Source: Patescibacteria group bacterium
GTDB lineage: Bacteria > Patescibacteriota > JACPGU01
Direction of reading: 5' to 3'
Length of the DNA stretch: 64,000 bases
Assembly: GCA_041675145.1 (NCBI GenBank)
Contig: JBAYUK010000001.1
Coordinates: 312,283 to 376,282 of the forward strand
The notes below the pieces were generated by a model. That model did no database searches. It was given only the letters and a program-made list of their open reading frames with translations, and was not told the DNA's origin. Shown here piece after piece: positions 1 through 64,000 of the stretch. Position 1 is the first letter of the stretch. Every line of letters begins with the position of its first letter. Made by a program: the position numbers and the translations under genes.

Positions 1-867
1 CAGTCCCTCAATACCGTCTATCAGCTCGACACGACGTTCTAGGCCACTGTCCACGACCGCCAACTGGCGGCCTGGAGAGGGCAGGAGTGTGCGACCAGTC
101 TCCAAGGCATTGGTCGAAACTACTACCTTGGGTAGGCCATACGACCGGTAGGCTCGGTTCTTCTCCGAGCGTTCGAGCTGCCCGTGAAACGGGATCAGCT
201 CGGCTGGGGTGCCGGATAGCTGGGAGATTGTTTCTTCAATCTCCTTTTTGCCCGGCTGAAAAACCAGGACATCGAACCCCTCGGCAACCAACGTTTTTAT
301 GTCGGCCACGAGGTCTTGGCCAGCAGCCCGATCCACGATCGGAAATTGCCGACCCGGCACCTTGAATACCGGAGCATTGCCCCGCTTGCGCGAGAGCTCG
401 GCCGAATCCAAGGTGGCCGACAAGACAATGATTTTCCTAAAAGGAGAATCACCGACCTGGAGGTGTTTCCACGCCCAGGCTTCAAGAGTGGACTGATTCG
501 TATTCCACTCATGAAGCTCGTCGATGACGAGAACCTCGAACCGGTTATGACCGGCGAGTTCCCGCACCAAGGCAAGCCCGTCAGTACAGAAAAGGATCTG
601 CGAATCCGGGCTGTCGCAGCGACTGCTCGCCGTGCGATACCCCACCTCGCACCCCAACTGCACCCCGGCCAATTCGGCGACGTATTCTGACGTGCCGACG
701 ACCGTTTCTACCAGAGGCTCAGTGACGAGCACTCGGTAGCCGAGCTCACGGTACCACTGGGGCACCATGGTGGACTTGCCGGAGCCGGTCTCGGCTTCGA
801 CAATAATGTAGGGAGCGTCACTCCCTAAGATATCGGCCTTAAAGGCCTCGATAGGGAGCGCTTCCAT
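1..867 (-). CDS. ATP-dependent DEAH-box helicase (HrpA/HrpB-like), N-terminal part. The C-terminus lies beyond the window start.
   Basis: Minus-strand translation from the ATG at 865-867 gives MEALPIEAFKADIL...ETGSGKSTMVP (Walker A) ...VIDELHEW (DExH box) ...VLSATLD...FHGQLERSEKNRAY. It is not in the ORF track because there is no stop inside the window. A GGAGGA RBS lies upstream. Confidence 0.7.
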   Translation of the reverse strand, partial: MEALPIEAFKADILGSDAPYIIVEAETGSGKSTMVPQWYRELGYRVLVTEPLVETVVGTSEYVAELAGVQLGCEVGYRTASSRCDSPDSQILFCTDGLALVRELAGHNRFEVLVIDELHEWNTNQSTLEAWAWKHLQVGDSPFRKIIVLSATLDSAELSRKRGNAPVFKVPGRQFPIVDRAAGQDLVADIKTLVAEGFDVLVFQPGKKEIEETISQLSGTPAELIPFHGQLERSEKNRAYRSYGLPKVVVSTNALETGRTLLPSPGRQLAVVDSGLERRVELIDGIEGL

Positions 868-1106
868 ACTTCCTCCATATCCTGCTTGTCGCTAGAGCGA
901 ATTCAAGTCTTACGGAAAATCCTTCATTCTTGACCTTCTACAAACAAGAGCAAGAAAAAAGATTTGAGGTTTTGACTAGACCTCGAACTAGCATATACAA
1001 ACGGCAGGGTATATGAGCCTATAAGTTGAGAGTGGTGATTTTTATTCGGGAATCACCAAACCTTCTGGTTATTTGTATCGCGCCAAACCTGTATAGCGCT
1101 AGGTCC

Positions 1107-1262
1107 TTACCCTCTATCCTGCGACTCCAGCTCTTCTATGAGAGCCTTCAACGTCATCAGGACAAAGACCTGGAATTGGTCATCTGGCATTGGTCCGCTC
1201 TCACGAACTGCCTTCAAACGGTCGTCCAGGTTCTCAACTAAGGTCGAGAATATCGGATTCAT
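1107..1262 (-). CDS. small hypothetical protein (~51 aa)
   Basis: Minus-strand ORF MNPIFSTLVENLDDRLKAVRESGPMPDDQFQVFVLMTLKALIEELESQDRG with a GGAGGTGA RBS 5 nt upstream of the ATG. It lies in the GC-rich block. Confidence 0.35.
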   Translation of the reverse strand: MNPIFSTLVENLDDRLKAVRESGPMPDDQFQVFVLMTLKALIEELESQDRG

Positions 1263-1360
1263 ATATCACCTCCTTTCTGTACCTGTCTTTGTTGAGTAGA
1301 CAGATTGAGCGGAGGGATATATAGGAGTTGTTTTAAGAAGGTCTCATAACTTCTTTTGTC

Positions 1361-2317
1361 TTACTTGATGGCCGCCCGGATGGCCGCTAGTGCGGCCTCC
1401 TCATGCTCGGGATCAACATTCGCCTTTTGGGCGAACCCCGATGCCGAAGGCACGGCGGCCTTGACGACTGCCAAGAGGTCAAGCCCCTTGTCGGCCGTCC
1501 CGAAGGAAATCTGCCGCGTCTTGCGGCCAAGGCTTTTGTTAAAAGCCTCTCCTTCGAGCGCCACCACTCTGGCGCCTGAGCGATAGAGGGTCGACATGAG
1601 AGTGGTCATGTCAACCTGATGACCGATGGCGTTCACTCTCGTGATGCCGTCGCCAAGGTCTGACTTGGCGTCGAGGATTTCCTGGTGGTTAGCCAGGATC
1701 ACCTCGTATTCCTTGATCCATCCTTGGATCGTGGAGTCCGCCTCCTGGTTTTCTGCCAGGTGACGGGCCAGGTAAACCCGGCGGGTGTCATCCGCAATGG
1801 CGGACTTCACCGACTGGTTGACGAGAGCACCCAAGCCCTCGAAAACCATCCGGTCAGCGGCGTCTGCCGCTGACAATAGTTCGGAAGTGTGGCTGTCCAC
1901 TTCCATTCCAGCCGCCTCGAGGGCGCGCCGAAGAACTTCACCGGACGAGCCAGGGCCGCCTTCGGCGGTCTGGCTCTGGGGCTCAACAATGAGCCCTTCG
2001 AGGGTGCCGAGCACCCTCTCCCAGTCTTCGCGGTTGTGCTCATCGCACACCGCGACTACCTCGTGACCGGCCTCTTTGAGGCGGGCCACGAAGGCCACCG
2101 TCATGGACTCGTCGCGGTTATTCACTGCGAGGTCGACCAGAGCGACTTTTTGCCCTGGCGCCCAAGCAGCCGGATTAATCCGGTCAACCGTGAAGGCTTG
2201 GGCAAATTCCAGCCCAACCTCATTGGCGTTCCCGATCAGGCGCAGCAGAGCTGCGGAAGTCAGAACGCCGTCTACTGAGCCGGTGGCTACGATCTTGGTG
2301 ATTGCTTTGAAATTCAT
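1361..2317 (-). CDS. hypothetical protein (319 aa) with GC-rich codon usage. A VAVCDEHN motif gives a weak DHH-like hint.
   Basis: Track ORF 1361..2503, trimmed to the internal Met (MNFKAITKIV...) that carries an AGGAGAAAAC RBS. No confident family match by eye. Confidence 0.5.
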   Translation of the reverse strand: MNFKAITKIVATGSVDGVLTSAALLRLIGNANEVGLEFAQAFTVDRINPAAWAPGQKVALVDLAVNNRDESMTVAFVARLKEAGHEVVAVCDEHNREDWERVLGTLEGLIVEPQSQTAEGGPGSSGEVLRRALEAAGMEVDSHTSELLSAADAADRMVFEGLGALVNQSVKSAIADDTRRVYLARHLAENQEADSTIQGWIKEYEVILANHQEILDAKSDLGDGITRVNAIGHQVDMTTLMSTLYRSGARVVALEGEAFNKSLGRKTRQISFGTADKGLDLLAVVKAAVPSASGFAQKANVDPEHEEAALAAIRAAIK

Positions 2318-3086
2318 TGTTTTCTCCTGAGCTGTCGGTTTAACTCCCCTTGCGGGTGAGTACCGTTTGACCGCTCTGCAGTGGCGGTCAAATACACTCA
2401 GAAGAATCAAGTATCCGTGTCGCCTCTCATTTTCGAAGCGACACGGACTATTAGCTATTAATCGATGAATGAATAGTATCTTGATGTTTATTTGATGAAA
2501 CACAAAAACCTCCCGAAAGAGGAGATTGCATTCTTATAGATACTAATATCTATCTTATATTCTTTCACCATCCTCGAGCGCCCCGGTTCCTGTACCCGGA
2601 CATTGGATTGTGAAAAACTACGGTCATTTGGTTGTTAAGGATTCGCGTTTGTGTGAAACTGGACTTCTTTTGTGAAGACACCACTGGTAGTGAGTATGAG
2701 TAGTTGCAAGCTATCTCCTGATTATAGTTCACAACCAGTTGGCTTCTTCGCAATCCCCTGTGATGGGGAGAAGATATGGGAGCGGTTTATGTCATCTCTT
2801 TTGGTCCGTTACCTCCAAAAGGTTTGTAATGACGACGCGGGGAACGCCCTTTCGTAACTATCGGTATGGCGAGGGAATGGTCATTTGATTAGTCTCCTGA
2901 ACCTTTCAAAGTGACCTGTTTTTGATGTGCGTCTTTGTCTGTCGTATCTGTGTCTCATCCTTATGACACCATTATAGCATAAATAACTAAACTTGTCAAG
3001 CATAATTATCTATAATAAGCCAATATATGCCACTTTACAGGTTAAAAGTCCTTTGAGAAACACCTCTATTTATTGATAATTGGGCT

Positions 3087-3115
3087 TGTCAAACTACCAA
3101 AAAAGAGCATAATTT
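3087..3115 (+). promoter_or_regulatory. sigma70-like promoter for the TrmB-family gene
   Basis: TTGTCA, a 17-nt spacer, then ATAATT, ending 9 nt upstream of the ATG at 3124. The transcript would be near-leaderless. Confidence 0.4.
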
Positions 3116-3123
3116 AAGAAAAT

Positions 3124-3891
3124 ATGTATCAAAAACAGCTAGAACAATTAGGGCTTTCAGACAAAGAAGCAGTGGTCTATGAGGCACTAGCCAATCAAGG
3201 TATGTGCCAACCACCAGAACTCGTGAAACCAACGAAGCTGGGCCGCACTACGGTCTACGCAGTTTTGGAAGCACTGGTCAAAAAGGATCTGGTTGAGAAG
3301 AAGCAGGTTGCGGGTAAGGCTCATTTTGTAGTCACCCACCCGAGCAATCTCGAGGGTCTGATTGCGATCCAGGAAAAAGCCTTGGTTAATAAAAAAGAGA
3401 CCCTCCAGAGTCTCCTACCAAACCTCGTCTCCGCCTATATCCTCGTCTCAAACAAGCCCCATGTCAGATACTTTGAAGGGTCAGAGGGAGTTCAGGCAGT
3501 ACTGACCGACTCACTCACCGCCCAAAGCGAGATACTCGAATACGCTGATCCTGAGGCTGTGATGACCTATATCAAAAAGGAAAATGCCGCGTATGTGAAA
3601 CAACGCGACAAGCGTAAGATTAAAAAGAAAATCATCGTCATCGACAGCCCCTTTGCGAGAAACTTATTCAAAGACTACTACCAAAAAGTCACCGATACGA
3701 AATACATCGATCACGAAAAATTCCCTTTCTACGCGGTCATGATGATCTATGATAACAAGATTTCCTACCTCACCCTAACTAATAAAGCGCGGCTCGGGAT
3801 CATTATCGAGGACGAGCAAATCTATAAAATGCACCGTTCCCTATTCGAATTTACTTGGGAGAAGGCACAGACCTTCGGAACAAAAAAATAA
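3124..3891 (+). CDS. TrmB-family (sugar-specific) winged-HTH transcriptional regulator
   Basis: N-terminal LGLSDKEAVVYEALANQG...PPELVKPTKLGRTTVYAVLEALVKKDLVEKK wHTH and a C-terminal TrmB-like effector domain. Confidence 0.65.
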   Translation: MYQKQLEQLGLSDKEAVVYEALANQGMCQPPELVKPTKLGRTTVYAVLEALVKKDLVEKKQVAGKAHFVVTHPSNLEGLIAIQEKALVNKKETLQSLLPNLVSAYILVSNKPHVRYFEGSEGVQAVLTDSLTAQSEILEYADPEAVMTYIKKENAAYVKQRDKRKIKKKIIVIDSPFARNLFKDYYQKVTDTKYIDHEKFPFYAVMMIYDNKISYLTLTNKARLGIIIEDEQIYKMHRSLFEFTWEKAQTFGTKK

Positions 3892-3903
3892 AGCCGTTTG
3901 GCT

Positions 3904-4875
3904 TTATTTTTTATCCATCATCTTGTGAGCCGCTTCGATAATGTCGTCGGTGTCGATGTGGTATTTTTTGATTAATTTTTCAGGATCGCCGGATTCGCCA
4001 AATTTATCCCGGACTGCGACCAACGAAATTGGGACGGGGCAATGTTGCGCGGTGTATTCGGCAATTGCCGAGCCCAATCCTCCTGCCATTTGGTGGTCTT
4101 CGGTTACAATAAAGCGTTTACATTTCTTGGCATATACTTCGATTATCTTGCCGTCCAATGGCTTGATAGTATGCATGTTGATCACCGCGGCTCGTATGCC
4201 GTGTTTCTTTAGTTCCTTTGCGGCCAATAAGGCTCGGTAGACTGCTTCACCGTGAGCAAAGATAGCGATATCTCGTCCTTCTTGTAAGACCTGAGCACGA
4301 CCCACCTGAAACGGCGTCTTCTCGGTAGTAATAGAGGGGACATCACTTCGTCCAAAACGGATATATACTGGACCCAGTATCTTCGCTGCTGCACGTACGC
4401 ATTTTCTCGCTTGCCAGTAGTCAGCAGGTGCTAGTACCGTCACGCCGGGTAAGGTACGCATGATAGCAATATCTTCTAGTGCTTGGTGCGTTGCCCCGTC
4501 GCCACCGGTAGTAATACCCGCGTGACTGGCGACAATTTTCACATTGGCACGGTTGTATGCCACTGATACCCGGATCTGCGAGAGCGCTTGGTTGGGCGTA
4601 AAGACCGCAAAAGACGAGGTGAATGGAGTAAATCCTTCCAGCGCCAAACCGGCTGCAGCAGAAATCATGGTGGCTTCGGCAACACCCATCTCAAAGAAAC
4701 GAGTAGGGTACTTACGACGAAACTCGCTCACCTTGAGCGACTCAGCCAGATCCGCATCGAGCACGACAATCTTTTTATTTTTCTTGGCCAACTCCAACAG
4801 CTCGTCCCCGTACCCGGCGCGACATGACTTCTTCTCAGGACCAGTAAATAGTGTGGTGTCTAGGTAAAGATTCAT
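3904..4875 (-). CDS. tkt: transketolase, C-terminal (pyrimidine-binding) subunit
   Basis: 323 aa with FEMGVAEATMISAAAGLALEGFTPF...NRANVKIVASHAGITTGGDGATHQALEDIAIMRTLPG. Typical split-transketolase C-terminal subunit. Confidence 0.85.
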   Translation of the reverse strand: MNLYLDTTLFTGPEKKSCRAGYGDELLELAKKNKKIVVLDADLAESLKVSEFRRKYPTRFFEMGVAEATMISAAAGLALEGFTPFTSSFAVFTPNQALSQIRVSVAYNRANVKIVASHAGITTGGDGATHQALEDIAIMRTLPGVTVLAPADYWQARKCVRAAAKILGPVYIRFGRSDVPSITTEKTPFQVGRAQVLQEGRDIAIFAHGEAVYRALLAAKELKKHGIRAAVINMHTIKPLDGKIIEVYAKKCKRFIVTEDHQMAGGLGSAIAEYTAQHCPVPISLVAVRDKFGESGDPEKLIKKYHIDTDDIIEAAHKMMDKK

Positions 4876-4876
4876 A

Positions 4877-5695
4877 TTATTTCAAAAAAGAAAGTGCTCG
4901 TGTATATTCGTCGTTATTGGGTGCCTTTCCGTGATAATGATAATTATTCTCAATAAATGGTACTCCCTTCCCCATAACGGTAGTGCACAGTACGAGTGTA
5001 GGCTTAGAAGACCGGGTTTGCGCCTTCTCAAAAACGGTAAGTAGACGAGAGACAGAGTTACCGTCTACCATCAGTACCCGCCAACCAAGCGTTTCGTAGC
5101 GAGTTGCAATATCCCCGAGGTTACTTACTTCTTCAGTGGTGCCACTAATCTGCATGTGGTTACGGTCTAATATAAAGACGAGGCTGGAGAGCGCATGTTT
5201 CCCCGCTGCAGCAACCGCCTCCCAGGTAGAACCCTCTTCGTGCTCGCCGTCTGAGGTCATACAAAATACCCGTGACTTTGATTTGGTTAGGCGGAGAGCC
5301 AGTGCCTTACCGACCGCCACTCCCACACCTTGTCCCAGAGGTCCGGTTGAGGTTTCAATTGCGTCCCAAAAACTATGACTGGGGTGACCCTGAAGCGGTG
5401 AGCCAAGCTTCCTCAGAGTTACTTTTTTATCTCCCAAGTACCCAGCCTTTATCAGGCATGCGTAGTAGATAGGGCAAATATGTCCACAGGATAATATAAA
5501 TCGATCCATCTGAGCACGCTTGGCGTGTAATCGAGAGTGACGCAGGACCCCACCGAAGAAAAGAACAGAAAAAATATCTGCCGTTCCCAGAGACGACCCC
5601 CAGTGACCAGAGCCTGAGGCATAGAGCATCTCCGTTACCATCAGGCGCAGGTCTTTGGCGGTTTGTTCAAGTTGCTGTGTATGTGTGTGTTGCAT
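4877..5695 (-). CDS. tkt: transketolase, N-terminal (TPP-binding) subunit
   Basis: 272 aa with SGSGHWGSSLGTADIFSVLFF...GHPSHS...GPLGQGVGVAVGKALA...SDGEHEEGSTWEA. It is immediately upstream of the C-terminal subunit gene. Confidence 0.85.
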   Translation of the reverse strand: MQHTHTQQLEQTAKDLRLMVTEMLYASGSGHWGSSLGTADIFSVLFFGGVLRHSRLHAKRAQMDRFILSCGHICPIYYACLIKAGYLGDKKVTLRKLGSPLQGHPSHSFWDAIETSTGPLGQGVGVAVGKALALRLTKSKSRVFCMTSDGEHEEGSTWEAVAAAGKHALSSLVFILDRNHMQISGTTEEVSNLGDIATRYETLGWRVLMVDGNSVSRLLTVFEKAQTRSSKPTLVLCTTVMGKGVPFIENNYHYHGKAPNNDEYTRALSFLK

Positions 5696-6334
5696 CTATA
5701 CGCGAGATAAGTCTTCAAATGATTTTTTTGGGTCAGCGGCTTTCAGTATCGCACCACCTATAACTGCAGCGTCAGCCCCAGCATCCTTCACGGCGTGGAT
5801 GGTATTATGCGTAACGCCTCCGTCCACTTCAATAACAAGGTTCGGGAATTCACGTTTTAGTACACGTACTTTATCCAGCGCCTCAGGGATTAATTCTTGT
5901 CCACCAAATCCCGGGATAACTGTCATGACTAGTACGCCGTCAATCTGAGTGATATACGGGTGCAGTTTTTCAACACCTGTTCCAGGGTTAATACCGAGAT
6001 AGACCGCAATGCCCCTATGTTTGTAACGCTCAATAGCTACTGCAACATTATCTGACTCAATGTGAACTACAACCCGAGTAATTTCTAACCGCACAATTTC
6101 CGGCATTACCGCAACAGGGTCCACTACCATCAGGTGCGCTTCGTAGATACCACTTTTTGGTAAACTCACAATATCCGCCAGCTGAATGGTGGTGTTTTCT
6201 ACGAACTGTCCATCCATAATGTCTATTTGAACTTCGTCGGTCAGAGAAAGGGCGAGTTGTAGCTTGCTCTCAAACTCTGCACTGGAAAACGCTAAAATAG
6301 CAGGAATACTATGCATAGAGTCATCATAAAACAT
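5696..6334 (-). CDS. rpe: ribulose-phosphate 3-epimerase
   Basis: DIMDGQFVENTTI...HLMVVDP...MTVIPGFGGQELIPEALDKV...VDGGV. The start may instead be the internal Met at about 6316. Confidence 0.85.
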   Translation of the reverse strand: MFYDDSMHSIPAILAFSSAEFESKLQLALSLTDEVQIDIMDGQFVENTTIQLADIVSLPKSGIYEAHLMVVDPVAVMPEIVRLEITRVVVHIESDNVAVAIERYKHRGIAVYLGINPGTGVEKLHPYITQIDGVLVMTVIPGFGGQELIPEALDKVRVLKREFPNLVIEVDGGVTHNTIHAVKDAGADAAVIGGAILKAADPKKSFEDLSRV

Positions 6335-6427
6335 CGCTGTTAAAAGGGGAAGGTTCTTTTATATGCTCGTTTCTGCTATACTATTTTCCACACCAACACA
6401 CATCCCATCTCACAAAAAGGAGCGGTC

Positions 6428-6973
6428 ATGGAAGATCTACCCGCATATTGGAAGAAGTCTGATGTTACGGCAATTGCCAAAGCTCGTGACTACACCGATC
6501 TTTTCCTGATTGCGCAGCGCGTCCAAAAGCGCATGCCAAATCTCCCCCTTACACAGGTCTGTGGACCTATTAGTACTGGGGGACAGGGAAGTATCGAAAA
6601 AAACATGGCTCAGCTTGACTGGGCAATTCTGCGACTGAAAGAAATCGAAGAAAAAGAAAACATTCCTTCTTGTGTCTTTGATCAGCGACATTTCGAGAAG
6701 CCAATTAGCACAATCCTCAAAAAACGACGCGAAACTGGACAGGTAACTGGGTATGACTGGGACATTCTGCGCCGCTTTTACGAACCACTGTTTGAAATGG
6801 GCCGAGTTCAGACCCTGGTATTTTTACCCAAATGGCGCTCATCTAAAGGAGCCAACTGGGAACATGAATACGGGGTTCGTAAGGGATGGAAACTGCTCTA
6901 TCTGCCCAACAACTGGCCAATCTCTATCAAATCGATGCGAGCGCTTGAGGGATGTACCCAATCCCGCCTGTAG
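6428..6973 (+). CDS. hypothetical protein (181 aa)
   Basis: ORF with a GGAGCGG RBS-like stretch. A CGPISTGG motif is faintly nucleoside-2-deoxyribosyltransferase-like. Confidence 0.45.
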   Translation: MEDLPAYWKKSDVTAIAKARDYTDLFLIAQRVQKRMPNLPLTQVCGPISTGGQGSIEKNMAQLDWAILRLKEIEEKENIPSCVFDQRHFEKPISTILKKRRETGQVTGYDWDILRRFYEPLFEMGRVQTLVFLPKWRSSKGANWEHEYGVRKGWKLLYLPNNWPISIKSMRALEGCTQSRL

Positions 6974-7021
6974 CACGCATTTTCTAGGAATCAAAAAGGG
7001 CGCCACCGGCGCCCTTTTTTC

Positions 7022-7450
7022 TCACCTTTTTTCTAGTTTTTTAATACGTCGTTTATGGCGCGTCTCACCTGAGAACGGGATATCCAGGAACGCTTTCACA
7101 TACTTCTTAGCCGTATGTTCGTTAATAAAGCGAGATCCAAGACAGAGCACATTAGCATCGTTTTCGCTTCTCCCCATTACTACTTCATGCTCCATAGCTC
7201 CCACAACGGCGCGTACATTACTGTACCGATTCGCCATCATACACATACCAGACCCTGTACCACAAAAGAGAAACCCTTTATCCTTTTTCCCGATCTTTTT
7301 AGCTAGTTTACGCGCAAAATCAGGATAGTCGTCAGTTGGTACCTCAGAGTCTGCCCCTAAATCTACATATTCAAGGTGCAAAAAGTCTAGGAACTGAGAA
7401 ATCACTTCCTTGAGCTTGAACCCAGCATGGTCGGCAGCTAAATAAATCAT
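7022..7450 (-). CDS. rpiB: ribose-5-phosphate isomerase B
   Basis: MIYLAADHAGFKLKE...FLFCGTGSGMCMMANRY...LCLGSRFI is the RpiB/LacAB signature. Confidence 0.85.
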   Translation of the reverse strand: MIYLAADHAGFKLKEVISQFLDFLHLEYVDLGADSEVPTDDYPDFARKLAKKIGKKDKGFLFCGTGSGMCMMANRYSNVRAVVGAMEHEVVMGRSENDANVLCLGSRFINEHTAKKYVKAFLDIPFSGETRHKRRIKKLEKR

Positions 7451-7505
7451 AATAAGATTCTACCACTTTAGTCTAAAAAACACAACCTTTTTATCTAAAA
7501 ATAGC

Positions 7506-8078
7506 CTATTTTTGAGGTATTTCAGGGAAGTACAGGGAGCGGTATACCCCCTCTGATCTGGTCACTCGAGCCACGAATTGCTCTGTTTCCTTGAATTTTA
7601 CCGCATAATCCCCTTCGGCCAGCCACTGATCTACCGTTCCTGGCCCCGCGTTATATGCAGCCAAAACCTTATCTTGCTCCTGGTACTTGGCAGATAAGAG
7701 GCTTAAATAGTAGCACCCGTACGCGATATTTGTCCCTGTTTGCCTCAAAACTTGAGGATCAAAGCTACTGTGCCCCATCTTACCAGCCAGATACTTCCCT
7801 GTTTCAGGCACAATCTGCATCAGCCCCAGGGCATTTGCCCCTGAGTGAGCTGCCGGATTAAAGCGACTTTCCTCGTAAATGACTGCCGAAACAAATGAAG
7901 GATCGAGGTTATATTCCTCATAACAGCGGAAAATATCTCCGGCATTGGTCAGCGGGTACCTCATATGCAAATACCGATCATACACGCCGTGCACTCCGGC
8001 AATGCCGGTTATCCCCAGAACTAGAAGCACTACTATCCCTACCACCAGATCAAAGTAAAAACTGCCCTGCCTTTTCAT
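7506..8078 (-). CDS. membrane-anchored lytic transglycosylase (SLT domain)
   Basis: N-terminal TM, then EESRFNPAAHSGANALGLMQIVPETG...AYNAGPG, the family-1 lytic transglycosylase motifs. Confidence 0.75.
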   Translation of the reverse strand: MKRQGSFYFDLVVGIVVLLVLGITGIAGVHGVYDRYLHMRYPLTNAGDIFRCYEEYNLDPSFVSAVIYEESRFNPAAHSGANALGLMQIVPETGKYLAGKMGHSSFDPQVLRQTGTNIAYGCYYLSLLSAKYQEQDKVLAAYNAGPGTVDQWLAEGDYAVKFKETEQFVARVTRSEGVYRSLYFPEIPQK

Positions 8079-8179
8079 GCCTCAATCATATCATCTGTCG
8101 ACCAGCCTGCAATATATCTTTTTTCTCGATATGATATAATAGATTCAATAGATATGGAGAGGCTTAAACGAGTACTACC

Positions 8180-9643
8180 ATGTATGACCTTTCTTCATTT
8201 TTTGCTCTCTCTCCTCGAACACTCACCCCAGATGAGCAGGCTTTGATCGAAAAAGCCTACCACTTTGGAAAAACCGCTCATGAAGGACAGTTCCGTTTTA
8301 GCGGAGAACCTTACTTCGCCCATGTCTATGCGGCAGCCACCACGCTTCTCAAACTCAATCTCGACGCCGAGACTATCGCCGCTGGATTTTTACATGATGT
8401 TCCGGAAGACACCGCCATTACTCTTGAAGAGATAGAAAAAAAGTTTGGTTCTGAAATTGCCTTTCTCGTTAAAGGCGTGACTAAACTTACCCAGGTACGC
8501 TACCGCCACACCCAAGAAGGACAGATGGAAAATCTGCGTAAAACGTTTCTCGCTATGGCGCAGGACATCCGCGTGGTTCTCATTAAGTTGGCCGACCGGT
8601 TGCACAACATGCAGACTCTCTCTGCAGTACCCAAAGACAAGCAACTGCGCATTGCGCGCGAAACACTGGAAGTGTACGCACCCATTGCGCACCGCCTCGG
8701 GATTGGAGAAATTAAAGGAGAGCTCGAAGACCTAGCCTTTGCCTATGTGTATCCCAAGGAATACGAGAAGCTGCTTACTGAATCTACTCCCTACTATACC
8801 GGTATCAAACAGTACATTGAGCGCATTAAGCCGGAACTAGTAACTGCGCTTAAACAAGAAGGAATTACCCCGCTCTCACTGGACGCCAGAGCTAAGCACC
8901 TCTATTCACTACATAAGAAACTCTTAAAAGAAGGAAAGAATATCGACTCCATCTACGATATTACCGCACTTCGTATTATCGTTGCCTCAATTGACGAGTG
9001 CTATAAAACCCTGGGGCTCATCCACAAGCTCTTCCGTCCACTGCCGGGGCGCATCAAAGACTACATTGCTCTACCAAAACCAAACGGATACCAGAGTTTA
9101 CACACTACCGTTTTCTGTTATGACGGAAAAATTGTAGAAATTCAAATTCGTACTATGCAAATGCACCAGGAAGCAGAAAATGGAATTGCTGCTCACTGGG
9201 CATATGCCGAACATGGTAAGCCCAAGAAGGGCTTTGCTATGAGCCACCATAAATTCAACTGGGTCAAGCAACTTCGCGAATGGCAAAACATGGAACTAGG
9301 AAGCTCTGAGTTTATGGAGTCATTAAAAATAGACTTCTTCAAGAACCGCATCTTCGTTTTTACTCCAACTGGTGATGTTATTGACTTACCAGAGGGAGCA
9401 ACACCAATCGACTTTGCCTACCAGATCCACTCTGATGTGGGAGACCACGCTTCGGGTGCGATGGTGAATAAAAAGATTGCTCAAATCAACACGCCACTGC
9501 AGAACGGAGATATTGTTGAAATCTTAACGCAAAAAAACAAAGAGCCAAATCGTCAGTGGCTTGGCTTTGTGAAAACCTCAGGCGCACGAAGCAAAATTAG
9601 ATCTAAACTAAAAAAGCACGGGTTCTCACTTTTTAAGAAATAG
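8180..9643 (+). CDS. relA: bifunctional (p)ppGpp synthetase/hydrolase (RelA/SpoT homolog, Rsh)
   Basis: HD domain (HDVPEDT), synthetase motifs (SLHTTV, IQIRT) and a TGS domain (IFVFTPTGDVIDLPEGATPIDFAYQIHSDVG). An extended -10 TGATATAAT lies at about 8130. Confidence 0.85.
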   Translation: MYDLSSFFALSPRTLTPDEQALIEKAYHFGKTAHEGQFRFSGEPYFAHVYAAATTLLKLNLDAETIAAGFLHDVPEDTAITLEEIEKKFGSEIAFLVKGVTKLTQVRYRHTQEGQMENLRKTFLAMAQDIRVVLIKLADRLHNMQTLSAVPKDKQLRIARETLEVYAPIAHRLGIGEIKGELEDLAFAYVYPKEYEKLLTESTPYYTGIKQYIERIKPELVTALKQEGITPLSLDARAKHLYSLHKKLLKEGKNIDSIYDITALRIIVASIDECYKTLGLIHKLFRPLPGRIKDYIALPKPNGYQSLHTTVFCYDGKIVEIQIRTMQMHQEAENGIAAHWAYAEHGKPKKGFAMSHHKFNWVKQLREWQNMELGSSEFMESLKIDFFKNRIFVFTPTGDVIDLPEGATPIDFAYQIHSDVGDHASGAMVNKKIAQINTPLQNGDIVEILTQKNKEPNRQWLGFVKTSGARSKIRSKLKKHGFSLFKK

Positions 9644-11728
9644 TTTCTCTATTGTTTCTTTCGTGGTTGGGTTAAGAGAAGACGCTGGTACTGCAGGTTT
9701 TGGAATAAGACTCATAACCTTTGTGGTAAGCGGTAGACCAAAGACCTTTTGCGCCACTACTCCTAGGAGAACTAGTGAAACAGACATCAGAACCAGTGGC
9801 TGGGTAGCAACTGGTTTTTGTGGCTCCTGGGGAATTGGTTTTTCAAAATGCGGCGTGGATGATTGTGCTGCTGTACGCTTGTCTACTACATAAGTAGCAC
9901 TTCCCAAAGCCTCGTCGTCATATGCCAGCTCACCCCTTGCCTCGCCCATGATCACCGGCACATACGAGCTAATGCGTGCCTCCTCTACAACTACGCTACT
10001 TTTTTGCGGCAGAATAGTTGGTGTACTGCCCTTCGGCACCACTACCGGCACACTGGTTTTCGGCACAGAAGGAGCAGTAACTACGTTCGCAGCAGAAGTT
10101 GCCTTGGTTATTGGTTTACTTGTTTCTGCTACCAAAACACTGGTATGTTCCCATTTCCAGGCGCCGTCTTGCAGTACATAGCGCGCACCTTCAAGAGCGT
10201 TCGTGTAAGTTACGCTTGCAGCGCTGTGTTTAGCAGGGTCAAAGAGCGTAATGCTATCCCCTGCATTATTAAGGGATATCTTCGTGTCCTCAGAAAAGAA
10301 TGTGATACGCTCACCCGCGTGGATAATACGATCTGCTTTTATTTCGTAGATCTTCCCTCCACTATCTACCAGTGACCAGTTTTTTAAGTTCGTATCACTC
10401 CCGGTGTTTTCCACTTCAATATATTCGTCGGTTCCATCGGCCCCTTTCGGGTTGGGCAATAGAGAAGATACCCGAATACTGTTTGAAAACTGTGGAGTAC
10501 TAGCCGGGCTAGTCTGTGTTACCACACTACTTGAAGAGCTTGATGAATTCGTGGTAGTGGCATTTGTACTCGTGGTGGTAGTGCTACCGCCTCCGCCACC
10601 AGCCGACTCAACTACCACGGGTACAGGAGCAGTGTTTTTTAATCCGTGACTTACCGGAAAATCCACCACCCACTGTCCGGTACCATCGAGATTCCTCGAG
10701 ATACTTACATCTGTTGTAGTTGCACTGTAGTCGAGCTGATCCTGAACTACCCCATTTGGATTCTTAAGTACCACACTATCTCCCGTGTTATTGAGAATAA
10801 GGCCAGTATCTTTTTTGTAGAGCACCAAGTACCCACCCGCTCCAATGGTGGTTGTGGTAGGGATAGTGTAGGCAGTAGAGCCACCACTCTCGATATCGTC
10901 AAGAGTCCACCCGGATATATCTACCGTTCCAGTATCTGCGTTATATAACTCAACCCACTCGTCGTTGGTATCTGCCGCCAAGTCACCGTCCCAGTCGGTT
11001 ACCGTTCCCGGTGCCGGCATAATCTCGTTTATAAAAATATTGGTATTGTATGTGACCGGCACTGGTGTAACAGGAGCAAGTGCCCCTGGAGGCAATTCAG
11101 AAGCAGTTGTGGTATTTTGTGGTTCTGGTACTACCCGCAGGTCAAAATCACTCACATTACTGTCTGTATCTTCACCATTCCCATGGGTAGCATCTGCTAT
11201 GCCTGGTTTGCGCTCTATACTCTGGCTAGCGGGTGGATTGCTGCCAAATGCGTTGCCTTCAACAAATACATTGGTAGCGAGTCCCCAGGCTACTGAGTCA
11301 ACAATAACTCCGGTATCTGCCGCACCATCGCGCAAGGCTACTCCATTATCTGCAGCCAGCGTTCCCGCAGTTGTTGCGTCAGGCACAACCGTAATACCAG
11401 TAAAACTACTATTTGCCCATAAAAAATACCCGTATGCTGGGATTACGTCACTAGTACCAAAACTTTTCAGTGTAGTGTCACTGCTTCCTCCCGCAGTTCG
11501 CTTCACTAATCGAAACTGATTAAGGGAAACCGCACTGCTCGTGGGATTGTACAACTCCACGAAGTCGTCAGTAGTTGCGGTGCCTGCTATCTGTACCTCC
11601 GAGATAACAAGGTGCGTGGCAGTTGCCGCATGAACTGGAAGAATGTAACAAGGAAGAGACAGAAGAGTCAGGCACAAAGTAAATATAGATAATCCTATGT
11701 TTTTTATTTTTTTATTCATACCAAACAC
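9626..11728 (-). CDS. secreted/surface protein with three lamin-tail domains (LTD) and Ser/Thr-rich linkers
   Basis: Signal peptide MFGMNKKIKNIGLSIFTLCLTLLSLP...HAATA. LTD signatures are HLVISEV...DFVELYNPT, IFINEIMPAPG...EWVELYNAD and LLPNPKGADGTDEYIEVENTG. Poly-S/T runs and a C-terminal hydrophobic segment are present. Confidence 0.7.
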   Translation of the reverse strand: MFGMNKKIKNIGLSIFTLCLTLLSLPCYILPVHAATATHLVISEVQIAGTATTDDFVELYNPTSSAVSLNQFRLVKRTAGGSSDTTLKSFGTSDVIPAYGYFLWANSSFTGITVVPDATTAGTLAADNGVALRDGAADTGVIVDSVAWGLATNVFVEGNAFGSNPPASQSIERKPGIADATHGNGEDTDSNVSDFDLRVVPEPQNTTTASELPPGALAPVTPVPVTYNTNIFINEIMPAPGTVTDWDGDLAADTNDEWVELYNADTGTVDISGWTLDDIESGGSTAYTIPTTTTIGAGGYLVLYKKDTGLILNNTGDSVVLKNPNGVVQDQLDYSATTTDVSISRNLDGTGQWVVDFPVSHGLKNTAPVPVVVESAGGGGGSTTTTSTNATTTNSSSSSSSVVTQTSPASTPQFSNSIRVSSLLPNPKGADGTDEYIEVENTGSDTNLKNWSLVDSGGKIYEIKADRIIHAGERITFFSEDTKISLNNAGDSITLFDPAKHSAASVTYTNALEGARYVLQDGAWKWEHTSVLVAETSKPITKATSAANVVTAPSVPKTSVPVVVPKGSTPTILPQKSSVVVEEARISSYVPVIMGEARGELAYDDEALGSATYVVDKRTAAQSSTPHFEKPIPQEPQKPVATQPLVLMSVSLVLLGVVAQKVFGLPLTTKVMSLIPKPAVPASSLNPTTKETIEKLFLKK

Positions 11729-11730
11729 TA

Positions 11731-11949
11731 CTATAATAACCTGAGTAAGTCTTCTGCAGTGAGACGCGCGTATCGCAAGATACTTTTAAGTGTACCAACC
11801 CTCATATCTCTACTATGGTACGGAACAGTGACGACCATATCCTCCTTTGTGAAAACTCTGTGACTGCCTCTTTGACGAACAAATAAAAAACCGGCTCTTT
11901 CAAGAGCTCGGATTAGTTCTTTTGGCTTTAGTACTGGAATCTGTGACAT
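11731..11949 (-). CDS. hicA: HicA-family mRNA interferase toxin
   Basis: 72 aa MSQIPVLKPKELIRALERAGFLFVRQRGSHRVF is a classic HicA. Confidence 0.8.
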   Translation of the reverse strand: MSQIPVLKPKELIRALERAGFLFVRQRGSHRVFTKEDMVVTVPYHSRDMRVGTLKSILRYARLTAEDLLRLL

Positions 11950-11955
11950 TTAGTA

Positions 11956-12243
11956 CTATACTTCAACACTGACCGGAGCAACTATTACACGTGAAGTATA
12001 AGGGATGTTATTTTTATTTTCTTTCGAAACTTCAATATACAGTTCCGCTGCCTCTCGGATATTATCAGATGCCTCTTCAAACGTGTCTCCTTCAGAGACA
12101 CAACCAGGCAACGCAGGTACCGTAACCGTATACCCGCCTTCAGGCGCCTCTTCAAAGACAGCAGCGTATTGATGCACAGTAGTCATAAGGAGTTTCTTGC
12201 TCATGAGTATATTATGCCAATAAAAGTGCGAACGGTCAAACAC
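11956..12243 (-). CDS. hicB: HicB-family antitoxin
   Basis: YTVTVPALPGCVSEGDTFEEASDNIREAAELYIE is the HicB/UPF0150 fold. The true start is probably the internal Met at about 12186-12204. It overlaps the upstream acyltransferase stop. Confidence 0.65.
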   Translation of the reverse strand: MFDRSHFYWHNILMSKKLLMTTVHQYAAVFEEAPEGGYTVTVPALPGCVSEGDTFEEASDNIREAAELYIEVSKENKNNIPYTSRVIVAPVSVEV

Positions 12244-13414
12244 TCACCTTGCGTTTCAAGAACCACTTTTCTATATACCGATACGATAGATACGCCATAC
12301 CAAACGAAAGCGCAAAAGAGAGAATAATAACAACAATAAAGTGCGGAATAGACTCGTAGGTGAGTTCAACTCCTAGCTTGAAGAGAGTAGCAATCACTAG
12401 TGACATAGCAATCATATGGTAGGCGTAAAACCCGTAGGAGATAGTGCCAAGGAATGAAAACAACTTCAGTTCCTTGGCCTTAAAAAATGATTGTATCGAT
12501 TCATTCTGCTCAAAAATAATAAGCGCGAAGAGTATGGCAAGCACTAATGGCACAAATACAGCCGAGAGGTTGCGTACCAGTACATTCTCAACTGAGACAT
12601 ACGTTAGGTAGTGGCGCCCAATAATAACCGTGGCGGTAAGAAGATAGAGCAGCGCAACCCCCGGTTTGGGAATACGATGTAATAATGCAATAACTCCTTT
12701 TTTATAGTACAGCGCCCAGGCCAGCAAGCACCCAATTGCAAGATCCGACATTACTGAGAAGGTGGAAACTCCCAACACCTCTGGACTACCAGCGTAGTGC
12801 AACCGGTACAGGCAGGACAGAGTAATCACGAGACCCAGTGAGTATGGTATATACGTTCTCGGCAAGAAAGATACCACCCATGGCCACACTAAGTAGAACT
12901 GCTCTTCAACCGAGATAGACCAGAGGACATCGAGTGTTCTGCCTGAAGTACCGTGAAAGGCCAAGGTAAAGTTACCTAGGAACACGAGAAAACTTGGGAG
13001 CGATGGTAGGTGAGGTAAAACCGGATACGGTAAACCAAAACTACCCAGTAAAAAATGGAGGATAGGAGGAAGAATAAAGAACCCTGTTATAAGGGTAATA
13101 AAATACACTGGCCAGATACGCAAGATCCGTCGCTTATAAAACTTCCAGAGGTTAATCTTCCCAAAATGATCCTGTTCGGTAAATAACAAGTAGCTAATAA
13201 GAAAACCTGAGAGCACAAAAAAGAACGAGACACCAATATCTCCGTTAATTAACACGTACTTTTTAATCTTCAAGTATAACGCGTTATTTTCCTCGTATCC
13301 TAAGAACAAGGCCGCGTGAGAGACAAAAACCACAAGGAACGCAAAAAAACGCAACCCGTCGAGGTTGGCGAAAAATACTTTTGGATGTTTTTGTGAAGAA
13401 AGCACAGCTGACAT
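12236..13414 (-). CDS. acyltransferase 3 family integral membrane O-acyltransferase
   Basis: Track ORF 12236..13519 trimmed to MSAVLSS... The N-terminus FFANLDGLRFFAFLVVFVSHA is the Acyl_transf_3 signature, followed by about 10 TM segments. Confidence 0.75.
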   Translation of the reverse strand: MSAVLSSQKHPKVFFANLDGLRFFAFLVVFVSHAALFLGYEENNALYLKIKKYVLINGDIGVSFFFVLSGFLISYLLFTEQDHFGKINLWKFYKRRILRIWPVYFITLITGFFILPPILHFLLGSFGLPYPVLPHLPSLPSFLVFLGNFTLAFHGTSGRTLDVLWSISVEEQFYLVWPWVVSFLPRTYIPYSLGLVITLSCLYRLHYAGSPEVLGVSTFSVMSDLAIGCLLAWALYYKKGVIALLHRIPKPGVALLYLLTATVIIGRHYLTYVSVENVLVRNLSAVFVPLVLAILFALIIFEQNESIQSFFKAKELKLFSFLGTISYGFYAYHMIAMSLVIATLFKLGVELTYESIPHFIVVIILSFALSFGMAYLSYRYIEKWFLKRKVSV

Positions 13415-13604
13415 GTACCTATCATACCCAGAATGTACACGTAATGACAATAAACATATATACAGACTTATATTTATATATCCATTTGTAGCATCACTAC
13501 TCACAACATATATTGACACAACTATTCGCAGTATGTATAATATAGCTATTCAGCTCTACCTGCTCTTTTCACGTCCAAACATCAAAACACCCTAGGAGGC
13601 TTCA

Positions 13605-14498
13605 ATGCGAGAGTTCTTTAAACGTCACACCACTATCTTGAAAGTCATTTCGGTAGTAGGAACGATCCTGGGAGTAAGCTGTGTAGTTATCCTTGAGATA
13701 GCCCGCAAAGATCACCCCCTAACCATTGCGCTGCACAGCATGCAGAAGAGAGAAAGAGACATAACCATCCACAATATCTCTTCTGCATATAACGTGGTTT
13801 TTCTCAAAGACAACACTCTACTCAAACAACCACTCTCAGTCGGTGGCAAATCAGGCTTTATCGTCTGTGACCTCAGAATCAACCACATGCCATACCTGCA
13901 GTCCTGGATAACAACGAGCAAAAGTCCTGGATATGAAGATGTCACTCCTGATTTTGAGCTCACCATCAAGCTCAACCGTTGGTGCTGGGATCTTGAAAGG
14001 ACCATAACCGCAAACGAAAGGATCTTTAAGACCAAGGACTCCACCACTACAGGCTCTACCAGCATTACACATGCAGGTAGCGTCAGTGGATCAGTTGAAG
14101 TTAAGGAGCACAACGGATCGTTAGAGCCAAAACCATGCATCGAGCCAAGTATCAACCAAAAGTTTGACCGGGCTGAAAGCTATATAGATAAAGAACACTG
14201 GAGGAAAAAGCTTAAAGCTCGGTTCAAAGACCAAATAGATGAGGACGACGAGTTCACTTTCCCTTTTCACGAAACTCCAGCCACTACTGGGCTAAAGTAC
14301 ACCCTCGAAGGGTATGCTAATTGCGAATCAGAAAACAGCGAAGACGGCTATGGTAGTGGATACCTATTCAAAAACAAGGAAGACGACCTCGTAATTGACT
14401 TGGCTGAAAAAGAACGACTATTCGTTAGAGGGTGGTGCGCTAAAAAGCTAAAAGAAATTACCCAAGACCCCACTCTCTTCCCACAGACCTGTAAATAG
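13605..14498 (+). CDS. hypothetical membrane-anchored protein (297 aa)
   Basis: N-terminal TM (ILKVISVVGTILGVSCVVILEI) and an acidic C-terminal region. No family recognised. Confidence 0.45.
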   Translation: MREFFKRHTTILKVISVVGTILGVSCVVILEIARKDHPLTIALHSMQKRERDITIHNISSAYNVVFLKDNTLLKQPLSVGGKSGFIVCDLRINHMPYLQSWITTSKSPGYEDVTPDFELTIKLNRWCWDLERTITANERIFKTKDSTTTGSTSITHAGSVSGSVEVKEHNGSLEPKPCIEPSINQKFDRAESYIDKEHWRKKLKARFKDQIDEDDEFTFPFHETPATTGLKYTLEGYANCESENSEDGYGSGYLFKNKEDDLVIDLAEKERLFVRGWCAKKLKEITQDPTLFPQTCK

Positions 14499-14646
14499 AG
14501 CAGGCGTAACCAAGCAGTTAGAATAGCGATCCGTAAGGGTCGCTATTTTTGACTTTACTTAGCGATTATTATATAATAATCGCAGTTCTTAATTGAACAT
14601 TCACATTCGGCTAAATACACACACCAACGCCACTAAGGAGGCATAC

Positions 14647-15999
14647 ATGAGTACAGCAGTTGTCGCTGCAAATCAAAGAAACACCTGGGGGAGAGTCGAA
14701 GAGACCCTCCAGACCAACAACGCCCAGTCGGTCGAAGCTTTGAAACATAAGCTCGTAAAGCTTGCGGCAGAAAAAAGCGCCCTCGAAAAAAAGTTTGACG
14801 AAAAAAACCAGCAAACAGGGAGTATGTTCTTCGGATTTATTGTGAGGCCAGGACTCCTCCCAAGCTCTGTGATGTCGTTGACGCGCGAACAAAACGCGGA
14901 AATCAAACAGATCCAAGAAGAACTGACTGGACTGGATCTGCAGATCACAGAACTGAAAAAAGACATTGAGAAGCTGGAGTTCAACCCAGACCACTGGCGC
15001 GAGAAGCTTCTGGCCTATGGCATCCTCCCTTGGGCGATCGTGAAACAGAACTTCTATGAGCACTTGTGCAAAAAACACAAGATGGTGACTTTTCGCCACC
15101 TCGCCATGGACGGCACAACACACTGCCTGCCCGGACACGAAAGACCTGGGAGCAAGGAAGAAGGTCAAGCTGACAATATGTTCAATTTGACAATCTTTAT
15201 CCTCTTATCCGCAGTCGCGACAGCTGGAGTCTTCCTGCTGAGTTCCTCGCCAAACCCAATTGCAAGCTCACTCCTGTGGGTGGCGCTAACTGCGTTTGCC
15301 ACGTGGGCAGTGTGCGATTCCTCAAAACCGGGACCACGGGAAGTGCTCGTAACATCTTCCATTCTCCTCGTGATAAATGCGTTCGTCTCCACTGCACCCG
15401 CATTGATTTTGAGCAGTGGATTCCTGGCTGCGATAGGCACGACTCTTGGCGGCTTTACCGCCCTCGCACTAGTCTGGTTCTTTGGCAGCATCTTCATAGT
15501 TATCGGCCTCGCCGATAACAGTCAAACGCTACAAACACTCACGAACCATATGGCCCGAAAACTTGCTTTTTTGCACACGCGAGATAAAAAAAGCCAAGCA
15601 GCCTTCTTCTTTCCAAATGGGCGAGACGACCAATACGGGTACGAAATTAAAGTTCAGTTCCCAGAGGTCCCAGACCAATTCGTTGAAACTCTCAACCAGG
15701 CTATACAGACACAGTTTCCTCGGTTCGTGACTGCGGTTCCTGAAGCAATCACGATCGACAAAGACGATAAGGTCCGAGTTATCAACCGTTTGTTTGGAGA
15801 CTTGCTGGACGCCAAGAAAAAAGAAACTCTGGCGAGGAGAGAAGCAGCCAAACGACATATGGTCGACCTCATTGCCGATCCCATCCATGGACTCGAACTC
15901 CCTGATGGCTACATCGCCATTCTGTTCCAGCATGGAGTGTTTGCCTCTGAGCAGGAGCTGATGGAAGAAGCAAAAAACTACGACAACTCAGAAGACTGA
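14647..15999 (+). CDS. hypothetical membrane protein with an N-terminal coiled coil and four TM segments
   Basis: AAGGAGG RBS 6 nt before the ATG at 14647 (MSTAVVAANQ...). Coiled-coil stretches, then TM segments. Confidence 0.5.
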   Translation: MSTAVVAANQRNTWGRVEETLQTNNAQSVEALKHKLVKLAAEKSALEKKFDEKNQQTGSMFFGFIVRPGLLPSSVMSLTREQNAEIKQIQEELTGLDLQITELKKDIEKLEFNPDHWREKLLAYGILPWAIVKQNFYEHLCKKHKMVTFRHLAMDGTTHCLPGHERPGSKEEGQADNMFNLTIFILLSAVATAGVFLLSSSPNPIASSLLWVALTAFATWAVCDSSKPGPREVLVTSSILLVINAFVSTAPALILSSGFLAAIGTTLGGFTALALVWFFGSIFIVIGLADNSQTLQTLTNHMARKLAFLHTRDKKSQAAFFFPNGRDDQYGYEIKVQFPEVPDQFVETLNQAIQTQFPRFVTAVPEAITIDKDDKVRVINRLFGDLLDAKKKETLARREAAKRHMVDLIADPIHGLELPDGYIAILFQHGVFASEQELMEEAKNYDNSED

Positions 16000-16019
16000 G
16001 TGTTCCCCTTACCTACGAA

Positions 16020-16058
16020 AAGCCCCGCGACCACAAGGTCCGGGGCTCCTTTTTTTAT
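16020..16058. terminator. bidirectional rho-independent terminator
   Basis: AGCCCCG, a 13-nt loop, CGGGGCT, then TTTTTTTAT. It sits between convergent genes. Confidence 0.7.
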
Positions 16059-16069
16059 ACATCTATATA

Positions 16070-17341
16070 CTACCTACTATTTTCAGCGTCCATCTGGTTG
16101 AGTACATCCATAATATCATCAGTTAAGTTCTGGTTACTCTGCCAGATAACCCCATGGTCTAAAATCACCCTACCATCGGTATAGAGCACTTTCTTTTTTT
16201 CAGGAATAGTCTCATCTGGAATTTCCCGGTGTTGACGACGCTCTGACCCATAATACGGCTGAGTAATTACCCCACCCTGAACGCGGGTGCGTCGTTCCTG
16301 TGGTTCACGGTCTTGGGCACGGCCAAGGTGAATGAGTCCACCCTGATGGGTACTTTCTTCGTCCCCCCTAAAATGCGCTGCTTGGCGAATGGGAAGCTCT
16401 TCGTTGTCTCGCACGCCGACTGCTTTTTGGAACTGTTCAGGAATTTCGGCGTTAGGGTTGTATGAGAACTTATTACTCGACTCCTCTACTTTTACTTCCA
16501 TTTCAGCCCGACCCTCATCTCCTCCGGCAGCGTATTCCCACTGCTGTTGCTGAATCTCTAGAATCGTTGAAGCAATAAAGGTGGGGTGTTGCACATCTTC
16601 AAATGAGAAGTTTTCTTTTTCACCCGCCGTTTCAATAAAGACAGTTCCAATGTCTAGTAAGGTGTTGATGAGTCCCTTTACTTTCGAGGTTACATCTTGA
16701 ATCTGCTGGAAATTAGTTTCAGAGATTTTGCGACCAAAAAGAATAATCTGCTCAATATCTAGTATCTGGCGGTTAGTGATGACAAAGATATCTAAATAGT
16801 AGTCCAGCCACGAGGCGTACAAGTAGGCAACTAGTGAAAGACAATACATGCCAGAGAAAATAGTAAGGGCTCCACGTCCAAGGTGATCTGAGATATTACC
16901 ACCCAGCGCCTCATGCGCGGCGCGGTTAGAAATAATATCTAAGAGCAAGAAACTACCGAGTGCTACGGTAAAACCAATTGCAAGGGTAGCAATAACAATA
17001 AAGACATACCAGTTGCGCTTAAAAAATTCGATATGACGAGCCGTTTGGCGCGTAGGCTGGATAGTGTGGCGAGCGATGAGAAAAAGTACAAAACCAATTA
17101 CGGCAATAACGCCAACTGCAAAGACGCCCCAAATCAGGCCACGATACGCTGCAAACTCGTGCAAAATGTCTGAGAACTCTTTGCCACTCATCGAGACATT
17201 AGCTACCAGCACAATTGCCATAAATACCACCGCCAAAATAAAGGCGATAACAATATGAGGTAAGTACACCAGCCAGTGGCGGCGCAAAATCATAATGATC
17301 TTTTCATTTTCGTGAAGGTGGAGTACTACCGACTGGGTCAT
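16070..17341 (-). CDS. YdbT-like membrane protein with bacterial PH (bPH_2) domain(s) and an acidic low-complexity C-terminus
   Basis: N-terminus ...IIMILRRHWLVYLPHIVIAFILAVV..., a two-TM hairpin, then PH-like repeats. Family assignment is from pattern only. Confidence 0.5.
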   Translation of the reverse strand: MTQSVVLHLHENEKIIMILRRHWLVYLPHIVIAFILAVVFMAIVLVANVSMSGKEFSDILHEFAAYRGLIWGVFAVGVIAVIGFVLFLIARHTIQPTRQTARHIEFFKRNWYVFIVIATLAIGFTVALGSFLLLDIISNRAAHEALGGNISDHLGRGALTIFSGMYCLSLVAYLYASWLDYYLDIFVITNRQILDIEQIILFGRKISETNFQQIQDVTSKVKGLINTLLDIGTVFIETAGEKENFSFEDVQHPTFIASTILEIQQQQWEYAAGGDEGRAEMEVKVEESSNKFSYNPNAEIPEQFQKAVGVRDNEELPIRQAAHFRGDEESTHQGGLIHLGRAQDREPQERRTRVQGGVITQPYYGSERRQHREIPDETIPEKKKVLYTDGRVILDHGVIWQSNQNLTDDIMDVLNQMDAENSR

Positions 17342-17643
17342 TTGACACCTCCTTTAGGGGTAGTTGTTTTTGCCTGAAACTGCGTATTCTGATCTGAAAC
17401 ATGAATTAATTTGTCGATATAAAAGTGAGCGGAATCATCCCAGGTGTAGCGTCCAATACCAATCAAGGTAAAGGCAATGATACCCAACATCGCAATCACA
17501 AAACAGAGTGTTACTAAAATACTCATACCAGCTAAAGCCCGGTACTGACCAAAAAGCCACACTCGGTACATGGCATAGCCCATCACCGCCACATAGGCGA
17601 TAAGGAACAAAGCATAGATAAGTAGAAGGATGCTTCCAAACAT
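17338..17643 (-). CDS. small 3-TM membrane protein (YdbS-like partner), translationally coupled to the downstream gene
   Basis: 101 aa, hydrophobic. Its stop overlaps the start of the YdbT-like gene. Confidence 0.45.
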   Translation of the reverse strand: MFGSILLLIYALFLIAYVAVMGYAMYRVWLFGQYRALAGMSILVTLCFVIAMLGIIAFTLIGIGRYTWDDSAHFYIDKLIHVSDQNTQFQAKTTTPKGGVK

Positions 17644-17704
17644 GGCAATAAAAATAACTAAATTATGGCTTTATATTCCTAATTTTACATCTTTTTATCA
17701 ATAT

Positions 17705-17733
17705 TGACAAGAGTGGTCATTTTACCTATAATT
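17705..17733 (+). promoter_or_regulatory. perfect-consensus sigma70 promoter (TTGACA, 17-nt spacer, TATAAT)
   Basis: ttgacaagagtggtcattttacctataat. It is followed by a roughly 200-nt leader before the GTG at 17943. Confidence 0.6.
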
Positions 17734-17942
17734 ATCACTATCGCTCGTTGACAAAAAGCGCTTGAATGCTCCAACCCTGGACACATTCAGCCACCCATTT
17801 CTTTGACCCCCATTTCCCCAAGACTATAGAAAGGACGGTATAAGCGCATGAAACAAATTGCCGCATATGCGGACTCGAGCTGAGGATGCCTAACCTCAGT
17901 TCGTGAACAAATCCCGTTAATCCAGAAAAAAGAGGCACATAC

Positions 17943-18560
17943 GTGACACACTCAACAGATACGAAAACTGCACAAGCCAAATTAGACATCCTCCGGGCTG
18001 TTCTATCTCAACCTGCAAGTTTTCAGCCAAAGAGCGATCAGTATGCCGAGGCCGTCGGCTATCTCTTGCACTCACCTGCAGAAATCCTGACAGCCTTAAA
18101 CGGCAAACTTCCTCAGGTCGCAATTGGCTTACGCCCTGTCCTTGGTATCCATTGGCACAAAGGATACCACGACATCAAGCCCGCTCAGCGCAAGGCTCTC
18201 ACCTACACAGAACTGTGGTGCCCTTGCCCCTACAACTGGGAAAAGGACGATAAGAAAGAAGATCGCCCCCCTGTCAGCCGCGGCTGGATCGTGACAGTCA
18301 GTGAAGATGTCACCGTCGAGAACCGAGACCTCATCATCAACCAAGGCGGTAGAACTCATCGCTTCCCTGATGTTATTCAAAAAGGCTACGAACTCGGCCT
18401 TTTCCTGACACCAGGATACCAAGGCAATCTCCTGACCAGCGGCGACCCAGTTCCTCAACGGTTCTTTGCCCCACTCAACGACAAGGAACTTCGCTTCGAA
18501 ATCAGCTCTATGAAAAAAATCATGGAGCAACAGTTAGCTGAAGCGAAGGGGAAACGTTGA
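17943..18560 (+). CDS. hypothetical protein (205 aa, GTG start), GC-rich
   Basis: AAGAGG RBS 8 nt upstream. About 55% GC against a 43% background. No recognisable domain. Confidence 0.5.
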   Translation: MTHSTDTKTAQAKLDILRAVLSQPASFQPKSDQYAEAVGYLLHSPAEILTALNGKLPQVAIGLRPVLGIHWHKGYHDIKPAQRKALTYTELWCPCPYNWEKDDKKEDRPPVSRGWIVTVSEDVTVENRDLIINQGGRTHRFPDVIQKGYELGLFLTPGYQGNLLTSGDPVPQRFFAPLNDKELRFEISSMKKIMEQQLAEAKGKR

Positions 18561-19000
18561 TGCCGGGCATCCAGCGTCAATCTAAATCCCCAGACCCTGA
18601 AGTACGAGCGGCACTTGCCGCTTACCTTCGAGGCGATGGTCCTTACCCCGTCCTGACAGAGGCTCCTGCTCAAGCAGAAAGTCCGCCGAAAAAGAAACCA
18701 AACGGCCGGGAATGGCATCCGGAAATCATTCAGCTTCCCAGCGGAGCACTCCATGATTGCCCCGTACGAGCAATTCTGGAACCTGCTGTGTTGCCGATCC
18801 TGGAAGAAGCCGAGATTCCCATCAACACCCATGTGGACATGAAGGAACGATGGGTTCATGGGGTGCGCGTCGCATACGACGAAGTCATCCTGTACATCCG
18901 AGCACCTGGTCCGTCATGGAGAAAGACAAAACAACTCCTTAAAGAAGCGGGCTTTGACCCCAACTCCTGCCTCAAACGGCGTGTTTTGTCACTTCACTAA
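18560..19000 (+). CDS. hypothetical protein (~146 aa), GC-rich, translationally coupled (TGATG) to the upstream gene
   Basis: MPGIQRQSKSPDPEVRAALAAYLRGDGPYPVL... with no recognisable domain. Confidence 0.5.
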   Translation: MPGIQRQSKSPDPEVRAALAAYLRGDGPYPVLTEAPAQAESPPKKKPNGREWHPEIIQLPSGALHDCPVRAILEPAVLPILEEAEIPINTHVDMKERWVHGVRVAYDEVILYIRAPGPSWRKTKQLLKEAGFDPNSCLKRRVLSLH

Positions 19001-19043
19001 ACAACTACCCTTTGGAGGAAAGGGTTACGAACAACAAAAAAAC

Positions 19044-19072
19044 AACGGCGTCCGAAAGGACGCCGTTTTTCT
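19044..19072. terminator. bidirectional rho-independent terminator
   Basis: AACGGCGTCC, GAAA loop, GGACGCCGTT, then TTTTCT. Confidence 0.75.
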
Positions 19073-19096
19073 ATACCTTCTTTTCTTCTATTTTTT

Positions 19097-20122
19097 TTAT
19101 ACCTGCTTGCGACCAAAGTATTCGTAGGCTTTGGCTGTTGCCTTGCGCCCCCTGGGTGTTCTCTCTAGAAACCCGATCTGAAGCAAGTATGGCTCATACA
19201 TATCTTCAATGGTTTCTACATCCTCTGCTGTAGCTGCCGCTAGTGTTTCCAGTCCCACTGGTCCTCCTTTGAATTTATCTATCAAGGTAAGAAGTATTTT
19301 TTTGTCTCCCTTATCAAGTCCGAGTGAATCAATGTCCAGCATAGTAAGAGCCTCATCTACTACAGTAGCAGTTATCACTCCATCATGCCTTACATCAGCA
19401 AAGTCTCGTACGCGACGCAAAAGACGGTTTGCAATTCGGGGCGTAAAACGGGCTCTTGTTGCAAGCGATGCAGTAGCATCATCTAAAATTTTTGAGTTGA
19501 GAAGTTGCGCCGAACGATTCACGATCTGAGAAATTTCATCTTTTGTATAGAAGTCGAGATTGAAGATAGTACCGAACCGGTCTCGCAACGGCGAGCTCAT
19601 CATACCTACCTTTGTAGTAGCACCAATAATGGTAAAGGGTTGCAGTTCAATACGCATAGATCTGGCACCAGGTCCTTTTCCTATCATAATATCTATTGCA
19701 CGATCTTCCATGGCAGGATACAAGATCTCCTCCACTACTTTATTCAGACGATGAATCTCGTCAATAAAAAGCACATCGCCTGCTTCAAGACTGGTTAACA
19801 TTGAAGCCAGGTCTCCTGCTCGCTGTAAGGCAGGACCGGAAGTCACCTTAGTCTGACGACCAAGTTCGTTTCCAATAACAAAAGCCAGAGTTGTCTTTCC
19901 GATACCAGGCGGGCCATAGAGCAAGGCATGCTCAAGAGCTTCTCCTCTTTTTTTAGCCGCATCAATAAAGATCTGGAGGGACTCTTTAATCTTCCCCTGA
20001 CCTATATACTCAGAAAGTAACTGAGGGCGAAGGCTCGTATCTACCTTGTCGTCCATAGTTCTTACTGGTGAGACAAAGCGTTCCACATCTCCATCAAATT
20101 GTTCGTCTTGTTCTTCTGTCAT
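19097..20122 (-). CDS. ruvB: Holliday junction branch-migration ATPase RuvB
   Basis: [22 protein letters not shown]...LFIDEIHRL...IGATTKVG...[11 protein letters not shown] is the RuvB AAA+ signature. Confidence 0.9.
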
Positions 20123-20215
20123 ACAAGTATTATACGGGAAGTTTACTAAATAGAAAGTGTGAGTATATTCATAATACTAAGTTACTTAGTGCTGATGTTA
20201 TTCTTTTGTTATATA

Positions 20216-20244
20216 TTGACTTATATATCTTTTAATGCTATAAA
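20216..20244 (+). promoter_or_regulatory. sigma70-like promoter (TTGACT, 17-nt spacer, TATAAA) for the SPFH gene
   Basis: Read directly from the sequence. It is followed by a perfect 8-bp inverted repeat at 20253-20272. Confidence 0.45.
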
Positions 20245-20252
20245 TAGTATCT

Positions 20253-20272
20253 GTGCTCAATATGTTGAGCAC
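20253..20272. promoter_or_regulatory. perfect inverted repeat GTGCTCAA-tatg-TTGAGCAC (candidate operator or 5'UTR hairpin)
   Basis: A 20-nt palindrome immediately downstream of the predicted -10. Confidence 0.4.
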
Positions 20273-20387
20273 CTGACCTTTCCCAGCTTAAACATCAAAA
20301 AGATAAGGAGAACTCATGAGGTAGCCTCACTGCAACTGTCGGTACACCACCCCATTTCAAATCTTCAACAGGAAGAAAGGATACCGT

Positions 20388-22415
20388 ATGAACTTCGACC
20401 TCCAAAACATTGCCTTGATTGTGATGGGCATTATCGGACTTCTGGCTCTTATTGCCATTGTCCGTGAAATGCTGGTCTATATCGGGCCAACAGAGGTTGG
20501 CTTGCTGACCAAAAACTTCGGACGCAAGAATCGCGGCGAAAACCCTATCGCCTTCAACGGCGAAGCCGGATACCAAGCAAAGCTCCTGATGCCCGGACTG
20601 CGCTTTGTGCTGTGGCCCATTTTCAGAGCCAAAAGATGTCCATGGGTGCAGATTCCAGCAGACGAGAAGGGCGTGGTCATCTCCCAGATCGGAGAACCAC
20701 TCCCCAACGGAACCCGCTCGGGCATCTATAAGCCGGCGTTTGGTCAGTTTACTGACCTGGAAGCATTCATTAATGGTGGTGGACAAAAAGGCGTGCAACG
20801 CCCTGTTCTCCCACCCGGCACTGTGCTCCCCCTTCACCCCATTGCCTTCCTAGTTGTCACCGGAGAAAAGGTCTTCGGAATTCCCACTGACCCAAACTTG
20901 GAGTCCAGACTAGAGAAAACAAGCGTGGGTTGCGAGGCTTTTGGTCTTCGTAGCAGTCAGCTCAAGGTTGACACCATTTCCTCAGTCAGAAGACAGGAAG
21001 ACAATGCTCCGGTGGACTGTATCGGGGTTGTCACCGCTCTTGACGGCGAGCCTCTTGGAACCGGCGACCTTTTCAGCCGCCTGGGAGGATTTTCCGACAT
21101 CGAAGCCTTACTCCATAAAGGAACTGGGGAACCAGACAAAATCGACAACAAAGAACTGGTTCATGCCATGATGGGCAACTCCAACGCGAAACACAACTCG
21201 TACCAAGACTTCCAGGCGTTTCTCGACAGCAAAGGTAAACGCGGACTGCAATACGATGTGCTCCTGCCAGGAGCGTATCTACTCAACCCAATCCTAGTGA
21301 GCCTCGAGGTCATCCCAATGACTGTGGTCAAGCAAGGAGAGGTGGCGGTGGTTACGGCATACGCCGGACTGCCACCCAAAGATGAGTCTGGTGAGAAGTT
21401 TAAGCACGGGTGGCTAGTTCGCCCTGGCTGCCGCGGCATTTGGATTGAGCCACTGCGCACCGGAAAATATGCGCTCAACTCCCACTGCTACTCAGTGGAG
21501 AAGGTTCCCACCGCCATCATCACCCTGAACTGGTCGGATCGCGTCAGCACAGCCCACAACTTCGACGAGAAACTGAGTCCGATTAATGTGAAGAGCAAAG
21601 AAGGCTTTGTTTTCACATTAGACCTTCAAGTGCAGATCCACATCCCAGACGCTGAGGCTCCTGGCGTCATCTCGCGCGTGGGCAGTGTCGCCAACTTGGT
21701 CGGTGAAGTACTCCAACCAGTTGTCGGAAACTACTTTCGCAACAAACTACAAGAAAAGTCGGCAGTTAAGTTCATCGAGGAACGAACCACGATCCAGGAG
21801 GAAGCGAAAAAATATGTCGAAGGTGAACTCTCCAAGTATGGCGTTCAACTGGTAGGCATCTTCGTTCAAGATGTCACCTTCCCGGAAGACTTAGTTTCAG
21901 TTCTGAAAAACCGAGAAATCGCCAACCAGCAAGTGAAAACTGAAGAGCAAAAGAAGCTAGCTGAGGATGCTCGCGCAAAGACTTTGGCAGCCAAGGGAAC
22001 AGCGGAAGCTCAAGAATCGTTATCCAGCTCCCTAGTCGGCATCCAGGTAGCCGAGAATCGCGCTAGCGCGCGCAAAAAACAAGGTGAAGGTGAAGCTGCC
22101 TATATCGAGTCCGTAGGCAAGGCCGAAGGATCAAGGGCTGAAGCACTTGGCAAGGGTCTGAAAGCCCAGTCCGAAATTCTTGGGCCTGAAAGCACGCTCA
22201 GGCTCAATGTTATCCAGGCAATGTCGGAAAAGGGCATCTCTCCCACTCCTCACATCCTGGTTATCGGAGGAAACAGCGGCACCGGCAACGGAACCCTGGA
22301 CGCCGTTCTGGCTTCCATGCTGGGCACCATACAGACCACGCCAACCACATCAGTTGCCACCAGCACTTCACAAAAAAGCCCGGTTTCAACCGAGCCGCCT
22401 CAAGCCGAGGCATAG
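20388..22415 (+). CDS. SPFH/band-7 domain protein, flotillin-like (YqiK/FloT family), 675 aa
   Basis: N-terminal TM, SPFH-like core and a C-terminal Ala/Glu/Lys-rich coiled coil (KTEEQKKLAEDARAKTLAAKGTAEAQE...). GC-rich (about 55-60%). Confidence 0.7.
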   Translation: MNFDLQNIALIVMGIIGLLALIAIVREMLVYIGPTEVGLLTKNFGRKNRGENPIAFNGEAGYQAKLLMPGLRFVLWPIFRAKRCPWVQIPADEKGVVISQIGEPLPNGTRSGIYKPAFGQFTDLEAFINGGGQKGVQRPVLPPGTVLPLHPIAFLVVTGEKVFGIPTDPNLESRLEKTSVGCEAFGLRSSQLKVDTISSVRRQEDNAPVDCIGVVTALDGEPLGTGDLFSRLGGFSDIEALLHKGTGEPDKIDNKELVHAMMGNSNAKHNSYQDFQAFLDSKGKRGLQYDVLLPGAYLLNPILVSLEVIPMTVVKQGEVAVVTAYAGLPPKDESGEKFKHGWLVRPGCRGIWIEPLRTGKYALNSHCYSVEKVPTAIITLNWSDRVSTAHNFDEKLSPINVKSKEGFVFTLDLQVQIHIPDAEAPGVISRVGSVANLVGEVLQPVVGNYFRNKLQEKSAVKFIEERTTIQEEAKKYVEGELSKYGVQLVGIFVQDVTFPEDLVSVLKNREIANQQVKTEEQKKLAEDARAKTLAAKGTAEAQESLSSSLVGIQVAENRASARKKQGEGEAAYIESVGKAEGSRAEALGKGLKAQSEILGPESTLRLNVIQAMSEKGISPTPHILVIGGNSGTGNGTLDAVLASMLGTIQTTPTTSVATSTSQKSPVSTEPPQAEA

Positions 22416-22437
22416 CACATAGCTTCACACGTACGAC

Positions 22438-22476
22438 GCCACCCTGCGCATATGCAACGGGTGGCTTTTTTTATAC
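22438..22476 (+). terminator. rho-independent terminator
   Basis: GCCACCC, loop, GGGTGGC, then TTTTTTTA. Confidence 0.7.
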
Positions 22477-22487
22477 AACACATAGAA

Positions 22488-22518
22488 AAAAACCGGGGCA
22501 ATACCCCGGCTTCCTAGA
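22488..22518 (-). terminator. rho-independent terminator for ychF (minus strand)
   Basis: The reverse complement is CCGGGGTATTGCCCCGG followed by TTTTTTT. Confidence 0.65.
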
Positions 22519-22528
22519 TCTTTTCGTA

Positions 22529-23605
22529 TTATCCGTGCTTAAAGAGCACCACATCTCCATCCTGGAAAACATAGGGTTTTCCTTCCATACGAGCCCAGCC
22601 TTTTTCTCGAGCTTTGGGAAAGCCTCCGGCCTCAATGAATTTGTCATAACTCACCACTTCTGCTGCGATAAACTTCTTTTCAAAGTCGGTGTGAATCACT
22701 CCTGCTGCTTGCGGTGCGAGTGTTCCTCGTTTAATAGTCCAGGCACGCGCTTCTTGAGGACCTACTGTTAAGTACGAAATGAGATCGAGAATTGTATATC
22801 CTCGAGCTATGACCTGCTGGAGTGGTGTCATCTGTTCAGAGGCACCAATAGCCGTCAGGTATTCGGTGCGATCTTCCTCACTCATCTGAGCTAGCTCTTT
22901 TTCTAGTGCTACACAGATCTTCACACTTCCCTCTGGCACGCCAAGCTGCGTAGGAGTCATGCTTAGTTGGTCCTCTGAGACATTGGCGATGTAGAACATT
23001 GGCTTCATAGTAATGAGCTGGGTTTCTTTGAGTAACTCTTGTTCTTTCTCATCGAGTTCAATATTGCCATGTAGATACTTTTCTTCTTCAAGAATACCTT
23101 TCATTCTTTCAAGAAGTGCTACGCGTTCCTGTGCCTCTTTCTTACCCGAGCGAGCTTCTTTTTCGTTGCGGTCAATGGCTTTAGTGACCTGTTCAAGATC
23201 AGATAAGATAAGTTCAAGAGTTATGACTCGGATATCGTCTATAGGGGAAACTTTTCCTGCTACATGGATAATATTACCGTCCTCAAAACAACGAACTACC
23301 ATCGCAATAGCGTCTACTTCTTTAATGTGAGCCAGAAACTTATTCCCTAGTCCTTCTCCTTTAGAGGCTCCTGCTACCAGTCCTGCGATATCCACAAACT
23401 TGATTGAAGCAGGAATAATCTTTTGACTGTTCTCTACCTTTGCCAGTTCAGTCAAACGATTATCTGGCACCTCGACAATACCCACATTGGGTTCAATAGT
23501 GGTAAAGGGATAGTTACTCGCTTCCGCTACGGCGTTTTTGACGAGTGCGTTAAATAATGAGGACTTTCCCACGTTAGGAAGTCCTACGATTCCAATTTGT
23601 AGCAT
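22529..23605 (-). CDS. ychF: ribosome-binding ATPase YchF
   Basis: [21 protein letters not shown]...[12 protein letters not shown]...FVDIAGLV... with a C-terminal TGS domain. Confidence 0.9.
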
Positions 23606-23616
23606 ATAAAGAATAA

Positions 23617-24129
23617 TTAATGAGAAATAGTTGAAAACAAGAAGGCAGCACCTACTATTAGCGTGCCCATACTAGCACCAAAGGAAATTACCTTTATTAC
23701 AAACGACAATAGTAGAGCCCAACGAAAACGAATTTTACCCATACCTGCAAAGAATAGTGTGCCGATAGAGAAAATAAGCAGAGCACTGAGCAGTATCAAG
23801 AGAGGCTGTAAGCCAATAAAGTATCTATTAGCAATATATATCGACAACACAGGAAATAGCGGTGCGGTAAAAAGAGCACTTATACATGTAGCCCATAACA
23901 AACGAGGTTTATAAATTTCTTTAAACGCTTTCGGGATCACATTCACGAGTATCCACATAACAACAAGCTCCGCCAGTGTACCGCCAACAAGAAAAGATAC
24001 GGCAACAATAGGATCCCCATGAAACAATGCAAAGACATCGTATCCAAGGGCCACTAGAAGCAGCAAAGAGTTAGCAATTACAGTACGAGAAATAACCATA
24101 GTAGTGTAGACAAGAGATAATAGCACCAT
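23617..24129 (-). CDS. hypothetical polytopic membrane protein (170 aa)
   Basis: Five hydrophobic segments. No family recognised. Confidence 0.45.
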   Translation of the reverse strand: MVLLSLVYTTMVISRTVIANSLLLLVALGYDVFALFHGDPIVAVSFLVGGTLAELVVMWILVNVIPKAFKEIYKPRLLWATCISALFTAPLFPVLSIYIANRYFIGLQPLLILLSALLIFSIGTLFFAGMGKIRFRWALLLSFVIKVISFGASMGTLIVGAAFLFSTISH

Positions 24130-24216
24130 TTTATCAGAATTTTAAGCAAAATAATAGCCTACTCATCTCCTACTAGGAGACTTTCGGCTTATCTTGAATT
24201 CGAGCATGAAACAATC

Positions 24217-24822
24217 TTATGCATACCCCACAAGATGAATCTGGAGGAGACGTACGGCGAGCCGCTCTTTCACACTTCCACAGCTTGCAATCTGGTCTGT
24301 TTTTTGCAAGATCAGGTGGCGCACATGCGGATAGCGTCTCAGTGGCAGCGCAAACGAAATCAGGTTCAGCTGAGCTAAGTTCTCAGCACAGCCAGCCATT
24401 CCTTCAAAAACTACCTGTTCGCTAACACCCCTCACTTTACGCAAAAGAGCCCAATGTTGATAGGTGCTTGCGTTCACACGCATACCCTCAACGCATTTTT
24501 GCGCAAAGGGCCAATACGCCTGAGCAGCTGCCGTGCAGTGCAAAGCTCTCCACCTATCAAAGGACTGTTCTTTTTGAGGCTTTTCTTCCTCCATTAGAAT
24601 GTTGCAATAACTTTCGGGAAATGCAACAAGAGCAGTGATCTCCCAGAGATTCTTGTGTTGTAGCCACGGGATGAGCCTTGTGGCTATGAAAGGCTCCAAG
24701 CGTGCATGACTGGCCGCAATTTGTTTTGCCAATCTTTCTTGATCCAAATCTTGGACAGGAATCCTGGTGATATTAAAGAGGTTAGTTCCCTTCTTCTGTT
24801 GATACGGGGTGAAATAGAGCAT
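24217..24822 (-). CDS. hypothetical protein (201 aa)
   Basis: ORF with roughly 50% GC. No recognised motifs. Confidence 0.4.
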   Translation of the reverse strand: MLYFTPYQQKKGTNLFNITRIPVQDLDQERLAKQIAASHARLEPFIATRLIPWLQHKNLWEITALVAFPESYCNILMEEEKPQKEQSFDRWRALHCTAAAQAYWPFAQKCVEGMRVNASTYQHWALLRKVRGVSEQVVFEGMAGCAENLAQLNLISFALPLRRYPHVRHLILQKTDQIASCGSVKERLAVRLLQIHLVGYA

Positions 24823-24954
24823 AAAGCCCTCCTTTGTTTTTTAAACTGCAATGGTTCTGCTTATAATCTTACCAGAAAAAAGACAAAATAATAGCCGAAG
24901 AGTGGATGTCCTCTTCGGCATTCGAGTTTCTTGGGAAAGTTTTGCGACCTAGGG

Positions 24955-25302
24955 TCATTCGTTCTGTCCTTTATTTTCTTGTTGCAAGATGGGTTTCCAT
25001 CCGGCATAAGAAAGCGCTTTTTCAACGGAAGCCCAGTCTTCACTTGGATCAACGAAGTAGCTGACCCAGATTTGTATTCCGATCCTGTGGTTGATGGGAT
25101 CTACCCTCGGGTCAATCAGGTTACGGGTGACTTTTGCAAATAAGCTTGTGGGTAAAAACCCAGACTTATTTTCAAAGTCTCCAATACAGATCTCCATCTC
25201 CTTAGGCGGAATAAAATCCAGGGGGATAGTGTTTGTAAAAAAGCGATCCTTTTCGCCGTTTTGTTGGCATCTGAGGTTGAGCATCATCGTTCTTTGTTTC
25301 AT
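24955..25302 (-). CDS. hypothetical protein (115 aa)
   Basis: ORF downstream of the response-regulator gene on the same strand. Confidence 0.35.
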   Translation of the reverse strand: MKQRTMMLNLRCQQNGEKDRFFTNTIPLDFIPPKEMEICIGDFENKSGFLPTSLFAKVTRNLIDPRVDPINHRIGIQIWVSYFVDPSEDWASVEKALSYAGWKPILQQENKGQNE

Positions 25303-25366
25303 CGGGACTTCTCCTTAAACTTTTTTCTGTCGTATCACGGCGGTGTAGAGCTCCTCCTGGGGAGTG

Positions 25367-25794
25367 TTAGACGAGGCCCTGTTCGACGAGCCTAGAGAGA
25401 ACGAACCTGAGGTCACCGCTTCGCTTGCTCACATCGAACTCGAGCTTGAAGTTGGGGTCATTCCAGCCCGGAGAGGTTCTCCTTACTTCATACTGAAACT
25501 CAGCGAAGCCGCTTTGAGAGTTCATCAGAACAACTCCCTCGAACCCTGCTTCGCGCAGCGCCTTCCAGACATCTAGTCCGGAATACTCCTGGTCGAGGTC
25601 AGAATCCATCAGAATCAGCCCTGGGTTAAGCTCCTTAGTGAGTCGGATCGCGTCTTCTTGGGTGGCGGGCATCTCGTCGTGGAGCGTGAAACCCATTTCT
25701 TCTAATCCAGAAGAAAAGCGGAATTGATTAATGACGAGCTGTGGCCTGTCTTCAACAGCCAAGATAAGTCTACTGTTTGGGTTGGGAAGGGTCA
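25367..25794 (-). CDS. single-domain response regulator (CheY-like receiver domain only)
   Basis: Trimmed to MTLPNPNSRLILAVEDRPQLV...LILMDSDL...GLDVWKALREAGF..., the REC-domain D-D-K pattern. No output domain. No histidine kinase nearby. Confidence 0.6.
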
Positions 25795-25978
25795 TTTTCA
25801 AGCCTTTCGTCCACTTAGGACATTTTTTTGACCACAAGTGGCCTGTATATATTATACTATGCTATGAATACTATGTACATATATTTATAGTAAAAACCCT
25901 GTGTAATAAATATATAATGTAAATTTATGCATATTTGTGGTACAATACCAAGAGAAACACACAAACAGGGAGGCACTC

Positions 25979-26492
25979 TTTGGATACGGGACAACTCACA
26001 TTACTTCGCGTTGTGGTTGAACAGCCCACAACAGGAAACATCATCTCTTTAGATAGCACCAAGTTATCACTGAGCATCCGTGTTGTAAAGGAATGGGTAG
26101 ATCAGGCGGAAGCTGCTGCCGCACGCGCTGGGCAAGACCTTACCACCTCCTTTAAGCTCCACCTCCAAGAGGCGTGCAAAGACAGAAAGGAGTCTGTTGA
26201 TTTCCTTAGCCAACACCTCTTGAAGAGACCAAACAATACTCCCCCAAGACCATCTCTGAGCAGTGTAAAGTCAGTGCAACACAAAGAAGATGGCACGAGA
26301 CACACCGAGCTTACAAATAGAGATACGGTGGTTGAATGGCGCTCTCCTGAGCCACGCATTGTTGAAGAAAAAACCATTGCGATTAGCCTTGAGGAAATGG
26401 CTCTTCTTCATGAAACAGAAACACACGCACAAACCGTAAACCTCAGACCCCATACGGTCATATCTATCCTCAATCTCATTGCCAGTCCTTAA
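25979..26492 (+). CDS. hypothetical protein (~171 aa, TTG start)
   Basis: An extended -10 TGgTACAAT at about 25937-25947, then a GGGAGG RBS and a TTG start 6 nt downstream. The annotated ATG at 25935 sits inside the -10 and is unlikely to be the start. Confidence 0.4.
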
Positions 26493-26493
26493 C

Positions 26494-26525
26494 GAGACAG
26501 GTCTCTGTCTCGTCTCTTTTCACCC
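26494..26525 (+). terminator. rho-independent terminator
   Basis: GAGACAG-gtct-CTGTCTC followed by GTCTCTTTTC. Confidence 0.6.
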
Positions 26526-26727
26526 CACAATTCGTGGGGTACTTCTTTGCCCAAAACAAAATATATCCATATCTTGTATAGCAGGGGGTTCTTATAGTTC
26601 TACATGTTGATTACATGAATCTACATCTTGTACCCTATTGACTTTTTTACGGCACTTTGCTACCATATATTGTAGATAGGTTGAAGAGTGCAATACGCAC
26701 TTTTACATTTTACAGGAGGTGCTTCTT

Positions 26728-27108
26728 ATGCCAAGAACACCAACAACCCCTCCCGCTAGACGGGCTTCGTCCAATCGACCGAGAAAAGTCGATTACCGGC
26801 TTCGCAATGCCATTGCGGAGAACAACATCGTGGCAGTACGCGCTGCAATCAAGGCAGGAGCCGACCCAAATCGGCGCATGGATCTTGACTTTCAGACGCC
26901 AACCCACACTGCCGCTTCACTGGATCTACGCGACATTATGATCTGCTTGATCGCTAATGGCGCTGATCCGTACCAACAGGACAAGAGTGAATTTACTCCG
27001 TATCAGCTCGGAAATAACAAAACGAAACAAGTTATTTACGACTACTACGGACAATGCGAAACTCCTCCTATTCCCCCAGGGGCTCCCCTCGCCCTCACTG
27101 GCTCTTAA
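26728..27108 (+). CDS. small ankyrin-repeat protein (~126 aa)
   Basis: AGGAGG RBS. Two or three ANK repeats: LRNAIAENNIVAVRAAIKAGADPN and TPTHTAASLDLRDIMICLIANGADPY. Confidence 0.6.
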   Translation: MPRTPTTPPARRASSNRPRKVDYRLRNAIAENNIVAVRAAIKAGADPNRRMDLDFQTPTHTAASLDLRDIMICLIANGADPYQQDKSEFTPYQLGNNKTKQVIYDYYGQCETPPIPPGAPLALTGS

Positions 27109-27194
27109 CCGAGTCGAAAAGGCCTGTCTTCGGATAGGCCCTTTTCATATCTAAACACACTACCAATCGTGTGTTTTTTGTTTATACTTACACT

Positions 27195-27617
27195 ATGAAA
27201 CTCTTAATTAAAAAACTTCACCCTGATGCTACTATCCCTAGCTTTGCATATACCCACGATGCTGGTATGGATCTTTATGCCACTGAAGCAGTAACGCTTT
27301 CCCCTTCTGAAAAAAAGATTATCCCGACAGGCATCTCCGTTGCTCTTCCTGAGGGTTATGTCCTTCTTATTTGGGATAAGTCCGGAATTGGCATCAAACA
27401 TGGAATTAAAACCCTAGGGGGCGTAATCGATGCTGGGTTTCGCGGTGAAATTATGATCGGTATGGTTAACCTCTCAAGCGAACCATATACCTTTGAAAAA
27501 GGGCATAAAGTTGCGCAAGCGGTCATTCAAAAAATCGAACAGCCTGAGATAGAAATCGTAGAAGAACTCCCAGAATCTGACCGTGGTGAAGGCATTTTTG
27601 GCAGTAGCGGCAAGTAG
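27195..27617 (+). CDS. dut: dUTP diphosphatase
   Basis: MKLLIKKLHPDATIP...DAGMDLYA...GVIDAGFRGEIMIGMVNLS carries the dUTPase motifs. Confidence 0.85.
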   Translation: MKLLIKKLHPDATIPSFAYTHDAGMDLYATEAVTLSPSEKKIIPTGISVALPEGYVLLIWDKSGIGIKHGIKTLGGVIDAGFRGEIMIGMVNLSSEPYTFEKGHKVAQAVIQKIEQPEIEIVEELPESDRGEGIFGSSGK

Positions 27618-27676
27618 CACATAGCTTGCGAATCGTCTAATTTACGTCTATAATACGTCTATATTAATGAGACGAT

Positions 27677-28705
27677 ATGTTTGACCCACACTACACTATT
27701 ACACCGAAGCTACTCGCTAATATTAAGAAAATTACGGTTCTTATCGAGAAGCTTAACAGTGAGGTATACCCCACTGTTGTTTTGGCAGAATTAAAGAGAA
27801 ATGCTTTTTCTCTTTCTTCGTACTCTTCAACTAGCATTGAAGGAAACCCCCTACCCCTATCTGAGGTGAAAATAATACTTAAGAATAATCCAAAGATAAT
27901 TCGGGACAGCGAAAGAGAAGTAATTAACTACAATAACGCCCTAAAAGAGCTGGATATGGTAGTTCGTGAAAGAAAGGGCACTCTCAATTTGGCCACTATT
28001 CTTAATACTCAGAAGATAGTAACCAATAAATTAATAGGCCCGGAGAATAGCGGTAAACTCAGAACTACTCAGGTATATGTAAAGAATCCTAAGCTTAGAA
28101 AAATTATATATATGGCGCCACAGGCGCAAGACATACGTCACCTACTAGATGACCTCATACAGTTCGTTAACTCAAGCAAGGATATAATTGACCCACTTAT
28201 TTTGGCCGGTATATTTCACAAACAATTCGTTATTGTCCATCCATTTACTGATGGCAATGGAAGAACAGCTCGCCTTATAACTAAGCTCGTGCTCGCTAGT
28301 ATGGGGCTTAATACCTTTAGTCTCTTTAGTTTTGAGAACTACTACAATCAACACATTGAAAAGTATTTTAATACCGTTGGAGTTGTAGGCCACTACTATG
28401 ACGAAAAAGATACAATAGACTTCACTCCCTGGTTAGAATACTTTACTGACGGCATCATAGACGAGCTACTAAGAGTACGTGCTATCCTTAAAAAACAAAA
28501 AAAATCTTCTGAAACAGTTCTTAAACCGCACCACGAAACTATTTTGTACCACATCACAAAACATGGGTTTATTACTGACCGTGAGTACGCTCGTATCACT
28601 TCCCGCGCTAAGCCCACTCGCCACCTCGACTTCAAAAAGCTCATTAACCTCGGTCTTATACAAAAGAAAGGGAACGGGAGAGCAACCATCTATATTGTAC
28701 GATAA
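27677..28705 (+). CDS. fic: Fic-family protein (adenylyltransferase/AMPylase type) with an N-terminal inhibitory motif and a C-terminal wHTH
   Basis: The Fic motif HPFTDGNGRTARL is present. The inhibitory helix motif STSIEGN fits (S/T)xxxE(G/N). Confidence 0.85.
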   Translation: MFDPHYTITPKLLANIKKITVLIEKLNSEVYPTVVLAELKRNAFSLSSYSSTSIEGNPLPLSEVKIILKNNPKIIRDSEREVINYNNALKELDMVVRERKGTLNLATILNTQKIVTNKLIGPENSGKLRTTQVYVKNPKLRKIIYMAPQAQDIRHLLDDLIQFVNSSKDIIDPLILAGIFHKQFVIVHPFTDGNGRTARLITKLVLASMGLNTFSLFSFENYYNQHIEKYFNTVGVVGHYYDEKDTIDFTPWLEYFTDGIIDELLRVRAILKKQKKSSETVLKPHHETILYHITKHGFITDREYARITSRAKPTRHLDFKKLINLGLIQKKGNGRATIYIVR

Positions 28706-28753
28706 AAAAGAAATATAGATTAATGGGATGAATATCGCGTATAGTATCTCTAT

Positions 28754-29407
28754 ATGACAGACCTTTTTATATCCCAACCTGACTTTCTTGTAACCTTTGT
28801 GGTCTTTGTACTAAGTATTACCCTGCATGAGGCAGCTCATGCATGGGCTACTACTCGTTTTGGTGACACAGATGCTAAAGAATCTGGGAGACTTACTCTC
28901 AACCCCATCGCTCACTTTGAAGCAACCGGGATTATCACCTTTCTGCTGCTCGGTTTTGGCTGGGGCAAACCGGTACCTACTAGCGGTAACCTTTCCAAAC
29001 TAGATACCGTAAAGGTTGCCCTTATTGGTCCGGTAACTCATTTAGTGCTCGCCTTCTTCTTTGGAATCCTAACGGCTGTTAATATCCTCCTCATTAATCG
29101 TGGTATCTATACCTTTACTGCATATTCCTGGATTTTCTCACTTGGCTTTTCTCTCAATATTACTTTGATGTGTGTAAACCTCATCCCTCTCCCACCACTA
29201 GATGCTTCCCATATCCTGGAGATGCTCCTACCTAAAGAGAAAGCGCAAACTTTTTTCCGTTTTGCGCCCTACGCCCTACTTGCTTTGTTGCTATTCCAAG
29301 TAGTAACGGGTAACTTATTTCTACTCACCCCCTTCTTTACATTTGTATATACTGTTGGTAATTCCCTACTTCATGGTATACTTGCTTTATTCAGCATCGG
29401 TTTCTAG
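28754..29407 (+). CDS. site-2 protease family (M50-like) membrane metalloprotease
   Basis: HEAAHA (HExxH) lies in the first TM, and LDASH is downstream. Polytopic membrane protein. Confidence 0.7.
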
Positions 29408-29422
29408 AAAAACAAACACAAC

Positions 29423-30346
29423 ATGGAAATAACTTTTTTGTACTGGGCAATAGTCATTGGCGCCGGCGTGGCGTTCTTTTTCGTGTACCGTAAAAAAGAA
29501 CCCGGGAGCGGCCTGAAGACTGAAGGGTTCATGAAAGACCTAACCGCCCTGGCCCGTGAAGGCAAACTCGATCCTGTTATAGGACGAACACAAGAAATAG
29601 AGCGATCTATCCAGATCCTCACGCGGCGCTCTAAGAACAATCCGATTCTTATCGGTGAAGCCGGAGTCGGTAAAACCGCTATAGTAGAGGGTCTTGCCCA
29701 GCGTATAATAGCAGGTGAAGTTCCTGAAGAGATTATTGGTAAACGAGTCCTCTCGGTAGATATTACCGCGATGCTCTCGGGCACCAAATACCGTGGAGAG
29801 TTTGAAGACCGCATGAATCACTTACTTACAACCGTACAGGAAGCAAACCGCGGGATTATTCTATTTATCGATGAGATTCACCAGTTAGTTGCAGCCGGTG
29901 CCTCTGAAGGAGCTATAAAAGCCGAGGACATTATCAAACCAGCTCTCTCTCGTGGAGACTTACAGCTTATCGGAGCCACTACTCCTCCTGAGTACAATAC
30001 CTATATCAAGCATGATGTTACGCTAGAGCGTCGTTTTCAGCCCGTGATTGTAGGAGAGCCAAATAAAGCAGATACTCTCGCAATCCTTAAAGGTATCGCT
30101 CCAAAGTACGAGTCGTATCATAATGTTATTTTAGAAAAAGGCGTCCTTGAGACAATTGTTGTAAAATGTGCTACACTACTCTCAAATCGTCGGTTTCCGG
30201 ACAAGGCGATCGACATTCTAGACGAGGCGTGTGCCCGTGTAAAGCTTGCTACTATTGGAGAGAAGAGTACCAAGACCAAGCCACGCGTCACCAAATCCGA
30301 TGTATTGGCAGTTATTTCTTACTATCGCAATATCAAAAAAATATAA
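29423..30346 (+). CDS. membrane-anchored single AAA+ module homologous to ClpB/ClpC NBD1, with no N-domain, M-domain or NBD2
   Basis: N-terminal TM, then [47 protein letters not shown] (Walker A), [10 protein letters not shown] (Walker B) and RRFQPV sensor. The ORF ends right after the D1 small subdomain. Confidence 0.7.
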
Positions 30347-30359
30347 CTAAACTAATGTT

Positions 30360-30977
30360 ATGGCAAAAAAGACTCTCACCAGAACCAAAACCCGTGTCAC
30401 CACCAAGACTCTTACCTTGGTTGCATTGGGTTTTGTAGCAGCAGCGGCACTTTACGGTGTTGTTGTGACTCAAAAAAAAGGAATAGTAAGTATCAGGTAT
30501 CCGCAACCGTACACCACCCCTATTACCAAGCCGTATACAAACCCATATACGAGCCCATACACCCCACCGACACCAAAGCCCGTCCTTCCTGACCTCACCT
30601 TCATGAATTCAACCGTTACTATGCTCGGAGCTGGTGGTGGACTGTATCCATTCCTGGGAGTCCTCATTAAAAACGATACCGAGATTATTAAGCCACAGGG
30701 CAGATCTATGCCGGCCTTTATGATATATGTATACATCAACAACAGCCGTTCCCCACTCACTCTCAGCAGCACATCATCAAAGCGCGCTACCACCGAGACT
30801 GAACTCTTAAATAAGATTAATCTCTCAGACTATATTGGTCAAACCATTAAGGTGAAATTCGTAATTGACCCAGGCAACTATGTATCAGAATCAAATGAGA
30901 GAAACAACACCATGGAACAGACTATTACTGTTCCTAAGACTAGCAACTTCCAGTTTACTGGAACCAAAGTCTACTAG
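30360..30977 (+). CDS. membrane-anchored protein with PY-rich repeats and a CARDB-like domain
   Basis: N-terminal TM, then PYTTPITKPYTNPYTSPYTPP repeats and a C-terminal ESNERNN motif typical of CARDB. Confidence 0.5.
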   Translation: MAKKTLTRTKTRVTTKTLTLVALGFVAAAALYGVVVTQKKGIVSIRYPQPYTTPITKPYTNPYTSPYTPPTPKPVLPDLTFMNSTVTMLGAGGGLYPFLGVLIKNDTEIIKPQGRSMPAFMIYVYINNSRSPLTLSSTSSKRATTETELLNKINLSDYIGQTIKVKFVIDPGNYVSESNERNNTMEQTITVPKTSNFQFTGTKVY

Positions 30978-32707
30978 TTTCCAAGTCTTGTAAGGAGATC
31001 AGAAGCGGGAGTAAAATCCCGCTTTTGCTGTAAAGCAGATAATAAACACTCACGAGCCTTGGCATTGTCTTTAAGGTCAATGTAGGCTTGAGCCTCTTTG
31101 TACAATATATACGGGCTTGTAGGGTCAAGTAGGTGTGCTATTTCAAAGTCAGCAATCGCCAAAGATGCCATTCCTGCTTTTACTTTTACATCCGCTCGGA
31201 TGGTATAGTTTTCGGTGTAGTGAGGGTTGAGTTGTACTGCACGATCTGCAGCCACAAGCGCCCCTGTAAAGTCTCCCAGATCAGCACTGCGCGTTGCAAG
31301 TGACCCATAGTACACATCCCTGTAAGGGAAAACAGCAATCGCTTGCTCGATCTTTCCAAAAGACAAGAGCAGATCGGCTACATATACTCGGGTGGTAAGC
31401 ATTACCGAACCAAGAGACAAAAGCACACCAACTAGCAACAAGGATGCTGGGACACGCCGCGGTACTGCCCGGACCTTAGTATTACCTATCCCTATGGCTA
31501 CTATCATCCAAAACAGAAGGAGAGTAGCGCTTGTTGGAAAGCTAAATAAGTGATTTACGACATACATCACAATAACAGAAGTAACAAGAATAGAAACCCG
31601 AGAATCTACTCCTTTTGTAAACTGTTGCCGTATACACACAACCAGGAAGATAAGGTACAGAGCAAGGCCCAGCAGACCACTACCAAAGGCAATCTCTAAA
31701 ATATCCGAGTGGGCACGATCAAACCTAAAGGCCCATTCAATATGGTCATTAATCCTCCTCGGCCTAAACTCTGGAAAGACATAGAGCAGGGTATCTGGCC
31801 CATACCCTAGTACTGGGCGGTGTAGTATGGCATCTGCGGTACCTGACCAAGCCAGGAGACGCAATGAAGTAGTTCCTTGCAAAGTCTGTTCAGTTGTCAG
31901 CTCAGAAAAGTTATGCGAGTTGAAGCGACTTGAGATTGCCGGTACCTTGTATATAAATAAAGTGATAGCAAGAATAAATACCGTTCCAGATAGCACCATC
32001 TTTTTCTTGTGATGGCGCAAAAAGTAGAATCCTGTCAGTAGAGCTGAAACTACCATAGCAATGATAGCGGCCCGAGAAAAGGTCGCTAACACTGCTACTA
32101 CGGACAATATAGAAATACCCATCCACATAAACCGCCACACCCCCTCTTTCTTTTCTGTTGCAAGGTAGATAGATACCGGTATAGTAACAGAAACCCAAGC
32201 AGCTAAAAAATCTGGCTGGCCAAATGTACCATACAGCCTTTGAGAGAAGAGATAGTGGTAGGCGCCCTGCATTCCAATACTTATCACGCTCGTGACAAGT
32301 GCAGTAAGGGCAATAACCTTTAGAAGAATGGTGTTGTACTCAGGGTCGCGGTGAGCACTATCCACCCAGATAAGAGACAGGAGAAACATTAAAGTAAGCT
32401 CGAGCACTCCACCAGAGAAACGGAAGTAGTTTCCAAGCAGACTCGTAAGTGGATGCACGGAGAATAGTAGGGCAATCCACTGGGATAGGAGAAATACAAA
32501 AGCCGCAGTCAAAGCACCTGACCGCGGCAGATAAAATGTTCTCGTTTTGATAAGTTCAATACAGGTAAGAAACAATACTCCTGAAGAGATACTATAGAAT
32601 AGATAGGCTTTTGGTATCTCAAACCAATCGTAGGAGATCGGCAAAACCCAGACCGGCAACAGAAAGACCAGTAGCAGAATAAGCCAGGTACGAAGCTTCC
32701 CTATCAT
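30974..32707 (-). CDS. O-antigen ligase / O-antigen polymerase family membrane protein with C-terminal TPR repeats
   Basis: About 10 TM segments with a Wzy_C-like loop, and a C-terminal TPR-like region (AIADFEIAHLLDPTSPYILYKEAQAYIDLKDNAKA). Confidence 0.65.
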   Translation of the reverse strand: MIGKLRTWLILLLVFLLPVWVLPISYDWFEIPKAYLFYSISSGVLFLTCIELIKTRTFYLPRSGALTAAFVFLLSQWIALLFSVHPLTSLLGNYFRFSGGVLELTLMFLLSLIWVDSAHRDPEYNTILLKVIALTALVTSVISIGMQGAYHYLFSQRLYGTFGQPDFLAAWVSVTIPVSIYLATEKKEGVWRFMWMGISILSVVAVLATFSRAAIIAMVVSALLTGFYFLRHHKKKMVLSGTVFILAITLFIYKVPAISSRFNSHNFSELTTEQTLQGTTSLRLLAWSGTADAILHRPVLGYGPDTLLYVFPEFRPRRINDHIEWAFRFDRAHSDILEIAFGSGLLGLALYLIFLVVCIRQQFTKGVDSRVSILVTSVIVMYVVNHLFSFPTSATLLLFWMIVAIGIGNTKVRAVPRRVPASLLLVGVLLSLGSVMLTTRVYVADLLLSFGKIEQAIAVFPYRDVYYGSLATRSADLGDFTGALVAADRAVQLNPHYTENYTIRADVKVKAGMASLAIADFEIAHLLDPTSPYILYKEAQAYIDLKDNAKARECLLSALQQKRDFTPASDLLTRLGN

Positions 32708-32880
32708 TATTCACCCTTCTGATATTCATGAAATCCGATCACAGCAAACATAAGACCAACGAGACACCACATAATTCCCTGGCGTAAGCTCGTTGCAAAG
32801 CCTAAGAATCCATTCATAAGAAAGAGCATACCAATTATCCAATACCAAAGTGGGGTGAGTGAATCAGGGATCTTTACCAT
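32707..32880 (-). CDS. small 2-TM membrane protein (~57 aa)
   Basis: MVKIPDSLTPLWYWIIGMLFLMNGFLGFATSLRQGIMWCLVGLMFAVIGF. Its stop overlaps the ligase start (TAATG). This is the track ORF trimmed past the upstream gene. Confidence 0.3.
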   Translation of the reverse strand: MVKIPDSLTPLWYWIIGMLFLMNGFLGFATSLRQGIMWCLVGLMFAVIGFHEYQKGE

Positions 32881-32903
32881 ATATGTTTGTTTATGAGTAA
32901 CTA

Positions 32904-34043
32904 TTATGCGTATTGAACCAGTTTCTTGTGCCATACATTCGACAACGTACCCAGCGCGGCACAGACTACAATACAGTAGGCAATCCACCCTATTACCGGG
33001 ATAAGAGCTAGAATAAAGAGTAGCACCATGCCAATAAAGGCAGTGCGCCACGAAATCGCAACCTTCTTATCTTTTCGTAGCTTCTGGATAACTACTGATC
33101 CGAGAAATACTGCCGCAAAGAGATTCGCAAACATCATCATAAGGATATATGTGAGGAGCAGAATCACTGCAATCGGCATTCCGATCATAGTCACCATAAG
33201 GATTGCCACCACAATCGGCGTCACAACGGCCACCAAGAACCCGCGACCCGCTGACTGCCAAAAGTTCTTCTGAGTAGTTTCAACTATCTCAAGTGACTTC
33301 TTTGGCATGAATGAAACGAGCACAATAGCAGTTACGGCAAATGCAAGGAGCTTCATGAGGGTAAGAAGAGACAGTGAAGCAACAACATTACCCGCCCTGT
33401 TATGAGTACGAGACACAGGGTTCTGAGTAGTAGTACCCTTAATAACTGCCCCCTGAGAAATTATAATCGGGCTCGTAGAACTATACGTTAGGTTGCCGGC
33501 TATCACCGCACTTGAACCGATTGTAATACTCTCTGCGTTAATCTGGGTGTTTCCTGTCACCATACCGTTAATGACAACATTGCCACCATCTACGGTAAGC
33601 GTTCCTTTTACAGGAGCATCCAGTGTTACCTCTCCACCAGCAAGGCGAGCATCTCCTCCGATATCTGCTGTCGAGATCACATGAATGGTGCCACCCGCGA
33701 GAAGAGCGTCTCCGGTGACAGGACCAGAAACAGTGACATTGCCACCAGCGGCGCGAAGATCGTCGCCGATTATTGCTCCGATTGTAACCGTACCTCCAGC
33801 TGCCATCACATCCTGGCTCACGTTTCCTGAGATAAATAGATTACCGCCAGCCGCTACGAAGTCGCCAACGATATCACCTAAGCTAGCAATATTACTACCC
33901 GCTACGTACACATCATTAACAATCTTTTCTTCCGTCTTAATAGCGACCGTGTCGCCCCCTCGAACATCAGCAGCTAAGATAGCCGTTGGAAGTGCGAGCA
34001 TTACGATCAAGGACGTAAGACTTACGAGGTACTTTTTTTGCAT
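32904..34043 (-). CDS. secreted beta-helical repeat protein (bactofilin/DUF4097-like repeats) with a C-terminal 4-TM anchor
   Basis: Signal peptide, then about 18-residue repeats AAGGNVTVSGPVTGDALLAGG..., then a hydrophobic C-terminal domain. Confidence 0.5.
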   Translation of the reverse strand: MQKKYLVSLTSLIVMLALPTAILAADVRGGDTVAIKTEEKIVNDVYVAGSNIASLGDIVGDFVAAGGNLFISGNVSQDVMAAGGTVTIGAIIGDDLRAAGGNVTVSGPVTGDALLAGGTIHVISTADIGGDARLAGGEVTLDAPVKGTLTVDGGNVVINGMVTGNTQINAESITIGSSAVIAGNLTYSSTSPIIISQGAVIKGTTTQNPVSRTHNRAGNVVASLSLLTLMKLLAFAVTAIVLVSFMPKKSLEIVETTQKNFWQSAGRGFLVAVVTPIVVAILMVTMIGMPIAVILLLTYILMMMFANLFAAVFLGSVVIQKLRKDKKVAISWRTAFIGMVLLFILALIPVIGWIAYCIVVCAALGTLSNVWHKKLVQYA

Positions 34044-34113
34044 AGGAAATATTACGAGTATGTATTAACTGTATTGTATACAGCTACGCTCGATATAGCA
34101 AGTAAAAGGCTTG

Positions 34114-34797
34114 TTATTTTTTGTGTGGAACGAGGATATCGTCTACGACCTGTCCGTCAGCAATCTTTACGATTCTGTGAGTCATTTGCGCATACTCAGA
34201 TTCGTGAGTGACCATAACTATCGTTTGTCCCTCCTGATTGAGCTGCAAGAGTGCCTCCATCACATCCAGCGAGCGCTCGGAGTCTAAACTTGCTGTCGGC
34301 TCGTCAGCAAATAAAATCTTTGGCTTGTTTACAATCGCCCGCGCTATCGAGACGCGTTGCTTTTCTCCTCCCGACAACTGCGAAGGCAGGTTGTTTTTTC
34401 TTTGGTCTAGCCCAAGCTTTGCCAGAGCCTGTAATGCTTTGCTATATGCTTCTTTTTTGCTCATCCCGAGCATAAGCAAGGGTACTGCCACATTTTCGAT
34501 GGCCGTTAACTCAGGAAGCAGGGCGTGGTCCTGGAAAATAAAACCAAGGTAGTTTAGGCGAAAGTTGATCCGCTCATCGTCAGAGAGAGTTTCGACATTA
34601 ATGTCGTCGATAATAATTTTTCCGCTTGTAAACTGATCAAGTAGCGACAACTGATAGAGCAGTGTTGATTTACCCGCCCCTGATGGCCCGATAATAGACA
34701 CAAATTCTCCGGTCTTAATGACAAGGTTAATACCTTTCAGCACCGTAATCGGCACTCCTTCTGTAAATGTTTTGACTATATTATGTGCTTCAATCAT
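34114..34797 (-). CDS. ABC transporter ATP-binding protein (MacB/LolD/FtsE-type)
   Basis: GPSGAGKSTLL, LSGGEKQRVSIARA and ILFADEPTASLD. Confidence 0.85.
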   Translation of the reverse strand: MIEAHNIVKTFTEGVPITVLKGINLVIKTGEFVSIIGPSGAGKSTLLYQLSLLDQFTSGKIIIDDINVETLSDDERINFRLNYLGFIFQDHALLPELTAIENVAVPLLMLGMSKKEAYSKALQALAKLGLDQRKNNLPSQLSGGEKQRVSIARAIVNKPKILFADEPTASLDSERSLDVMEALLQLNQEGQTIVMVTHESEYAQMTHRIVKIADGQVVDDILVPHKK

Positions 34798-34801
34798 ATA
34801 G

Positions 34802-36085
34802 TTACCGTCCTAGAATTGAATCGAGGGTATTCTTTTTAATAATGTTCCTGGCAGGAATATACCCTGCAATAATGGTGGTTATCATAATCAGTAACACTCG
34901 AATCCCTGTCTCCAGTGGCTCGGCCACCAAGATACCGTCAGAAAACGGGAAATCGATTGGATGTACATCAAAAAACGGCTTGAGGAAGAAGTACAAAAGC
35001 CCTAACCCAATGAGAGTACCTACCGTAGCATAAAAAAGAGAAATTAAAATATATGAAAACTCTATGGCGGCCGGACGGATACCAATTCCTTTTAAGATTC
35101 CAATATAGCGCTTACGAGTGACTGCATTAATGAAAATAACAATAAAAATCGTAATTGAGGCAACGGCCAAGCCAATTAACCCGATCATAGAGCCCAGTGC
35201 CGAGAATGTCTGGGTAATTTGCTTAAAGAAGCTTCCCTGTGACTCTTCCCAGGTCTGAACCAGCGCCCATTGTGAGACTCCTGACTTAACGAGATCTGCC
35301 TTCACTTTCTCAGGCGTTACACCAGGGCGAATTTTCACCGCAATCTCATCGGCATTCGCCTCGTCCCGACCGATAAGGCGCACGAGCTCACGACTGGTCA
35401 TAAATATTCTGCGATCAACGGTGTCTATCTTACTGCCAAGTACTCCCTTTACCGTCACTTCATGGGTCACATCACCTATTTTAAGTAACACTCGAGATCC
35501 CACTTGTACACCATCGACCGTACCGGTACCTGCAAAGTCACCTTGAGAATACTGAGAAAGCAGTGACTTTCCAATTAATATACTGTCCGTATCTTTCTCA
35601 GTTAAATACTCACCAAACTTCAATAGATGAGACAGCCCGGTGACTGCATCCTCTTTCTCAGGGTCAATACCTGCCACCTGCGCTCCGGCTTCGTCGGCTA
35701 AGATGTCAGGCTTACGGGTTTTCTTGTAGTCGCTTTGGATCTTTCCCCCTACTAAATAACGAGGGGTATACGAAACGACATCAGGGAGCGTCTCAATAAT
35801 TGAAGTAATTTGTTGAGTCTTTTCGATATGTACCTTCTCGGTTCTGGAAGCAATTAAGATGTCTGCTGAGTATTGGGCGCGATACGCGTTACTTGACCCC
35901 ACAATCAAACCCACTAAAATACCGTTAATTACTACGAGGTTGAGAAACGTGAGAGTCATAATAAAGACAATCAGCCCTGTCGTCCAGAAGCTAGTTCTGC
36001 GCAGTTGCCGTGATGCCAAAAAGTACCCCAGGGAAAGTGTGGTACTAAGGGTACTGGTGTTCTTGTATGCCTTATCTGATTTCAT
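34802..36085 (-). CDS. ABC transporter permease (FtsX/MacB-type) with a large periplasmic domain
   Basis: N-terminal TM, a roughly 250-aa extracytoplasmic domain and three C-terminal TM segments. Adjacent to the ATPase. Confidence 0.8.
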   Translation of the reverse strand: MKSDKAYKNTSTLSTTLSLGYFLASRQLRRTSFWTTGLIVFIMTLTFLNLVVINGILVGLIVGSSNAYRAQYSADILIASRTEKVHIEKTQQITSIIETLPDVVSYTPRYLVGGKIQSDYKKTRKPDILADEAGAQVAGIDPEKEDAVTGLSHLLKFGEYLTEKDTDSILIGKSLLSQYSQGDFAGTGTVDGVQVGSRVLLKIGDVTHEVTVKGVLGSKIDTVDRRIFMTSRELVRLIGRDEANADEIAVKIRPGVTPEKVKADLVKSGVSQWALVQTWEESQGSFFKQITQTFSALGSMIGLIGLAVASITIFIVIFINAVTRKRYIGILKGIGIRPAAIEFSYILISLFYATVGTLIGLGLLYFFLKPFFDVHPIDFPFSDGILVAEPLETGIRVLLIMITTIIAGYIPARNIIKKNTLDSILGR

Positions 36086-36212
36086 TACGACAGTATAGCA
36101 GAACTAGCTGGTTTTTTCCTAGTATGTAAGAAACACTACACTAGCGGTCTTGTTTTACAACCCCTTGGCGTGATGTATACTGGATAGTATTATACAGAAC
36201 AAACCTTCTCCT

Positions 36213-36662
36213 ATGAAACCATACATCCCCGCTCTTGGTATTGCCGGTATTGTTCTTGTTGCCTTTACTACCTGGCATTTCATAAATCCTGAAACAGATG
36301 ACTTAACGCCAGATCCTGTACCAGCCCCTACTCAGACCAATGTGCAGCCAGAAGAAAAACCAGCACAAACCAATACAGCTACCATAGACACCAGCTCACA
36401 GCCACAGATTCCAACGAGCACACAAAAGACCTATACTATGGCAACTGTCTCTCAACACAACACAGCTACTGACTGCTGGATGGTTATTGACGGCGCAGTA
36501 TACGACCCGACTTCTTTTATCCCGCAACATCCAGGCGGAGACCAAATTGTGCTCGGTTGTGGCAAGGATGCTACGAGTTTAGTAACGGGACAACGAAAGC
36601 ACATGAAGCCCCAGGCTCAGGCTATCTTTGATGCATATAAAATAGGGACACTTGCTCAATAA
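36213..36662 (+). CDS. membrane-anchored cytochrome b5-like heme-binding domain protein
   Basis: N-terminal TM and a Pro/Thr/Gln linker. The C-terminal cyt-b5 motif reads DCWMVIDGAVYDPTSFIPQHPGGDQIV. Confidence 0.65.
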   Translation: MKPYIPALGIAGIVLVAFTTWHFINPETDDLTPDPVPAPTQTNVQPEEKPAQTNTATIDTSSQPQIPTSTQKTYTMATVSQHNTATDCWMVIDGAVYDPTSFIPQHPGGDQIVLGCGKDATSLVTGQRKHMKPQAQAIFDAYKIGTLAQ

Positions 36663-36663
36663 C

Positions 36664-37968
36664 ATGAACCTTCGCCCACTCTTCTACGCACTACTGATAG
36701 CAAACCTAGGTACAACCCTCTTCTTGTGGTGGACACATTCTTCGTTCTTTATGACAAGTGGCAACACTGGCCAGATTTTAATTGGCCTTGGACGACTCAT
36801 GGGACTACTGGCTGAGCTGGGAATCCTTGTTCAACTCGTCTTGATTGGACGCATTAGAGTAGTCGAACAAGAGTATGGCTTTGATATGTTAAACCGCCTA
36901 CACCGAGTACTCGGCTTCTACCTGCTTGCAGCACTCATTACCCACCCACTTTTCTTGGTTACAGGATACAGTATCGTAAACCACACTGCTTTTGCCCCGC
37001 AACTCGTAACTTTTTTTACGAGCTGGGAAGACGTATTTGCTGCCTTTCTTGGTCTTTGTGTACTCCTTATTGCAATCAGCACTTCAGTAGCTATTGTTCG
37101 ACGCAAGCTCCGGTATGAGACCTGGTACTTTATACACTTCTTAATCTACCTAGCCATTGCACTGTTCTTCAGTCACCAAGTAAAGAGCGGTGATCTTACT
37201 ACCGGGTCTGCCATGTACTACTGGTACGCAGTCAACTTCACTATCTTCGGTCTTGTTCTTGTCTACCGGTTTATGCGTCCACTCTATCTGCTCTGGGTTC
37301 ACCGTTTTGAAGTTGAGCGTATCGTACAGGAAAGTGCGGTAGTCACTTCTGTATATATTACGGGACGCAACCTTGCTCGTTTTATAATTCAGCCTGGACA
37401 GTTTGCTCACATTAGCTTTTTAGCTCGAGATACATGGTACACTCATCCATTTTCTTTTTCTCAGGTTAATAACGGCAAGAACCTTCGTCTCTCTATTAAG
37501 GCTCTGGGAGACTTCACCGCACAAATAGCACGTATTACGCCCGGCACTCCGGTACTGATCGACGGGCCGTTTGGTGTCTTTACGCAGAAAAAAAATGTGA
37601 CCGGTAAATACCTCTTTATTGCCGGAGGTATTGGCATTACACCAATTCGCGCCCTTGCAGAATCACTGTCCTTAAAGAACGCAGACCAAAGACTCTTATA
37701 TAGCATTCGCAACATGGACGAGCTCGTCTTTGAAGAAGAACTTAAGCAGCTCAACATACCCACAAGCATCATAACCTCACAGTCTCATGAGAACGGATAT
37801 GAACATGGACATATTGATACAGAAAAAATCCAGCGTCTCGCGCCGGACTTTATAACACGAGATATCTATGTCTGTGGTCCACCTACTATGATTGAGACGG
37901 TTTGCACAGCTCTTGCTACCCTAGGAGTACCCAAAAACCAGATTCACTACGAGCGATTTAGTTACTAG
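36664..37968 (+). CDS. NOX/ferric-reductase family flavocytochrome (FRD TM domain + FAD-binding + NAD(P)-binding)
   Basis: Bis-His TM helices with 13-residue spacing (HFLIYLAIALFFSH). HPFSF is the FAD motif. GGIGITP and a CGP motif mark the NAD(P) domain. Start taken at the ATG right after the cyt-b5 stop. Confidence 0.75.
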   Translation: MNLRPLFYALLIANLGTTLFLWWTHSSFFMTSGNTGQILIGLGRLMGLLAELGILVQLVLIGRIRVVEQEYGFDMLNRLHRVLGFYLLAALITHPLFLVTGYSIVNHTAFAPQLVTFFTSWEDVFAAFLGLCVLLIAISTSVAIVRRKLRYETWYFIHFLIYLAIALFFSHQVKSGDLTTGSAMYYWYAVNFTIFGLVLVYRFMRPLYLLWVHRFEVERIVQESAVVTSVYITGRNLARFIIQPGQFAHISFLARDTWYTHPFSFSQVNNGKNLRLSIKALGDFTAQIARITPGTPVLIDGPFGVFTQKKNVTGKYLFIAGGIGITPIRALAESLSLKNADQRLLYSIRNMDELVFEEELKQLNIPTSIITSQSHENGYEHGHIDTEKIQRLAPDFITRDIYVCGPPTMIETVCTALATLGVPKNQIHYERFSY

Positions 37969-38305
37969 TCTTCTCGTTTTTTTTACGCTTTGATCGCATA
38001 CTCACTTCATATGACTCCTCGAGTAGTTCGAGGATTTTTTCATGCTCCTGGATAGTCTTGCCTGAAACCAACCAATAACTCATAGCATACGGTTTGCCGC
38101 CGTGTCCTTGGTATGTAAAAGGGGTGCTTTTCATCTTTTCGTATCGTTCCCTGTTTGTACTATCTACCTTCAAGTACAGCTGGCTATCGACTATGATTCC
38201 GCAGATTACCCCACGCAGATACACCCCATATCCACCAAACATGGCTTTAGTTGTGATCTCTGGATGAAGCGCCTGAATAGCTATAACAAACTTCCCTACA
38301 GCCAT
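37958..38305 (-). CDS. TfoX N-terminal domain-containing protein
   Basis: KAMFGGYGVYLRGVICGIIVDSQLYLKVD...YAMSYWLV follows the TfoX_N pattern. Confidence 0.5.
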   Translation of the reverse strand: MAVGKFVIAIQALHPEITTKAMFGGYGVYLRGVICGIIVDSQLYLKVDSTNRERYEKMKSTPFTYQGHGGKPYAMSYWLVSGKTIQEHEKILELLEESYEVSMRSKRKKNEKTSN

Positions 38306-38853
38306 AAGAGCATTATTCCTGCCATCACCGTCATGAGTAAGTCTTCGAGGAGCGTAACGGTGGTCATGGGTACATTAATCTTAGTACCCAGACAGGCGCA
38401 GCGGAACGGTTTTTTAGATTGGAGAGCAAGCAACACCCCGACACTAGAGATACCCATCACGAGAAATGTCACCCAGTCGGTTACTCGTGGCATTAAGTGA
38501 AAAAGGTAGTTTACTCCTAGCCATAGTTCAATGAAGGGATAAAAGAACCCATAGCCGGATACTTTTTTAGCAACTACATCGTACGTTGCGTACGCTTGGG
38601 CAAACCCCTTCAGGTCGAGTAACTTAAATACCGAGAAGGTGACAAAAAATACCCCCATGAAAATACGAAAAACGATTAACGCGTCCCATAGGCCGGTAAC
38701 GGCTGACCATATAAGCGTTATGAGTACCACTCCGCCGAGAATGGCAAGGAGCGGGGTAATACTTGGTTTTGCTTTCATCATCTGTTCGTGTTCAAACTTA
38801 TTCATTTCTTCCATGGTATATATATTACTAGTATTAATGTGCAAAGAAAGCAA
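38296..38853 (-). CDS. DoxX/MauE-like polytopic membrane protein
   Basis: Four TM segments and a C-terminal Cys pair (RCACLG). Overlaps both flanking genes, consistent with an operon. Family call is tentative. Confidence 0.4.
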   Translation of the reverse strand: MLSLHINTSNIYTMEEMNKFEHEQMMKAKPSITPLLAILGGVVLITLIWSAVTGLWDALIVFRIFMGVFFVTFSVFKLLDLKGFAQAYATYDVVAKKVSGYGFFYPFIELWLGVNYLFHLMPRVTDWVTFLVMGISSVGVLLALQSKKPFRCACLGTKINVPMTTVTLLEDLLMTVMAGIMLLWL

Positions 38854-41080
38854 GGTAGCCTAATGCAAGATACGACAAAATAACAACTGCACCCAAAAGC
38901 CCTCCCCAGGTCATAAACTTCTTCCTTCCAGCAATCCTGATCCACCAGTATAACTGACCTACAACTACTAATGTTGCTACAGTGAAGAGTAGATATATAG
39001 GCAGAGTGTGTCTGAGTAACGGATTAACTAGTACAAAGTGAAAAATAGCCGACATCCAGGCAAAGTAGGCTACTCGGTGTATGAGCTTCCAGCGCGGGTA
39101 GGTAAGCTTTGCGACCATCCAATCAGATGAGGTAAGTGCCATTATCATAAAGCCCGTTAATGCTAAGGAGCCGAATACGACCGGGTTCTTAAGTGGATTC
39201 AGTGACCAGTAGACTGTTGCGAAATCCCACCCATACATCAATGCGTAGACAGATAATGCATGTAGGGTAATAAAAAGCACCCCTACTACTCCTGTATAGC
39301 GACGCACTCGCCAGTGGTCAGCCAGTGCTGGGATGAACTTGAACACAATACTCATCAGCAATGCCGCCCCAATCATGGTGGCGCCAGTTAAGGCGAATGA
39401 ACGGATAAGGGAGGACGCAAGGTTTCCCGGTACTAGATAAAAGAACTGGAGACAAAACTGCACTGCCCAAAACAAGATACCAGCACCAAGAACTGTTAAA
39501 ATAAGTTTTGTGTAGCGTACTGGTGGAGCAGGTAGGTTACTTGGACTGTTATTAACTTCCCCATCCTCTATGCCCACCTCAATACTATCCCCTACTATTC
39601 GTACTGTATATATTTTTTGAGAATATTTGGCAGGCCCTGTAACTACTTTACCGTCTGTGATACTGAACTTTGATCCATGCCACGGACAGGTAATAGTTTT
39701 ACCGTCAAAATCTCCGTCACACAACGGTCCACCCATATGTGAACAGGCATTATCCATAGCCACATATATATTGTCTACTGTGAATAAGGCGAGCTTTTTA
39801 TCTCCTACCGTGATACACCTCTTATTTTCCTTAGTGAACTCAGATACCTTAGCCACTGCCACCCAATGTGTTCCTTTACTACTCGTACTAGAGTTCATAG
39901 TAGTTGTGTTATGTGAAATTGAAATATTATTTCTTTGAGGGTTCAAGATACTAGATACTTTACTGTTCTTGCCTGCTATTAAATAAGCAATGGTCTTGCC
40001 TGCAAGAGCGCTAAAGACGAGCCCCTGACCACCAAAACCAGTAATAACGTGTACATTAGGCACATGAGGATGAGTAAAAACATAGGGCACCTCATCAGGA
40101 GTAACATACAAGCTACCAGACCAAAAATTGGTAATAGCAGTATACCCAGGCACGTGGGCATCTAAATACGGGGTTAGTGTAGTGTAGGCATCCTGGGACT
40201 TGATCTTATCGTACGAAATATCTGCCCCGCCCAGGATCAAGGTATGGGGATTTATCATTCTGAAATAAAAGTATGGGTGATCTACATCCCAGTACTGCTC
40301 AGCACCGATCGGCTGTGTATGGTACTGTGCTGCCAGCACATATGTGAGACGCGGGACAACCAGACTTGAAAGCTCTGGAAACAACGTATCGTCTGGCTTA
40401 CCAGTTGCTACCACTATATGCTTTGCCACTACCTTCCCTTTAGCTGTTCTGACTTCATTACCAGCAACAGATACTACCCCGGACTCTTCAAAGAGTAACA
40501 CACCTTTCTTAGCTAGAAGACTCGCTAGTGCGGATATAAACTTACGAGGATGAAATCTACCCTCTTTGTCATACCGGATAGCTGAGGCAAAAACATCCCC
40601 GTTCTTACCTTCAACCAAAGAAGTGTTCTTATCTACGGTACGCACAAGATCCCACTCCTTCAAGAGACCAGGGTCCTTTTTAGTATATGAGATCCAGTAG
40701 GACTGGTTAGACAGAAAGTCGCAGCGTATTTTGTTATCCGCTATTATCTTAAAGAGTTCTTTCTGAGCCCCATACAGTTCGAGAGCAAGATCAGTAACAA
40801 ACTTCTCTCCATGAAGCTTCTTTAAAGCAATAAGAGAGGTATCTAGTGGACGGGTCAAAAATCCAGTGGTTGCCCCCGTATCTCCGTTGGCAAGAAGGCC
40901 TTTTTCCAGCAATACCACCGAGAACCCTGACTCAACTAAATACCAGGCGCTCATAAGGCCCACTATACCGCCACCGATCACTACCACATCAGCAGCAACC
41001 TCTTTCTTAAGTGGTCTATAGATGAGATCATCCGGTTCGTCCTCATACCAGACCGGAAGAGTATTGATGTCTTGTTGCAT
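38834..41080 (-). CDS. three-domain fusion: FAD-dependent oxidoreductase (DAO-like) + Rieske [2Fe-2S] + C-terminal 6-TM ferric-reductase-like heme domain
   Basis: VVVIGGGIVGLMSAWYL is the FAD Rossmann fold. CSHMGGPL...CPWHGSKF is the Rieske CxH...CxxH. The C-terminal 6 TM carry His pairs (LIHRVAYFAWMSAIFH). Confidence 0.7.
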   Translation of the reverse strand: MQQDINTLPVWYEDEPDDLIYRPLKKEVAADVVVIGGGIVGLMSAWYLVESGFSVVLLEKGLLANGDTGATTGFLTRPLDTSLIALKKLHGEKFVTDLALELYGAQKELFKIIADNKIRCDFLSNQSYWISYTKKDPGLLKEWDLVRTVDKNTSLVEGKNGDVFASAIRYDKEGRFHPRKFISALASLLAKKGVLLFEESGVVSVAGNEVRTAKGKVVAKHIVVATGKPDDTLFPELSSLVVPRLTYVLAAQYHTQPIGAEQYWDVDHPYFYFRMINPHTLILGGADISYDKIKSQDAYTTLTPYLDAHVPGYTAITNFWSGSLYVTPDEVPYVFTHPHVPNVHVITGFGGQGLVFSALAGKTIAYLIAGKNSKVSSILNPQRNNISISHNTTTMNSSTSSKGTHWVAVAKVSEFTKENKRCITVGDKKLALFTVDNIYVAMDNACSHMGGPLCDGDFDGKTITCPWHGSKFSITDGKVVTGPAKYSQKIYTVRIVGDSIEVGIEDGEVNNSPSNLPAPPVRYTKLILTVLGAGILFWAVQFCLQFFYLVPGNLASSLIRSFALTGATMIGAALLMSIVFKFIPALADHWRVRRYTGVVGVLFITLHALSVYALMYGWDFATVYWSLNPLKNPVVFGSLALTGFMIMALTSSDWMVAKLTYPRWKLIHRVAYFAWMSAIFHFVLVNPLLRHTLPIYLLFTVATLVVVGQLYWWIRIAGRKKFMTWGGLLGAVVILSYLALGYLAFFAH

Positions 41081-41107
41081 ACATATATTGTATCACAAAT
41101 AAAAGAG

Positions 41108-41140
41108 CGGCTCCGTAGAGCCGCTCTAGTTCATTGTCTT
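41108..41140 (-). terminator. rho-independent terminator downstream of the purC/purE fusion
   Basis: AGAGCGGCTC-cgta-GAGCCGCTCT. The minus strand carries a TTTTATTT tail. Confidence 0.65.
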
Positions 41141-41153
41141 GAAAAGCCAATGT

Positions 41154-42518
41154 TCACAATAATGTGAAGTTGGACTGAGTTTGTTCTTGAATCTGCCGTG
41201 CATAGGCATAGGCCACAGGGTTAGACCGTCCCAGGATTTGTAGCGCATGAAGCATCGCATTGCCTGGATCCAAAATGGTCGATGCTGGAGTCATGCTGGG
41301 GGTTCTAAGAGATGACCACACATCCTCCGGCCTTTTTTCCCAGCCATTGGGCACTGAGATAACAGGAACAGAGCAGTTAGCAGAGAGGGTTGGTCCAGCG
41401 CCGTTTGATCTTCCAATAAAGGCGATGACAACCGTCTCTGGATTCCGTTGAAGAATCTTGTTCAGTCCAAAAGTGCCGTGGACAGGAGACTTATGCATGG
41501 ATTTGGTCAACACTGCCATCTCTACCCAATCCGTTCTTTCGCAGTACGGATTTGTAGTTAGACGCTCAAATGCCAAACCCAGATCGTCAATGTTATCCTT
41601 TTCGCTTCCGGTCCAAATAAGGACATGCGACTTTGGAATGCGCCAAGACTTCACTTCATCAAGCGTCCAGCGATACAGCTCGAGCATTTCATCCAGTGCT
41701 CCGCCTTCGCGGTAGAACTGTTTGTCTCGATACTTCCCTTCTGAATCGGTCACTCGCCAGTTGTCGGCCGTGACTTCATCAGCAAGAAGGAGCCTTCCAT
41801 CTTCAGTGACCCCGAATTCAAGCTTGAAGTCGGCCTTATTAAAACCACGCAGTTGCCACGCGCGTTCAAAGATGAAGAAGATGAGCCTCGTCCAGTAGTC
41901 GATCTCACACCAGTGCTCTGCTGCATGTTTGGGCAACCAGTTATTTCTCAGGTCGGCTGGAATTTTCTTTTTCAGATACCAGGGTTGCTTGGGCTCGAAG
42001 ATTTCCATACTCTCAAGCATGATACTGGAGTGATCCAGCTGCCAGAAAGGTAAATCTCCAACATGCCCAGTGCTCCAGTGAGGCACAATGAGAGGGTCGT
42101 CACAAGGCAGGTCGATCTCTCCCCACTTCTTGCCGGTGGTTTTCAAAAAGAACTCCACGAGAAGCTGGGGGAACGCCTGACCTTTTTCCAGATGCGGCAT
42201 GCGCTGCAAGTAGCTGCCATGCGCGCTGCGCCGAGCAACCACTTCGAGCTCAATCATGTCTACCTTCTTCATCACCATCTCGTTGGGGTTATCCCCTGGT
42301 CGAAGGTAGGCGGTCGGAACCCCGGCGGCATTAAGCAATTCGAAAATTGCAATAGAAGCCTGACAGGCAAGGGCTCCTTTTCCCTTCAGAGCATCTTTCT
42401 TCGCTCCATCACCTGCAGTGATAGCGTCTTTGAAGCGCAACAGCACTTCACCGTTTCCGATATCGAAGACCTGTTTGGTCTTGCCCTCGGTGAGTAATTG
42501 TTCAGGTCCAAGTTTCAT
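41154..42518 (-). CDS. purC/purE: bifunctional SAICAR synthetase + AIR carboxylase (PurC-PurE fusion, eukaryotic PAICS-like)
   Basis: The N-terminal LTEGKTKQVFDIGNGEVLLRFKDAITAGDG... is SAICAR synthetase. The C-terminal VIAFIGRSNGAGPTLSANCSVPVISVP is a PurE-type AIR carboxylase. Confidence 0.75.
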   Translation of the reverse strand: MKLGPEQLLTEGKTKQVFDIGNGEVLLRFKDAITAGDGAKKDALKGKGALACQASIAIFELLNAAGVPTAYLRPGDNPNEMVMKKVDMIELEVVARRSAHGSYLQRMPHLEKGQAFPQLLVEFFLKTTGKKWGEIDLPCDDPLIVPHWSTGHVGDLPFWQLDHSSIMLESMEIFEPKQPWYLKKKIPADLRNNWLPKHAAEHWCEIDYWTRLIFFIFERAWQLRGFNKADFKLEFGVTEDGRLLLADEVTADNWRVTDSEGKYRDKQFYREGGALDEMLELYRWTLDEVKSWRIPKSHVLIWTGSEKDNIDDLGLAFERLTTNPYCERTDWVEMAVLTKSMHKSPVHGTFGLNKILQRNPETVVIAFIGRSNGAGPTLSANCSVPVISVPNGWEKRPEDVWSSLRTPSMTPASTILDPGNAMLHALQILGRSNPVAYAYARQIQEQTQSNFTLL

Positions 42519-42599
42519 GGGGCGTGTAGCCTCCTTCTGTGTAGTAGCGCTACGCGCTCCATCTCCATTCTAACAAAAAATGGCTCTATGATCAACAAA

Positions 42600-42630
42600 A
42601 AACCACCCTTGAGATTGTGGGTGGTTTTTT
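42600..42630. terminator. bidirectional rho-independent terminator
   Basis: AAAAAACCACCC, loop, GGGTGG, then TTTTTTCT. Confidence 0.7.
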
Positions 42631-42651
42631 CTGTTCTATTCTTAATGTGTT

Positions 42652-43425
42652 TTAGGTACGAATACCCTTCCCTTTATTGAGCAGTACTACACAGAGAATT
42701 CCCAGTGCTAAAGAAAAAGCAATCAAGATACCAAGACTTACTAACACTGGCACTGAAGAAAAACCGTAAAATCCGTAACGGAATCCGTCGATCATATATA
42801 CGATCGGGTTAAACTTTGAAACAACCTGCCAAACACCAGGTAGAGCCGAAATAGGGTAAAACACTCCTCCGAGATAGGTCAGTGGAGTGAGAACGAAAGT
42901 CGGAAAGATTCCTACATCATCAATCTTTTTCGCAAAAATTCCATTAAGAAGTCCACCAAACGAAAACGTGATAGCGGTTAATACCATAAAGATCAGAACT
43001 AGTCCTAGATGTGCGATCTGTGGATGGGTAAAGAAGATAGAGATCAAAAATACGATGAGACCCACTAAGATTCCACGCAGTATACCTCCCATACCAAAGC
43101 CAGCCACAATCACCCAGTTCGGGGTAGGAGAAACCAAAATCTCATCTATGTTGCGTTGCCACTTGGTAAAAAAGAATGAACTCACGGTATTGGTAAATGC
43201 CGAGGTAATAATCGCCATCATAACCAGTCCCGGAACGAGAAAGGCCATATACGAAACGCCATTAATTGCTGCTACCTGGCGCCCAACGAAACCACCAAAA
43301 ACTACAAAGTACAAGCTCTGCGTAATGACTGGAGGAACCAGTGTCTGGGTCCAGATACGCAAGAACCGACGTGTTTCTTTGCGTGTCAGGGTTGAGAGTG
43401 AAATAAGTGTTTTATTCGTAGTCAT
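42652..43425 (-). CDS. ABC-2 type transporter permease
   Basis: 257 aa, 6 TM, with the ABC-2 family pattern. Immediately downstream of the ATPase gene. Confidence 0.75.
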   Translation of the reverse strand: MTTNKTLISLSTLTRKETRRFLRIWTQTLVPPVITQSLYFVVFGGFVGRQVAAINGVSYMAFLVPGLVMMAIITSAFTNTVSSFFFTKWQRNIDEILVSPTPNWVIVAGFGMGGILRGILVGLIVFLISIFFTHPQIAHLGLVLIFMVLTAITFSFGGLLNGIFAKKIDDVGIFPTFVLTPLTYLGGVFYPISALPGVWQVVSKFNPIVYMIDGFRYGFYGFSSVPVLVSLGILIAFSLALGILCVVLLNKGKGIRT

Positions 43426-43430
43426 AGTCC

Positions 43431-44336
43431 TTATTTTTTAACAAGATCTAAAAAGAGTCCTTCTAGTCGGTTACCCTTTGGTCGCATCGAGACCGTTACA
43501 ATACCCGCTTCGTGTAAGGCACTAGTAAGATCAGTAACGCTCTGGCCTTTCGGTAGTCCTACTTCAAGCGTGTCGTGGTCAATGATAGTAATATCGAAGC
43601 CTGAAACGTTTTCTGCGCCAGCAGTCTTACTCACTGTTACGGTATAGTACTCTTTCTCAAGTACTGATAGTAGGTTCTTCACTGAGTCGTTACGAATTAC
43701 CTCTCCTTTATGCATAATAGCGGCGTTACGACAGAGTTGTTCTACCTCCTCTAAGTAGTGAGTGGTAAGTAGTATGGTGGTTCCGGCTGCGTTAATACGC
43801 TTTAAGTATTCCCACATACCGTGCCGTAACTCCACATCTACTCCAGCAGTAGGCTCATCGAGAATCAAAAGCTTAGGGTCGTGCATGAGGGCGCGGGCAA
43901 TCATCAGGCGTCGCTTCATACCACCAGATAAGGTCTGTGACTTTTCGTTTCTCTTCTCCCAGAGACCGAGGTTTTTTAAGACCTCCTCAGAGCGAGGCAA
44001 AGCAACATCTGCCGGCACGCCGTAGTACCCCGCCTGGTCAAGCAAAATATCTTGTACTTTTTGAAAAATATTAAAGTTAAACTCCTGCGGCACGACACCA
44101 ATCATAGCTTTTGCCGCCGAGAAATCCTGATCTATATCTATACCAAAGACTTTCACCGTTCCGGCGCTTTTATTCACTAAACTGGTTACAATACCAATAA
44201 TAGTAGTCTTCCCAGCACCGTTAGCACCCAGTAACGCAAAAAAGTCACCACTTTCTATGGTGAGGTCAATTCCTTTGAGTGCTTCTACTCCATTGGAATA
44301 TATTTTCTTAAGTCCCTTAATTTCCAGTGCGTTCAT
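43431..44336 (-). CDS. ABC transporter ATP-binding protein (ABC-2/DrrA-like exporter ATPase)
   Basis: GANGAGKTT, LSGGMKRRL and LILDEPTAGVD. Confidence 0.85.
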   Translation of the reverse strand: MNALEIKGLKKIYSNGVEALKGIDLTIESGDFFALLGANGAGKTTIIGIVTSLVNKSAGTVKVFGIDIDQDFSAAKAMIGVVPQEFNFNIFQKVQDILLDQAGYYGVPADVALPRSEEVLKNLGLWEKRNEKSQTLSGGMKRRLMIARALMHDPKLLILDEPTAGVDVELRHGMWEYLKRINAAGTTILLTTHYLEEVEQLCRNAAIMHKGEVIRNDSVKNLLSVLEKEYYTVTVSKTAGAENVSGFDITIIDHDTLEVGLPKGQSVTDLTSALHEAGIVTVSMRPKGNRLEGLFLDLVKK

Positions 44337-44357
44337 ATCAGGTAAGTATACCAGAGA

Positions 44358-45209
44358 TTAGCTGTTCTTGGAAGATGTTCTCACTTTTCTGATAAACTGG
44401 CGAGTCTTTTTTACTACAGAGCTCTTCATAACCTTGGAAACAAAACGAGTTCTCAAACTTGCCTGACCAAAATCCCAACCAAGCCGATCCATCAGCTCAC
44501 GAATTTCTAAGTACCAAATTTCGTACCCGAAGCCACTGGGATGGAACATGTCCGCAGCGTAAAACTTTTTTACATTCGGTATAAACGGATCGTCTTTAAT
44601 ATCTCGGTAGAGATCTACGTATTCAACCTGAGGAAATTCTAAAATCACAATACGATACGCTTCTCGCATAATAAGCGTACGGTACTCCATCAGCACTTTC
44701 AGATACCATGGCCAAAACGGTGCAGCACCCGCATTCCCACAATGGAGCACAATCACATGGCTACAAACACTAGTTGCTTTTTTAAGCAGCGAACGCAAAT
44801 GCTTTTTCGTATCTGCGAGCAGTACTGGATGGACGATATCATTACCACCAATCTGAATCACCATAAGATCAATACTACGAAACTCTCTCGGGTCAAAGCG
44901 TTGAGACAACTCACCCAGCTTCTGTCCGACAACACCTCGGTTGATAATAGTAGCATCTGGAAAATCCGTGCCAAAACGACCGGCAATACTGTCGCGGTTA
45001 TCTATAGCTCCTGTTCCAGCTGTAGTACTATCTCCAACAAACAAAAACCGATGCTTTCCGCCACGTATAATCCGCTCATATGGAACGGTGCGAAAAGCCA
45101 TCTTTCTTCCAATGCAAATAAAATAGATCCAACGCAATATATCCCAGGCAACGCCGAGCAATAACAATCCTAAACTCAGTTGTAGTACGGTTACAACAAG
45201 CAGTGTCAT
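44358..45209 (-). CDS. membrane-anchored SGNH/GDSL hydrolase
   Basis: Trimmed to MTLLVV... N-terminal TM, then FVGDSTTAG (GDS block), GGNDI and DMFHPS (DxxH). Confidence 0.6.
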   Translation of the reverse strand: MTLLVVTVLQLSLGLLLLGVAWDILRWIYFICIGRKMAFRTVPYERIIRGGKHRFLFVGDSTTAGTGAIDNRDSIAGRFGTDFPDATIINRGVVGQKLGELSQRFDPREFRSIDLMVIQIGGNDIVHPVLLADTKKHLRSLLKKATSVCSHVIVLHCGNAGAAPFWPWYLKVLMEYRTLIMREAYRIVILEFPQVEYVDLYRDIKDDPFIPNVKKFYAADMFHPSGFGYEIWYLEIRELMDRLGWDFGQASLRTRFVSKVMKSSVVKKTRQFIRKVRTSSKNS

Positions 45210-45302
45210 GTGTGTTTGTGTGTATCTGACTAGATTACTCCTAGTATACCAAAAATAGATAGAAAATAGTATAATCATCGAACCACATCGTAGGAGGAAT
45301 AC

Positions 45303-45770
45303 GTGCACCAAAAACCCATACCTTCTATCATGGAGGTAATTGAAGAGGTAGGGAGAAGCATTAATCTCTCGCCCACTACCACTTTTTTTCTCTACCTGTT
45401 TCTTAAAAAACTCGAAATGAATCCAGAACTGGCTCATGGAACCATGATCCAAGTAAACGTCGATCCCATTGTTGAAGAAAAGTTCCACACCATGGACGAG
45501 ACATTAGGGAAAGCAACCAACAGTAAATACCGAGCTTTTCTGGCAAACATGCTTCCACTTATGAGGTTGGTAGCTGATTTTAGCCTGGGTCTTCATCACC
45601 TTGAGCACTGCAATGGTCACAGCGACTATTTATGTGCCTTGCTTGACCTCATTCCCGACCAGCCAACACTGTTTAGGCTTCTTCTCATGTACATCTTAGA
45701 GGATGCTAATAATATGGAAAGTGAAGTCCCGGACTTCTCCCAAATTCCTTTTTCCTATGCGGACGAGTAA
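45303..45770 (+). CDS. hypothetical protein (155 aa, GTG start)
   Basis: AGGAGG RBS 6 nt upstream of the GTG. No domain recognised. Confidence 0.4.
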   Translation: MHQKPIPSIMEVIEEVGRSINLSPTTTFFLYLFLKKLEMNPELAHGTMIQVNVDPIVEEKFHTMDETLGKATNSKYRAFLANMLPLMRLVADFSLGLHHLEHCNGHSDYLCALLDLIPDQPTLFRLLLMYILEDANNMESEVPDFSQIPFSYADE

Positions 45771-45790
45771 TACACGACTGAACAACAAAG

Positions 45791-45825
45791 CGCCCCAACC
45801 AAATGGTCGGGGCGTTATTTTGTTT
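45791..45825. terminator. bidirectional rho-independent terminator
   Basis: GCGCCCC, loop, GGGGCG, then TTATTTTGTTT. Confidence 0.7.
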
Positions 45826-45842
45826 CGAGGTATGTAAGGAGA

Positions 45843-47333
45843 TTAAACCTTGAGATCTCGTGCTGGCGGAGAGAGCTCTCTATCAGCATAGGTCTCTTTG
45901 AGATTTTCTCGAACTTCTGCCGCGAACAGCCGAGCCTGGTTAGGGGCTCGCCCAATCATGGTTTTAGGATCGAGAAAGTTTTGAATTTTGTCATGGACTG
46001 GGGCAAGCATAGGCTCGTCCATCATCCGACCAAGCATGTCGTAAGACTCGGCGCCACTCTTGCGGAAACTTTCAACTGAGGCTACGCTATGCACGCGTAG
46101 TAAATCATGGATCACTTGACGATCCGCTCCGTGACTTTCCACCATCTCATTAATGATTGAAACGGTTGCAAGGAAAGGCAGGAACTTATTGAGGTGTGTT
46201 TCAATGCGTGCTGGAAAAACTCTCAGCCCGTCGAACACATTGTGCGCAACAAGACAGGTCGCATCGGCGTAAAGACCAGCTTCGGAAAGCGTAATGCGAC
46301 CCGCTGCTGAGTCATCTAAAGTTCGCTCAAGTCCCTGACTTGCATGCGTTTGCAAAGCACAGTTTGATAACCCTATCAGCATCCTATCCAGAGCATTGCC
46401 CCGTTCTGAGCGCATTGGGTTCTGTTTGAAAGCTTGCGCACTGCTGCCGATCTGATCAACACCAAAAGGCTCATGGATTTGATCCAACATTGCCAGAATC
46501 CGGACATCAAAGAACATCTTTGAAGCAGAAGAACCCAGCTTAGCAAGAGCCAAAACGAAGTCAGCATCGTATTGGCGTGAATAGGTTTGACCTGTTATGG
46601 ACAAAATCTTTCCATTAAAGTCAAAGTCGTTGGCAACTTGTTGCTCTAATAGCAGAACAAGACTTTCATCCCCTCTGCAGAGCTGCATGAGTGATTGCTG
46701 AGTGCCGGTGGCATCTTTAATGCCACGGAAAGGAAGCTCATTGCGCACTCGACGGATATCTAAGTATGCGTGGTTTAAATCCTCCAACCACATAGCAATC
46801 CGCTTGCCAAGGGTTGTGGGCTGTGCCATTTGAAGATGGGTAAACCCAGCACAAATCAAATCTGCATGTTCCTCGGCCAAAAAGGTCATCTTATACATAA
46901 CCCTTGCAAGACGCAACAACACCAAATCCAAAGCCTCGCGCATAGTAATTAGTTTTGCGTTATCTGTGATGTCGCAACTCGTAAGAGCCAGATGAATAAA
47001 CCGGGCTAGCTCCTCCAGGCCGTGCTCTCTGCAAATGTCCTGGAAAGCGTGAACATGAGCCATGACATCATGGCGATTCTTGCGTTCGTACTCAGCTGCC
47101 AGATCAATGTTAATAAGAGGGATCAACCCGTACATCTTCTCCAGCTGGCCCTCGGGTATTTTAATAAGACCCATGCCCTTCATGTGTTTTAGAATGGTGT
47201 ACCAGAGCATTCTCCATGTGGTGAACTGCTTGAAGTCTGAAAACACTTTCTGCATTTCTTCAGATGTGTAGCGGCTCGCAAGAGGGTGTTTCCATTCTTT
47301 TGATGGAAGTCTGAAAGATGGCTGTGTTGTCAC
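45843..47333 (-). CDS. purB: adenylosuccinate lyase
   Basis: 496 aa of the fumarase/ASL superfamily, with the PurB N-terminus RYTSEEMQKVFSD and conserved lyase motifs. Confidence 0.8.
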   Translation of the reverse strand: MTTQPSFRLPSKEWKHPLASRYTSEEMQKVFSDFKQFTTWRMLWYTILKHMKGMGLIKIPEGQLEKMYGLIPLINIDLAAEYERKNRHDVMAHVHAFQDICREHGLEELARFIHLALTSCDITDNAKLITMREALDLVLLRLARVMYKMTFLAEEHADLICAGFTHLQMAQPTTLGKRIAMWLEDLNHAYLDIRRVRNELPFRGIKDATGTQQSLMQLCRGDESLVLLLEQQVANDFDFNGKILSITGQTYSRQYDADFVLALAKLGSSASKMFFDVRILAMLDQIHEPFGVDQIGSSAQAFKQNPMRSERGNALDRMLIGLSNCALQTHASQGLERTLDDSAAGRITLSEAGLYADATCLVAHNVFDGLRVFPARIETHLNKFLPFLATVSIINEMVESHGADRQVIHDLLRVHSVASVESFRKSGAESYDMLGRMMDEPMLAPVHDKIQNFLDPKTMIGRAPNQARLFAAEVRENLKETYADRELSPPARDLKV

Positions 47334-47466
47334 TCTACGTTCCTACCTTTTTCTTGAATTTTTTAGGTGCAGTGCCTTATGGACACAGCGCACTAGAAAC
47401 TAATATACCAAAAAACGGCTCTAAATACAAGAAAAACGCCTTTCGGCGCTTATCTTGATATAAAAA

Positions 47467-47538
47467 TGCTCTCGGCAGGAATCGAACCTACATCACCAGC
47501 TCCGCAAGCTAGCGTCCTATCCGTTGAACGACGAGAGC
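47467..47538 (-). tRNA. tRNA-Arg (anticodon GCG)
   Basis: Hand-folded cloverleaf. The acceptor is GCUCUCG/CGAGAGC, D-arm GUUC-AACGGAUA-GGAC, anticodon arm CUAGC-UUGCGGA-GCUGG and T-arm GUAGG-UUCGAUU-CCUGC, with discriminator A. A terminator hairpin follows at about 47437-47456. Confidence 0.7.
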
Positions 47539-47543
47539 ACACT

Positions 47544-48017
47544 TTATTTCCGCAACCAATTAGCCAAACTTTCTGAAAAGTCAGTCACTTTTCCTTCTAC
47601 CAAAAGGATATCTACCGGGAAAAGTCGGGTTACTTGCTGAGCGTCCTGAGTACCGAGTGGAATTGCTATCTGAGTTGCAATCTTACTTTTTGGCACTAAG
47701 TAAAGCGTATGGTTTCCCTGCCCTATCCAGTAGCCATTATACTGATCAAAGCTGTGAAATCTACCATCCACCATGACACCACTGGCCGTCACTCCGATAT
47801 TAACTGGCTTTTTATCTGTCGTAAGGTATGAATAAAGAGCTAGCGGCAATAGAGCAAACACCAGTGCCATGAGCCACTGCGTGGTATATATAGCATATCC
47901 AATGACTGCTACGAGGATAATAAATACAAGGGCTATGTTGGTTGTGTTAAAAGAACGAGTCTGGAACCCTTCGGTTTGCCAGGCTAAGAGAATTTTTTCA
48001 CTGTTTGTTTGTGCCAT
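47544..48017 (-). CDS. hypothetical membrane protein
   Basis: ORF with two TM segments. Start taken at MAQTNSEK. Confidence 0.4.
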   Translation of the reverse strand: MAQTNSEKILLAWQTEGFQTRSFNTTNIALVFIILVAVIGYAIYTTQWLMALVFALLPLALYSYLTTDKKPVNIGVTASGVMVDGRFHSFDQYNGYWIGQGNHTLYLVPKSKIATQIAIPLGTQDAQQVTRLFPVDILLVEGKVTDFSESLANWLRK

Positions 48018-48080
48018 ATGTTTTTTATTTTGTGCACAGTATACCACAAGAAAAATGAATCATGAAGTATGAATCGATCC

Positions 48081-49889
48081 TTACTTACCCATCGACAATT
48101 TGCGACGATACTCCGCCTCGTCCAAGATTACTTTTCGAATACGGATATTCTTTGGGGTAATCTCAACCAACTCATCATCGGCGATATATTCCAATGCATC
48201 CTCCAGGTTCATTTCCTTTGGCGCATTCACGTGCTCTGCTACTCCAGATCCTGCCGAACGAACGTTGCTAAGCTGCTTAGTCTTACATACATTGATCGAG
48301 AGGTCGTTACTGCGGATATGTTGCCCTACCACCTGTCCTTTATATATTGAAACAGCAGGTCCAAAGAAAAGTGTTCCACGGTCTTGCACCTGGAGAAGGC
48401 CGTACGAGTTGGTCTGACCTGTTTCGTGTGCAACTAGTGAACCGTTGTCTCGTGGCTGGATCTTATAGTTTGCCTCACGGTAGCTATCAAAGAGGGTGTT
48501 CATAATACCAAGACCACGGGTATCTACGAGAAACTCTGAACGGTACCCTATCAGACCCTGAGTTGGGACAAGAAATACCAGCTGGGTAATGCCGTTGTCT
48601 GTTTTCATTTCTTCCATCTGGCCACCTCTGGCTCCCAGCTTCTGGATCACTGCTCCAGAGTAATCGTCCGGTACATCAATAAATGCTTTTTCAAACGGAG
48701 CCATGGTCTTACCATTTTCCTCACGAGTAATTACCTGAGGACGAGATACTTGAAGTTCATATCCTTCACGGCGCAGTCGCTCAATAAGAATCGCTAAGTG
48801 AAGCTCACCACGACCCGAAACAACCCAGTTGTTTTCAGTTCCGTCCTGGACGCGTAGCGCCATGTCGTTTTCTAGTTCCTTCATAAGGCGCTCACGAATC
48901 TGACGACTGGTAGTAAACTGTCCTTCGCGACCAGCGAAGGGTGAGTCGTTAACCATAAAGGTCATTTTAACGGTTGGTTCATCAATTTTAAGTACGGGAA
49001 GTGCTACAGGATTCTCAACGTCGGCTAGGGTTTCACCAATATTAGCTTCTGGAATTCCGGCAATAGCGACAATATCTCCCGCGATAGCTGACGTTATGTC
49101 TGTTCGCTCAAGCCCGGTAAAGCACATAAGCGCGGTGATACGGTATTTTTTCATAGCCCCTTCACGGTTGATCAACATCACTTCCTGGGCAGCGGCAATC
49201 TTTCCGTTATGAATACGCCCTGTTACAATACGACCCTTGAAGTTGTCGGCAGCAATGGTAGTAACCAAGAACTGCAACGGCTTTTCAGGATCACCCTTTG
49301 GCTCTGGGATATATTTTACAATTGCATCAAAGATTGGCGTAATATCCGTCATCTTCGAAAGATCTGACTCTTCACCCGCCAACCCAAGCTTGGTTGCCGC
49401 ATAGAGTACTGGGAAATCCAAAGTCGCATCGTCAGCGCCGAGCTCTACGAAAAGGTCAAAGGTCTGGTTTAAAGCCCAGTCAGACCGAGCATCTGGCTTG
49501 TCTATCTTATTTACGATCACAATAATGCGCTGCTTCATCTCAAGCGCTTTTTTGAGCACGAAACGAGTCTGTGGCATTGGCCCTTCTTTTGCATCTACTA
49601 CCAACAAACATCCGCTTGCCATAGAAAGCACACGCTCTACTTCACCACCAAAGTCAGCGTGACCTGGGGTGTCGATAATATTGATTTTAATATCTCCGTA
49701 CTGCACAGAAGCATTTTTTGAAAAGATAGTAATACCGCGTTCTTTTTCAAGATCGTTACTATCCATGATCAGGTCGCGCGCCTCTGCATCTTTATTGAGC
49801 TTTGTCTGAGTCTGGCGCAGGAGCGCATCAACCAAGGTAGTCTTACCGTGGTCAACGTGGGCAATGATGGCAATATTTCGAATTTGCAT
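48081..49889 (-). CDS. typA: translational GTPase TypA/BipA
   Basis: [22 protein letters not shown]...[14 protein letters not shown]...NKIDKP, with the EF-G-like domain order. Confidence 0.9.
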
Positions 49890-50014
49890 AAAAATTCTTT
49901 AGGGCTAAAAAAATACATGCGAGAAACGACATGTATCATGTCTGAACAAATGATAATACCTAGATTGTATCAGGATAGACCCTAATCGTCAACCGTTTTG
50001 ACCGCGGTAGTTCT

Positions 50015-51292
50015 TTAGAGAATGCTCAAAAAAGGCACATGCATGTCCACCTGGTCTTCACGACCTCCTTTTTTCTTATCAAAATTTACGCCCTCGTCTT
50101 GGCGGGCTTTCGCGCGTGCCCCCATGCCAGAAGCCAAAAAGACACTATGAGTACCGTATTTGGCCGCAATCTTATCTACTGCCATAAACGCCTGGCTCTT
50201 TTGAGTGCGAATAGTATGGAGCCCAAAGACATCTAGCTGCTCTCTTCCTTCAGAAACCAGTCCGGTTAAGGTTATGCCCGTGGTTCGATAATACTGGTAA
50301 CGATTAAATAGTTTCCGTAATTTTGGCTCTATAACACCCATTATCTCGCCAGGAACATGAGTTGGATACGGCAAAGTAAGCTCTGCCCCGACATAGTCGA
50401 AATCCTTGGTTTTGAGAAAAAAAGAAACATGGGTAGCCAGCAACTGGTAGCGCCGAGCTTTCACGCAGGCGTGCTCGATGTTGCGAGAGAGGTACGAAAT
50501 AAGTTCATCAACATTACTGCAGTTAGGGTGAAAGGTGCGACTTACACCAATTGACTTGTAGCTGTCTTTCGTTGCGGTACTGACCGGAAGAAGCGAGAAG
50601 CCATGTAACTCGTACCACATCATACGATACGGTTTGGCTAGACTGTTATGTACCCATTCCTCACTCATACCAGCAAAAGCAGCTGCGGTTACTATACCCT
50701 GGCTTTTAAACCGTTTTCCCATGCGACTGCCTATACCCCAGAGTTTTTCAATTGGGGTTTTTTCAAGATAGGTCATATAATCATCGGGATATATTACCGT
50801 CATCCCATATGGTTTAGCCCACTTACTGGCCACCTTTGCCAAACACTTACTGGGAGCAAGTCCGACTGAGACCGAAATATCTAGCTCAGATAAAATGGTT
50901 TGTTGAATAGTTACTGCAATCTCCTCGACTGTCATGCGATTAGCCTTTTCTGTCCCGGTAAGATCCGCGAAGCACTCATCTATACTGTATTCCTCCACAG
51001 TTGGGGTGAACCTCCTGACAATTTCAAACATCTGGCGAGCAAAACTCGCATACGCTCGGTAGTTACCGGGTTTTACGATGGCCTGCGGAAGCATTCTCTT
51101 TAGTTGAGAAATCGGCATACCTCGGGTTACTCCGGCTGCCTTTGCCTCATAGGAAAGAGCAGAGACAATTCCCCGTTCCTGTCCGGTTACTACAATCTTC
51201 CCCTTCAGTGTTGGGTCGAGTGCCATCTCGCAACCCACAAAAAAAGCGTCCCCATCAAGGTGAAGGATGTATGGCTTACTCGGTTTTGTCAT
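50015..51292 (-). CDS. dinB: DNA polymerase IV (Y-family)
   Basis: Trimmed to MTKPSKPYILHLDGDAFFVGCE... A SIDECF motif is also present. A GC-rich inverted repeat lies upstream (see findings). Confidence 0.8.
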   Translation of the reverse strand: MTKPSKPYILHLDGDAFFVGCEMALDPTLKGKIVVTGQERGIVSALSYEAKAAGVTRGMPISQLKRMLPQAIVKPGNYRAYASFARQMFEIVRRFTPTVEEYSIDECFADLTGTEKANRMTVEEIAVTIQQTILSELDISVSVGLAPSKCLAKVASKWAKPYGMTVIYPDDYMTYLEKTPIEKLWGIGSRMGKRFKSQGIVTAAAFAGMSEEWVHNSLAKPYRMMWYELHGFSLLPVSTATKDSYKSIGVSRTFHPNCSNVDELISYLSRNIEHACVKARRYQLLATHVSFFLKTKDFDYVGAELTLPYPTHVPGEIMGVIEPKLRKLFNRYQYYRTTGITLTGLVSEGREQLDVFGLHTIRTQKSQAFMAVDKIAAKYGTHSVFLASGMGARAKARQDEGVNFDKKKGGREDQVDMHVPFLSIL

Positions 51293-51396
51293 TGAGGCAA
51301 TATACATACACTCATCATGCGCGCACCACCACCTCGCGCGCAACCTTGCATAAAAACAAGAATCCTCGCATACCAAAAACTTGCACCAAATAACCA

Positions 51397-51687
51397 TTAC
51401 AATACTTTGGGATTTTTATTTTTTATGTTTTCCCATGACTTTTTCTGTTCCTGGATGTAAAGATTAACATCACCATACATGCCACGCGCTATCCCAGCAT
51501 ACGCACTTATATCTGCTTTTTTGTGATTACACTGAACAGGACGAACCATCATGCAGCTCGTCGAAGGTACTTGCACCACCTCAGTAGCAGTACTTTTTAC
51601 AACACCAAGACTGTGCCATACCTTCTTCAAAGTAAGCGTTTTATTTCTTTCTCGATATTGGGTTCTCCATATATACAACCAAGTCAT
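51397..51687 (-). CDS. hypothetical small protein (96 aa), doubtful
   Basis: ORF in the dinB upstream region. No RBS and no motif. Confidence 0.25.
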   Translation of the reverse strand: MTWLYIWRTQYRERNKTLTLKKVWHSLGVVKSTATEVVQVPSTSCMMVRPVQCNHKKADISAYAGIARGMYGDVNLYIQEQKKSWENIKNKNPKVL

Positions 51688-51774
51688 AAAATTAGAATAC
51701 AGAGCGTAACACTATCTTACAAGGAGTATAGGGTTAATATACGAGAAATCATAGCTAAACTTGACAAACACCAA

Positions 51775-51805
51775 AAGAAGCGTATTGCTACGCTTCTTTT
51801 GGGTT
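51775..51805. terminator. bidirectional rho-independent terminator
   Basis: AGAAGCGTA-ttgc-TACGCTTCT followed by TTTGG. Confidence 0.6.
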
Positions 51806-51821
51806 CGAGTCTAATTAAAAA

Positions 51822-52121
51822 TTAGAAACGACGTGGTCCGCGGTCTGAACGCTCTTCACGAGGACGAGCAGGAGTAACTCGGATCATACGACCATCGAGT
51901 TCTTTTTCATTCCACATATCAATTGCAGCCTTCGCCGCTTCTGGAGTTGCCATAGTTACGAAACCAAAACCTTTTGAACGACCAGAGTCGCGATCGGTAA
52001 TGATAATTGCTTCTACAACTTCACCAGCCTGCTCAAAAGCAGCTTTCAAACTCTCTGAAGTGGTCGCATACGCGATACCAGCAACATACAATTTGTTTGC
52101 TTCTGCAGCAGCATTGTTCAT
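51822..52121 (-). CDS. RRM-type RNA-binding protein (Rbp/glycine-rich RNA-binding-protein-like)
   Basis: RNP2 is KLYVAGI and RNP1 is KGFGFVTM. The tail is R/G/D/E-rich. GC-rich. Confidence 0.75.
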   Translation of the reverse strand: MNNAAAEANKLYVAGIAYATTSESLKAAFEQAGEVVEAIIITDRDSGRSKGFGFVTMATPEAAKAAIDMWNEKELDGRMIRVTPARPREERSDRGPRRF

Positions 52122-52529
52122 AGTGTCTTCCATGATATACCTTTGCTATTTTACCTATATTTCGCGTGAACCGACCTTCGTTCTTTATCAAAACAAATTA
52201 TCTTCACACTTGACCACTAGTATAGCACAGAAAGCCCGGAATTACAAGGATTAAATTGCCAACCCACCTAAAATGCGCTAAGATAGGACGACACCAAGAC
52301 ACAAGACCTCACAAAAAGGAGAATTGCTCTTGAACAACCCACCCCTCCCCGTAATCCGAGGTCTGCGCCTCGCGATTCTCACCGTCCAGGCTATTATGAT
52401 GACTGCGCTTACGCTCAATCAGTATCCAGCCATCAGTATCCCACCCTTCACCCAAAACATCGTTTTGGGCATCGTTGTGCTGTGGTCAAAAGCCGAACAC
52501 TGGCTTGAAGTCACAGAAAGGAAAAGCAG

Positions 52530-53003
52530 TTGAGCACAGAACTCAAACCCCTCATCATCATCCGTCCCTATGCGCACCTGGTAAAAGCCATGCGTGAGAT
52601 TCTGTATGAAATTGGGTACGAGATCAAAGACGACAAGGCAGTTATTGATCGCAAAGCAACTCTTGAAGATGTCAAAGACGACCTCAAGAAAGTCAACAGC
52701 AAGACCTGCCCACTGTTTCTGGTTCCGTTCCAACACATCCAGGACAGGGAAGGAAAAACCCTCAACGGGTTTATTGTCATTCAGGACCTTTTGGCTCAAT
52801 CAGGAGGACTATTTACCCAGATCCCCAAAGATGTCCACTTTCTCATGACGATTGCCACCGCCAACAAGGCCACCTACGATCGACATAAAGAAACTCACAA
52901 AGAACTCTTCGGGAAAACAAAAATCCTTGAACTCCACGAAGACCTGGTTCTTACTACTCCGTACGAAGCTCAGGAAGCCATCCGGAAGTTCTTAAACACC
53001 TAA
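52530..53003 (+). CDS. hypothetical protein (157 aa, TTG start)
   Basis: ORF with an AAAGGA RBS. No domain recognised. Confidence 0.4.
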   Translation: MSTELKPLIIIRPYAHLVKAMREILYEIGYEIKDDKAVIDRKATLEDVKDDLKKVNSKTCPLFLVPFQHIQDREGKTLNGFIVIQDLLAQSGGLFTQIPKDVHFLMTIATANKATYDRHKETHKELFGKTKILELHEDLVLTTPYEAQEAIRKFLNT

Positions 53004-53022
53004 ACATCCACAGCACATGCTA

Positions 53023-53062
53023 AGCCCGCCCTCGATTTAATCGTACAGGCGGGTCTTTTTTT
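53023..53062. terminator. bidirectional rho-independent terminator
   Basis: CCCGCC, loop, GGCGGG, then TCTTTTTTT. Confidence 0.7.
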
Positions 53063-53071
53063 AGAAAAAAT

Positions 53072-53689
53072 CTACTTACTTGTTATAGTTGTGTATTTCT
53101 CTTCTACCACTTCCCAGTTAATAACCTTCCACCAGGCATCTACATATTCCGGGCGACGGTTCTGAACTTTAAGATAGTAGGCGTGCTCCCAGATATCACA
53201 GACTAGAATCGGAGTAAGGTTTTGTGTTATTGGACAGTCCTGCAACGGAAGATTAACAATTTCCAACTTTGCATCAGAAGTTACCACAAGCCATGTCCAG
53301 CCAGAACCAAAGAGTGTCGCAGCCATAGTGTTGAATTGCTCTTGAAACGCTTCGAACGAACCCCACTGTTGGGTAATGTTCTCCAACACAGCGCCAGTAG
53401 GTACATTGCCTTCCTGCCCAGGTCTCATAGTTTCAAAGTAGAGGTTATGATTCCACACACCACCACCGTGATTACGTACGGCCGTTCGGATATCTTCCGG
53501 CACCTCATGAAGCTTTGTGAGCAAGTCATCAAGGCTCCAACTCTCAAGCGCTGGGTGTTTGGCAAGAGCTTCATTGAGCTTGTTTACATAGGTCTGATGA
53601 TGTTTGCTGTGATGAATCTCAACAGTCTTCGCGTCGATGTATGGCTCCAGCGCGTCGTACGCGTATGGTAGGGTCATTAATGTATGCAT
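53072..53689 (-). CDS. sodA: Fe/Mn superoxide dismutase
   Basis: LPYAYDALEPYIDAKTVEIHHSKHHQTYV...DIWEHAYYL. All four metal ligands are present. Confidence 0.9.
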   Translation of the reverse strand: MHTLMTLPYAYDALEPYIDAKTVEIHHSKHHQTYVNKLNEALAKHPALESWSLDDLLTKLHEVPEDIRTAVRNHGGGVWNHNLYFETMRPGQEGNVPTGAVLENITQQWGSFEAFQEQFNTMAATLFGSGWTWLVVTSDAKLEIVNLPLQDCPITQNLTPILVCDIWEHAYYLKVQNRRPEYVDAWWKVINWEVVEEKYTTITSK

Positions 53690-53698
53690 AGTAAGAAT

Positions 53699-54118
53699 TT
53701 ATTTAATAGATACGAGAATCGCTCCAGCTAACACTAATAAACCTCCCAGCCCTGTCTTCCAGGTAATCCCTTCAGCTAAGAATAGAGCAGCAAACACCAA
53801 CGCAAACACAACACTGGTACGGTCGATAACCGTTACCACTCCGACCGGTCCAGCTTTAAGCGCAATAAAGTAAAAAAACCACGAGATGGCACCTGCAATA
53901 CCTGATGCCGCAATCCAGCCGAGCGCATGGTTATCTATTTGTGATATGAGCTTCCATTTAGACAAGGCAGTTGCTACAACTAAGAAGAAAGCCATCATCA
54001 CAGCCACGCGCACTGTCGTCGCAATTGTCGGGTCAACATCTTTGAGTCCTAACTTACCAAAGATAGCCACCAATGCGGCAAAAAAAGCAGAGAGAATTGC
54101 GTAAAGAATATAGAGCAT
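53699..54118 (-). CDS. small EamA/DMT-superfamily transporter (4 TM)
   Basis: About 140 aa with the EamA half-transporter pattern (GKLGLKDVDP..., IALKAGPVGVVTVI). Confidence 0.55.
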   Translation of the reverse strand: MLYILYAILSAFFAALVAIFGKLGLKDVDPTIATTVRVAVMMAFFLVVATALSKWKLISQIDNHALGWIAASGIAGAISWFFYFIALKAGPVGVVTVIDRTSVVFALVFAALFLAEGITWKTGLGGLLVLAGAILVSIK

Positions 54119-54119
54119 G

Positions 54120-54641
54120 CTATTTTCTGTAAGAGATAAGAATGACGAGCACAATAGCTACGGAAGTAGTGAGACTCATAAGCGGGAGAGTAATATACCC
54201 AAACTCCCAGACATAGCGCTGTGCACAGGTAACGGTTGCTGCCCCACAGTTACCTAGTGGCGTTCCACCGTACTGGATATATGAATGGTACACGCCAATC
54301 AACAGTGCAAACCCAGAAAGGTAGAGCGCGTACATAGGTGCATAAACCCGGTCTCGGCTCAGGAGCCCGAGCCCCAACACAACTACTGATGGATAGAGAA
54401 AAATTCTCTGCCACCAACACAAGCTACATGGGTCAAAACCAACTACATTTGAGTAGATTAAGCTACCAATAGTAGCACTGACAGCAATGACAAAAGCAAT
54501 TTTTGGACCATGGAACTTTAGCCACTTCTTACCGGGAATACTTACTCCCGCGAAACGATACAGAATAAAATCCACTACCATCAGAAGAATAAAGATCTGA
54601 AGCAATATAGTACCAATGGCGAATAGTGTAGATATGGTCAT
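54120..54641 (-). CDS. dsbB: disulfide bond formation protein B (DsbB/BdbC-type)
   Basis: Four TM, with a CSLCWWQR Cys pair in the first loop and a second Cys pair (NCGAATVTC) in the second loop. Confidence 0.7.
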   Translation of the reverse strand: MTISTLFAIGTILLQIFILLMVVDFILYRFAGVSIPGKKWLKFHGPKIAFVIAVSATIGSLIYSNVVGFDPCSLCWWQRIFLYPSVVVLGLGLLSRDRVYAPMYALYLSGFALLIGVYHSYIQYGGTPLGNCGAATVTCAQRYVWEFGYITLPLMSLTTSVAIVLVILISYRK

Positions 54642-54650
54642 AGTTGTTTT

Positions 54651-55037
54651 TTACTGTGGTAAGACACAACCCGTCTTCGTAGCTAATGTTTCAAACGGCA
54701 CTTCTCCGACCTCACGGGTATCATCGGCAAAAATCCAAGTCGGGTACCCCTCTATCTTCTTGTCTTTACAGACAGGGAGCTGACCTTTGCCATCTTGAGT
54801 AGAACACTCCACATACTTAATTTTTTTCATAGAGTTACCAAACTGTGCTTTTACTTTCTGGCAATGAGGACACCAAAAAGCACCGTAAAAGGTCGCTCCC
54901 TTTTCAGACAAACACGCCGCAAACTGATCATACTTACCAGGCGCGTTACCGGCTTTGACTAAAAAGAATGCGAAGATTCCAATTGCAATAAGCCCGACTG
55001 AACCGATTCCTAAAAAAAGTTTTACTGAGCTATCCAT
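54651..55037 (-). CDS. membrane-anchored thioredoxin-fold thiol:disulfide oxidoreductase (DsbA/BdbD-like)
   Basis: Trimmed to MDSSVKLF... TM anchor, then FWCPHCQ (a CxxC active site). Confidence 0.6.
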   Translation of the reverse strand: MDSSVKLFLGIGSVGLIAIGIFAFFLVKAGNAPGKYDQFAACLSEKGATFYGAFWCPHCQKVKAQFGNSMKKIKYVECSTQDGKGQLPVCKDKKIEGYPTWIFADDTREVGEVPFETLATKTGCVLPQ

Positions 55038-55041
55038 AGTA

Positions 55042-55320
55042 TTATTTTTTATTTCTAAGAGATTGTATTTCACCCTTCCAGCGCCAGGCTGGTTTTTCTC
55101 CGGTATAGTATGCAATGACACACAGCACGACAGTAGCGGGGACAATAAGAAGAAAAAAGCGTACAAGAGTCTCTGGTACAGTATGCACTTTACTATCCAC
55201 ATCAAATGCAACCAGCACTACAAACACTACATAACCAAGAGTACACGCCCATCCCTGCCACGTAACTGGATACCATCCAAGTCCGTATGTCTTTGCTTTA
55301 TACCACAGTCTTTTTTGCAT
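55042..55320 (-). CDS. small 2-TM membrane protein (92 aa)
   Basis: ORF in the same operon orientation. Confidence 0.3.
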   Translation of the reverse strand: MQKRLWYKAKTYGLGWYPVTWQGWACTLGYVVFVVLVAFDVDSKVHTVPETLVRFFLLIVPATVVLCVIAYYTGEKPAWRWKGEIQSLRNKK

Positions 55321-55894
55321 GAAGATAGTATACCACGGCCGTTGCTATTATTGGTGACACTACGGTATATAAACCAAGCGGGATAGTTGTCGCAATCAAC
55401 CAAATCCCCCACCACTGCACTGCTTCTCCTTTTTCCTGTGCAAACTTCAAATGCGTATAGCGATAGATAAACCCACAAAGCCAGACGATACACCCTAAAA
55501 GATCTACATATCCAAGCGGTGGATAATAGGGGGTGTTGGCCACTATCACGATAGGTAGTGCAACGAGCGCACCAACAATTCCTCTGAGCAAGTACGACTT
55601 CACATAGAGTTGTATTCCTTCTCTTCCCGCCTCTTCTCGTTCTTTCTCTCGATACCGGAATGCAATGATGTGCTGAGCCCCCAATACGAACATCAGCACA
55701 AACAGTATCATGGGCCGTATAGTTTGGTGATGAAATATAAAGACATTCAACACCGCAATCGCCATCGGATACAGTCCCCACCCAAGACGAGCCAAATAAG
55801 CGTCTTTTTCACGAGCCGACTCTAGAAACAAAACAGTCGCTAGCAGCGCACCTACTATAACCGATACAATACATGCATTAATGAGAGTTATCAT
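55298..55894 (-). CDS. polytopic membrane protein (ICMT/DUF1295-like fold suspected)
   Basis: 198 aa, about 5 TM. Family assignment is weak. Confidence 0.4.
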   Translation of the reverse strand: MITLINACIVSVIVGALLATVLFLESAREKDAYLARLGWGLYPMAIAVLNVFIFHHQTIRPMILFVLMFVLGAQHIIAFRYREKEREEAGREGIQLYVKSYLLRGIVGALVALPIVIVANTPYYPPLGYVDLLGCIVWLCGFIYRYTHLKFAQEKGEAVQWWGIWLIATTIPLGLYTVVSPIIATAVVYYLHAKKTVV

Positions 55895-56000
55895 ATTCCT
55901 CCTTATGGAGACATAGTACGCTCTCGCTACTATCCTGTCAAAGTAGATTTTACCCTTTACAAATAAAGAGCAAAGGCGTAGAGTAGAAATTCTCCCTATT

Positions 56001-56738
56001 TTGGGCTCTTACTCGTTATCTTCATATATGTATTTAGATCGTATCCAGCAAATCTACAAAGCACTCACTAAAACCACCCTCCCTGGGAGATCGGCGCAGC
56101 TCATTATGGCACCGCGCTACCCCTGGCAGGAACAGGCAGAGAATATAGATATTACTGAGCTCACTGCAGCAGGCGTCATGGTACTGCTCTATCCAAAAAA
56201 CAATGTACCCCATATCGCGTTTACTGTCCGTGCGGAGAATATCGGGACACACAGTGGCGAAGTATCTCTCCCTGGAGGCAAGACCGAATCTGAAGATCAA
56301 AAGCTTGCCGATACAGCTCTGCGAGAAACCAGCGAAGAGCTCGGGATTAACCCGCAGGATATCACTATTATCGGGGCACTGACTCCCGTGCCTACTCTAG
56401 TGAGCCACTTCTTTGTTCACCCCTTTGTTGGAGCTATGAAAACTACACCTACCTTTACACCGAATACGAATGAAGTAGCACAGGTACTAGAAATTCCGTT
56501 GGATGTACTACAAAAGACTACTGTGGAACACATGTCTGTTTCACTATCTATTAACGGGGAAGCACAAGAGATGATTGCTCCCTACTTTGAGTTTGAAGGA
56601 AACAAAATCTGGGGCATTACTGCCATGATCGTAAATGAGTTTTTGGCAACTACTCGCGCTAACCAGGAAGATGTAGAGAACTCTACAATGGAAAAGCTCC
56701 ATTCAGATGACCGTACGTACCATATGGTACAGGTATAG
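56001..56738 (+). CDS. NUDIX hydrolase (CoA-pyrophosphatase-like)
   Basis: The Nudix box reads GGKTESEDQKLADTALRETSEELG. Confidence 0.75.
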   Translation: MGSYSLSSYMYLDRIQQIYKALTKTTLPGRSAQLIMAPRYPWQEQAENIDITELTAAGVMVLLYPKNNVPHIAFTVRAENIGTHSGEVSLPGGKTESEDQKLADTALRETSEELGINPQDITIIGALTPVPTLVSHFFVHPFVGAMKTTPTFTPNTNEVAQVLEIPLDVLQKTTVEHMSVSLSINGEAQEMIAPYFEFEGNKIWGITAMIVNEFLATTRANQEDVENSTMEKLHSDDRTYHMVQV

Positions 56739-56825
56739 GAGCAACTGTTACTCGCTTTAGATCTTCTTCTATAGTAAAATATTAGCTGTATTGAGTACTT
56801 AGTAAACTAAGTACTCGTTTTTCCT

Positions 56826-56898
56826 GGGCGATTAGCTCACTTGGTAGAGCGCTTCCTTGACGTGGAAGAGGTAAGAAGTTCGAATCTTCTATCGCCCA
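56826..56898 (+). tRNA. tRNA-Val (anticodon GAC)
   Basis: Cloverleaf GGGCGAU/AUCGCCC, D GCUC/GAGC, anticodon arm CUUCC-UUGACGU-GGAAG and T-arm AGAAG-UUCGAAU-CUUCU, with discriminator A. Confidence 0.85.
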
Positions 56899-58448
56899 TT
56901 AAAGGCACCTAAATCGAATACTGGATGTTTCCGGAGTCGTGGTGCACAAAGATAGTCCAATGGTTCATTCAGGACCACACGGGCTATTTTTTTGTCCTTA
57001 ATCTCAATTCTCTTGAAAAACGTTTGTACGAGCATGTTCTTGAGCTCTGGCTGGGCCTTTTTGTATGTATAGTGACAATCTGTCGCTAATGATGTAGCGA
57101 TTTCTATGGTTCTAATAGCGGTACGAATCCTATTTTCCACCTTACCGAGCTCCTCTAGTAGCCTAGTTTCTTCAAGACCAAGCTCTACTTTGATCTTGTC
57201 ATACAGTTCAATGTCACTTGGCAACATGTGGTCTTGGCCTATAAGTTGCAGTACCAGGTTCTTTTTTTGGAGTTTAATATTGTCGATCTTCTTTGTGATG
57301 TCCTTTCGCGCATTTTCGTAGGTTGCTTGCTCGTTCGCGAATAGATCTCGCACTCTCGCTTTAATTTTGGTAGTAACCTCATCTGGCAAGTGAATCTTTT
57401 TGATGATTCCTTCGAGTTCAGTTGAAATATCGCTCTCATGGACAAATGATTGAGAGCAAGCCACCCTTTCATTCTTTTGAGCTTTCATGCAGCGCAGGTA
57501 GAGTATTACACGCTTACTGCTCGTCTTGTGCTCCTCAAGTGTCTGTCGACTTCCACATACCCCGCACCAACTCACGCCTTTTAACACAGAGAAGAGCCGG
57601 CGGTGTCTAGCACCACCGCTAGATCTTACATCAAGCAAAGCCTGGACCTTGTCGAAAACGTGCTGATTCAAGAAGAGCTCGTGTGTGCCCTCTGGATTCA
57701 CGAATCCACTCCACTCGATTATGCCAACGTAGAGTTTATTGCGGAGTATTTTTTCGACGTGACTGGCGTGTAGTTTGCCTTTCTCATTTCTGTTAGAACG
57801 AACCTTAAAACCCTCTTCCTGAAGGGTAGCTGTAAGAGACTTGATCGAATAGCTGCCGCTTGCATACAGCTCAAACGCTCTTATGACCCATTTTGCCTCT
57901 TCCCAGTTCACTTCAAGCCATGTGCGTGCTTTGTGGACCGACAGTCGTTCCTGGACATTTTTATAACCGTACGGTGCTTGCCCAGGCCATTGTCCTCCTC
58001 TTGCTTTCTGCAAGAGCCCAGCTTTTACCTTAGAACCACTTTGGCGCGAAAAAAACTCAGCTACAGTTGAAAGTACACCCTCAAGCATTTGCCCTCCGGG
58101 TGTATCGTCAATTCCTTCGGTGGCCGAACAAATCTTAATATCGTTTTGCTCAAGCTCCATTTTGGTAATAGCAAAATCCATGCGATTACGTGCAAAACGG
58201 CTGATATCGTAACAAACCACTGCCTTTACGTTTTTATCAGTGCGGCAACGCTCTAAAAGCATTTGAAACTGAGGCCTCTTGGTTGTCCGGGCACTTTCAC
58301 CCTCGTCAGCGTATACGTCTTTTTCCGGGCTCACATGGTAACCGTTTTCGTAGGCAAACTTAAAACATTCTTCTCGTTGCGTTGGGATAGAAAGCTGTTT
58401 TTCGGCTTGTCGATCAGTTGATACTCGTAGGTATATAAGGGCTGTCAT
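56889..58448 (-). CDS. large serine recombinase (resolvase-type catalytic domain + recombinase domain + zinc ribbon + coiled coil)
   Basis: MTALIYLRVSTDRQ is the catalytic Ser motif. 519 aa. Its stop overlaps the tRNA-Val 3' end. Confidence 0.85.
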   Translation of the reverse strand: MTALIYLRVSTDRQAEKQLSIPTQREECFKFAYENGYHVSPEKDVYADEGESARTTKRPQFQMLLERCRTDKNVKAVVCYDISRFARNRMDFAITKMELEQNDIKICSATEGIDDTPGGQMLEGVLSTVAEFFSRQSGSKVKAGLLQKARGGQWPGQAPYGYKNVQERLSVHKARTWLEVNWEEAKWVIRAFELYASGSYSIKSLTATLQEEGFKVRSNRNEKGKLHASHVEKILRNKLYVGIIEWSGFVNPEGTHELFLNQHVFDKVQALLDVRSSGGARHRRLFSVLKGVSWCGVCGSRQTLEEHKTSSKRVILYLRCMKAQKNERVACSQSFVHESDISTELEGIIKKIHLPDEVTTKIKARVRDLFANEQATYENARKDITKKIDNIKLQKKNLVLQLIGQDHMLPSDIELYDKIKVELGLEETRLLEELGKVENRIRTAIRTIEIATSLATDCHYTYKKAQPELKNMLVQTFFKRIEIKDKKIARVVLNEPLDYLCAPRLRKHPVFDLGAFNGR

Positions 58449-58499
58449 AAAATCTCCTATTCATTTTTTACTCATTATAATTTGGGTAGACATTCTTTG

Positions 58500-59054
58500 C
58501 TATAGCGTATAGTCCGTTTTTATTCCTTGCTCTTTTGCTCTTTGCTCTGCTACTACCATGTCAGCACGGAGACGTGCTAGAGCAACATAGTGTTCGTGCT
58601 GTTTCTCTGGTGGTAGGAACTCTATCATTGATTTAAAGTCATCGGGAGTAAACCGTACGGGCGGTTCTGTTTTGACAGGATTTTTTGAATCCCACCCCTC
58701 AAAGTACCTGAGCCACAGCTCGACATCTGATGCCTTGCCGTGCTTAATACATTGCTCCGTAAGAGCGTGGAGAATGTCAGGCTTGAACTCCATAATTCTG
58801 AACACCTGCTCTCTGTGTAGGTTGTCTCGAAAATCATCGCGTTGTTTCCATCTACTGAGGTGGCTTGGTGTCAGATTGTGTTTCTTGGCAAATGCCTCCG
58901 CAGTTGCTACCCCGGCAGTGTGTTTCTCTATTTGTGACAAGAGCGACCATGCGAAGAAGTCCGCATACACATCTTTCTTGTAAGGACCGGTCGATCGCGG
59001 TTTCTTTGCCGTACTGATTTTTTGAGAATTAACGTTTTGATCGTCTTTTTTCAT
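58500..59054 (-). CDS. phage-associated HTH-containing protein (terminase-small-subunit-like?)
   Basis: 184 aa. The central HTH-like stretch reads KKHNLTPSHLSRWKQRDDF. Confidence 0.4.
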   Translation of the reverse strand: MKKDDQNVNSQKISTAKKPRSTGPYKKDVYADFFAWSLLSQIEKHTAGVATAEAFAKKHNLTPSHLSRWKQRDDFRDNLHREQVFRIMEFKPDILHALTEQCIKHGKASDVELWLRYFEGWDSKNPVKTEPPVRFTPDDFKSMIEFLPPEKQHEHYVALARLRADMVVAEQRAKEQGIKTDYTL

Positions 59055-59101
59055 AATAAATTGGCTTAAATATAATTCTTATTGATTTACTGAAATGTTA
59101 A

Positions 59102-59344
59102 TTAGTCGGGCTTGTCATAGAGCCTTGTTTTAATGAGCCGCATTTGCACTAAAAGCTTCTGTGGCTCAAGACGTAACTTACCCTCTTTGTAGCGCTGTAT
59201 CGTGCCCTCAAGCGAATCAGAGTGCAAAAATACGAATATTGCCCGTGGTCCGCCTGAACGTTCAATTTTGATCATCTGTTGGTCCAGCGACATCAGGGCT
59301 GCTGCCAACCACATGTCGCTTGTCTGAAAGTTTTGTTTCATCAT
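59102..59344 (-). CDS. DUF5659-like small phage protein
   Basis: MMKQNFQTSDMWLAAALMSLDQQMIKIERSGGPRAIFVFLHSDSLEGTIQRYKEGKL follows the DUF5659 pattern (TSDLYLAxxL...FxF). Confidence 0.45.
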   Translation of the reverse strand: MMKQNFQTSDMWLAAALMSLDQQMIKIERSGGPRAIFVFLHSDSLEGTIQRYKEGKLRLEPQKLLVQMRLIKTRLYDKPD

Positions 59345-59532
59345 ACTTGGGTTTATTAATAGGCGATTTATTGGTAGCGGATTCGACTGCTTGGTCAAGC
59401 TGCTGCTGAGTGTCCCGAGCAACGAGCACGCAAAAACGAGCGATTTGGTCTATCGCCTGAGCTATTCCTTCCTCAAATTGTGGCTCAGTGTGCTGCTCGT
59501 TGGTTTTCATACACATAAAAATAATTTTGCCC

Positions 59533-59572
59533 GCATTTCCAATTGTGGAATTATGCGGGCAAAATCAAATGT
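59533..59572 (-). terminator. strong rho-independent terminator (12-bp perfect stem)
   Basis: TTTTGCCCGCAT, a 16-nt loop, then ATGCGGGCAAAA. The minus strand has a TTATTTTTAT tail. Confidence 0.65.
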
Positions 59573-59598
59573 GTATGAAAGTCTGGACCAAAGTCTGG

Positions 59599-60597
59599 TT
59601 ACTTTTTCTTGCGTTCACGAGGTTTTCTCTTGCGAGTACTCGTGCTATTCAAGTTACGCTTGTTCTCTTTTTGGCATTCTTTGCTGCAAGTTACCTGCTC
59701 TCTACCGCCCTTTTTAGGAGAAAAAGTGGAGTTGCATATAATACAAAGCTTACGCCCCAAGCGGACATTGTATTTTTTGTAGATATCATCCCAAGAGGGA
59801 GTTTTCTTGTTTACTCCCTGGAGTAGCCATAGGAGTATCTTGGAAGTTTCGTAAAAGTCGCTTGTAAACTTCGAAGCCCCCGACGCTCCCTCTTTTGTCT
59901 TTAAGGGAAAGTATCGGCTTAGGAGTGGTCTCCAGTAGAGTATTGGGTCAATCTTGAACCCTGATTCAGCAAACCATACGGCCATGTTTTCCAGTTCCTT
60001 GGGAGACAGGTTGTGTTTTTGTAGTATCTTACTGGCAACTGAACGTAAGTTGTCTTTTTCCCAGCGTGCCGTAAAATCGGTAACTTTTACATTCTCATCT
60101 TCAAGAAGGAAAGGATTTGCGACAGCCGTTTTACTGACGGAAGTAATCATTTCTTCGTGGGCCGTCAGGATGCTATTGATAACAGAGAAAGCTTCGTGAT
60201 ACCTAGCAATCTGGGTTAGGAGAGTGGTTTTACTATTCGTCAAAAAGCGCTCTATCACTTCCATATCCTCATCTACAATCTTGATAGTTCTGTTTTGTTG
60301 GACCAAAGCAAGAGAAAATATCTGTAAGGGCGTATAAAAGGCCATGGAGTGTGCGGAGGCCTCAGACGCTACTTCGTATCGTTTCAGCCACCCCGCAACG
60401 CCGTAGGCGATCTGAGAGCCTGCGGGTGCCACGATCTGAATGGCTGGCGTGAGCAAGCCCTGTTGTTGGTAAAAAGCAAGCTCCCGCCTGCTTGTAGTTA
60501 TGCCACGATCACTGACATGACGAATAAACATATTTACGTTCAGGAGGTCCTTTTCTCGAAAGGGAGCCGATAAATTGTATGGTTTTTCATTCTTCAT
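59599..60597 (-). CDS. hypothetical protein (332 aa) with a C-terminal CxxC...CxxC zinc ribbon and a basic tail
   Basis: CIICNSTF...CSKECQ, then the basic tail KRNLNSTSTRKRKPRERKKK. Confidence 0.45.
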   Translation of the reverse strand: MKNEKPYNLSAPFREKDLLNVNMFIRHVSDRGITTSRRELAFYQQQGLLTPAIQIVAPAGSQIAYGVAGWLKRYEVASEASAHSMAFYTPLQIFSLALVQQNRTIKIVDEDMEVIERFLTNSKTTLLTQIARYHEAFSVINSILTAHEEMITSVSKTAVANPFLLEDENVKVTDFTARWEKDNLRSVASKILQKHNLSPKELENMAVWFAESGFKIDPILYWRPLLSRYFPLKTKEGASGASKFTSDFYETSKILLWLLQGVNKKTPSWDDIYKKYNVRLGRKLCIICNSTFSPKKGGREQVTCSKECQKENKRNLNSTSTRKRKPRERKKK

Positions 60598-60639
60598 TTA
60601 TTTCTATTTTATCAAAAAACCCGCCATATCTACATGCTT

Positions 60640-60674
60640 TTGTGGCTTTGCAGATATTTTACGAAATGGTATAA
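60640..60674 (+). promoter_or_regulatory. sigma70 promoter with extended -10 (TTGCAG, 17-nt spacer, TGgTATAAT)
   Basis: Read directly from the sequence. It drives a long structured leader. Confidence 0.5.
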
Positions 60675-60689
60675 TTAAAATTACAAAAA

Positions 60690-60866
60690 GCTTGCCTAAC
60701 CCTCATCTCTTGGTGAGGTATGGTGAATAAATCCGGATATAGGGGAGAGAACTCTCCGTTTAAGGTGTTACCTATATCCGGTCTATGCTCGAAAGGGCAT
60801 AGGATAGTCGCAAGACTGTCGCATCTTAGCGGGGAGCTTTTTGCGTTTTAATACTAAATTATCACT
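60690..60866 (+). ncRNA. structured 5' leader (candidate cis-regulatory RNA) upstream of the thermonuclease gene
   Basis: Nested hairpins: CCTCA-N8-TGAGG, then CCGGATATAGG[GGAGAG-aa-CTCTCC]...CCTATATCCGG, then CTATGCTC-GAAA-GGGCATAG. No known riboswitch class recognised. Confidence 0.35.
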
Positions 60867-61847
60867 ATGCTTTTTGGCCTTTTTACACTCCTGTTTCTCG
60901 CTTCGTTCGTTCTGTTGATCGTTGGGCTTATCAACCCAAAGCCAGTCAGTAAGCTTTTTCGCAAAGAGTTCAGTCGTAAAACAATCGCTGGTTACTTCAG
61001 TGCGGCGGTGCTGGTTTTCTTTATCCTGAGCGGCGCTTCTGCTGGCCCTGTGCCAAAGAAAGCTGATCCACAGCAAGCAACTCAAGAAACAACTGAGCGG
61101 CCCGCCGCACAAGACGCCACTAGTCCTGACAACAATGAGGGCGTTGAGCCTGCTACGACCGCTGTGACAGCCAAAGAACAGCCGGACGCAAGTCAGCCTC
61201 TCTACGATGTCACTTCAGTCACTGACGGTGACACAATCAAAGTAAATATTGCCGGCAAGGTTGAATCAATTCGTCTGATTGGTCTTGATACCCCGGAGGT
61301 GGTCGATCCACGTAAACCAGTGCAATGCTTCGGCCAGGAAGCTTCAAAGCGTGCCAAGGACATCCTGACGGGCAAGAAGGTACGCCTGGAGGCTGACGCA
61401 GTGTCCGGTGAGCGAGACAAGTATAATCGCTTGCTCCGCTATGTGTGGCTTGAAGACGGCACATTGTTCAACAAACAGATGATTGCTGACGGTTACGCTT
61501 CTGAGTACACCTACCAGAGCCAGGTGTACAAGTATCAATCAGAGTTTAAAGAAGCCGAGAAACAGGCGCGCGATGGCCAGAAAGGGCTTTGGAATCCTAG
61601 TACGTGCAACGGCGACGCAACAAAGCCTGCTGTGACACCTGTGCCTGCGGTTACGCCTGCTCCTGCAGCTCAATCACCAACGCCAAAGCCTGCTCCTGCT
61701 CCAGCACCATCAGGATCAGTCGTTAAGAAGAGCAAGAGCAGTATCTGTCACGCTCCAGGCACGAAGTATTACGACCAAACGACCAACTTCACGCCATACA
61801 ATACTGTGGACGAGTGTCTGAACAGTGGCGGTAGGTTACCAAAATAG
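60867..61847 (+). CDS. membrane-anchored/secreted thermonuclease (staphylococcal nuclease, SNase fold) with a Pro/Ala-rich linker and a Cys-containing C-terminal domain
   Basis: DGDTIKV...IRLIGLDTPE...RYVWL...ADGYA are SNase motifs. About 58% GC. Confidence 0.8.
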   Translation: MLFGLFTLLFLASFVLLIVGLINPKPVSKLFRKEFSRKTIAGYFSAAVLVFFILSGASAGPVPKKADPQQATQETTERPAAQDATSPDNNEGVEPATTAVTAKEQPDASQPLYDVTSVTDGDTIKVNIAGKVESIRLIGLDTPEVVDPRKPVQCFGQEASKRAKDILTGKKVRLEADAVSGERDKYNRLLRYVWLEDGTLFNKQMIADGYASEYTYQSQVYKYQSEFKEAEKQARDGQKGLWNPSTCNGDATKPAVTPVPAVTPAPAAQSPTPKPAPAPAPSGSVVKKSKSSICHAPGTKYYDQTTNFTPYNTVDECLNSGGRLPK

Positions 61848-61872
61848 TAGATTACTAAATAATTTGAAGCAT

Positions 61873-62262
61873 ATGAAAAACAAAATGATCATCGCGGGAT
61901 TGGCAGTTGTGGCCGTGGCACTTATTGGCTTGGGCATTTACCTCAATCGCCCCGTCGCCAAGGTGGAGCGTCTTGAGCAAGCAGCCATCGACCTCAAAGA
62001 GAGCTCGGGCTACAACGCTTGTGTCGGTAAGGTGAATGAGAAAATCCAAAAACGAACTGAGTTTATAAAACTCAAGGTTCAAGAAGCCGGCTACACAGAC
62101 AGCATGAACTGTCTGGAAAATCCTAGCGAGCCGGCGTGTAAAGACACCGCCCGCTACAACGCGGAGGTCAAGGCAAGTAATGATTTTATGCCATTGGCAG
62201 ATCAAATCACCCCGTTGTCGCTAATCGATTGCATGGAATTACTCAACAAAGCCACTAAATAG
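61873..62262 (+). CDS. hypothetical membrane-anchored protein with four Cys
   Basis: MKNKMIIAGLAVVAVALIGLGIYL..., with the Cys scattered over the C-terminal half. Confidence 0.4.
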   Translation: MKNKMIIAGLAVVAVALIGLGIYLNRPVAKVERLEQAAIDLKESSGYNACVGKVNEKIQKRTEFIKLKVQEAGYTDSMNCLENPSEPACKDTARYNAEVKASNDFMPLADQITPLSLIDCMELLNKATK

Positions 62263-62267
62263 TAGGT

Positions 62268-62296
62268 TGACATACGCAACCCTATTGATACAATAG
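62268..62296 (+). promoter_or_regulatory. sigma70 promoter (TTGACA, 16-nt spacer, TACAAT) overlapped by the inverted repeat CCCTATT-gatac-AATAGGG
   Basis: Read directly from the sequence. The ATG is 6 nt after the -10, so the transcript is near-leaderless. Confidence 0.5.
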
Positions 62297-62300
62297 GGAC

Positions 62301-62855
62301 ATGTCAGATCGCCCAAAAGAGAAGCGACAATTTGAATGGCACCTCAGGGTAAACACGAGCAGTACGGGTACTGCAAACTTGTCGTTGTTTTTCCCAGAGG
62401 GGGCAACCAAAAAAGAAAAAGAAGCAGCCTTAGCTGCTGGTCTAGACGAAGCGACACAGCACATGTTGAGCCAAGGATACATATTGCCTAGTGATCGCTT
62501 TATGTCATCAGGAGATGTTGCTCTCAAGTACGGCAAAAGCAGGCAATACTGGGAGAAATTGCTTGTTGAAGGAAAAATACCTTATATGGAGACAAGCGCA
62601 GGGAAAATCACCACTGATTTATGGGTGCGGGGCTACTTGGATAATCGATCAGAAGTTGACGTGTATGTACAAAAAAGCAACCTGGCAGTAAAAAGAATCC
62701 TGGACGAATTGAAAAAACATACTACCGAGCTAAAGTTGTCGACCGATATCAGATGTCCTAACTGTGAAGAGGATGGGATGTCTTGCTATATCAACCGAGA
62801 CCATTTTGATGGTATGTGTAGCTCTTGTAAGTTTAAGTTGCGCAGAACTAAATAA
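62301..62855 (+). CDS. hypothetical protein (184 aa) with a C-terminal zinc ribbon
   Basis: The C-terminus reads CPNCEE...CSSC. Confidence 0.45.
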   Translation: MSDRPKEKRQFEWHLRVNTSSTGTANLSLFFPEGATKKEKEAALAAGLDEATQHMLSQGYILPSDRFMSSGDVALKYGKSRQYWEKLLVEGKIPYMETSAGKITTDLWVRGYLDNRSEVDVYVQKSNLAVKRILDELKKHTTELKLSTDIRCPNCEEDGMSCYINRDHFDGMCSSCKFKLRRTK

Positions 62856-62864
62856 CACCACCCA

Positions 62865-64000
62865 TGAGAATAGATAATGCAAAACTAAAAAGCGGAGAGG
62901 ACCTCCAGTTTGGAGATTTCAATGTTTTTGTTGGCGGTAATGGCGTAGGAAAAACAACTATCGTATCAGAGGTATTTGATAAGATATCTGCTGCAAATGG
63001 TAGTAAATATTTGTGGATCGACCAACTATCGCATTCAGCGAATGATGTGACTGCTGATCTTAAGCTACTCAAGAAGTCTCTTGCTCACCAAAGAGAAGGG
63101 GCAAGCCTTTTTTATCTTTCTAGTGCTACTAAAGGCATAGGTGGAAATATAGACCTGGACGGATCGCTTAGGTTCTCTGAGGGCGAAGTAGCGCAGATGG
63201 AGTCAGTAACTGATGCTAGTATTTTTAATACACCGAAATACAGAAGGCCATTTATTACTTTTTCAAGTTGTGAAAGTCGATTAACCTTTCCAGATGGGGC
63301 TGGCTTGACTGGCTTAGACCAGCCTCCTTCCGACGCTCTGAACGTTCTTTTTCGAGATGGTGGCCTCATGGAGGACATTAGCGATCACATCCATAGGCGC
63401 TTTGGTTATTATTTAGTGCTAATAGATCACACCTTCACGGCGTTAAAGGTGGGTATATCCCATACGAAACCACCAGATTTTGACAGAAATGCCCGTGATA
63501 AGCAGAGCGCATCAGACAAAGTAAGGAAGTGGGAGGAGGAACATCTTATCCCAATTACTAAAGCTGGGCATGGAATCAGAAGTATGGTCAAGCTGCTCAC
63601 GGCACTTTTGGAACCAGTAAATCAGATTATAATAATTGATGAACCTGAGCTCCATCTTTACCCCTCTCAAAAGAGATGGTTCGGTTACCAGCTTGCATTG
63701 TTGGCTTCTACCCAAAATAAACAGATATTTTTAGTAACTCACGACGCATCAATTCTTCAGGGTATATTTGAAGGCAGTGCAAATACTCATCTTTTTCGGG
63801 TCAACAAAGACAACCATGGTGTAGGCACAGTACGTTCTTGTCAGCTACCGAAGCAGTCAATTTCTCACTCAAAAAATCAACATCAATATCTACAGGGTTT
63901 ATTTTATCAGCGCTGTGTCGTCGTGGAGGGCTCATCAGATCGTCTTTTCTATGAAACGCTGTTTAACGATTACCCTAAGGTTCAAGATAAGGACCTGGGG
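62865..64000 (+). CDS. OLD-family / GajA-like ABC-type ATPase with the start of a Toprim nuclease domain (partial, runs off the window)
   Basis: Manual translation gives FGDFNVFVGGNGVGKTTI (Walker A), IIIIDEPELHLYP (Walker B), FLVTHD (H-loop), then VVVEGSSDRLFYE (Toprim start). Confidence 0.7.

Follow-up and report, generated by a model that had tools for sequence, protein, structure and literature searches.

Genomic islands have been described in 125 aquifer Patescibacteria genomes, where most gene transfers took place between members of the Patescibacteria (PMC12455944). The locus discussed here lies at the beginning of a 64,000-nt stretch of a Patescibacteria (CPR) chromosome (the window, i.e., the whole stretch of DNA that was analyzed), and it resembles those islands in being an atypical block with sharp borders, in its patchily distributed accessory genes and in its toxin-antitoxin neighbors. 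It differs from them in that integrase, tRNA and att site are absent, and in that the island is richer in GC than its host, with an offset that recurs throughout the gene family and tracks the composition of the host.

Other relevant systems are the anti-phage defense systems that combine a helicase with a nuclease (Hachiman, Mokosh, Gabija and similar ones). The island likewise couples a helicase to a predicted phosphoesterase or nuclease, and occurs in plastic regions that contain toxin-antitoxin genes. The likeness comes from context only, and none of the 5,027 PADLOC models matched the four island proteins or a neighboring 1085-aa protein. In the literature, no description was found of the family of the 318-aa protein encoded by the island (p318) or of GC-rich islands in Patescibacteria. 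The next sections discuss the extent of the island, its genes, their distribution, and the possible reasons for their composition.

The GC-rich island

The island contains four genes, all on the minus strand, encoding p318, a 51-aa ORF (p51), a 645-aa helicase and a 455-aa protein (p455). The parts that lie in the window, and the DNA next to them, are the following.

1..867, minus strand: N-terminal 289 codons of the 645-aa DEAH/RHA helicase (GC 57.5%, GC3 0.656)
868..1106, no strand: spacer in the island, 41.8% GC, equal to host intergenic DNA
1107..1262, minus strand: 51-aa ORF (p51), GC 49%, annotated as a gene in each of the two assemblies
1361..2317, minus strand: gene for p318, 318 aa, predicted DHH/DHHA1 phosphoesterase fold (GC 60.5%, GC3 0.712)
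2318..2520, minus strand: right border of the island and p318 5' leader, where GC falls from >60% to 40-44%
2521..3123, minus strand: host-like non-coding stretch, 40% GC
3124..3891, plus strand: TrmB-family regulator, divergent from p318, host-like GC of 45.6%, outside the GC-rich block

An initial annotation had reported an abrupt GC step near the start of the window, and the step is real. Positions 1-2400 have about 56% GC versus 45.5% for positions 2521-64000, and the block stands at z = 5.6 with respect to the 306 sliding 2.4-kb windows outside it (mean 45.4%, sd 1.9, maximum 52.4%). In 300-nt windows, GC is 62-65% at 1800-2200 but only 40-43% at 2300-2700. GC1, GC2 and GC3 are all elevated in the block, and the GC3 of the helicase and p318 genes (0.656 and 0.712) compares with 0.464 ± 0.059 for 58 host ORFs (z = 3.2 and 4.2, respectively).

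Several details of that annotation need revision. The block is not uniform, and an internal dip to 43% at 800-1300 corresponds to two spacers (39-42%) and the 51-aa ORF. Host DNA is less AT-rich than was stated, with about 40-42% GC in intergenic regions instead of 30%, and about 46% in genes instead of 43%. The unknown protein is 318 rather than 319 aa long, and motif II of the helicase reads DELH. The block had been placed in the first 2.4 kb, but it begins earlier: about 2.4 kb more lie upstream of window position 1 in the source contig, for a total of 4.9 kb, and beyond them the GC content is 39-46%. Seen at full length in L003, the GC content is 55-64% over positions ~4400-9300 and 38-47% on either side, which makes the island two-sided. 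The step in the window is therefore the right border of a real accessory island in this chromosome, with the atypical GC and the discrete borders that define genomic islands by composition. The tetranucleotide signature, also invoked at the outset, gave a mixed answer: the GC-normalized correlation with the host reference is 0.43-0.46 for the island, below most host windows (0.6-0.8), whereas the worst host windows have 0.42. By itself, this signature is not decisive.

One explanation offered for the step was an assembly chimera or a contig-end artefact that joins the DNA of two organisms. The block indeed touches the window start, and many members of the p318 family are known from short contigs or from the ends of contigs. 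However, the window start is merely a cut point, as the source contig runs on for at least 250 kb, and the window is identical (0 mismatches) to the ENA contig k141_651027 (377,424 bp), in which the block is interior. Furthermore, both junctions are identical in a Logan assembly contig, a second assembly made with different software, and gene order and strand are coherent over both borders. The layout of AT-rich, GC-rich and again AT-rich DNA recurs in dozens of unrelated assemblies, and a similar GC spike was seen in 40 other assemblies. A chimera is therefore rejected as extremely improbable.

The right border contains three hairpins, two of which are terminator-like (2527-2507 and 2448-2413). 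The adjacent stretch 2521..3123 has a fold z-score of -2.17 and no Rfam match, and its membership in the module is uncertain. A predicted sigma-70-type promoter (12/12) at 2999-2971 on the minus strand is oriented to p318, and it may give rise either to a leader of ~460 nt or to a separate transcript. The 800-nt region upstream of p318 in the window has no similarity at other loci, and the only feature common to the 5' leaders of p318 homologues is a generic hairpin before the ribosome-binding site. A highly conserved stretch upstream of p318 in L022, L025 and L031 was considered as a leader element and discarded, as it corresponds to RNase P RNA. No riboswitch or other RNA family was detected at or near the island when the window was scanned with the Rfam gathering thresholds and positions 850-3200 by E-value. 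The only matches, a LOOT RNA and two tRNAs, are located far from the island.

The DHH/DHHA1-fold protein

Canonical DHH/DHHA1 phosphoesterases possess motifs I (DxD), II (D), III (DHH) and IV (D), together with GGGH in the DHHA1 domain. The gene of p318, which is the hallmark of the GC-rich module, encodes a protein with no Pfam match (DHH and DHHA1 included) or NCBIfam match at E ≤ 0.01. Its AlphaFold model (pLDDT 94.6) consists of the two domains, DHH and DHHA1, and the Foldseek search returned, with probability 1.00, PAP phosphatase (8a8k, E = 7.5e-10), PggH (7d62), RecJ, GdpP and NrnA. In all, 35 PDB matches were obtained at E ≤ 0.001, including exopolyphosphatase PPX1 and Cdc45/GAN.

The invariant residues of p318 are D16, D62, D92-E93-H94 and D155, and all except D16 fit motifs II-IV in an assignment made by eye, without structural superposition. 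p318 has the same two-domain fold as NrnA, PggH, GdpP, PAP phosphatase and RecJ, with invariant acidic and histidine residues at what would be the positions of motifs II, III and IV, but the sequence identity to these enzymes is only 11-16%. It departs from them also in the absence of a Pfam match, in motif I, which is reduced to a single Asp (GSVDG), in motif III, which reads DEH instead of DHH, and in having SGFAQK in place of GGGH. On the basis of the structural model, p318 is a predicted DHH/DHHA1-fold phosphoesterase.

The helicase, p455 and the 51-aa ORF

The island helicase has in common with HrpA/HrpB and Prp16/DHX8 the RecA1/RecA2 core, motifs I, II, III and VI, and the winged-helix and ratchet domains. 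Its gene extends beyond the start of the window, as far as L003 position 5807, and is complete in L001/L003. The protein matches the Pfam families DEAD, Helicase_C, HA2_N and HA2_C (PF04408 and PF21010), and among PDB sequences it aligns to residues 76-726 of E. coli HrpA (E 1.8e-52) and also to Prp16/DHX8, with query residues 2-614 covered by the HrpA and Prp16 alignment. The SF2 motifs I, II (DExH), III and VI are intact and read GSGKS at 28, DELH at 116, SAT at 150 and QRRGRTGR at 301, respectively. Nevertheless, its scores are far below the NCBIfam equivalog cut-offs, with 206.5 versus 722.75 bits for HrpA and 183.5 versus 546.15 bits for HrpB; furthermore, it is much shorter and is coupled to a DHH enzyme. 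It is a member of the DEAH/RHA superfamily, without being an orthologue of HrpA or HrpB.

p455 is 455 aa long and has 34 relatives. It has no Pfam match and no significant match by PDB sequence profile or by Foldseek, although full-length HrpA is present in the PDB library; as for p318 and p51, neither Pfam nor NCBIfam returned anything. In L014, the helicase and p455 form one in-frame ORF, and p455 is the detached C-terminal module of the helicase. The same gene order (DHH, helicase, p455) is seen again in L008, L017, L038, L043, L057, L058 and L062. Because of this recurrent order and of the fusion in L014, the three proteins are predicted to be a single functional unit. The ATG of the 51-aa ORF is preceded, at 5 nt, by a strong Shine-Dalgarno sequence (AAGGAGGTGA), and no homologue of this ORF was found at the related loci.

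The module would act in nucleic-acid processing: the helicase would unwind RNA or DNA, and the DHH enzyme would degrade the exposed strand or short oligonucleotides.

Distribution and genomic neighborhoods

Searches among 5.8 billion proteins gave 191 matches to p318, and a p318 HMM recovered 213 cluster representatives among 1.84 billion. All the named ones among the 191 matches are from Patescibacteria, namely Uhr-, Taylor-, Falkow-, Doudna- and Peribacteria, the organism labels being unreliable on several MAGs. The closest relative, from the same phylum, is only 69-70% identical, so that no recent donor has been sampled. No relatives were found in IMG/VR (pattern scan, confirmed by tblastn), in INPHARED phages or in PLSDB plasmids, and the circularity test of the 4.4-kb contig L037 was negative. 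This small family has a patchy distribution, as is typical of island genes, and at least eight different neighborhoods were seen.

The neighbors of the module vary. A TrmB-like gene adjoins p318 in 8 loci, and for this reason the TrmB-family protein is a candidate regulator of the module. The closest relatives of the TrmB protein of the window (56% and 46% identity) are located in unrelated contexts, with no p318 alongside. PIN, HicA/HicB and RelE-like toxin-antitoxin genes adjoin the module in six loci, and a large serine recombinase and ParB-methyltransferase genes do so in L035, the only locus with a serine recombinase next to the module. At one locus, a transmembrane SAVED-domain protein is encoded directly upstream of the module.

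Identity values of p318 do not follow those of its neighbors: between deep lineages p318 is 59% identical versus 33% for the adjacent TrmB, while within a syntenic clade its identity is 77-84%, versus 92-98% for the flanks. In the L022/L025/L031 clade, p318 occupies a fixed syntenic position adjoining the RNase P RNA and looks vertically inherited.

In the window genome, no integrase, recombinase, transposase or tRNA occurs within 10 kb on either side of the island, and neither border has a convincing att site or direct repeat. The only pair of repeats that brackets the island, 34 nt long with 71% identity and located in AT-rich DNA, was treated as a chance match. A 20-nt repeat at 945-964 recurs (95%) in the left border spacer, and the two copies do not flank the island. 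When metagenomes were scanned with the TrmB protein, no genome close to that of the host was found, and hence no empty site.

The GC offset of the family

The GC excess is not peculiar to this chromosome. In all 40 loci compared, the p318 homologue is richer in GC than its surroundings, by a mean of +14.0 points (sd 6.5, minimum +3.1), keeping in mind that these loci are not phylogenetically independent and that the background comes from only 2-14 kb of flank. Control ORFs located >5 kb away have a mean offset of +1.0 ± 3.1 points, and 0 of 77 are above +8. The helicase subfamily has an offset of +8 to +17.5 points in 9 of 9 loci, and p455 one of +9 to +14 points in 5 of 5, some of which are without p318. 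Furthermore, the GC3 of p318 increases with host GC with a slope of 1.36 (r = 0.67, p = 4e-6), compared to 1.80 for host genes, the two lines being near parallel and 0.23-0.31 apart. The spacers of the island have 39-42% GC, like the host intergenic DNA (40-42%), and thus the excess is limited to the coding sequence.

These data indicate that the high GC content is not what is left of a recent import, and a simple, one-off import is unlikely because the excess is family-wide, host-tracking and confined to coding sequence. The tracking of host GC by GC3 also argues for long residence and weakens the case for frequent transfer. Since the offset is present in every genome examined, follows the host and does not extend to the spacers, the module would be kept ~14 GC points (~25 GC3 points) above the local genome by a force that acts on its coding sequence. 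Such a force may be codon or mRNA selection, or GC-biased gene conversion through repeated allele replacement; alternatively, the offset may come from membership in a separate GC-rich mobile gene pool.

GC-biased gene conversion has reportedly been described in bacteria by Lassalle et al. in 2015. It likewise raises GC3 in particular genes independently of expression, and allele replacement would be possible in the syntenic clade, but the offset found here is far larger and ends with the coding sequences. An effect on the whole region (e.g., gene conversion or local repair) is disfavored because the spacers and the interleaved toxin-antitoxin genes are host-like or AT-rich. Translational selection via high expression alone was also rejected, as the GC of the GroES and GroEL genes, located 5 kb from the module in L008, is like that of the host; ribosomal protein genes, which would allow a similar comparison, are absent from the window.

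Another proposal, which we advance tentatively and regard as rather unlikely, is that the coding sequences are GC-rich through selection on the transcripts, which might, for instance, escape AU-preferring RNases, the adjacent mRNA-cleaving toxins or the helicase-nuclease of the module itself. If so, the composition would be a form of self-immunity of a DHH-DEAH nucleic-acid-processing system in Patescibacteria. It would also be a positive, host-tracking GC offset, opposite to what is usual for accessory and mobile DNA: islands and mobile elements are said, after the 2002 work of Rocha and Danchin, to be generally AT-richer than their hosts.

Origin of the island

Because the gene set is restricted to one phylum, patchy, and located in varied, plastic neighborhoods, we infer that the module would have reached this chromosome by exchange among Patescibacteria, which is the most likely origin, and not from a donor outside the phylum. 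The best reading of the data, to which we give a slightly better than even chance, is an accessory module that is exchanged within the Patescibacteria and has a persistent GC excess at the coding level.

The recent acquisition of foreign DNA, proposed in the initial annotation, has only partial support and a low probability, even if the atypical composition and the accessory, exchangeable look of the block stand. According to this explanation, a GC-rich donor block (about 58-70% GC) is drifting to the composition of the host, and the pattern of the family reflects many imports from one GC-rich reservoir at different stages. The sharp borders, the rise of all three codon positions and the low tetranucleotide correlation agree with it, as does the presence of unrelated GC-rich ORFs, some with 69-78% GC, next to p318 in many loci; indeed, 16% of the ORFs within 5 kb are above +8 points versus 0% further away, and in L037 a flank with 28-36% GC abuts a gene with 66-70% GC. 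In addition, the syntenic clade has the lowest p318 GC3 (0.62-0.68), and along its terminal branches the third positions of p318 underwent 49 GC-to-AT versus 33 AT-to-GC changes, with the reverse trend in the flanks, although this count is not significant alone. However, no donor was found, and the relatives of p318 come from the same phylum, which is what the initial annotation itself had indicated as evidence against a foreign origin. Moreover, all 40 offsets are positive, without parity even in hosts with 58% GC, and the slope of p318 GC3 on host GC is near that of host genes, which a single external pool does not predict. Lastly, the spacers are already at the GC of host intergenic DNA, while the synonymous sites are not.

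The opposite explanation, a long-resident cluster that is inherited vertically without mobility, and whose synonymous sites are subject to a gene-specific force (mRNA/codon selection or a gene-conversion hotspot), also has a low probability. It accounts for an offset that is confined to coding sequence and runs parallel to the host genes, and that persists in the syntenic clade after ~18% nucleotide divergence, with host GC going from 36% to 46%; the recurrence of the TrmB-like gene next to p318 fits as well. Yet, for a vertical Patescibacteria gene, the family has very few members and a patchy distribution, its neighborhoods vary widely, with toxin-antitoxin or recombinase genes adjoining, and the closest TrmB relatives are without p318. 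Furthermore, the identity of p318 is decoupled from that of its flanks, and gene conversion should lift the GC of the spacers too, which is not raised. Exchange within the Patescibacteria, combined with a persistent excess at the coding level, remains the preferred reading.

Implications

A GC anomaly is routinely taken for recently acquired foreign DNA or for a mis-assembly, whereas the one described here is a property of a gene family. Binning tools and programs that find islands by composition will thus keep flagging or splitting the locus of this module. If the offset is actively maintained, the family would offer a clear natural case in which biased gene conversion and selection on synonymous sites can be told apart in small-genome bacteria. 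Finally, the locus defines an uncharacterized three-part module, made of a DHH-fold enzyme, a DEAH/RHA helicase and a C-terminal module without a fold match in the PDB, which is limited to the Patescibacteria, a group in which the turnover of RNA and DNA is poorly understood.

The GC-rich island and its borders

The first 2.3 kb of the window have a GC content of 55-65% in 300-nt windows, with a dip to 43% at positions 800-1300, and from about position 2350 on the value is 40-45%. Positions 1-2400 contain 56.0% GC versus 45.5% at 2521-64000, giving z = 5.6 with respect to the sequence outside the block, where 306 sliding windows of 2.4 kb average 45.4% (sd 1.9) and reach at most 52.4%. Thus, the sharp discontinuity reported by the initial annotation is borne out, with its numbers and extent corrected: host intergenic DNA, set there at about 30% GC, measures 40-42%, and host genes, set at about 43%, measure about 46%. 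At the third codon position (GC3), the helicase fragment in the window reaches 0.656 (57.5% GC overall) and the p318 gene 0.712 (60.5% GC), compared with 0.464 ± 0.059 across 58 host ORFs. After GC normalisation, the tetranucleotide signatures of island and host correlate at 0.43-0.46, a poorer fit than that of most host windows (0.6-0.8), but the poorest host windows (0.42) overlap with it.

The GC-rich stretch extends 2.4 kb upstream of the window and then falls to 37-46% GC, so that the block forms an island bounded on both sides, about 4.9 kb long, at approximately 4400-9300 of L003, the locus containing the start of the window (L003 position 6878 is window position 1). Two contigs, one from ENA (377,424 bp) and one from Logan (32,522 bp), encode exactly the p318 and neighbouring TrmB proteins and show 0 mismatches to the window over the 13.9 kb compared. 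Because the island is interior and both of its borders are seen in both assemblies, the proposed contig-end artefact was rejected, and an assembly chimera is scarcely credible.

Gene content and putative function

The genes of the island are all on the minus strand of the window, as follows:

1361-2317, minus strand: p318, a 318-aa protein
First 289 codons inside the window, minus strand: DEAH/RHA helicase, 645 aa, with Pfam domains DEAD, Helicase_C, HA2_N and HA2_C
Directly after the helicase, outside the window, minus strand: p455, 455 aa, no profile match

To these is added a 51-aa ORF preceded by a strong Shine-Dalgarno sequence, for which no relatives were found among the other loci. The p318 sequence has no profile match; in its family alignment GSVDG, DLAVNNR, DEH and D155 are invariant, and its AlphaFold model (pLDDT 94.6) matches PAP phosphatase, PggH, RecJ, GdpP and NrnA. 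The protein is accordingly modelled as a DHH/DHHA1 fold, which it shares with the enzymes of that group, in a form that matches no profile and apparently departs from their canonical motifs. The helicase retains intact GSGKS, DELH, SAT and QRRGRTGR motifs and aligns to residues 76-726 of E. coli HrpA and to Prp16/DHX8 (E about 1e-52). By sequence, it belongs with HrpA and HrpB to the DEAH/RHA superfamily, but not as an orthologue of either, because its score is far under their equivalog cut-offs. As for p455, no match was found in Pfam, NCBIfam, PDB sequences or Foldseek; it may represent the detached C-terminal module of the helicase, because in locus L014 the two are fused in frame into a single 1423-aa ORF.

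The gene order DHH protein, helicase, p455 is repeated in loci L008, L017, L038, L043, L057, L058 and L062. In locus L035 another protein, which has an RDHHD motif, takes the first position, and the helicase and p455 are followed by a putative DnaQ-like exonuclease; Pfam confirmed neither of these readings. From folds and gene linkage, we infer that the module would act as a nucleic-acid unwinding and degrading system. None of the island proteins matched the PADLOC defence models. In locus L036, the GC-rich pair of helicase and p455 has immediately upstream (1011-1568) a protein of 185 aa with a Pfam SAVED match and apparent N-terminal membrane helices, a hint of a link between the module and cyclic-oligonucleotide signalling or defence.

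The region upstream of p318 and its surroundings

About 800 nt of host-like noncoding DNA separate p318 from the TrmB gene; a TrmB-like gene adjoins p318 in 8 loci. The features of this region are:

3124-3891: TrmB-family regulator, divergent from p318
2999-2971, minus strand: sigma-70-type promoter, perfect 12/12, with TG extension, pointing to p318
2527-2507 and 2448-2413, minus strand: terminator-like hairpins, just before p318

Promoter and hairpins could delimit a candidate transcript of about 460 nt or a regulated leader. The region has no Rfam match and no counterpart in the related loci, and its fold z-score is modest (-2.17). A 20-nt direct repeat, CAAGAGCAAGAAAAAA[T/G]ATT, occurs with 95% identity at L003 4300-4319 and window 945-964, both copies in AT-rich spacers of the island, and is a candidate promoter or operator motif common to the two.

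Immediately before the start of the window, L003 830-4087 encodes a 1085-aa protein in which a weak GNAT domain is the sole match; its gene has 40% GC, AT-richer than the host. In loci L005, L011, L013, L015 and L019, related proteins form pairs with a TrmB-like gene close to the DHH gene. Farther into the window, a LOOT RNA (Rfam RF03000) was found between two divergent genes at 60693-60820, plus strand (79.6 bits, gathering score 46.4). From position 1 the cumulative GC skew decreases steadily; it begins to rise near 58-60 kb, which could mark a replication origin or terminus.

Distribution of the family

Among 5.8 billion proteins, p318 has 191 relatives, with 50-70% identity, and all the named ones are from Patescibacteria; a full HMM search recovered 213 cluster representatives among 1.84 billion. 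The host TrmB protein is likewise annotated as Patescibacteria. A scan with one genome per species gave 24 p318 loci, nearly all labelled as candidate-phyla-radiation lineages. The few labelled Gammaproteobacteria, among them two MAGs of the syntenic Parcubacteria clade L022/L025/L031, are unreliably so, because they are syntenic with a Parcubacteria MAG and 80-85% identical to it in DNA. For p455, 34 relatives were found. No relatives were found in viral, phage and plasmid collections, and no description of the p318 family in the literature. The initial annotation had taken a best match in the same phylum as evidence against a foreign source; such is the best match of p318, and by that criterion a donor outside the phylum is refuted. 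In the L022/L025/L031 clade, an RNase P RNA immediately precedes the DHH gene (L025 5186-5565), and downstream of this gene L025 and its relatives carry a variable insert of 5-6.7 kb and a tRNA.

The family is small and patchy, and the module occurs in at least eight different neighbourhoods. Toxin-antitoxin genes (PIN, HicA/HicB, RelE-like) adjoin it in six loci, with host-like or AT-rich composition in all cases. A HicA/HicB pair is also present at window 11731-12204 (L003 18608-19081), about 9 kb from the island; similar pairs lie directly beside the module in other genomes. In L035 (1085-14143), the GC-rich module has ParB-methyltransferase genes on one side and, on the other, a large serine recombinase beside comEC, a setting that looks like an integrated element. 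Like genomic islands in general, the block described here is atypical in composition and patchily distributed, but its borders have no integrase, tRNA or convincing repeat; no close relative of the host genome was found for an empty-site comparison. The general picture fits that of 125 aquifer Patescibacteria genomes, in which islands are many and transfer is mostly within the phylum (PMC12455944).

The GC offset across the family

The p318 homologue exceeds its own background in GC in 21/21 loci taken from the genome scan and from exact look-ups, and again in two further look-up loci and 20 metagenome loci.

GC offset (GC of the gene minus GC of its own local background)
p318: positive in 40/40 non-duplicate loci, averaging +14.0 points (sd 6.5) with extremes of +3.1 and about +36
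Helicase subfamily: +8 to +17.5 in 9/9 loci
p455: +9 to +14 in 5/5 loci, two of them without p318
Control ORFs, at least 150 aa long and over 5 kb distant: mean +1.0 ± 3.1; 0/77 above +8

The excess forms a spike one gene wide in L022, L025, L031, L009, L021, L028 and L029, and in L037 a gene at 66-70% GC abuts a flank at 28-36%. Spacers inside the island (39-42% GC) match host intergenic DNA in composition, as they do in other loci: the offset is confined to coding sequence. The GC3 of p318 rises with host GC (slope 1.36, r = 0.67, p = 4e-6), and that of host genes with a slope of 1.80, the two lines being 0.23-0.31 apart. In the syntenic clade L022/L025/L031, with flanks 92-98% identical in protein, host GC goes from 36% to 46% and p318 stays at 53.5-56.4%.

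Hosts are usually less AT-rich than their mobile and accessory DNA, and the GC3 effects reported for biased gene conversion are of a few points. An excess of about 25 GC3 points that tracks the host in one small gene set is unusual. Separately, in L011, whose genome has 44% GC, a 177-aa ORF of 78% GC (GC3 0.94) lies at 6047-6580 between the TrmB-like gene and the DHH gene; it includes a poly-Thr run and low-complexity sequence rich in Ala and Arg.

Origin of the module and of its composition

With moderate confidence, we favor an accessory DHH-DEAH module, exchanged within the phylum, with coding sequences whose GC persistently exceeds that of their hosts, where the function of the module and the cause of the offset are what we infer. 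Between deep lineages p318 is 59% identical, versus 33% for the adjacent TrmB, and between close relatives its conservation is lower than that of the flanks, a pattern that would suit exchange or allele replacement; vertical descent combined with a gene-specific force appears improbable. High expression alone is an unlikely cause of the offset, given the host-like composition of GroES and GroEL next to the module in L008, and gene conversion or a regional process should also raise the GC of the spacers, which are host-like in the island.

A simple import followed by amelioration is doubtful as well. Unrelated GC-rich ORFs, some of 69-78% GC, often adjoin p318, the lowest p318 GC3 is found in the L022/L025/L031 clade, and on the terminal branches of this clade p318 third positions changed 49 times from GC to AT and 33 times from AT to GC, opposite to the flanks; these observations, from small counts and nonindependent loci, fit slow decay from a GC-rich source. 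However, neither the tracking of host GC, nor the restriction of the offset to coding sequence, nor its persistence in the syntenic clade would follow from one fresh import out of a GC-rich donor. What stands of the recently acquired foreign block first proposed is an accessory and probably exchanged module; the outside origin is rejected, and a fresh import is an unlikely explanation of the offset. The locus itself is an ordinary-looking island; the compositional rule that runs through the whole family is unusual and testable.

Follow-up and report, generated by a model that had tools for sequence, protein, structure and literature searches.

The ORFan accessory genes of Patescibacteria (CPR) genomes have neither detectable homologues nor detectable domains, are restricted to one lineage and lie between core genes. 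The two-gene cassette described here, which is found on a 428-kb contig of a Patescibacteria metagenome-assembled genome, shares all of these features and is one of the very many orphan accessory genes and operons of CPR genomes, a very common kind of locus. It differs from the usual CPR ORFans in that its transcription signals are unusually explicit and in that the site of insertion can be narrowed down to the interval that separates a terminator from a -35 hexamer. The analysis covered a stretch of 64,000 nucleotides of the contig (the window), and the explanation preferred here, with a probability of roughly 0.6, is that the cassette is a lineage-specific orphan bicistronic accessory operon that occupies a variable slot in the genome.

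Type II toxin-antitoxin (TA) operons are a further class with which the locus can be compared. A typical TA pair consists of one acidic and one basic protein and is transcribed from a short, autoregulated promoter. The cassette resembles these operons in having two small co-directional genes with overlapping stop and start codons on accessory DNA, and a coupled pair of adjacent genes is indeed present. By contrast, no recognisable toxin, antitoxin or DNA-binding domain was found, both products are basic, the first gene encodes as many as 205 aa, and the genes are preceded by a long leader and a consensus promoter.

A third comparison is offered by promoters that work in both directions. Warman et al. 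(bioRxiv 10.1101/2020.01.31.928960; NAR 2026, PMC12825309) describe a pseudo-symmetric promoter element that is read on both strands and leads to divergent transcription, and they link bidirectional promoters to horizontally acquired DNA and to promoter evolution. In this class, the -10 elements overlap and the divergent starts are 7-29 bp apart (bioRxiv 10.1101/2020.01.31.928960; PMC12825309). The slot of the cassette likewise contains a near-symmetric element read on both strands; here, however, it is the -35 hexamers that overlap, by 5 bp, while the -10 elements are 45 bp apart and the inferred starts of the two divergent promoters about 64 bp apart. The promoters of the cassette and of its neighbour orf101 are thus a classic back-to-back divergent pair and not a symmetric bidirectional promoter of the class of Warman et al.

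Organisation of the transcription unit

The cassette measures about 1.33 kb and has all the parts of a transcription unit: a predicted sigma-70 promoter is followed by the leader of 204 nt, by two translationally coupled genes and finally by an intrinsic terminator (Table 1).

Table 1. Predicted features of the cassette and of the adjoining divergent promoter (positions are those of the window)
Feature	Position	Strand	Details or basis
Divergent promoter of orf101-orf423, TTGTCA-17-TAAAAT	17682-17710 (-35 at 17710-17705)	-	10/12 scan match
Cassette promoter, sigma-70-type	17704-17732 (TTGACA 17704-17709, 17-nt spacer, TATAAT 17727-17732)	+	12/12 consensus scan match
5' leader, about 204 nt	17739-17942	+	Inferred start near 17739 (from promoter position) to GTG at 17943
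Leader hairpin 1	17763-17790	+	Folding
Leader hairpin CCGCATATGCGG, 4 bp	17861-17872	+	Folding
Leader hairpin CTGAGG-atgcctaa-CCTCAG	17880-17899, extending to 10-bp stem 17876-17903	+	Folding
ORF1, GTG start, 205 aa	17943-18560	+	Shine-Dalgarno sequence (SD) AAGAGG 17930-17935, 7 nt upstream
ORF2, ATG start, 146 aa	18560-19000	+	SD GAAGGGG 18545-18551
Bidirectional intrinsic terminator	19044-19072	both	10-bp stem 19044-19067, 7 G-C pairs, loop GAAA

The exact consensus promoter noted in the preliminary description was confirmed at all 12 hexamer positions. Its two hexamers are spaced within the 16-18 nt of sigma-70 promoters, and it lies upstream of a gene that it faces, so that it matches a promoter of this type. 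Exact copies of TTGACA-17-TATAAT occur three times in the window, where 0.03 would be expected, and the five sites that match at 11/12 positions or better all lie between genes, each pointing at a gene. The cassette promoter is therefore beyond chance yet not unique to the cassette, and predicted near-consensus sigma-70 promoters are a habit of this genome rather than a mark of the cassette. No operator-like palindrome was found over the -10 element or the start of the cassette promoter. Transcription from the consensus promoter would be constitutive and strong, and we infer from the sequence that the cassette is strongly expressed, as had been proposed. The -35 hexamer of the cassette is the opposite-strand reading of the near-palindromic -35 hexamer of orf101 (TTGTCAA / TTGACAA). 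It is a speculation that polymerase bound in one direction may exclude polymerase bound in the other at the overlapping hexamers, which would lead to a negative coupling of the cassette with orf101-orf423.

The leader was borne out both in its length of around 200 nt and in its hairpins, with local folds at z = -3.7 and -3.3 and the entire leader at z = -2.6 relative to shuffled sequences. The window has no second copy of the CTGAGG...CCTCAG hairpin. The final 40 nt of the leader, which include the ribosome-binding site, are unstructured, as are the 60 nt around the start codon of ORF1 (z = +1.2), and such an open start-codon region is as expected for a working initiation site. A transcription attenuator was considered and rejected, the hairpin at 17876-17903 being followed by GUGAACAAAUCCCG without a U-run. 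Since no U-run follows the leader hairpins and the start region is open, they are predicted to be neither a terminator nor a mask of the ribosome-binding site; they would instead affect the stability of the mRNA or serve as a binding site. A scan of the leader against Rfam 15, which had been suggested as a check, returned no family of note up to E <= 10; the best score was 18 bits, on the wrong strand, where the threshold is 95. Neither the remainder of the window nor a set of 160 related loci contained DNA similar to the leader. The leader also contains an 11-codon mini-ORF (MKQIAAYADSS, 17849-17884) that ends inside the 10-bp stem.

The unit is closed by a clean terminator, as had been recognised from the start. 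This is a G+C-rich hairpin directly followed by a U-run on either strand, TTTTT on the + strand and TTGTTTTTTT on the - strand, with folding z-scores of -5.8 (+ strand) and -4.9 (- strand), and it lies 44 nt past the stop codon of ORF2. As an A-run and a T-run flank the hairpin, the same terminator is predicted to end the convergent ruvB gene as well (19097-20122, - strand).

The two open reading frames as genes

Two coupled genes of 205 and 146 aa, the first with a GTG start, had been described, and this arrangement holds: the ATG of ORF2 overlaps the TGA of ORF1 as TGATG, and both genes have an SD. They are annotated by NCBI as the hypothetical proteins WC045_01885 and WC045_01890. From its sequence, the ORF1 protein is soluble and basic (pI 8.8), and no signal peptide or membrane segment was seen in it. 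The ORF2 protein is also basic (pI 8.6) and contains 12% proline overall, with a proline-rich N-terminal third. Two soluble basic proteins would thus be made in a fixed proportion, and they would probably act together as a complex.

Several measures bear on the question of whether these frames are translated. A codon model was trained on 33 genes of the window outside the cassette; under it, the annotated frame is the best of six for both ORFs, with scores of 0.08 and 0.01 bits per codon that fall at the low end relative to the 0.02-0.30 of real genes. Base composition by codon position correlates with that of native genes (r = 0.71 and 0.78), with GC1 > GC3 > GC2. Two open frames on one strand tile the 1,055-nt region in only 10 of 3000 dinucleotide shuffles (0.3%). 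Against coding, the sequence is C-rich, and 3.7% of its dinucleotide shuffles contain one open stretch of 205 codons or more. On the antisense strand, the ORFs of 133-134 aa are the usual shadow frames, with no SD and a position behind the ruvB terminator. The frame of ORF2 is open only from 18542, and for this reason the two ORFs are not an obvious frameshifted single gene. Taken together, the evidence that both predicted ORFs are genes is good but not conclusive.

Searches for homologues and structural relatives

In a word-indexed search of 5.8 billion clusters, both ORF1 and ORF2 matched only themselves; the only copies found are 100% identical, so that they show no polymorphism, and the second cluster member is of the same length. 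Neither protein matched Pfam, NCBIfam, PHROGs, PADLOC or the sequences of the PDB, in agreement with the earlier impression by eye that no known domain is present. In Pfam, NCBIfam and PADLOC no family was obtained for either protein even at E <= 1, which includes the defence models of PADLOC-DB 2.0, and a Pfam run on the antisense and alternative-frame ORFs also found none. Among phage collections, PHROGs and IMG/VR returned nothing, and tblastn against INPHARED gave either no match or matches with E of at least 0.3. The toxin/immunity or small enzymatic pair that had been suggested in the preliminary description finds no counterpart here, in that no toxin, antitoxin, immunity, defence or enzyme family was matched and both proteins are basic.

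When ORF1 was compared exhaustively by phmmer with 1.84 billion representatives, two non-self matches resulted, a two-repeat fibronectin type III (fn3) protein (P0004) and a six-repeat BslA-like protein (P0003), which align with residues ~64-140 of ORF1 around LTYTELWCPCPYNWEKDDKK. Homology of ORF1 to fn3 or BslA-like proteins was rejected, because the reported E-values are summed scores over near-identical repeats; the individual repeats of P0003 and P0004 score 6-25 bits, corresponding to E = 1-270 at the size of the library. The fn3 family PF00041 did not match ORF1 in Pfam even at E <= 10, and the fn3 domains scored singly by phmmer give 18-25 bits (E >= 1). Proteins with fn3 or Ig-like beta-sandwich repeats are the sole non-self matches of the exhaustive ORF1 search and come without evidence of homology.

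Single-sequence models by AlphaFold2 reached a pLDDT of 47 and 44, and Foldseek searches of the PDB with these models found nothing below E = 0.5, with TM-scores of at most 0.34. Poor single-sequence models are usual for orphans and would also fit sequences that are not proteins. By these searches, the predicted products of ORF1 and ORF2 are orphans with no known domain.

The ruvB/orf101 junction in sister genomes

Relatives of the locus were found by RuvB-anchored scans of GTDB genomes and JGI metagenomes. Within the genomes and metagenomes scanned there was none closer than 73% RuvB identity, and nine distinct sister genomes were obtained whose RuvB is 68-73% identical to that of the window. 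The sisters keep the gene order ychF, ruvB, orf101, orf423, followed by an LTD-domain gene and relA wherever the contig reaches far enough; both orf101 and orf423 encode membrane proteins, the former a small one and the latter one that has a bPH domain. The orf101 promoter (TTGyCA-17-TAAAAT-tAGCTTA) is conserved in all sister loci, at a distance from the ruvB stop codon of 89-96 nt in five of the nine and of 184-613 nt in the others.

The cassette is absent from the syntenic ruvB/orf101 junction in all nine distinct sister genomes, which answers the question of presence or absence in relatives that had been raised with the preliminary description. In the window, the space between the ruvB terminator and the orf101 promoter measures about 1.33 kb and is exactly the unit from promoter to terminator; the corresponding terminator and promoter of the sister genomes are separated by some 90 nt.

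The window carries further insertions in this region. One is a Band_7 gene between ychF and ruvB, and another, between the LTD gene and orf423, comprises hicAB, an acyltransferase and two orphan genes.

Two other lineages carry a different gene at the same junction. In locus L083 the slot has a back-to-back promoter that matches at 12/12 positions (TTGACA-18-TATAAT), and in L006 and L085 one that matches at 11/12 (TTGACA-17-TAAAAT). The gene that this promoter drives in L083 encodes 129 aa and is divergently oriented, its copy in L006 being 36% identical and containing an in-frame TAG. It matches only itself in searches and is accordingly an orphan as well, and neither BLASTP nor profile comparison detects similarity to ORF1 or ORF2. 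In a RuvB tree, the three gene-bearing lineages fall into three different clades, each of which adjoins relatives with an empty slot. This is further illustrated by the comparison of L083 with L005 and L086, whose RuvB sequences are 86-89% identical to that of L083 and which differ from it at the slot by a clean indel of about 520 nt. As unrelated genes are distributed patchily and close relatives are empty, the ruvB/orf101 junction is a variable slot that both gains and loses DNA.

No significant flanking repeats of the cassette were detected, the one 12-nt inverted pair being at chance level, and no recombinase lies near it. With no phage homologue and no flanking integrase, transposase or terminal repeats, the cassette does not classify as a phage or mobile-element gene. 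An origin of the genes de novo from an ancestral spacer of about 90 nt is implausible, given that 1.3 kb of new DNA is present. These comparisons support the reading of the cassette as a lineage-specific insertion. As the sisters are distant (68-73% RuvB identity), the event may be old or young and may have been a gain here or a repeated loss elsewhere. At best guess, the role of the cassette would be accessory rather than housekeeping, a dispensable one that came with inserted DNA of the mobile-element or phage type.

Base composition

The GC content of the window is 45.9% and its cumulative GC skew is monotonic. ORF1 has a GC content of 51.5% and ORF2 of 54.4% (52.7% for both together), somewhat below the figure of about 55% that had been given for the pair. 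This places the cassette in the top 3.5% of 1-kb windows, yet inside the range of genes (39-58%), and several other genes of the window equal or exceed it. Its GC3 is unremarkable and within the native range, its dinucleotide signature is ordinary (33% of windows deviate as much), and its C-rich coding strand is an expression of the replication-strand skew that is common to every + strand gene in the window. A foreign composition was therefore rejected apart from the moderately high GC, and the compositional case for a foreign origin is weak.

The proposal that the cassette was horizontally acquired consequently stands in part. That it is a lineage-specific insertion is supported by its absence from the nine sisters, whereas an origin as recent foreign DNA is not supported by the composition. 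Because GC is only in the upper tail, the dinucleotide signature is ordinary and the skew is native, the cassette is an insertion relative to the sisters for which neither a recent date nor a very different donor can be demonstrated.

Alternative explanations

That the ORFs are not functional genes is unlikely. On this explanation, relic or inserted DNA is transcribed from the opposite arm of the orf101 promoter, the long ORFs stem from a C-rich, stop-poor strand, and they would be at most proto-genes or non-coding RNA. The low native-codon scores, the share of shuffles that contain a frame as long as ORF1, the absence of homologues from all databases searched, the low-confidence structure models and the proline-rich nature of ORF2 are all consistent with it. 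It has to contend, however, with the rarity of two-frame tiling among the shuffles, with an SD at the correct spacing for both starts in addition to the TGATG overlap, with the native-like order of GC by codon position and position-specific composition, and with an unstructured start region and a terminator shortly after the stop codon. A further explanation treats the cassette as an old, fast-evolving resident and not an insertion, namely as the ancestral slot gene of L083 and L006 that has diverged beyond recognition and been expanded or split. Position, orientation, the back-to-back promoter with its 5-bp overlap of the -35 hexamers and the shared terminator are identical in three separate clades, and evolution of the slot gene is fast (36% identity between the L083 and L006 copies at a RuvB identity of 75%). 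Nevertheless, this is highly unlikely in view of the lack of similarity by BLASTP and profile comparison and of a different architecture: the slot gene is single, encodes 129 aa and has a leader of about 45 nt, where the cassette has two genes, for 205 and 146 aa, and a leader of 204 nt.

The cassette could also be an undescribed toxin-antitoxin, toxin-immunity or other conflict pair in which a harmful protein is neutralised by its co-translated partner. Such a pair would suit two short co-directional genes whose stop and start codons overlap and which occupy a slot that is variable and lineage-specific. The region has hicAB in an adjacent insertion, and many conflict proteins are orphans, as are the two proteins of the cassette. 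The identification is still quite unlikely: PADLOC, Pfam, NCBIfam and PHROGs yielded zero matches and no DNA-binding antitoxin domain, both proteins are basic, ORF1 is longer than a type II toxin or antitoxin usually is, and a perfect constitutive promoter with a 204-nt leader and no operator-like palindrome is unlike the short autoregulated promoter of TA operons. An orphan bicistronic accessory operon in a variable slot is the explanation that is preferred over all three.

Implications for gene acquisition in reduced genomes

As it stands, the cassette has no bearing on any specific open question about function. A more far-reaching interpretation would regard the slot as a landing pad or nursery and the two proteins as new families with new folds that act as a pair, possibly together with a new regulatory leader RNA; this combination is distinctly unlikely. 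Under it, the near-palindromic -35 element would provide divergent transcription and the bidirectional terminator of ruvB the end of the transcript, with the result that DNA landing between them would be expressed at once, and ORF1 and ORF2 might together serve an episymbiont as a module for conflict or for interaction with its host. If the proteins are real and act together, two uncharacterised families would be added to a phylum with many hypothetical genes. The slot between promoter and terminator, which holds unrelated orphans in different lineages, also provides a concrete example, open to testing, of the way in which reduced genomes take up new genes and express them immediately. A modest addition to the orphan loci of CPR genomes is thus a back-to-back promoter slot that is itself conserved, although the orphan genes found in it are unrelated from one lineage to another.

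Variable slots beside ruvB

At the junction between ruvB and orf101, a conserved gene divergent from the two-gene orphan cassette (ORF1 and ORF2), the sister loci L083, L006 and L085 carry a single orphan gene family, which lies behind the same back-to-back promoter as the cassette. The L083 copy retrieved only itself from 5.8 billion clusters. The copy shared by L006 and L085 is 36% identical to it and has a TAG codon within its reading frame, pointing to a pseudogene, readthrough or an assembly error. The length of the ychF|ruvB junction differs between sister loci, the extremes being about 100 nt and about 4.2 kb; this junction therefore constitutes a second variable slot, occupied in the window by a Band_7 (SPFH) gene divergent from ruvB. 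An accessory island missing in the sister genomes (11731-15999) is located between the LTD-domain gene and the conserved gene orf423; each of its two orphan genes is preceded by a promoter.

Features in the window and in the sister loci (window positions unless a locus is named)
Feature	Position	Strand	Remarks
Exact TTGACA-17-TATAAT promoter	2999-2971	-	second in the window; sequence match
Terminator-like hairpin CTCCTCTTTCGGGAGG with T-run	~2527-2503	-	closes the ~450-nt stretch
hicA	11731-11949		island
hicB	11956-12204		island
acyltransferase_3 gene	12236-13519		island
Perfect promoter	13513-13541		upstream of first island orphan
First island orphan	13605-14498
11/12 promoter	14549-14577		upstream of second island orphan
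Second island orphan	14593-15999
Perfect 12-nt inverted repeat GGGTAGTTGTTT / AAACAACTACCC	17358-17369 and 18999-19010
Local hairpin GGTATCC / GGATACC	18143-18169		within ORF1
Perfect 11-nt inverted copy CCTTGGTATCC / GGATACCAAGG	one arm in 18140-18169, the other at 18414-18424		263 nt off; within ORF1
Band_7 (SPFH) gene	20388-22415		675 aa; GC 53%; between ychF and ruvB
LOOT RNA (RF03000)	60693-60820	+	79.6 bits, far over gathering score
Slot gene, L083	L083 1601-1990	-	129 aa
Slot gene, L006 = L085	L006 2114-2452; L085 4637-4975	-

Inverted repeats and strand bias

The 12-nt inverted repeat has one arm within orf101, at its 3' end, and its second arm immediately past the ORF2 stop, with a small hairpin adjoining each arm. 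The pairing is probably due to chance, since about 0.1 such pairs are expected per 2.1 kb. The coding strand is C-rich in all plus-strand genes of the window and G-rich in nearly all minus-strand genes, and the cumulative GC skew declines along the stretch profiled (10-28 kb). The window seems to belong to a single replichore, and the cassette and the remaining plus-strand accessory genes are located on the lagging strand.

Candidate non-coding RNAs

The minus-strand promoter at 2999 is followed by about 450 nt in which the largest ORF does not exceed 62 aa (2503-2999), and Rfam returned zero matches to this stretch even at E <= 1. This stretch may represent a non-coding RNA, about 450 nt long, that has not yet been described; alternatively, it may be a very long leader belonging to the gene at 1361-2317, which has a GC content of 57.8%. 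At the other end of the window, the LOOT RNA is situated directly upstream of the gene at 60867-61847.

Follow-up and report, generated by a model that had tools for sequence, protein, structure and literature searches.

A conserved family of membrane-anchored, single-module Hsp100 D1 ATPases in Patescibacteria, predicted to act at the membrane face

A 64-kb stretch of DNA from a Patescibacteria group bacterium (the window, by which we mean the whole stretch that was analysed) encodes a 307-aa protein in which one N-terminal transmembrane (TM) helix is joined to a complete first AAA+ module (D1) of the Hsp100 type, and this protein belongs to a conserved family, widespread among these tiny-celled bacteria, that we call TM-D1. 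The best explanation, which we consider probable from sequence and predicted structure, is that the family is a hexameric threading ATPase of the membrane face, descended from an Hsp100 D1, laid out like Msp1 or FtsH and ancestrally associated with CorA. The idea of a novel membrane-associated unfoldase, put forward in an earlier note on this DNA, thus still offers the best reading. The gene and its main features are as follows (window positions).

29423-30346, + strand: TM-anchored single-module AAA+ ATPase, 307 aa; TM helix, short linker, complete Hsp100 D1
29426-29497, + strand: membrane anchor, aa 2-25; a helix in the AF2 model
29654-29677, + strand: Walker A GEAGVGKT, aa 78-85; G78, G81, G83, K84 and T85 invariant in 40 members
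29780-29806, + strand: pore loop 1 GTKYRGEFE, aa 120-128; nine of nine residues invariant in alignment A1
29858-29875, + strand: Walker B ILFIDE, aa 146-151; D150 and E151 invariant
30029-30034, + strand: arginine fingers R203 and R204 (LERRFQPV; RRFQ at aa 203-206); invariant in A1
30062-30343, + strand: D1 small (lid) subdomain, aa 214-307; AAA_lid_9 6e-19; includes the last strand and helix

The D1 module is complete, with its large and small subdomains (Pfam AAA 4e-12 and AAA_lid_9 6e-19), and it stands alone. The NCBIfam ClpB model matches the protein only at positions 158-399 of 853 (1e-103), and the scores, 348 bits for ClpB and 315 for ClpA, compare with cutoffs of 1232 and 993, respectively. 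The sequence is identical to a database protein (P0001) titled "AAA family ATPase [Patescibacteria group bacterium]," and phmmer aligns it to ClpC (6em9) with an E value of 2e-81. The AF2 model (pLDDT 89.9, pTM 0.82) superimposes on the D1 of ClpC, ClpB and ClpA in Foldseek with E ~1e-28, TMq of 0.77-0.80 and an rmsd of ~2-3 Å. Ahead of this fold, residues 1-33 form the TM helix and a linker, of which aa 25-32 are modeled with low confidence; the only hydrophobic segment of the protein spans aa 3-21 (Kyte-Doolittle mean 2.25). The ATPase domain is expected to be cytoplasmic (N-out/C-in), because basic residues follow the helix, in line with the positive-inside rule.

The C-terminal boundary is equally well defined. 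Alignments with ClpC and ClpB end at residue 277 (ClpC 406), where the M-domain begins, while the alignment with ClpA reaches residue 298 (ClpA 430). In ClpB and ClpC the last element of the D1 lid comes after the M-domain, and when C-termini were compared directly this post-M element was found to resume ~12 residues past the break at 277; in the AF2 model, aa 291-306 form the final helix of the chain, and the ORF ends at the D1/D2 junction. A tblastn search of the window with full-length, 847-aa ClpC found only D1 (ClpC 175-413 at 29528-30247), with no N-domain, M-domain or D2 anywhere in the 64 kb, and phmmer matched no pieces of these domains among ORFs within 6-8 kb of 25 homologous loci. 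Pfam detects neither Clp_N (PF02861) nor an M41 peptidase (PF01434) in the protein, whose chain ends after the AAA lid. Pfam, alignments and model therefore agree with the earlier description of a TM anchor fused to a complete ClpA/B/C-type first AAA+ module that ends cleanly and is no pseudogene fragment; aligning the protein to ClpB, as had been suggested, places its end at the D1/D2 junction, and the proposed search for a frameshifted NBD2 uncovered no in-frame or hidden copy in the window or at the 25 loci.

All the residues expected of a working AAA+ motor are in place. By alignment with ClpC, Y123 in the pore-loop segment KYRG (aa 122-125) is the substrate-gripping tyrosine, and sensor-1 (GATT) lies at aa 184-187. 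Arginine fingers act across subunit interfaces, and their invariance here speaks for an oligomeric ring, since they only make sense in one. Conservation is high across the family: 60 columns are invariant in 40 members whose mutual identity is only ~50%, and Walker A, G[TA]KYRGEFE, Walker B, sensor-1, the RR fingers and the PDKAID motif are each kept in all 94 clusters of relatives described below. On this pattern of conservation, in which every residue for ATP binding, hydrolysis, inter-subunit contact and gripping is invariant, the ORF is a functional gene of a conserved family.

Among the best 120 database clusters, counted at 90% identity, 94 contain proteins of 303-365 aa with an N-terminal hydrophobic segment and the same TM + D1 architecture; several of them sit on contigs of 0.2-1.2 Mb. 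We define the family by a length of 300-365 aa, an N-terminal TM helix, a D1 only and three signature residues, D169, T200 and an inserted R143, each of which is found in 96-98% of the family and in none of 33 full-length D1 sequences. The window protein has this length, the anchor, the lone D1 and all three signature residues. In a neighbor-joining tree, the bipartition between 39 short and 28 full-length D1 sequences had a bootstrap of 75/100, an only moderate support obtained with a biased sample of full-length comparators. Tree and family-specific residues together give moderate support to a single origin of TM-D1, apart from the D1 of full-length ClpC and ClpB. As read from the alignments, TM-D1 is a family with a TM helix in place of the N-domain, no M-domain and a chain that ends at the D1/D2 junction. 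The search for TM + NBD1 homologs that the earlier note had called for was thus productive, and its statement that the architecture is not a standard one holds for Hsp100 proteins generally but fails within Patescibacteria, where it is standard. Neither an in-frame continuation into NBD2 nor a lack of homologs with the same truncation, the two outcomes named there as speaking against its reading, was seen.

The named members are assigned to "Patescibacteria group," Parcubacteria or Kerfeldbacteria. Seven loci titled "Uncultured Gammaproteobacteria" were considered as a spread outside Patescibacteria and rejected; one of them (L024), for example, encodes nearly the same protein as a Patescibacteria locus (L017), in identical synteny. 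A family-profile search of 1.84 billion representatives yielded 12,966 matches below 1e-30, of which only ~10 of the best 150 were of family length; such a profile fails to tell members from ordinary Hsp100 D1, and it gives no census. When genome contigs were scanned, 18 of 80 loci proved to be family members, and the remainder were full-length ClpC genes detected via the common FPDKAIDI word, which we used as a control. A literature search on the TM-D1 family or on Clp in Patescibacteria returned no relevant paper from the library covered. The mentions of ClpB/ClpC in a TM7x paper were set aside as evidence for Patescibacteria, as they refer to the host.

Comparison with known systems places TM-D1 within the Hsp100 lineage. 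Over ~245 residues the 307-aa protein is 50-58% identical to the D1 of ClpC, ClpB, ClpA and ClpC1, has the same fold, and is identical in its Walker A/B, pore-loop, sensor-1, double arginine finger and PDKAID lid motifs. However, class I Hsp100 proteins have two AAA+ modules and TM-D1 has one. Because D2 is absent, it lacks both the ClpP-docking IG(F/L) loop and the main motor; the Clp_N domain is replaced by the TM helix, the M-domain coiled coil is missing (as in ClpA, unlike in ClpB and ClpC), and so are the elements by which Hsp100 proteins bind DnaK or MecA. Skd3 (human CLPB) and ClpX/HslU show that one Hsp100-type ring can unfold or disaggregate proteins on its own, but these are built on a D2/HCLR-type module, whereas TM-D1 is built on D1 and anchored in the membrane. 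In layout, TM-D1 resembles Msp1/ATAD1, in which a lone TM anchor at the N-terminus is followed by a short linker and one AAA+ module of ~300 residues, with conserved pore-loop aromatics and a ring entry face turned toward the membrane, as predicted for TM-D1. Msp1 nonetheless belongs to a different AAA+ lineage: none was present among the 44 PDB sequence matches at E ≤ 1e-20 or the best 50 Foldseek matches, which were all Hsp100. The resemblance is, on these matches, one of convergent architecture. FtsH and YME1L likewise are single AAA+ rings anchored through their N-termini, on the cytoplasmic (or matrix) side of the membrane; FtsH has an M41 peptidase, a periplasmic FtsH_ext domain and two TM helices, whereas TM-D1 has neither of the first two and a single TM helix. 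At least one genome with a TM-D1 gene also encodes a canonical FtsH as a separate protein.

We propose that six TM-D1 copies would assemble as a single D1 ring at the membrane, on its cytoplasmic side. With a stretch of only ~10-15 residues between anchor and D1, this ring would turn its N-terminal face to the membrane; in Hsp100 proteins, that is the face through which substrates enter. Driven by ATP, the ring would grip membrane-proximal or membrane-embedded polypeptides via its pore-loop tyrosines, and the gripped chains would be pulled, unfolded or extracted into the cytoplasm. The isolated D1 of ClpB or ClpC is not, to our knowledge, known to hexamerize well. In TM-D1 the membrane anchors may help the ring to assemble, as in FtsH/YME1L; TM anchors drive the hexamerization of YME1L (PMC5095350). 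The result would be a bacterial counterpart, in layout, of Msp1/ATAD1 or of the FtsH ATPase ring, lacking both an intrinsic protease and a ClpP-docking loop. Msp1 is a membrane-anchored AAA+ protein that extracts membrane proteins (PMC12793716). In ClpA, the stronger of the two motors is D2, and the main contribution of D1 is processivity (PMC7568338), and since D2 has that role in double-ring relatives, a ring made only of D1 may be a weak unfoldase.

In the window, the AAA gene is the third in a row of four ORFs, all on the + strand and separated by gaps of 48, 15 and 13 bp. All four, and the motifs cited for them in the earlier note, were found at the positions given in our two lists; the other three genes and a promoter match are as follows.

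27626-27654, + strand: promoter match of sigma-70 type (TTGCGA, 17 nt, TATAAT), upstream of the Fic gene
27677-28705, + strand: Fic protein, class II AMP-transferase-type, 342 aa; Pfam Fic 2e-17
28754-29407, + strand: minimal site-2-protease-type M50 metalloprotease, 217 aa; Peptidase_M50 2e-8, 34.2 bits (cutoff 27.2)
30360-30977, + strand: membrane-anchored CARDB surface protein, 205 aa; CARDB (PF07705) 7e-6, 26.6 bits (cutoff 22.7)

The Fic protein has the catalytic motif HPFTDGNGRTAR at aa 188-199, which fits HxFx(D/E)GN(G/K)RxxR, a C-terminal winged-helix-like tail (HVO_A0114 1e-5) and, in the same chain N-terminal to the Fic core, the inhibitory motif STSIEG (aa 51-56), which fits (S/T)xxxE(G/N). 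This motif had been pointed out before, and it matches that of FICD: in an alignment with FICD (2e-20), STSIEGN falls column for column over TVAIEGN, which is why we assign the protein to the self-inhibited class II. The PADLOC model for SoFic, a single-gene defence system, matches at 1.1e-48 (covering 58-350 of 361), while the score of 76.6 bits for the NCBIfam SoFic equivalog lies far under its cutoff of 550. The Fic protein shares the inhibitory motif with FICD (HYPE) and the winged-helix-like tail with SoFic, and it has neither the TPR nor the TM region of FICD. By these motifs it is an ordinary self-inhibited class II enzyme of the FICD/SoFic kind, predicted to be functionally independent of the AAA gene. 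The M50 protein shows the hallmarks of a site-2 protease, with an HExxH motif (HEAAH at aa 25), a downstream NxxPxxxxD(G)-type motif (aa 142, with Ala in place of Gly) and four hydrophobic segments, enough for the three or more core TM segments of the class, and it has no PDZ or CBS domain. In the CARDB protein, a TM segment (aa 18-36) and a Pro/Thr/Tyr-rich linker precede a CARDB-like beta-sandwich (match residues 117-186).

Expression signals in the row are sparse. The 25 nt 5' of the AAA start (CGGTTTCTAGAAAAACAAACACAAC) hold no Shine-Dalgarno-like motif, at odds with the good RBS once ascribed to this gene, and such a motif precedes none of the four genes. The AAA gene is not to be doubted on this account, because only 12 of the 38 large ORFs in the window have one. 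The promoter match before the Fic gene is weak evidence that a four-gene transcript may begin there, since promoter-like sites are as numerous in the region as in shuffled sequence. The gaps within the row have no terminator-like site, and the four genes are probably co-transcribed. The row was also considered as a defence system and rejected: in PADLOC only the Fic protein matches (SoFic), the AAA protein has a marginal TRIP13 match (7e-5), there is no match for the M50 or the CARDB protein, and nothing points to a multi-gene system.

Gene neighborhoods were compared at 30 loci, eight from the subgroup of the window protein and 22 from the rest of the family. No Fic gene was found near any homolog among the loci examined, and CARDB has only a weak relative (1e-4), downstream in one locus (L005). 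An M50 gene adjoins the AAA gene in the window genome alone, and an ortholog (1e-33) lies 2.9 kb from it in one further locus (L006); M50 is absent from the other 28 loci, with none within 4-8 kb in the other six of the window's subgroup or the 22 of the remaining family. The Fic/M50/AAA/CARDB row is thus a lineage-specific juxtaposition and no conserved system. In one relative, a tilS-ftsH pair with divergent transcription is found 1.2 kb from the AAA gene. At 19 of the 22 loci outside the window's subgroup, the gene immediately upstream, on the same strand, encodes a CorA-family protein; the CorA stop and the AAA start often overlap or are 1-4 bp apart. This adjacency persists where CysS is inverted and in a very divergent branch (L042), and was found in none of ~60 full-length ClpC control loci. 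The genes for CysS, DnaJ and a VirD4-like protein travel with the pair in a syntenic block (VirD4-like...CorA-AAA-CysS...DnaJ), and many of the loci are closely related, with ~13 non-redundant lineages left. There is no CorA homolog in the window or at the eight loci of its subgroup, and none nearby in two others (L008 and L009). The ancestral position of the TM-D1 gene would be directly downstream of the CorA-family gene, a link that would have been lost in the window's lineage. The CorA-family protein is the best candidate for a client or partner of the ATPase; in the window, context gives no such clue, because the subgroup of eight loci has no conserved neighbor.

How do other explanations fare against this evidence? 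That the AAA gene is a degenerate remnant of full-length ClpB or ClpC, left by a deletion or frameshift, as the earlier note had considered, is hardly credible and can be ruled out for practical purposes: the partial ClpB profile match and the missing Shine-Dalgarno-like motif would fit such a remnant, but most window genes lack that motif too, 94 clusters of the same length have the anchor and every catalytic motif intact, the domain boundaries are clean, with the D1 lid preserved to its last element, AF2 models the fold with confidence, and no trace of D2, M-domain or N-domain occurs in any frame in the window or at the 25 loci. The suggestion that the ATPase works with the adjacent site-2 protease, the two forming an FtsH-like membrane proteolysis unit in which the unfoldase feeds the intramembrane protease, finds no comparative support and seems very improbable. 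The two genes are on the same strand, 15 bp apart with no terminator between them, both products are predicted membrane proteins and the L006 ortholog is not far away; against this, they adjoin in one of 30 loci and genes are tightly packed throughout the window genome. We also know of no site-2 protease that needs an AAA+ partner. A split Hsp100, whose D1 ring docks on a separately encoded ring or protease such as a standalone D2-like ATPase, ClpX, FtsH or ClpP, is improbable as well. Such a division would account for a protein that ends at the D1/D2 junction, separately produced NBD1 and NBD2 fragments of ClpB reportedly complement each other, and one relative does lie near ftsH; yet no D2-like ORF was found in the 64-kb window or within 6-8 kb at 25 loci, the ClpP-binding loop belongs to the absent D2, and the proximity to FtsH was seen only once.

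That the ATPase is no general unfoldase but serves specifically to regulate or assemble the CorA-family protein encoded upstream, with the window copy a relocated ortholog or paralog that acts on a CorA-like protein elsewhere, is a rather unlikely alternative that draws on the neighborhoods themselves: the adjacency in 19 of 22 loci survives rearrangements and reaches the most divergent branch, and it is absent beside canonical ClpC. Moreover, the GMN signature is missing from ~11 of the 19 CorA-like proteins, which suggests that their role has changed. However, because the whole block is syntenic, the linkage could be inherited with no functional coupling, and the window, its subgroup and the two loci noted above have no CorA nearby; nor do we know of a precedent for an AAA+ regulator dedicated to a CorA-family protein. 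Returning to the membrane-face threading ATPase, a bolder version of it, which we regard as doubtful though worth stating, is that TM-D1 may be an independently evolved bacterial counterpart of Msp1/ATAD1 that extracts membrane proteins, was ancestrally coupled to a CorA-like pentamer lacking the Mg2+ selectivity motif in many lineages, and perhaps replaces part of the role of a missing double-ring Hsp100. If true, TM-D1 might cover part of membrane proteostasis or disaggregation in reduced Patescibacteria.

Hsp100/Clp unfoldases are double-ring machines in which D1 is usually treated as an auxiliary motor, and a D1 ring is not known to work alone. A natural, strongly conserved and phylum-wide family such as TM-D1 would be a natural experiment on a lone D1 ring. 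Its genes are variously annotated "ClpC" or "AAA family ATPase," and their presence should not be read as a sign of a Clp protease or a ClpB disaggregase. The recurrent pairing with CorA-like genes offers a concrete candidate partner, and the family would point to an unrecognized form of protein remodelling at the membrane face in the very large and almost uncultured Patescibacteria.

The row in the window comprises four ORFs, which were confirmed as an earlier note had described them:

27677-28705, + strand: Fic protein, 342 aa (Pfam Fic, 2e-17)
28754-29407, + strand: M50 site-2 protease, 217 aa (Pfam Peptidase_M50, 2e-8, above the gathering score)
29423-30346, + strand: AAA protein, 307 aa (Pfam AAA, 4e-12, and AAA_lid_9, 6e-19)
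30360-30977, + strand: CARDB protein, 205 aa (Pfam CARDB, 7e-6, above the gathering score)

Successive genes are separated by 48, 15, and 13 bp. All the motifs quoted by the earlier note were found in the Fic (STSIEG at aa 51 and HPFTDGNGRTAR at aa 188), M50 (HEAAH at aa 25 and a second motif at aa 142), and AAA proteins (GEAGVGKT at aa 78, KYRG at aa 122, ILFIDE at aa 146, and RRFQ at aa 203), the last of which has one hydrophobic segment (aa 3-21). The "good RBS" attributed to the AAA gene was not seen. None of the four genes has a Shine-Dalgarno-like motif upstream, which carries little weight since only 12 of the 38 large ORFs in the window have one.

The AAA protein consists of a membrane anchor and a complete D1 module. 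It matches the NCBIfam ClpB model at 1e-103 over model positions 158-399 of 853 only, and the ClpA model over positions 168-434 of 734. When compared to PDB sequences, ClpC and ClpB align to residues 34-277, the ClpC alignment ending at ClpC 406, the exact start of the M-domain coiled coil, and ClpA, which has no M-domain, aligns through residue 298 (ClpA 430). Direct comparison of the C-termini shows that the tail of the AAA protein corresponds to V(T)xxDIxxVVSxWTGIP, with which the D1 small subdomain ends and which in ClpB/ClpC comes after the ~65-residue M-domain. The AAA protein therefore contains a whole D1 module, with large and small subdomains, and ends at the D1/D2 junction. AlphaFold2, run with 40 family sequences, gave a confident model (pLDDT 89.9, pTM 0.82) in which aa 2-25 are helical, the linker at aa 25-32 is of low confidence, and an AAA+ fold comes thereafter. 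Foldseek matched this model to D1 of ClpC, ClpB, ClpC1, and ClpA (E ~1e-28, TM-score 0.77-0.80, ~270 aligned columns). Since basic residues (RKK) directly follow the TM helix, the ATPase domain should be cytoplasmic according to the positive-inside rule. A tblastn search with full-length 847-aa ClpC found D1 as the sole match, with no N-domain, M-domain, or D2 in any frame of the 64-kb window; the frameshifted NBD2 that the earlier note had proposed to look for was not found.

That note had also suggested that the AAA protein may be a degenerate remnant, which is excluded by 94 clusters with the same TM + NBD1 architecture that keep every motif. Public databases contain the identical protein under the name 'AAA family ATPase [Patescibacteria group bacterium]', from a 428-kb contig. 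Among the 120 best clusters (90% identity), 94 are 303-365 aa long with an N-terminal hydrophobic helix, and the others are pieces of ordinary ClpB/ClpC that carry Clp_N. The 94 clusters, which we refer to as the TM-D1 family, all retain the Walker A and B motifs, the pore loop G[TA]KYRGEFE, sensor-1, the two arginine fingers, and the lid motif PDKAID. A 40-member alignment (mean identity ~50%) has 60 invariant columns, including, among others, K84, T85, Y123, D150, E151, T187, R203, and R204. Purifying selection is strong on all residues that serve ATP binding and hydrolysis, on the trans-acting arginine fingers, and on the pore-loop tyrosine.

Scanning GTDB species genomes gave a clean split. 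On one side were short TM-anchored genes, 18 more of them at 317-335 aa, from MAGs of Patescibacteria, Parcubacteria, and Kerfeldbacteria; on the other were ~60 full-length genes (750-870 aa) from Acidobacteriota, Alistipes, Treponema, and others. Seven short loci (L009, L010, L016, L020, L024, L030, and L042) have records titled 'uncultured Gammaproteobacteria bacterium (binchicken...)', with genes and synteny of Patescibacteria type. A gammaproteobacterial origin was rejected and the titles treated as wrong because of near-identity in protein and synteny to Patescibacteria loci, L024 for example being nearly identical to L017. Neighbor-joining on the D1 region, with 39 short and 28 full-length sequences, sets the short proteins apart as a single group (bipartition bootstrap 75/100). 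Three positions, D169 (canonical N), T200 (canonical A), and an inserted R143, set the family apart from 33/33 full-length D1 examined. The bipartition and these signature positions moderately support a single origin of the TM-D1 family.

We compared the neighbors of the AAA gene in 30 loci with TM-D1 family members. The Fic/M50/AAA/CARDB row is not a conserved unit, and the gene-row hypothesis of the earlier note, in which the AAA protein might work with the adjacent protease, is not supported, since the M50 gene adjoins the AAA gene in the window only and no Fic gene is near any TM-D1 homolog in these loci. An ortholog of the window M50 protein (1e-33) is present in L006, 2.9 kb from the AAA gene, beyond a Wzy_C/TPR gene. 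In the window's subgroup of eight loci (the window, L001, L005, L006, L088, the locus of database protein P0010, L089, and L090), neighbors differ almost everywhere: 1) an unknown gene and DUF456, 2) ComF-like and Bro-N, 3) RuvA and Spherulin4, 4) a divergent TilS-FtsH pair, 5) a Dockerin/EF-hand protein, and 6) superoxide dismutase. The sole local microsynteny, in which the AAA gene is followed by a weakly related surface protein and a convergent Wzy_C/TPR gene, is limited to the window, L005, and L006. Within the window genome, the four row genes are probably co-transcribed since little sequence separates them, none of the gaps contains a terminator-like site, and there is a sigma-70-like match at 27626-27654 (such matches occur in the region at chance frequency). 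Co-transcription is in keeping with the tight gene packing across the whole window.

The Fic protein classes as a class II, self-inhibited enzyme, whose STSIEGN aligns with the FICD inhibitory motif TVAIEGN (2e-20), bearing out the earlier claim that no separate antitoxin is needed. It matches SoFic, a single-gene defence model in PADLOC, at 1.1e-48 over nearly its full length, but its NCBIfam score is far under the SoFic equivalog cutoff. The Fic gene, located between the dUTPase and M50 genes, may be a stand-alone anti-phage gene inserted there, and we saw no sign that Fic acts with the AAA protein. The M50 protein, with neither PDZ nor CBS domains, is a minimal S2P-type protease, and the CARDB protein is a surface protein anchored at its N-terminus, with a stalk rich in Pro/Thr/Tyr.

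The remainder of the window consists of ordinary housekeeping genes (transketolase, Rpe, RelA/SpoT, purine genes, BipA, DinB, SOD, RuvB, and YchF), with no Clp, Lon, FtsH, or ClpP genes. Redox genes of a kind unusual in Patescibacteria genomes lie at 36200-41080, where a 149-aa Cyt-b5 protein is followed by a ferric-reductase/NOX-like protein (36652-37968; Ferric_reduct, FAD_binding_8, and NAD_binding_1), and a 748-aa DAO + Rieske protein (38834-41080, - strand) is preceded by TfoX_N and MauE-like genes. The stretch 24800-27150 has nothing but short ORFs, few of them annotated, including one with faint response-regulator similarity (25367-25837, - strand) and one of 129 aa with ankyrin repeats (26719-27108), and a terminator-like hairpin lies at 27121-27140. 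Probable envelope or cytoskeleton-like proteins are encoded at 9626-11728 (- strand; 700 aa, the Lamin Tail Domain repeated three times) and at 32904-34043 (- strand; 379 aa, DUF8173, its N-terminal half repetitive and rich in glycine/alanine, with TM segments at the C-terminal end). A full-length match to the Rfam LOOT RNA (RF03000) lies at 60693-60820 (+ strand; 79.6 bits vs. a gathering score of 46.4). GC content is 0.555 at 1-2000 vs. ~0.43-0.50 elsewhere in the window, and a 380-aa ORF (1361-2503, - strand) has no Pfam match.

Of the 22 loci outside the window's subgroup, 19 have a CorA-family gene immediately upstream of the AAA gene and in the same orientation (L002-L004, L010-L018, L020-L022, L024, L030, L042, and L091; e.g., L017:7032-7997), and a twentieth has it two genes away. 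The CorA stop and AAA start often overlap or are 1-4 bp apart. The pair lies in a wider block with VirD4-like (- strand), CysS, and DnaJ/DnaK (- strand) genes. This block, seen in L002-L004, L009, L010, L017, L020, L021, L024, L030, and L091, runs VirD4/TraG-like, small ORFs, CorA, AAA, CysS, and DnaJ/DnaK, the first encoding a coupling protein of ~850 aa (DUF8128, T4SS-DNA_transf, and TrwB_AAD_bind; e.g., L002:652-3201, - strand). CorA-AAA adjacency is probably ancestral and lost in the window's subgroup, since it is kept where CysS is inverted (L011-L013, L016, and L022) and extends both to the branch that diverges most (L042) and to L091, which the tree places on the window's side. No CorA gene was found near any of ~60 full-length ClpC loci or in the 64-kb window. 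In ~11 of the 19 CorA-like neighbors the GMN selectivity motif is missing, with substitutes such as FAARLPHTP, FGLMKG, LGLGLNN, and FAIEVDG, and many may thus no longer be Mg2+ channels. The linkage could reflect function or simple inheritance, and we take it as a lead.

Since arginine fingers work solely across subunit interfaces, the AAA protein would assemble as a hexameric ring; good hexamers are not known among isolated D1 modules. Its TM helices might aid assembly, by analogy with YME1L, where TM helices are reported to help (PMC5095350). The anchor would take the place of the N-domain at the N-D1 linker, merely ~10-15 residues from D1, so that the Hsp100 entry face of the ring would face the membrane. 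In the function that we infer for the TM-D1 family, polypeptides near or embedded in the membrane would be gripped by this ring and pulled, the layout being that of Msp1/ATAD1 (PMC12793716) and of the FtsH ATPase ring. The AAA protein has no protease domain and no ClpP-docking loop. MecA acts on ClpC and DnaK on ClpB through the N-domain and M-domain, both of which are missing here. In ClpA, D2 is the stronger motor and D1 contributes mainly processivity (PMC7568338).

By descent, the AAA protein belongs with Hsp100 D1, but it lacks the defining second ring, N-domain, M-domain, and ClpP loop, and should therefore not be annotated as ClpB or ClpC. Although similar in layout to Msp1/ATAD1 and to FtsH minus its protease, it is a member of neither by sequence. 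Known single-ring Hsp100 derivatives (Skd3, ClpX, and HslU) are built on a D2-type module. TM-D1 sequences are already in databases under generic names, and the literature we searched yielded no experiment, publication, or description of the family. For an AAA+ specialist, an Hsp100 derivative that is phylum-wide, anchored in the membrane, built on D1 only, and recurrently next to a CorA-like gene would be worth an experiment.
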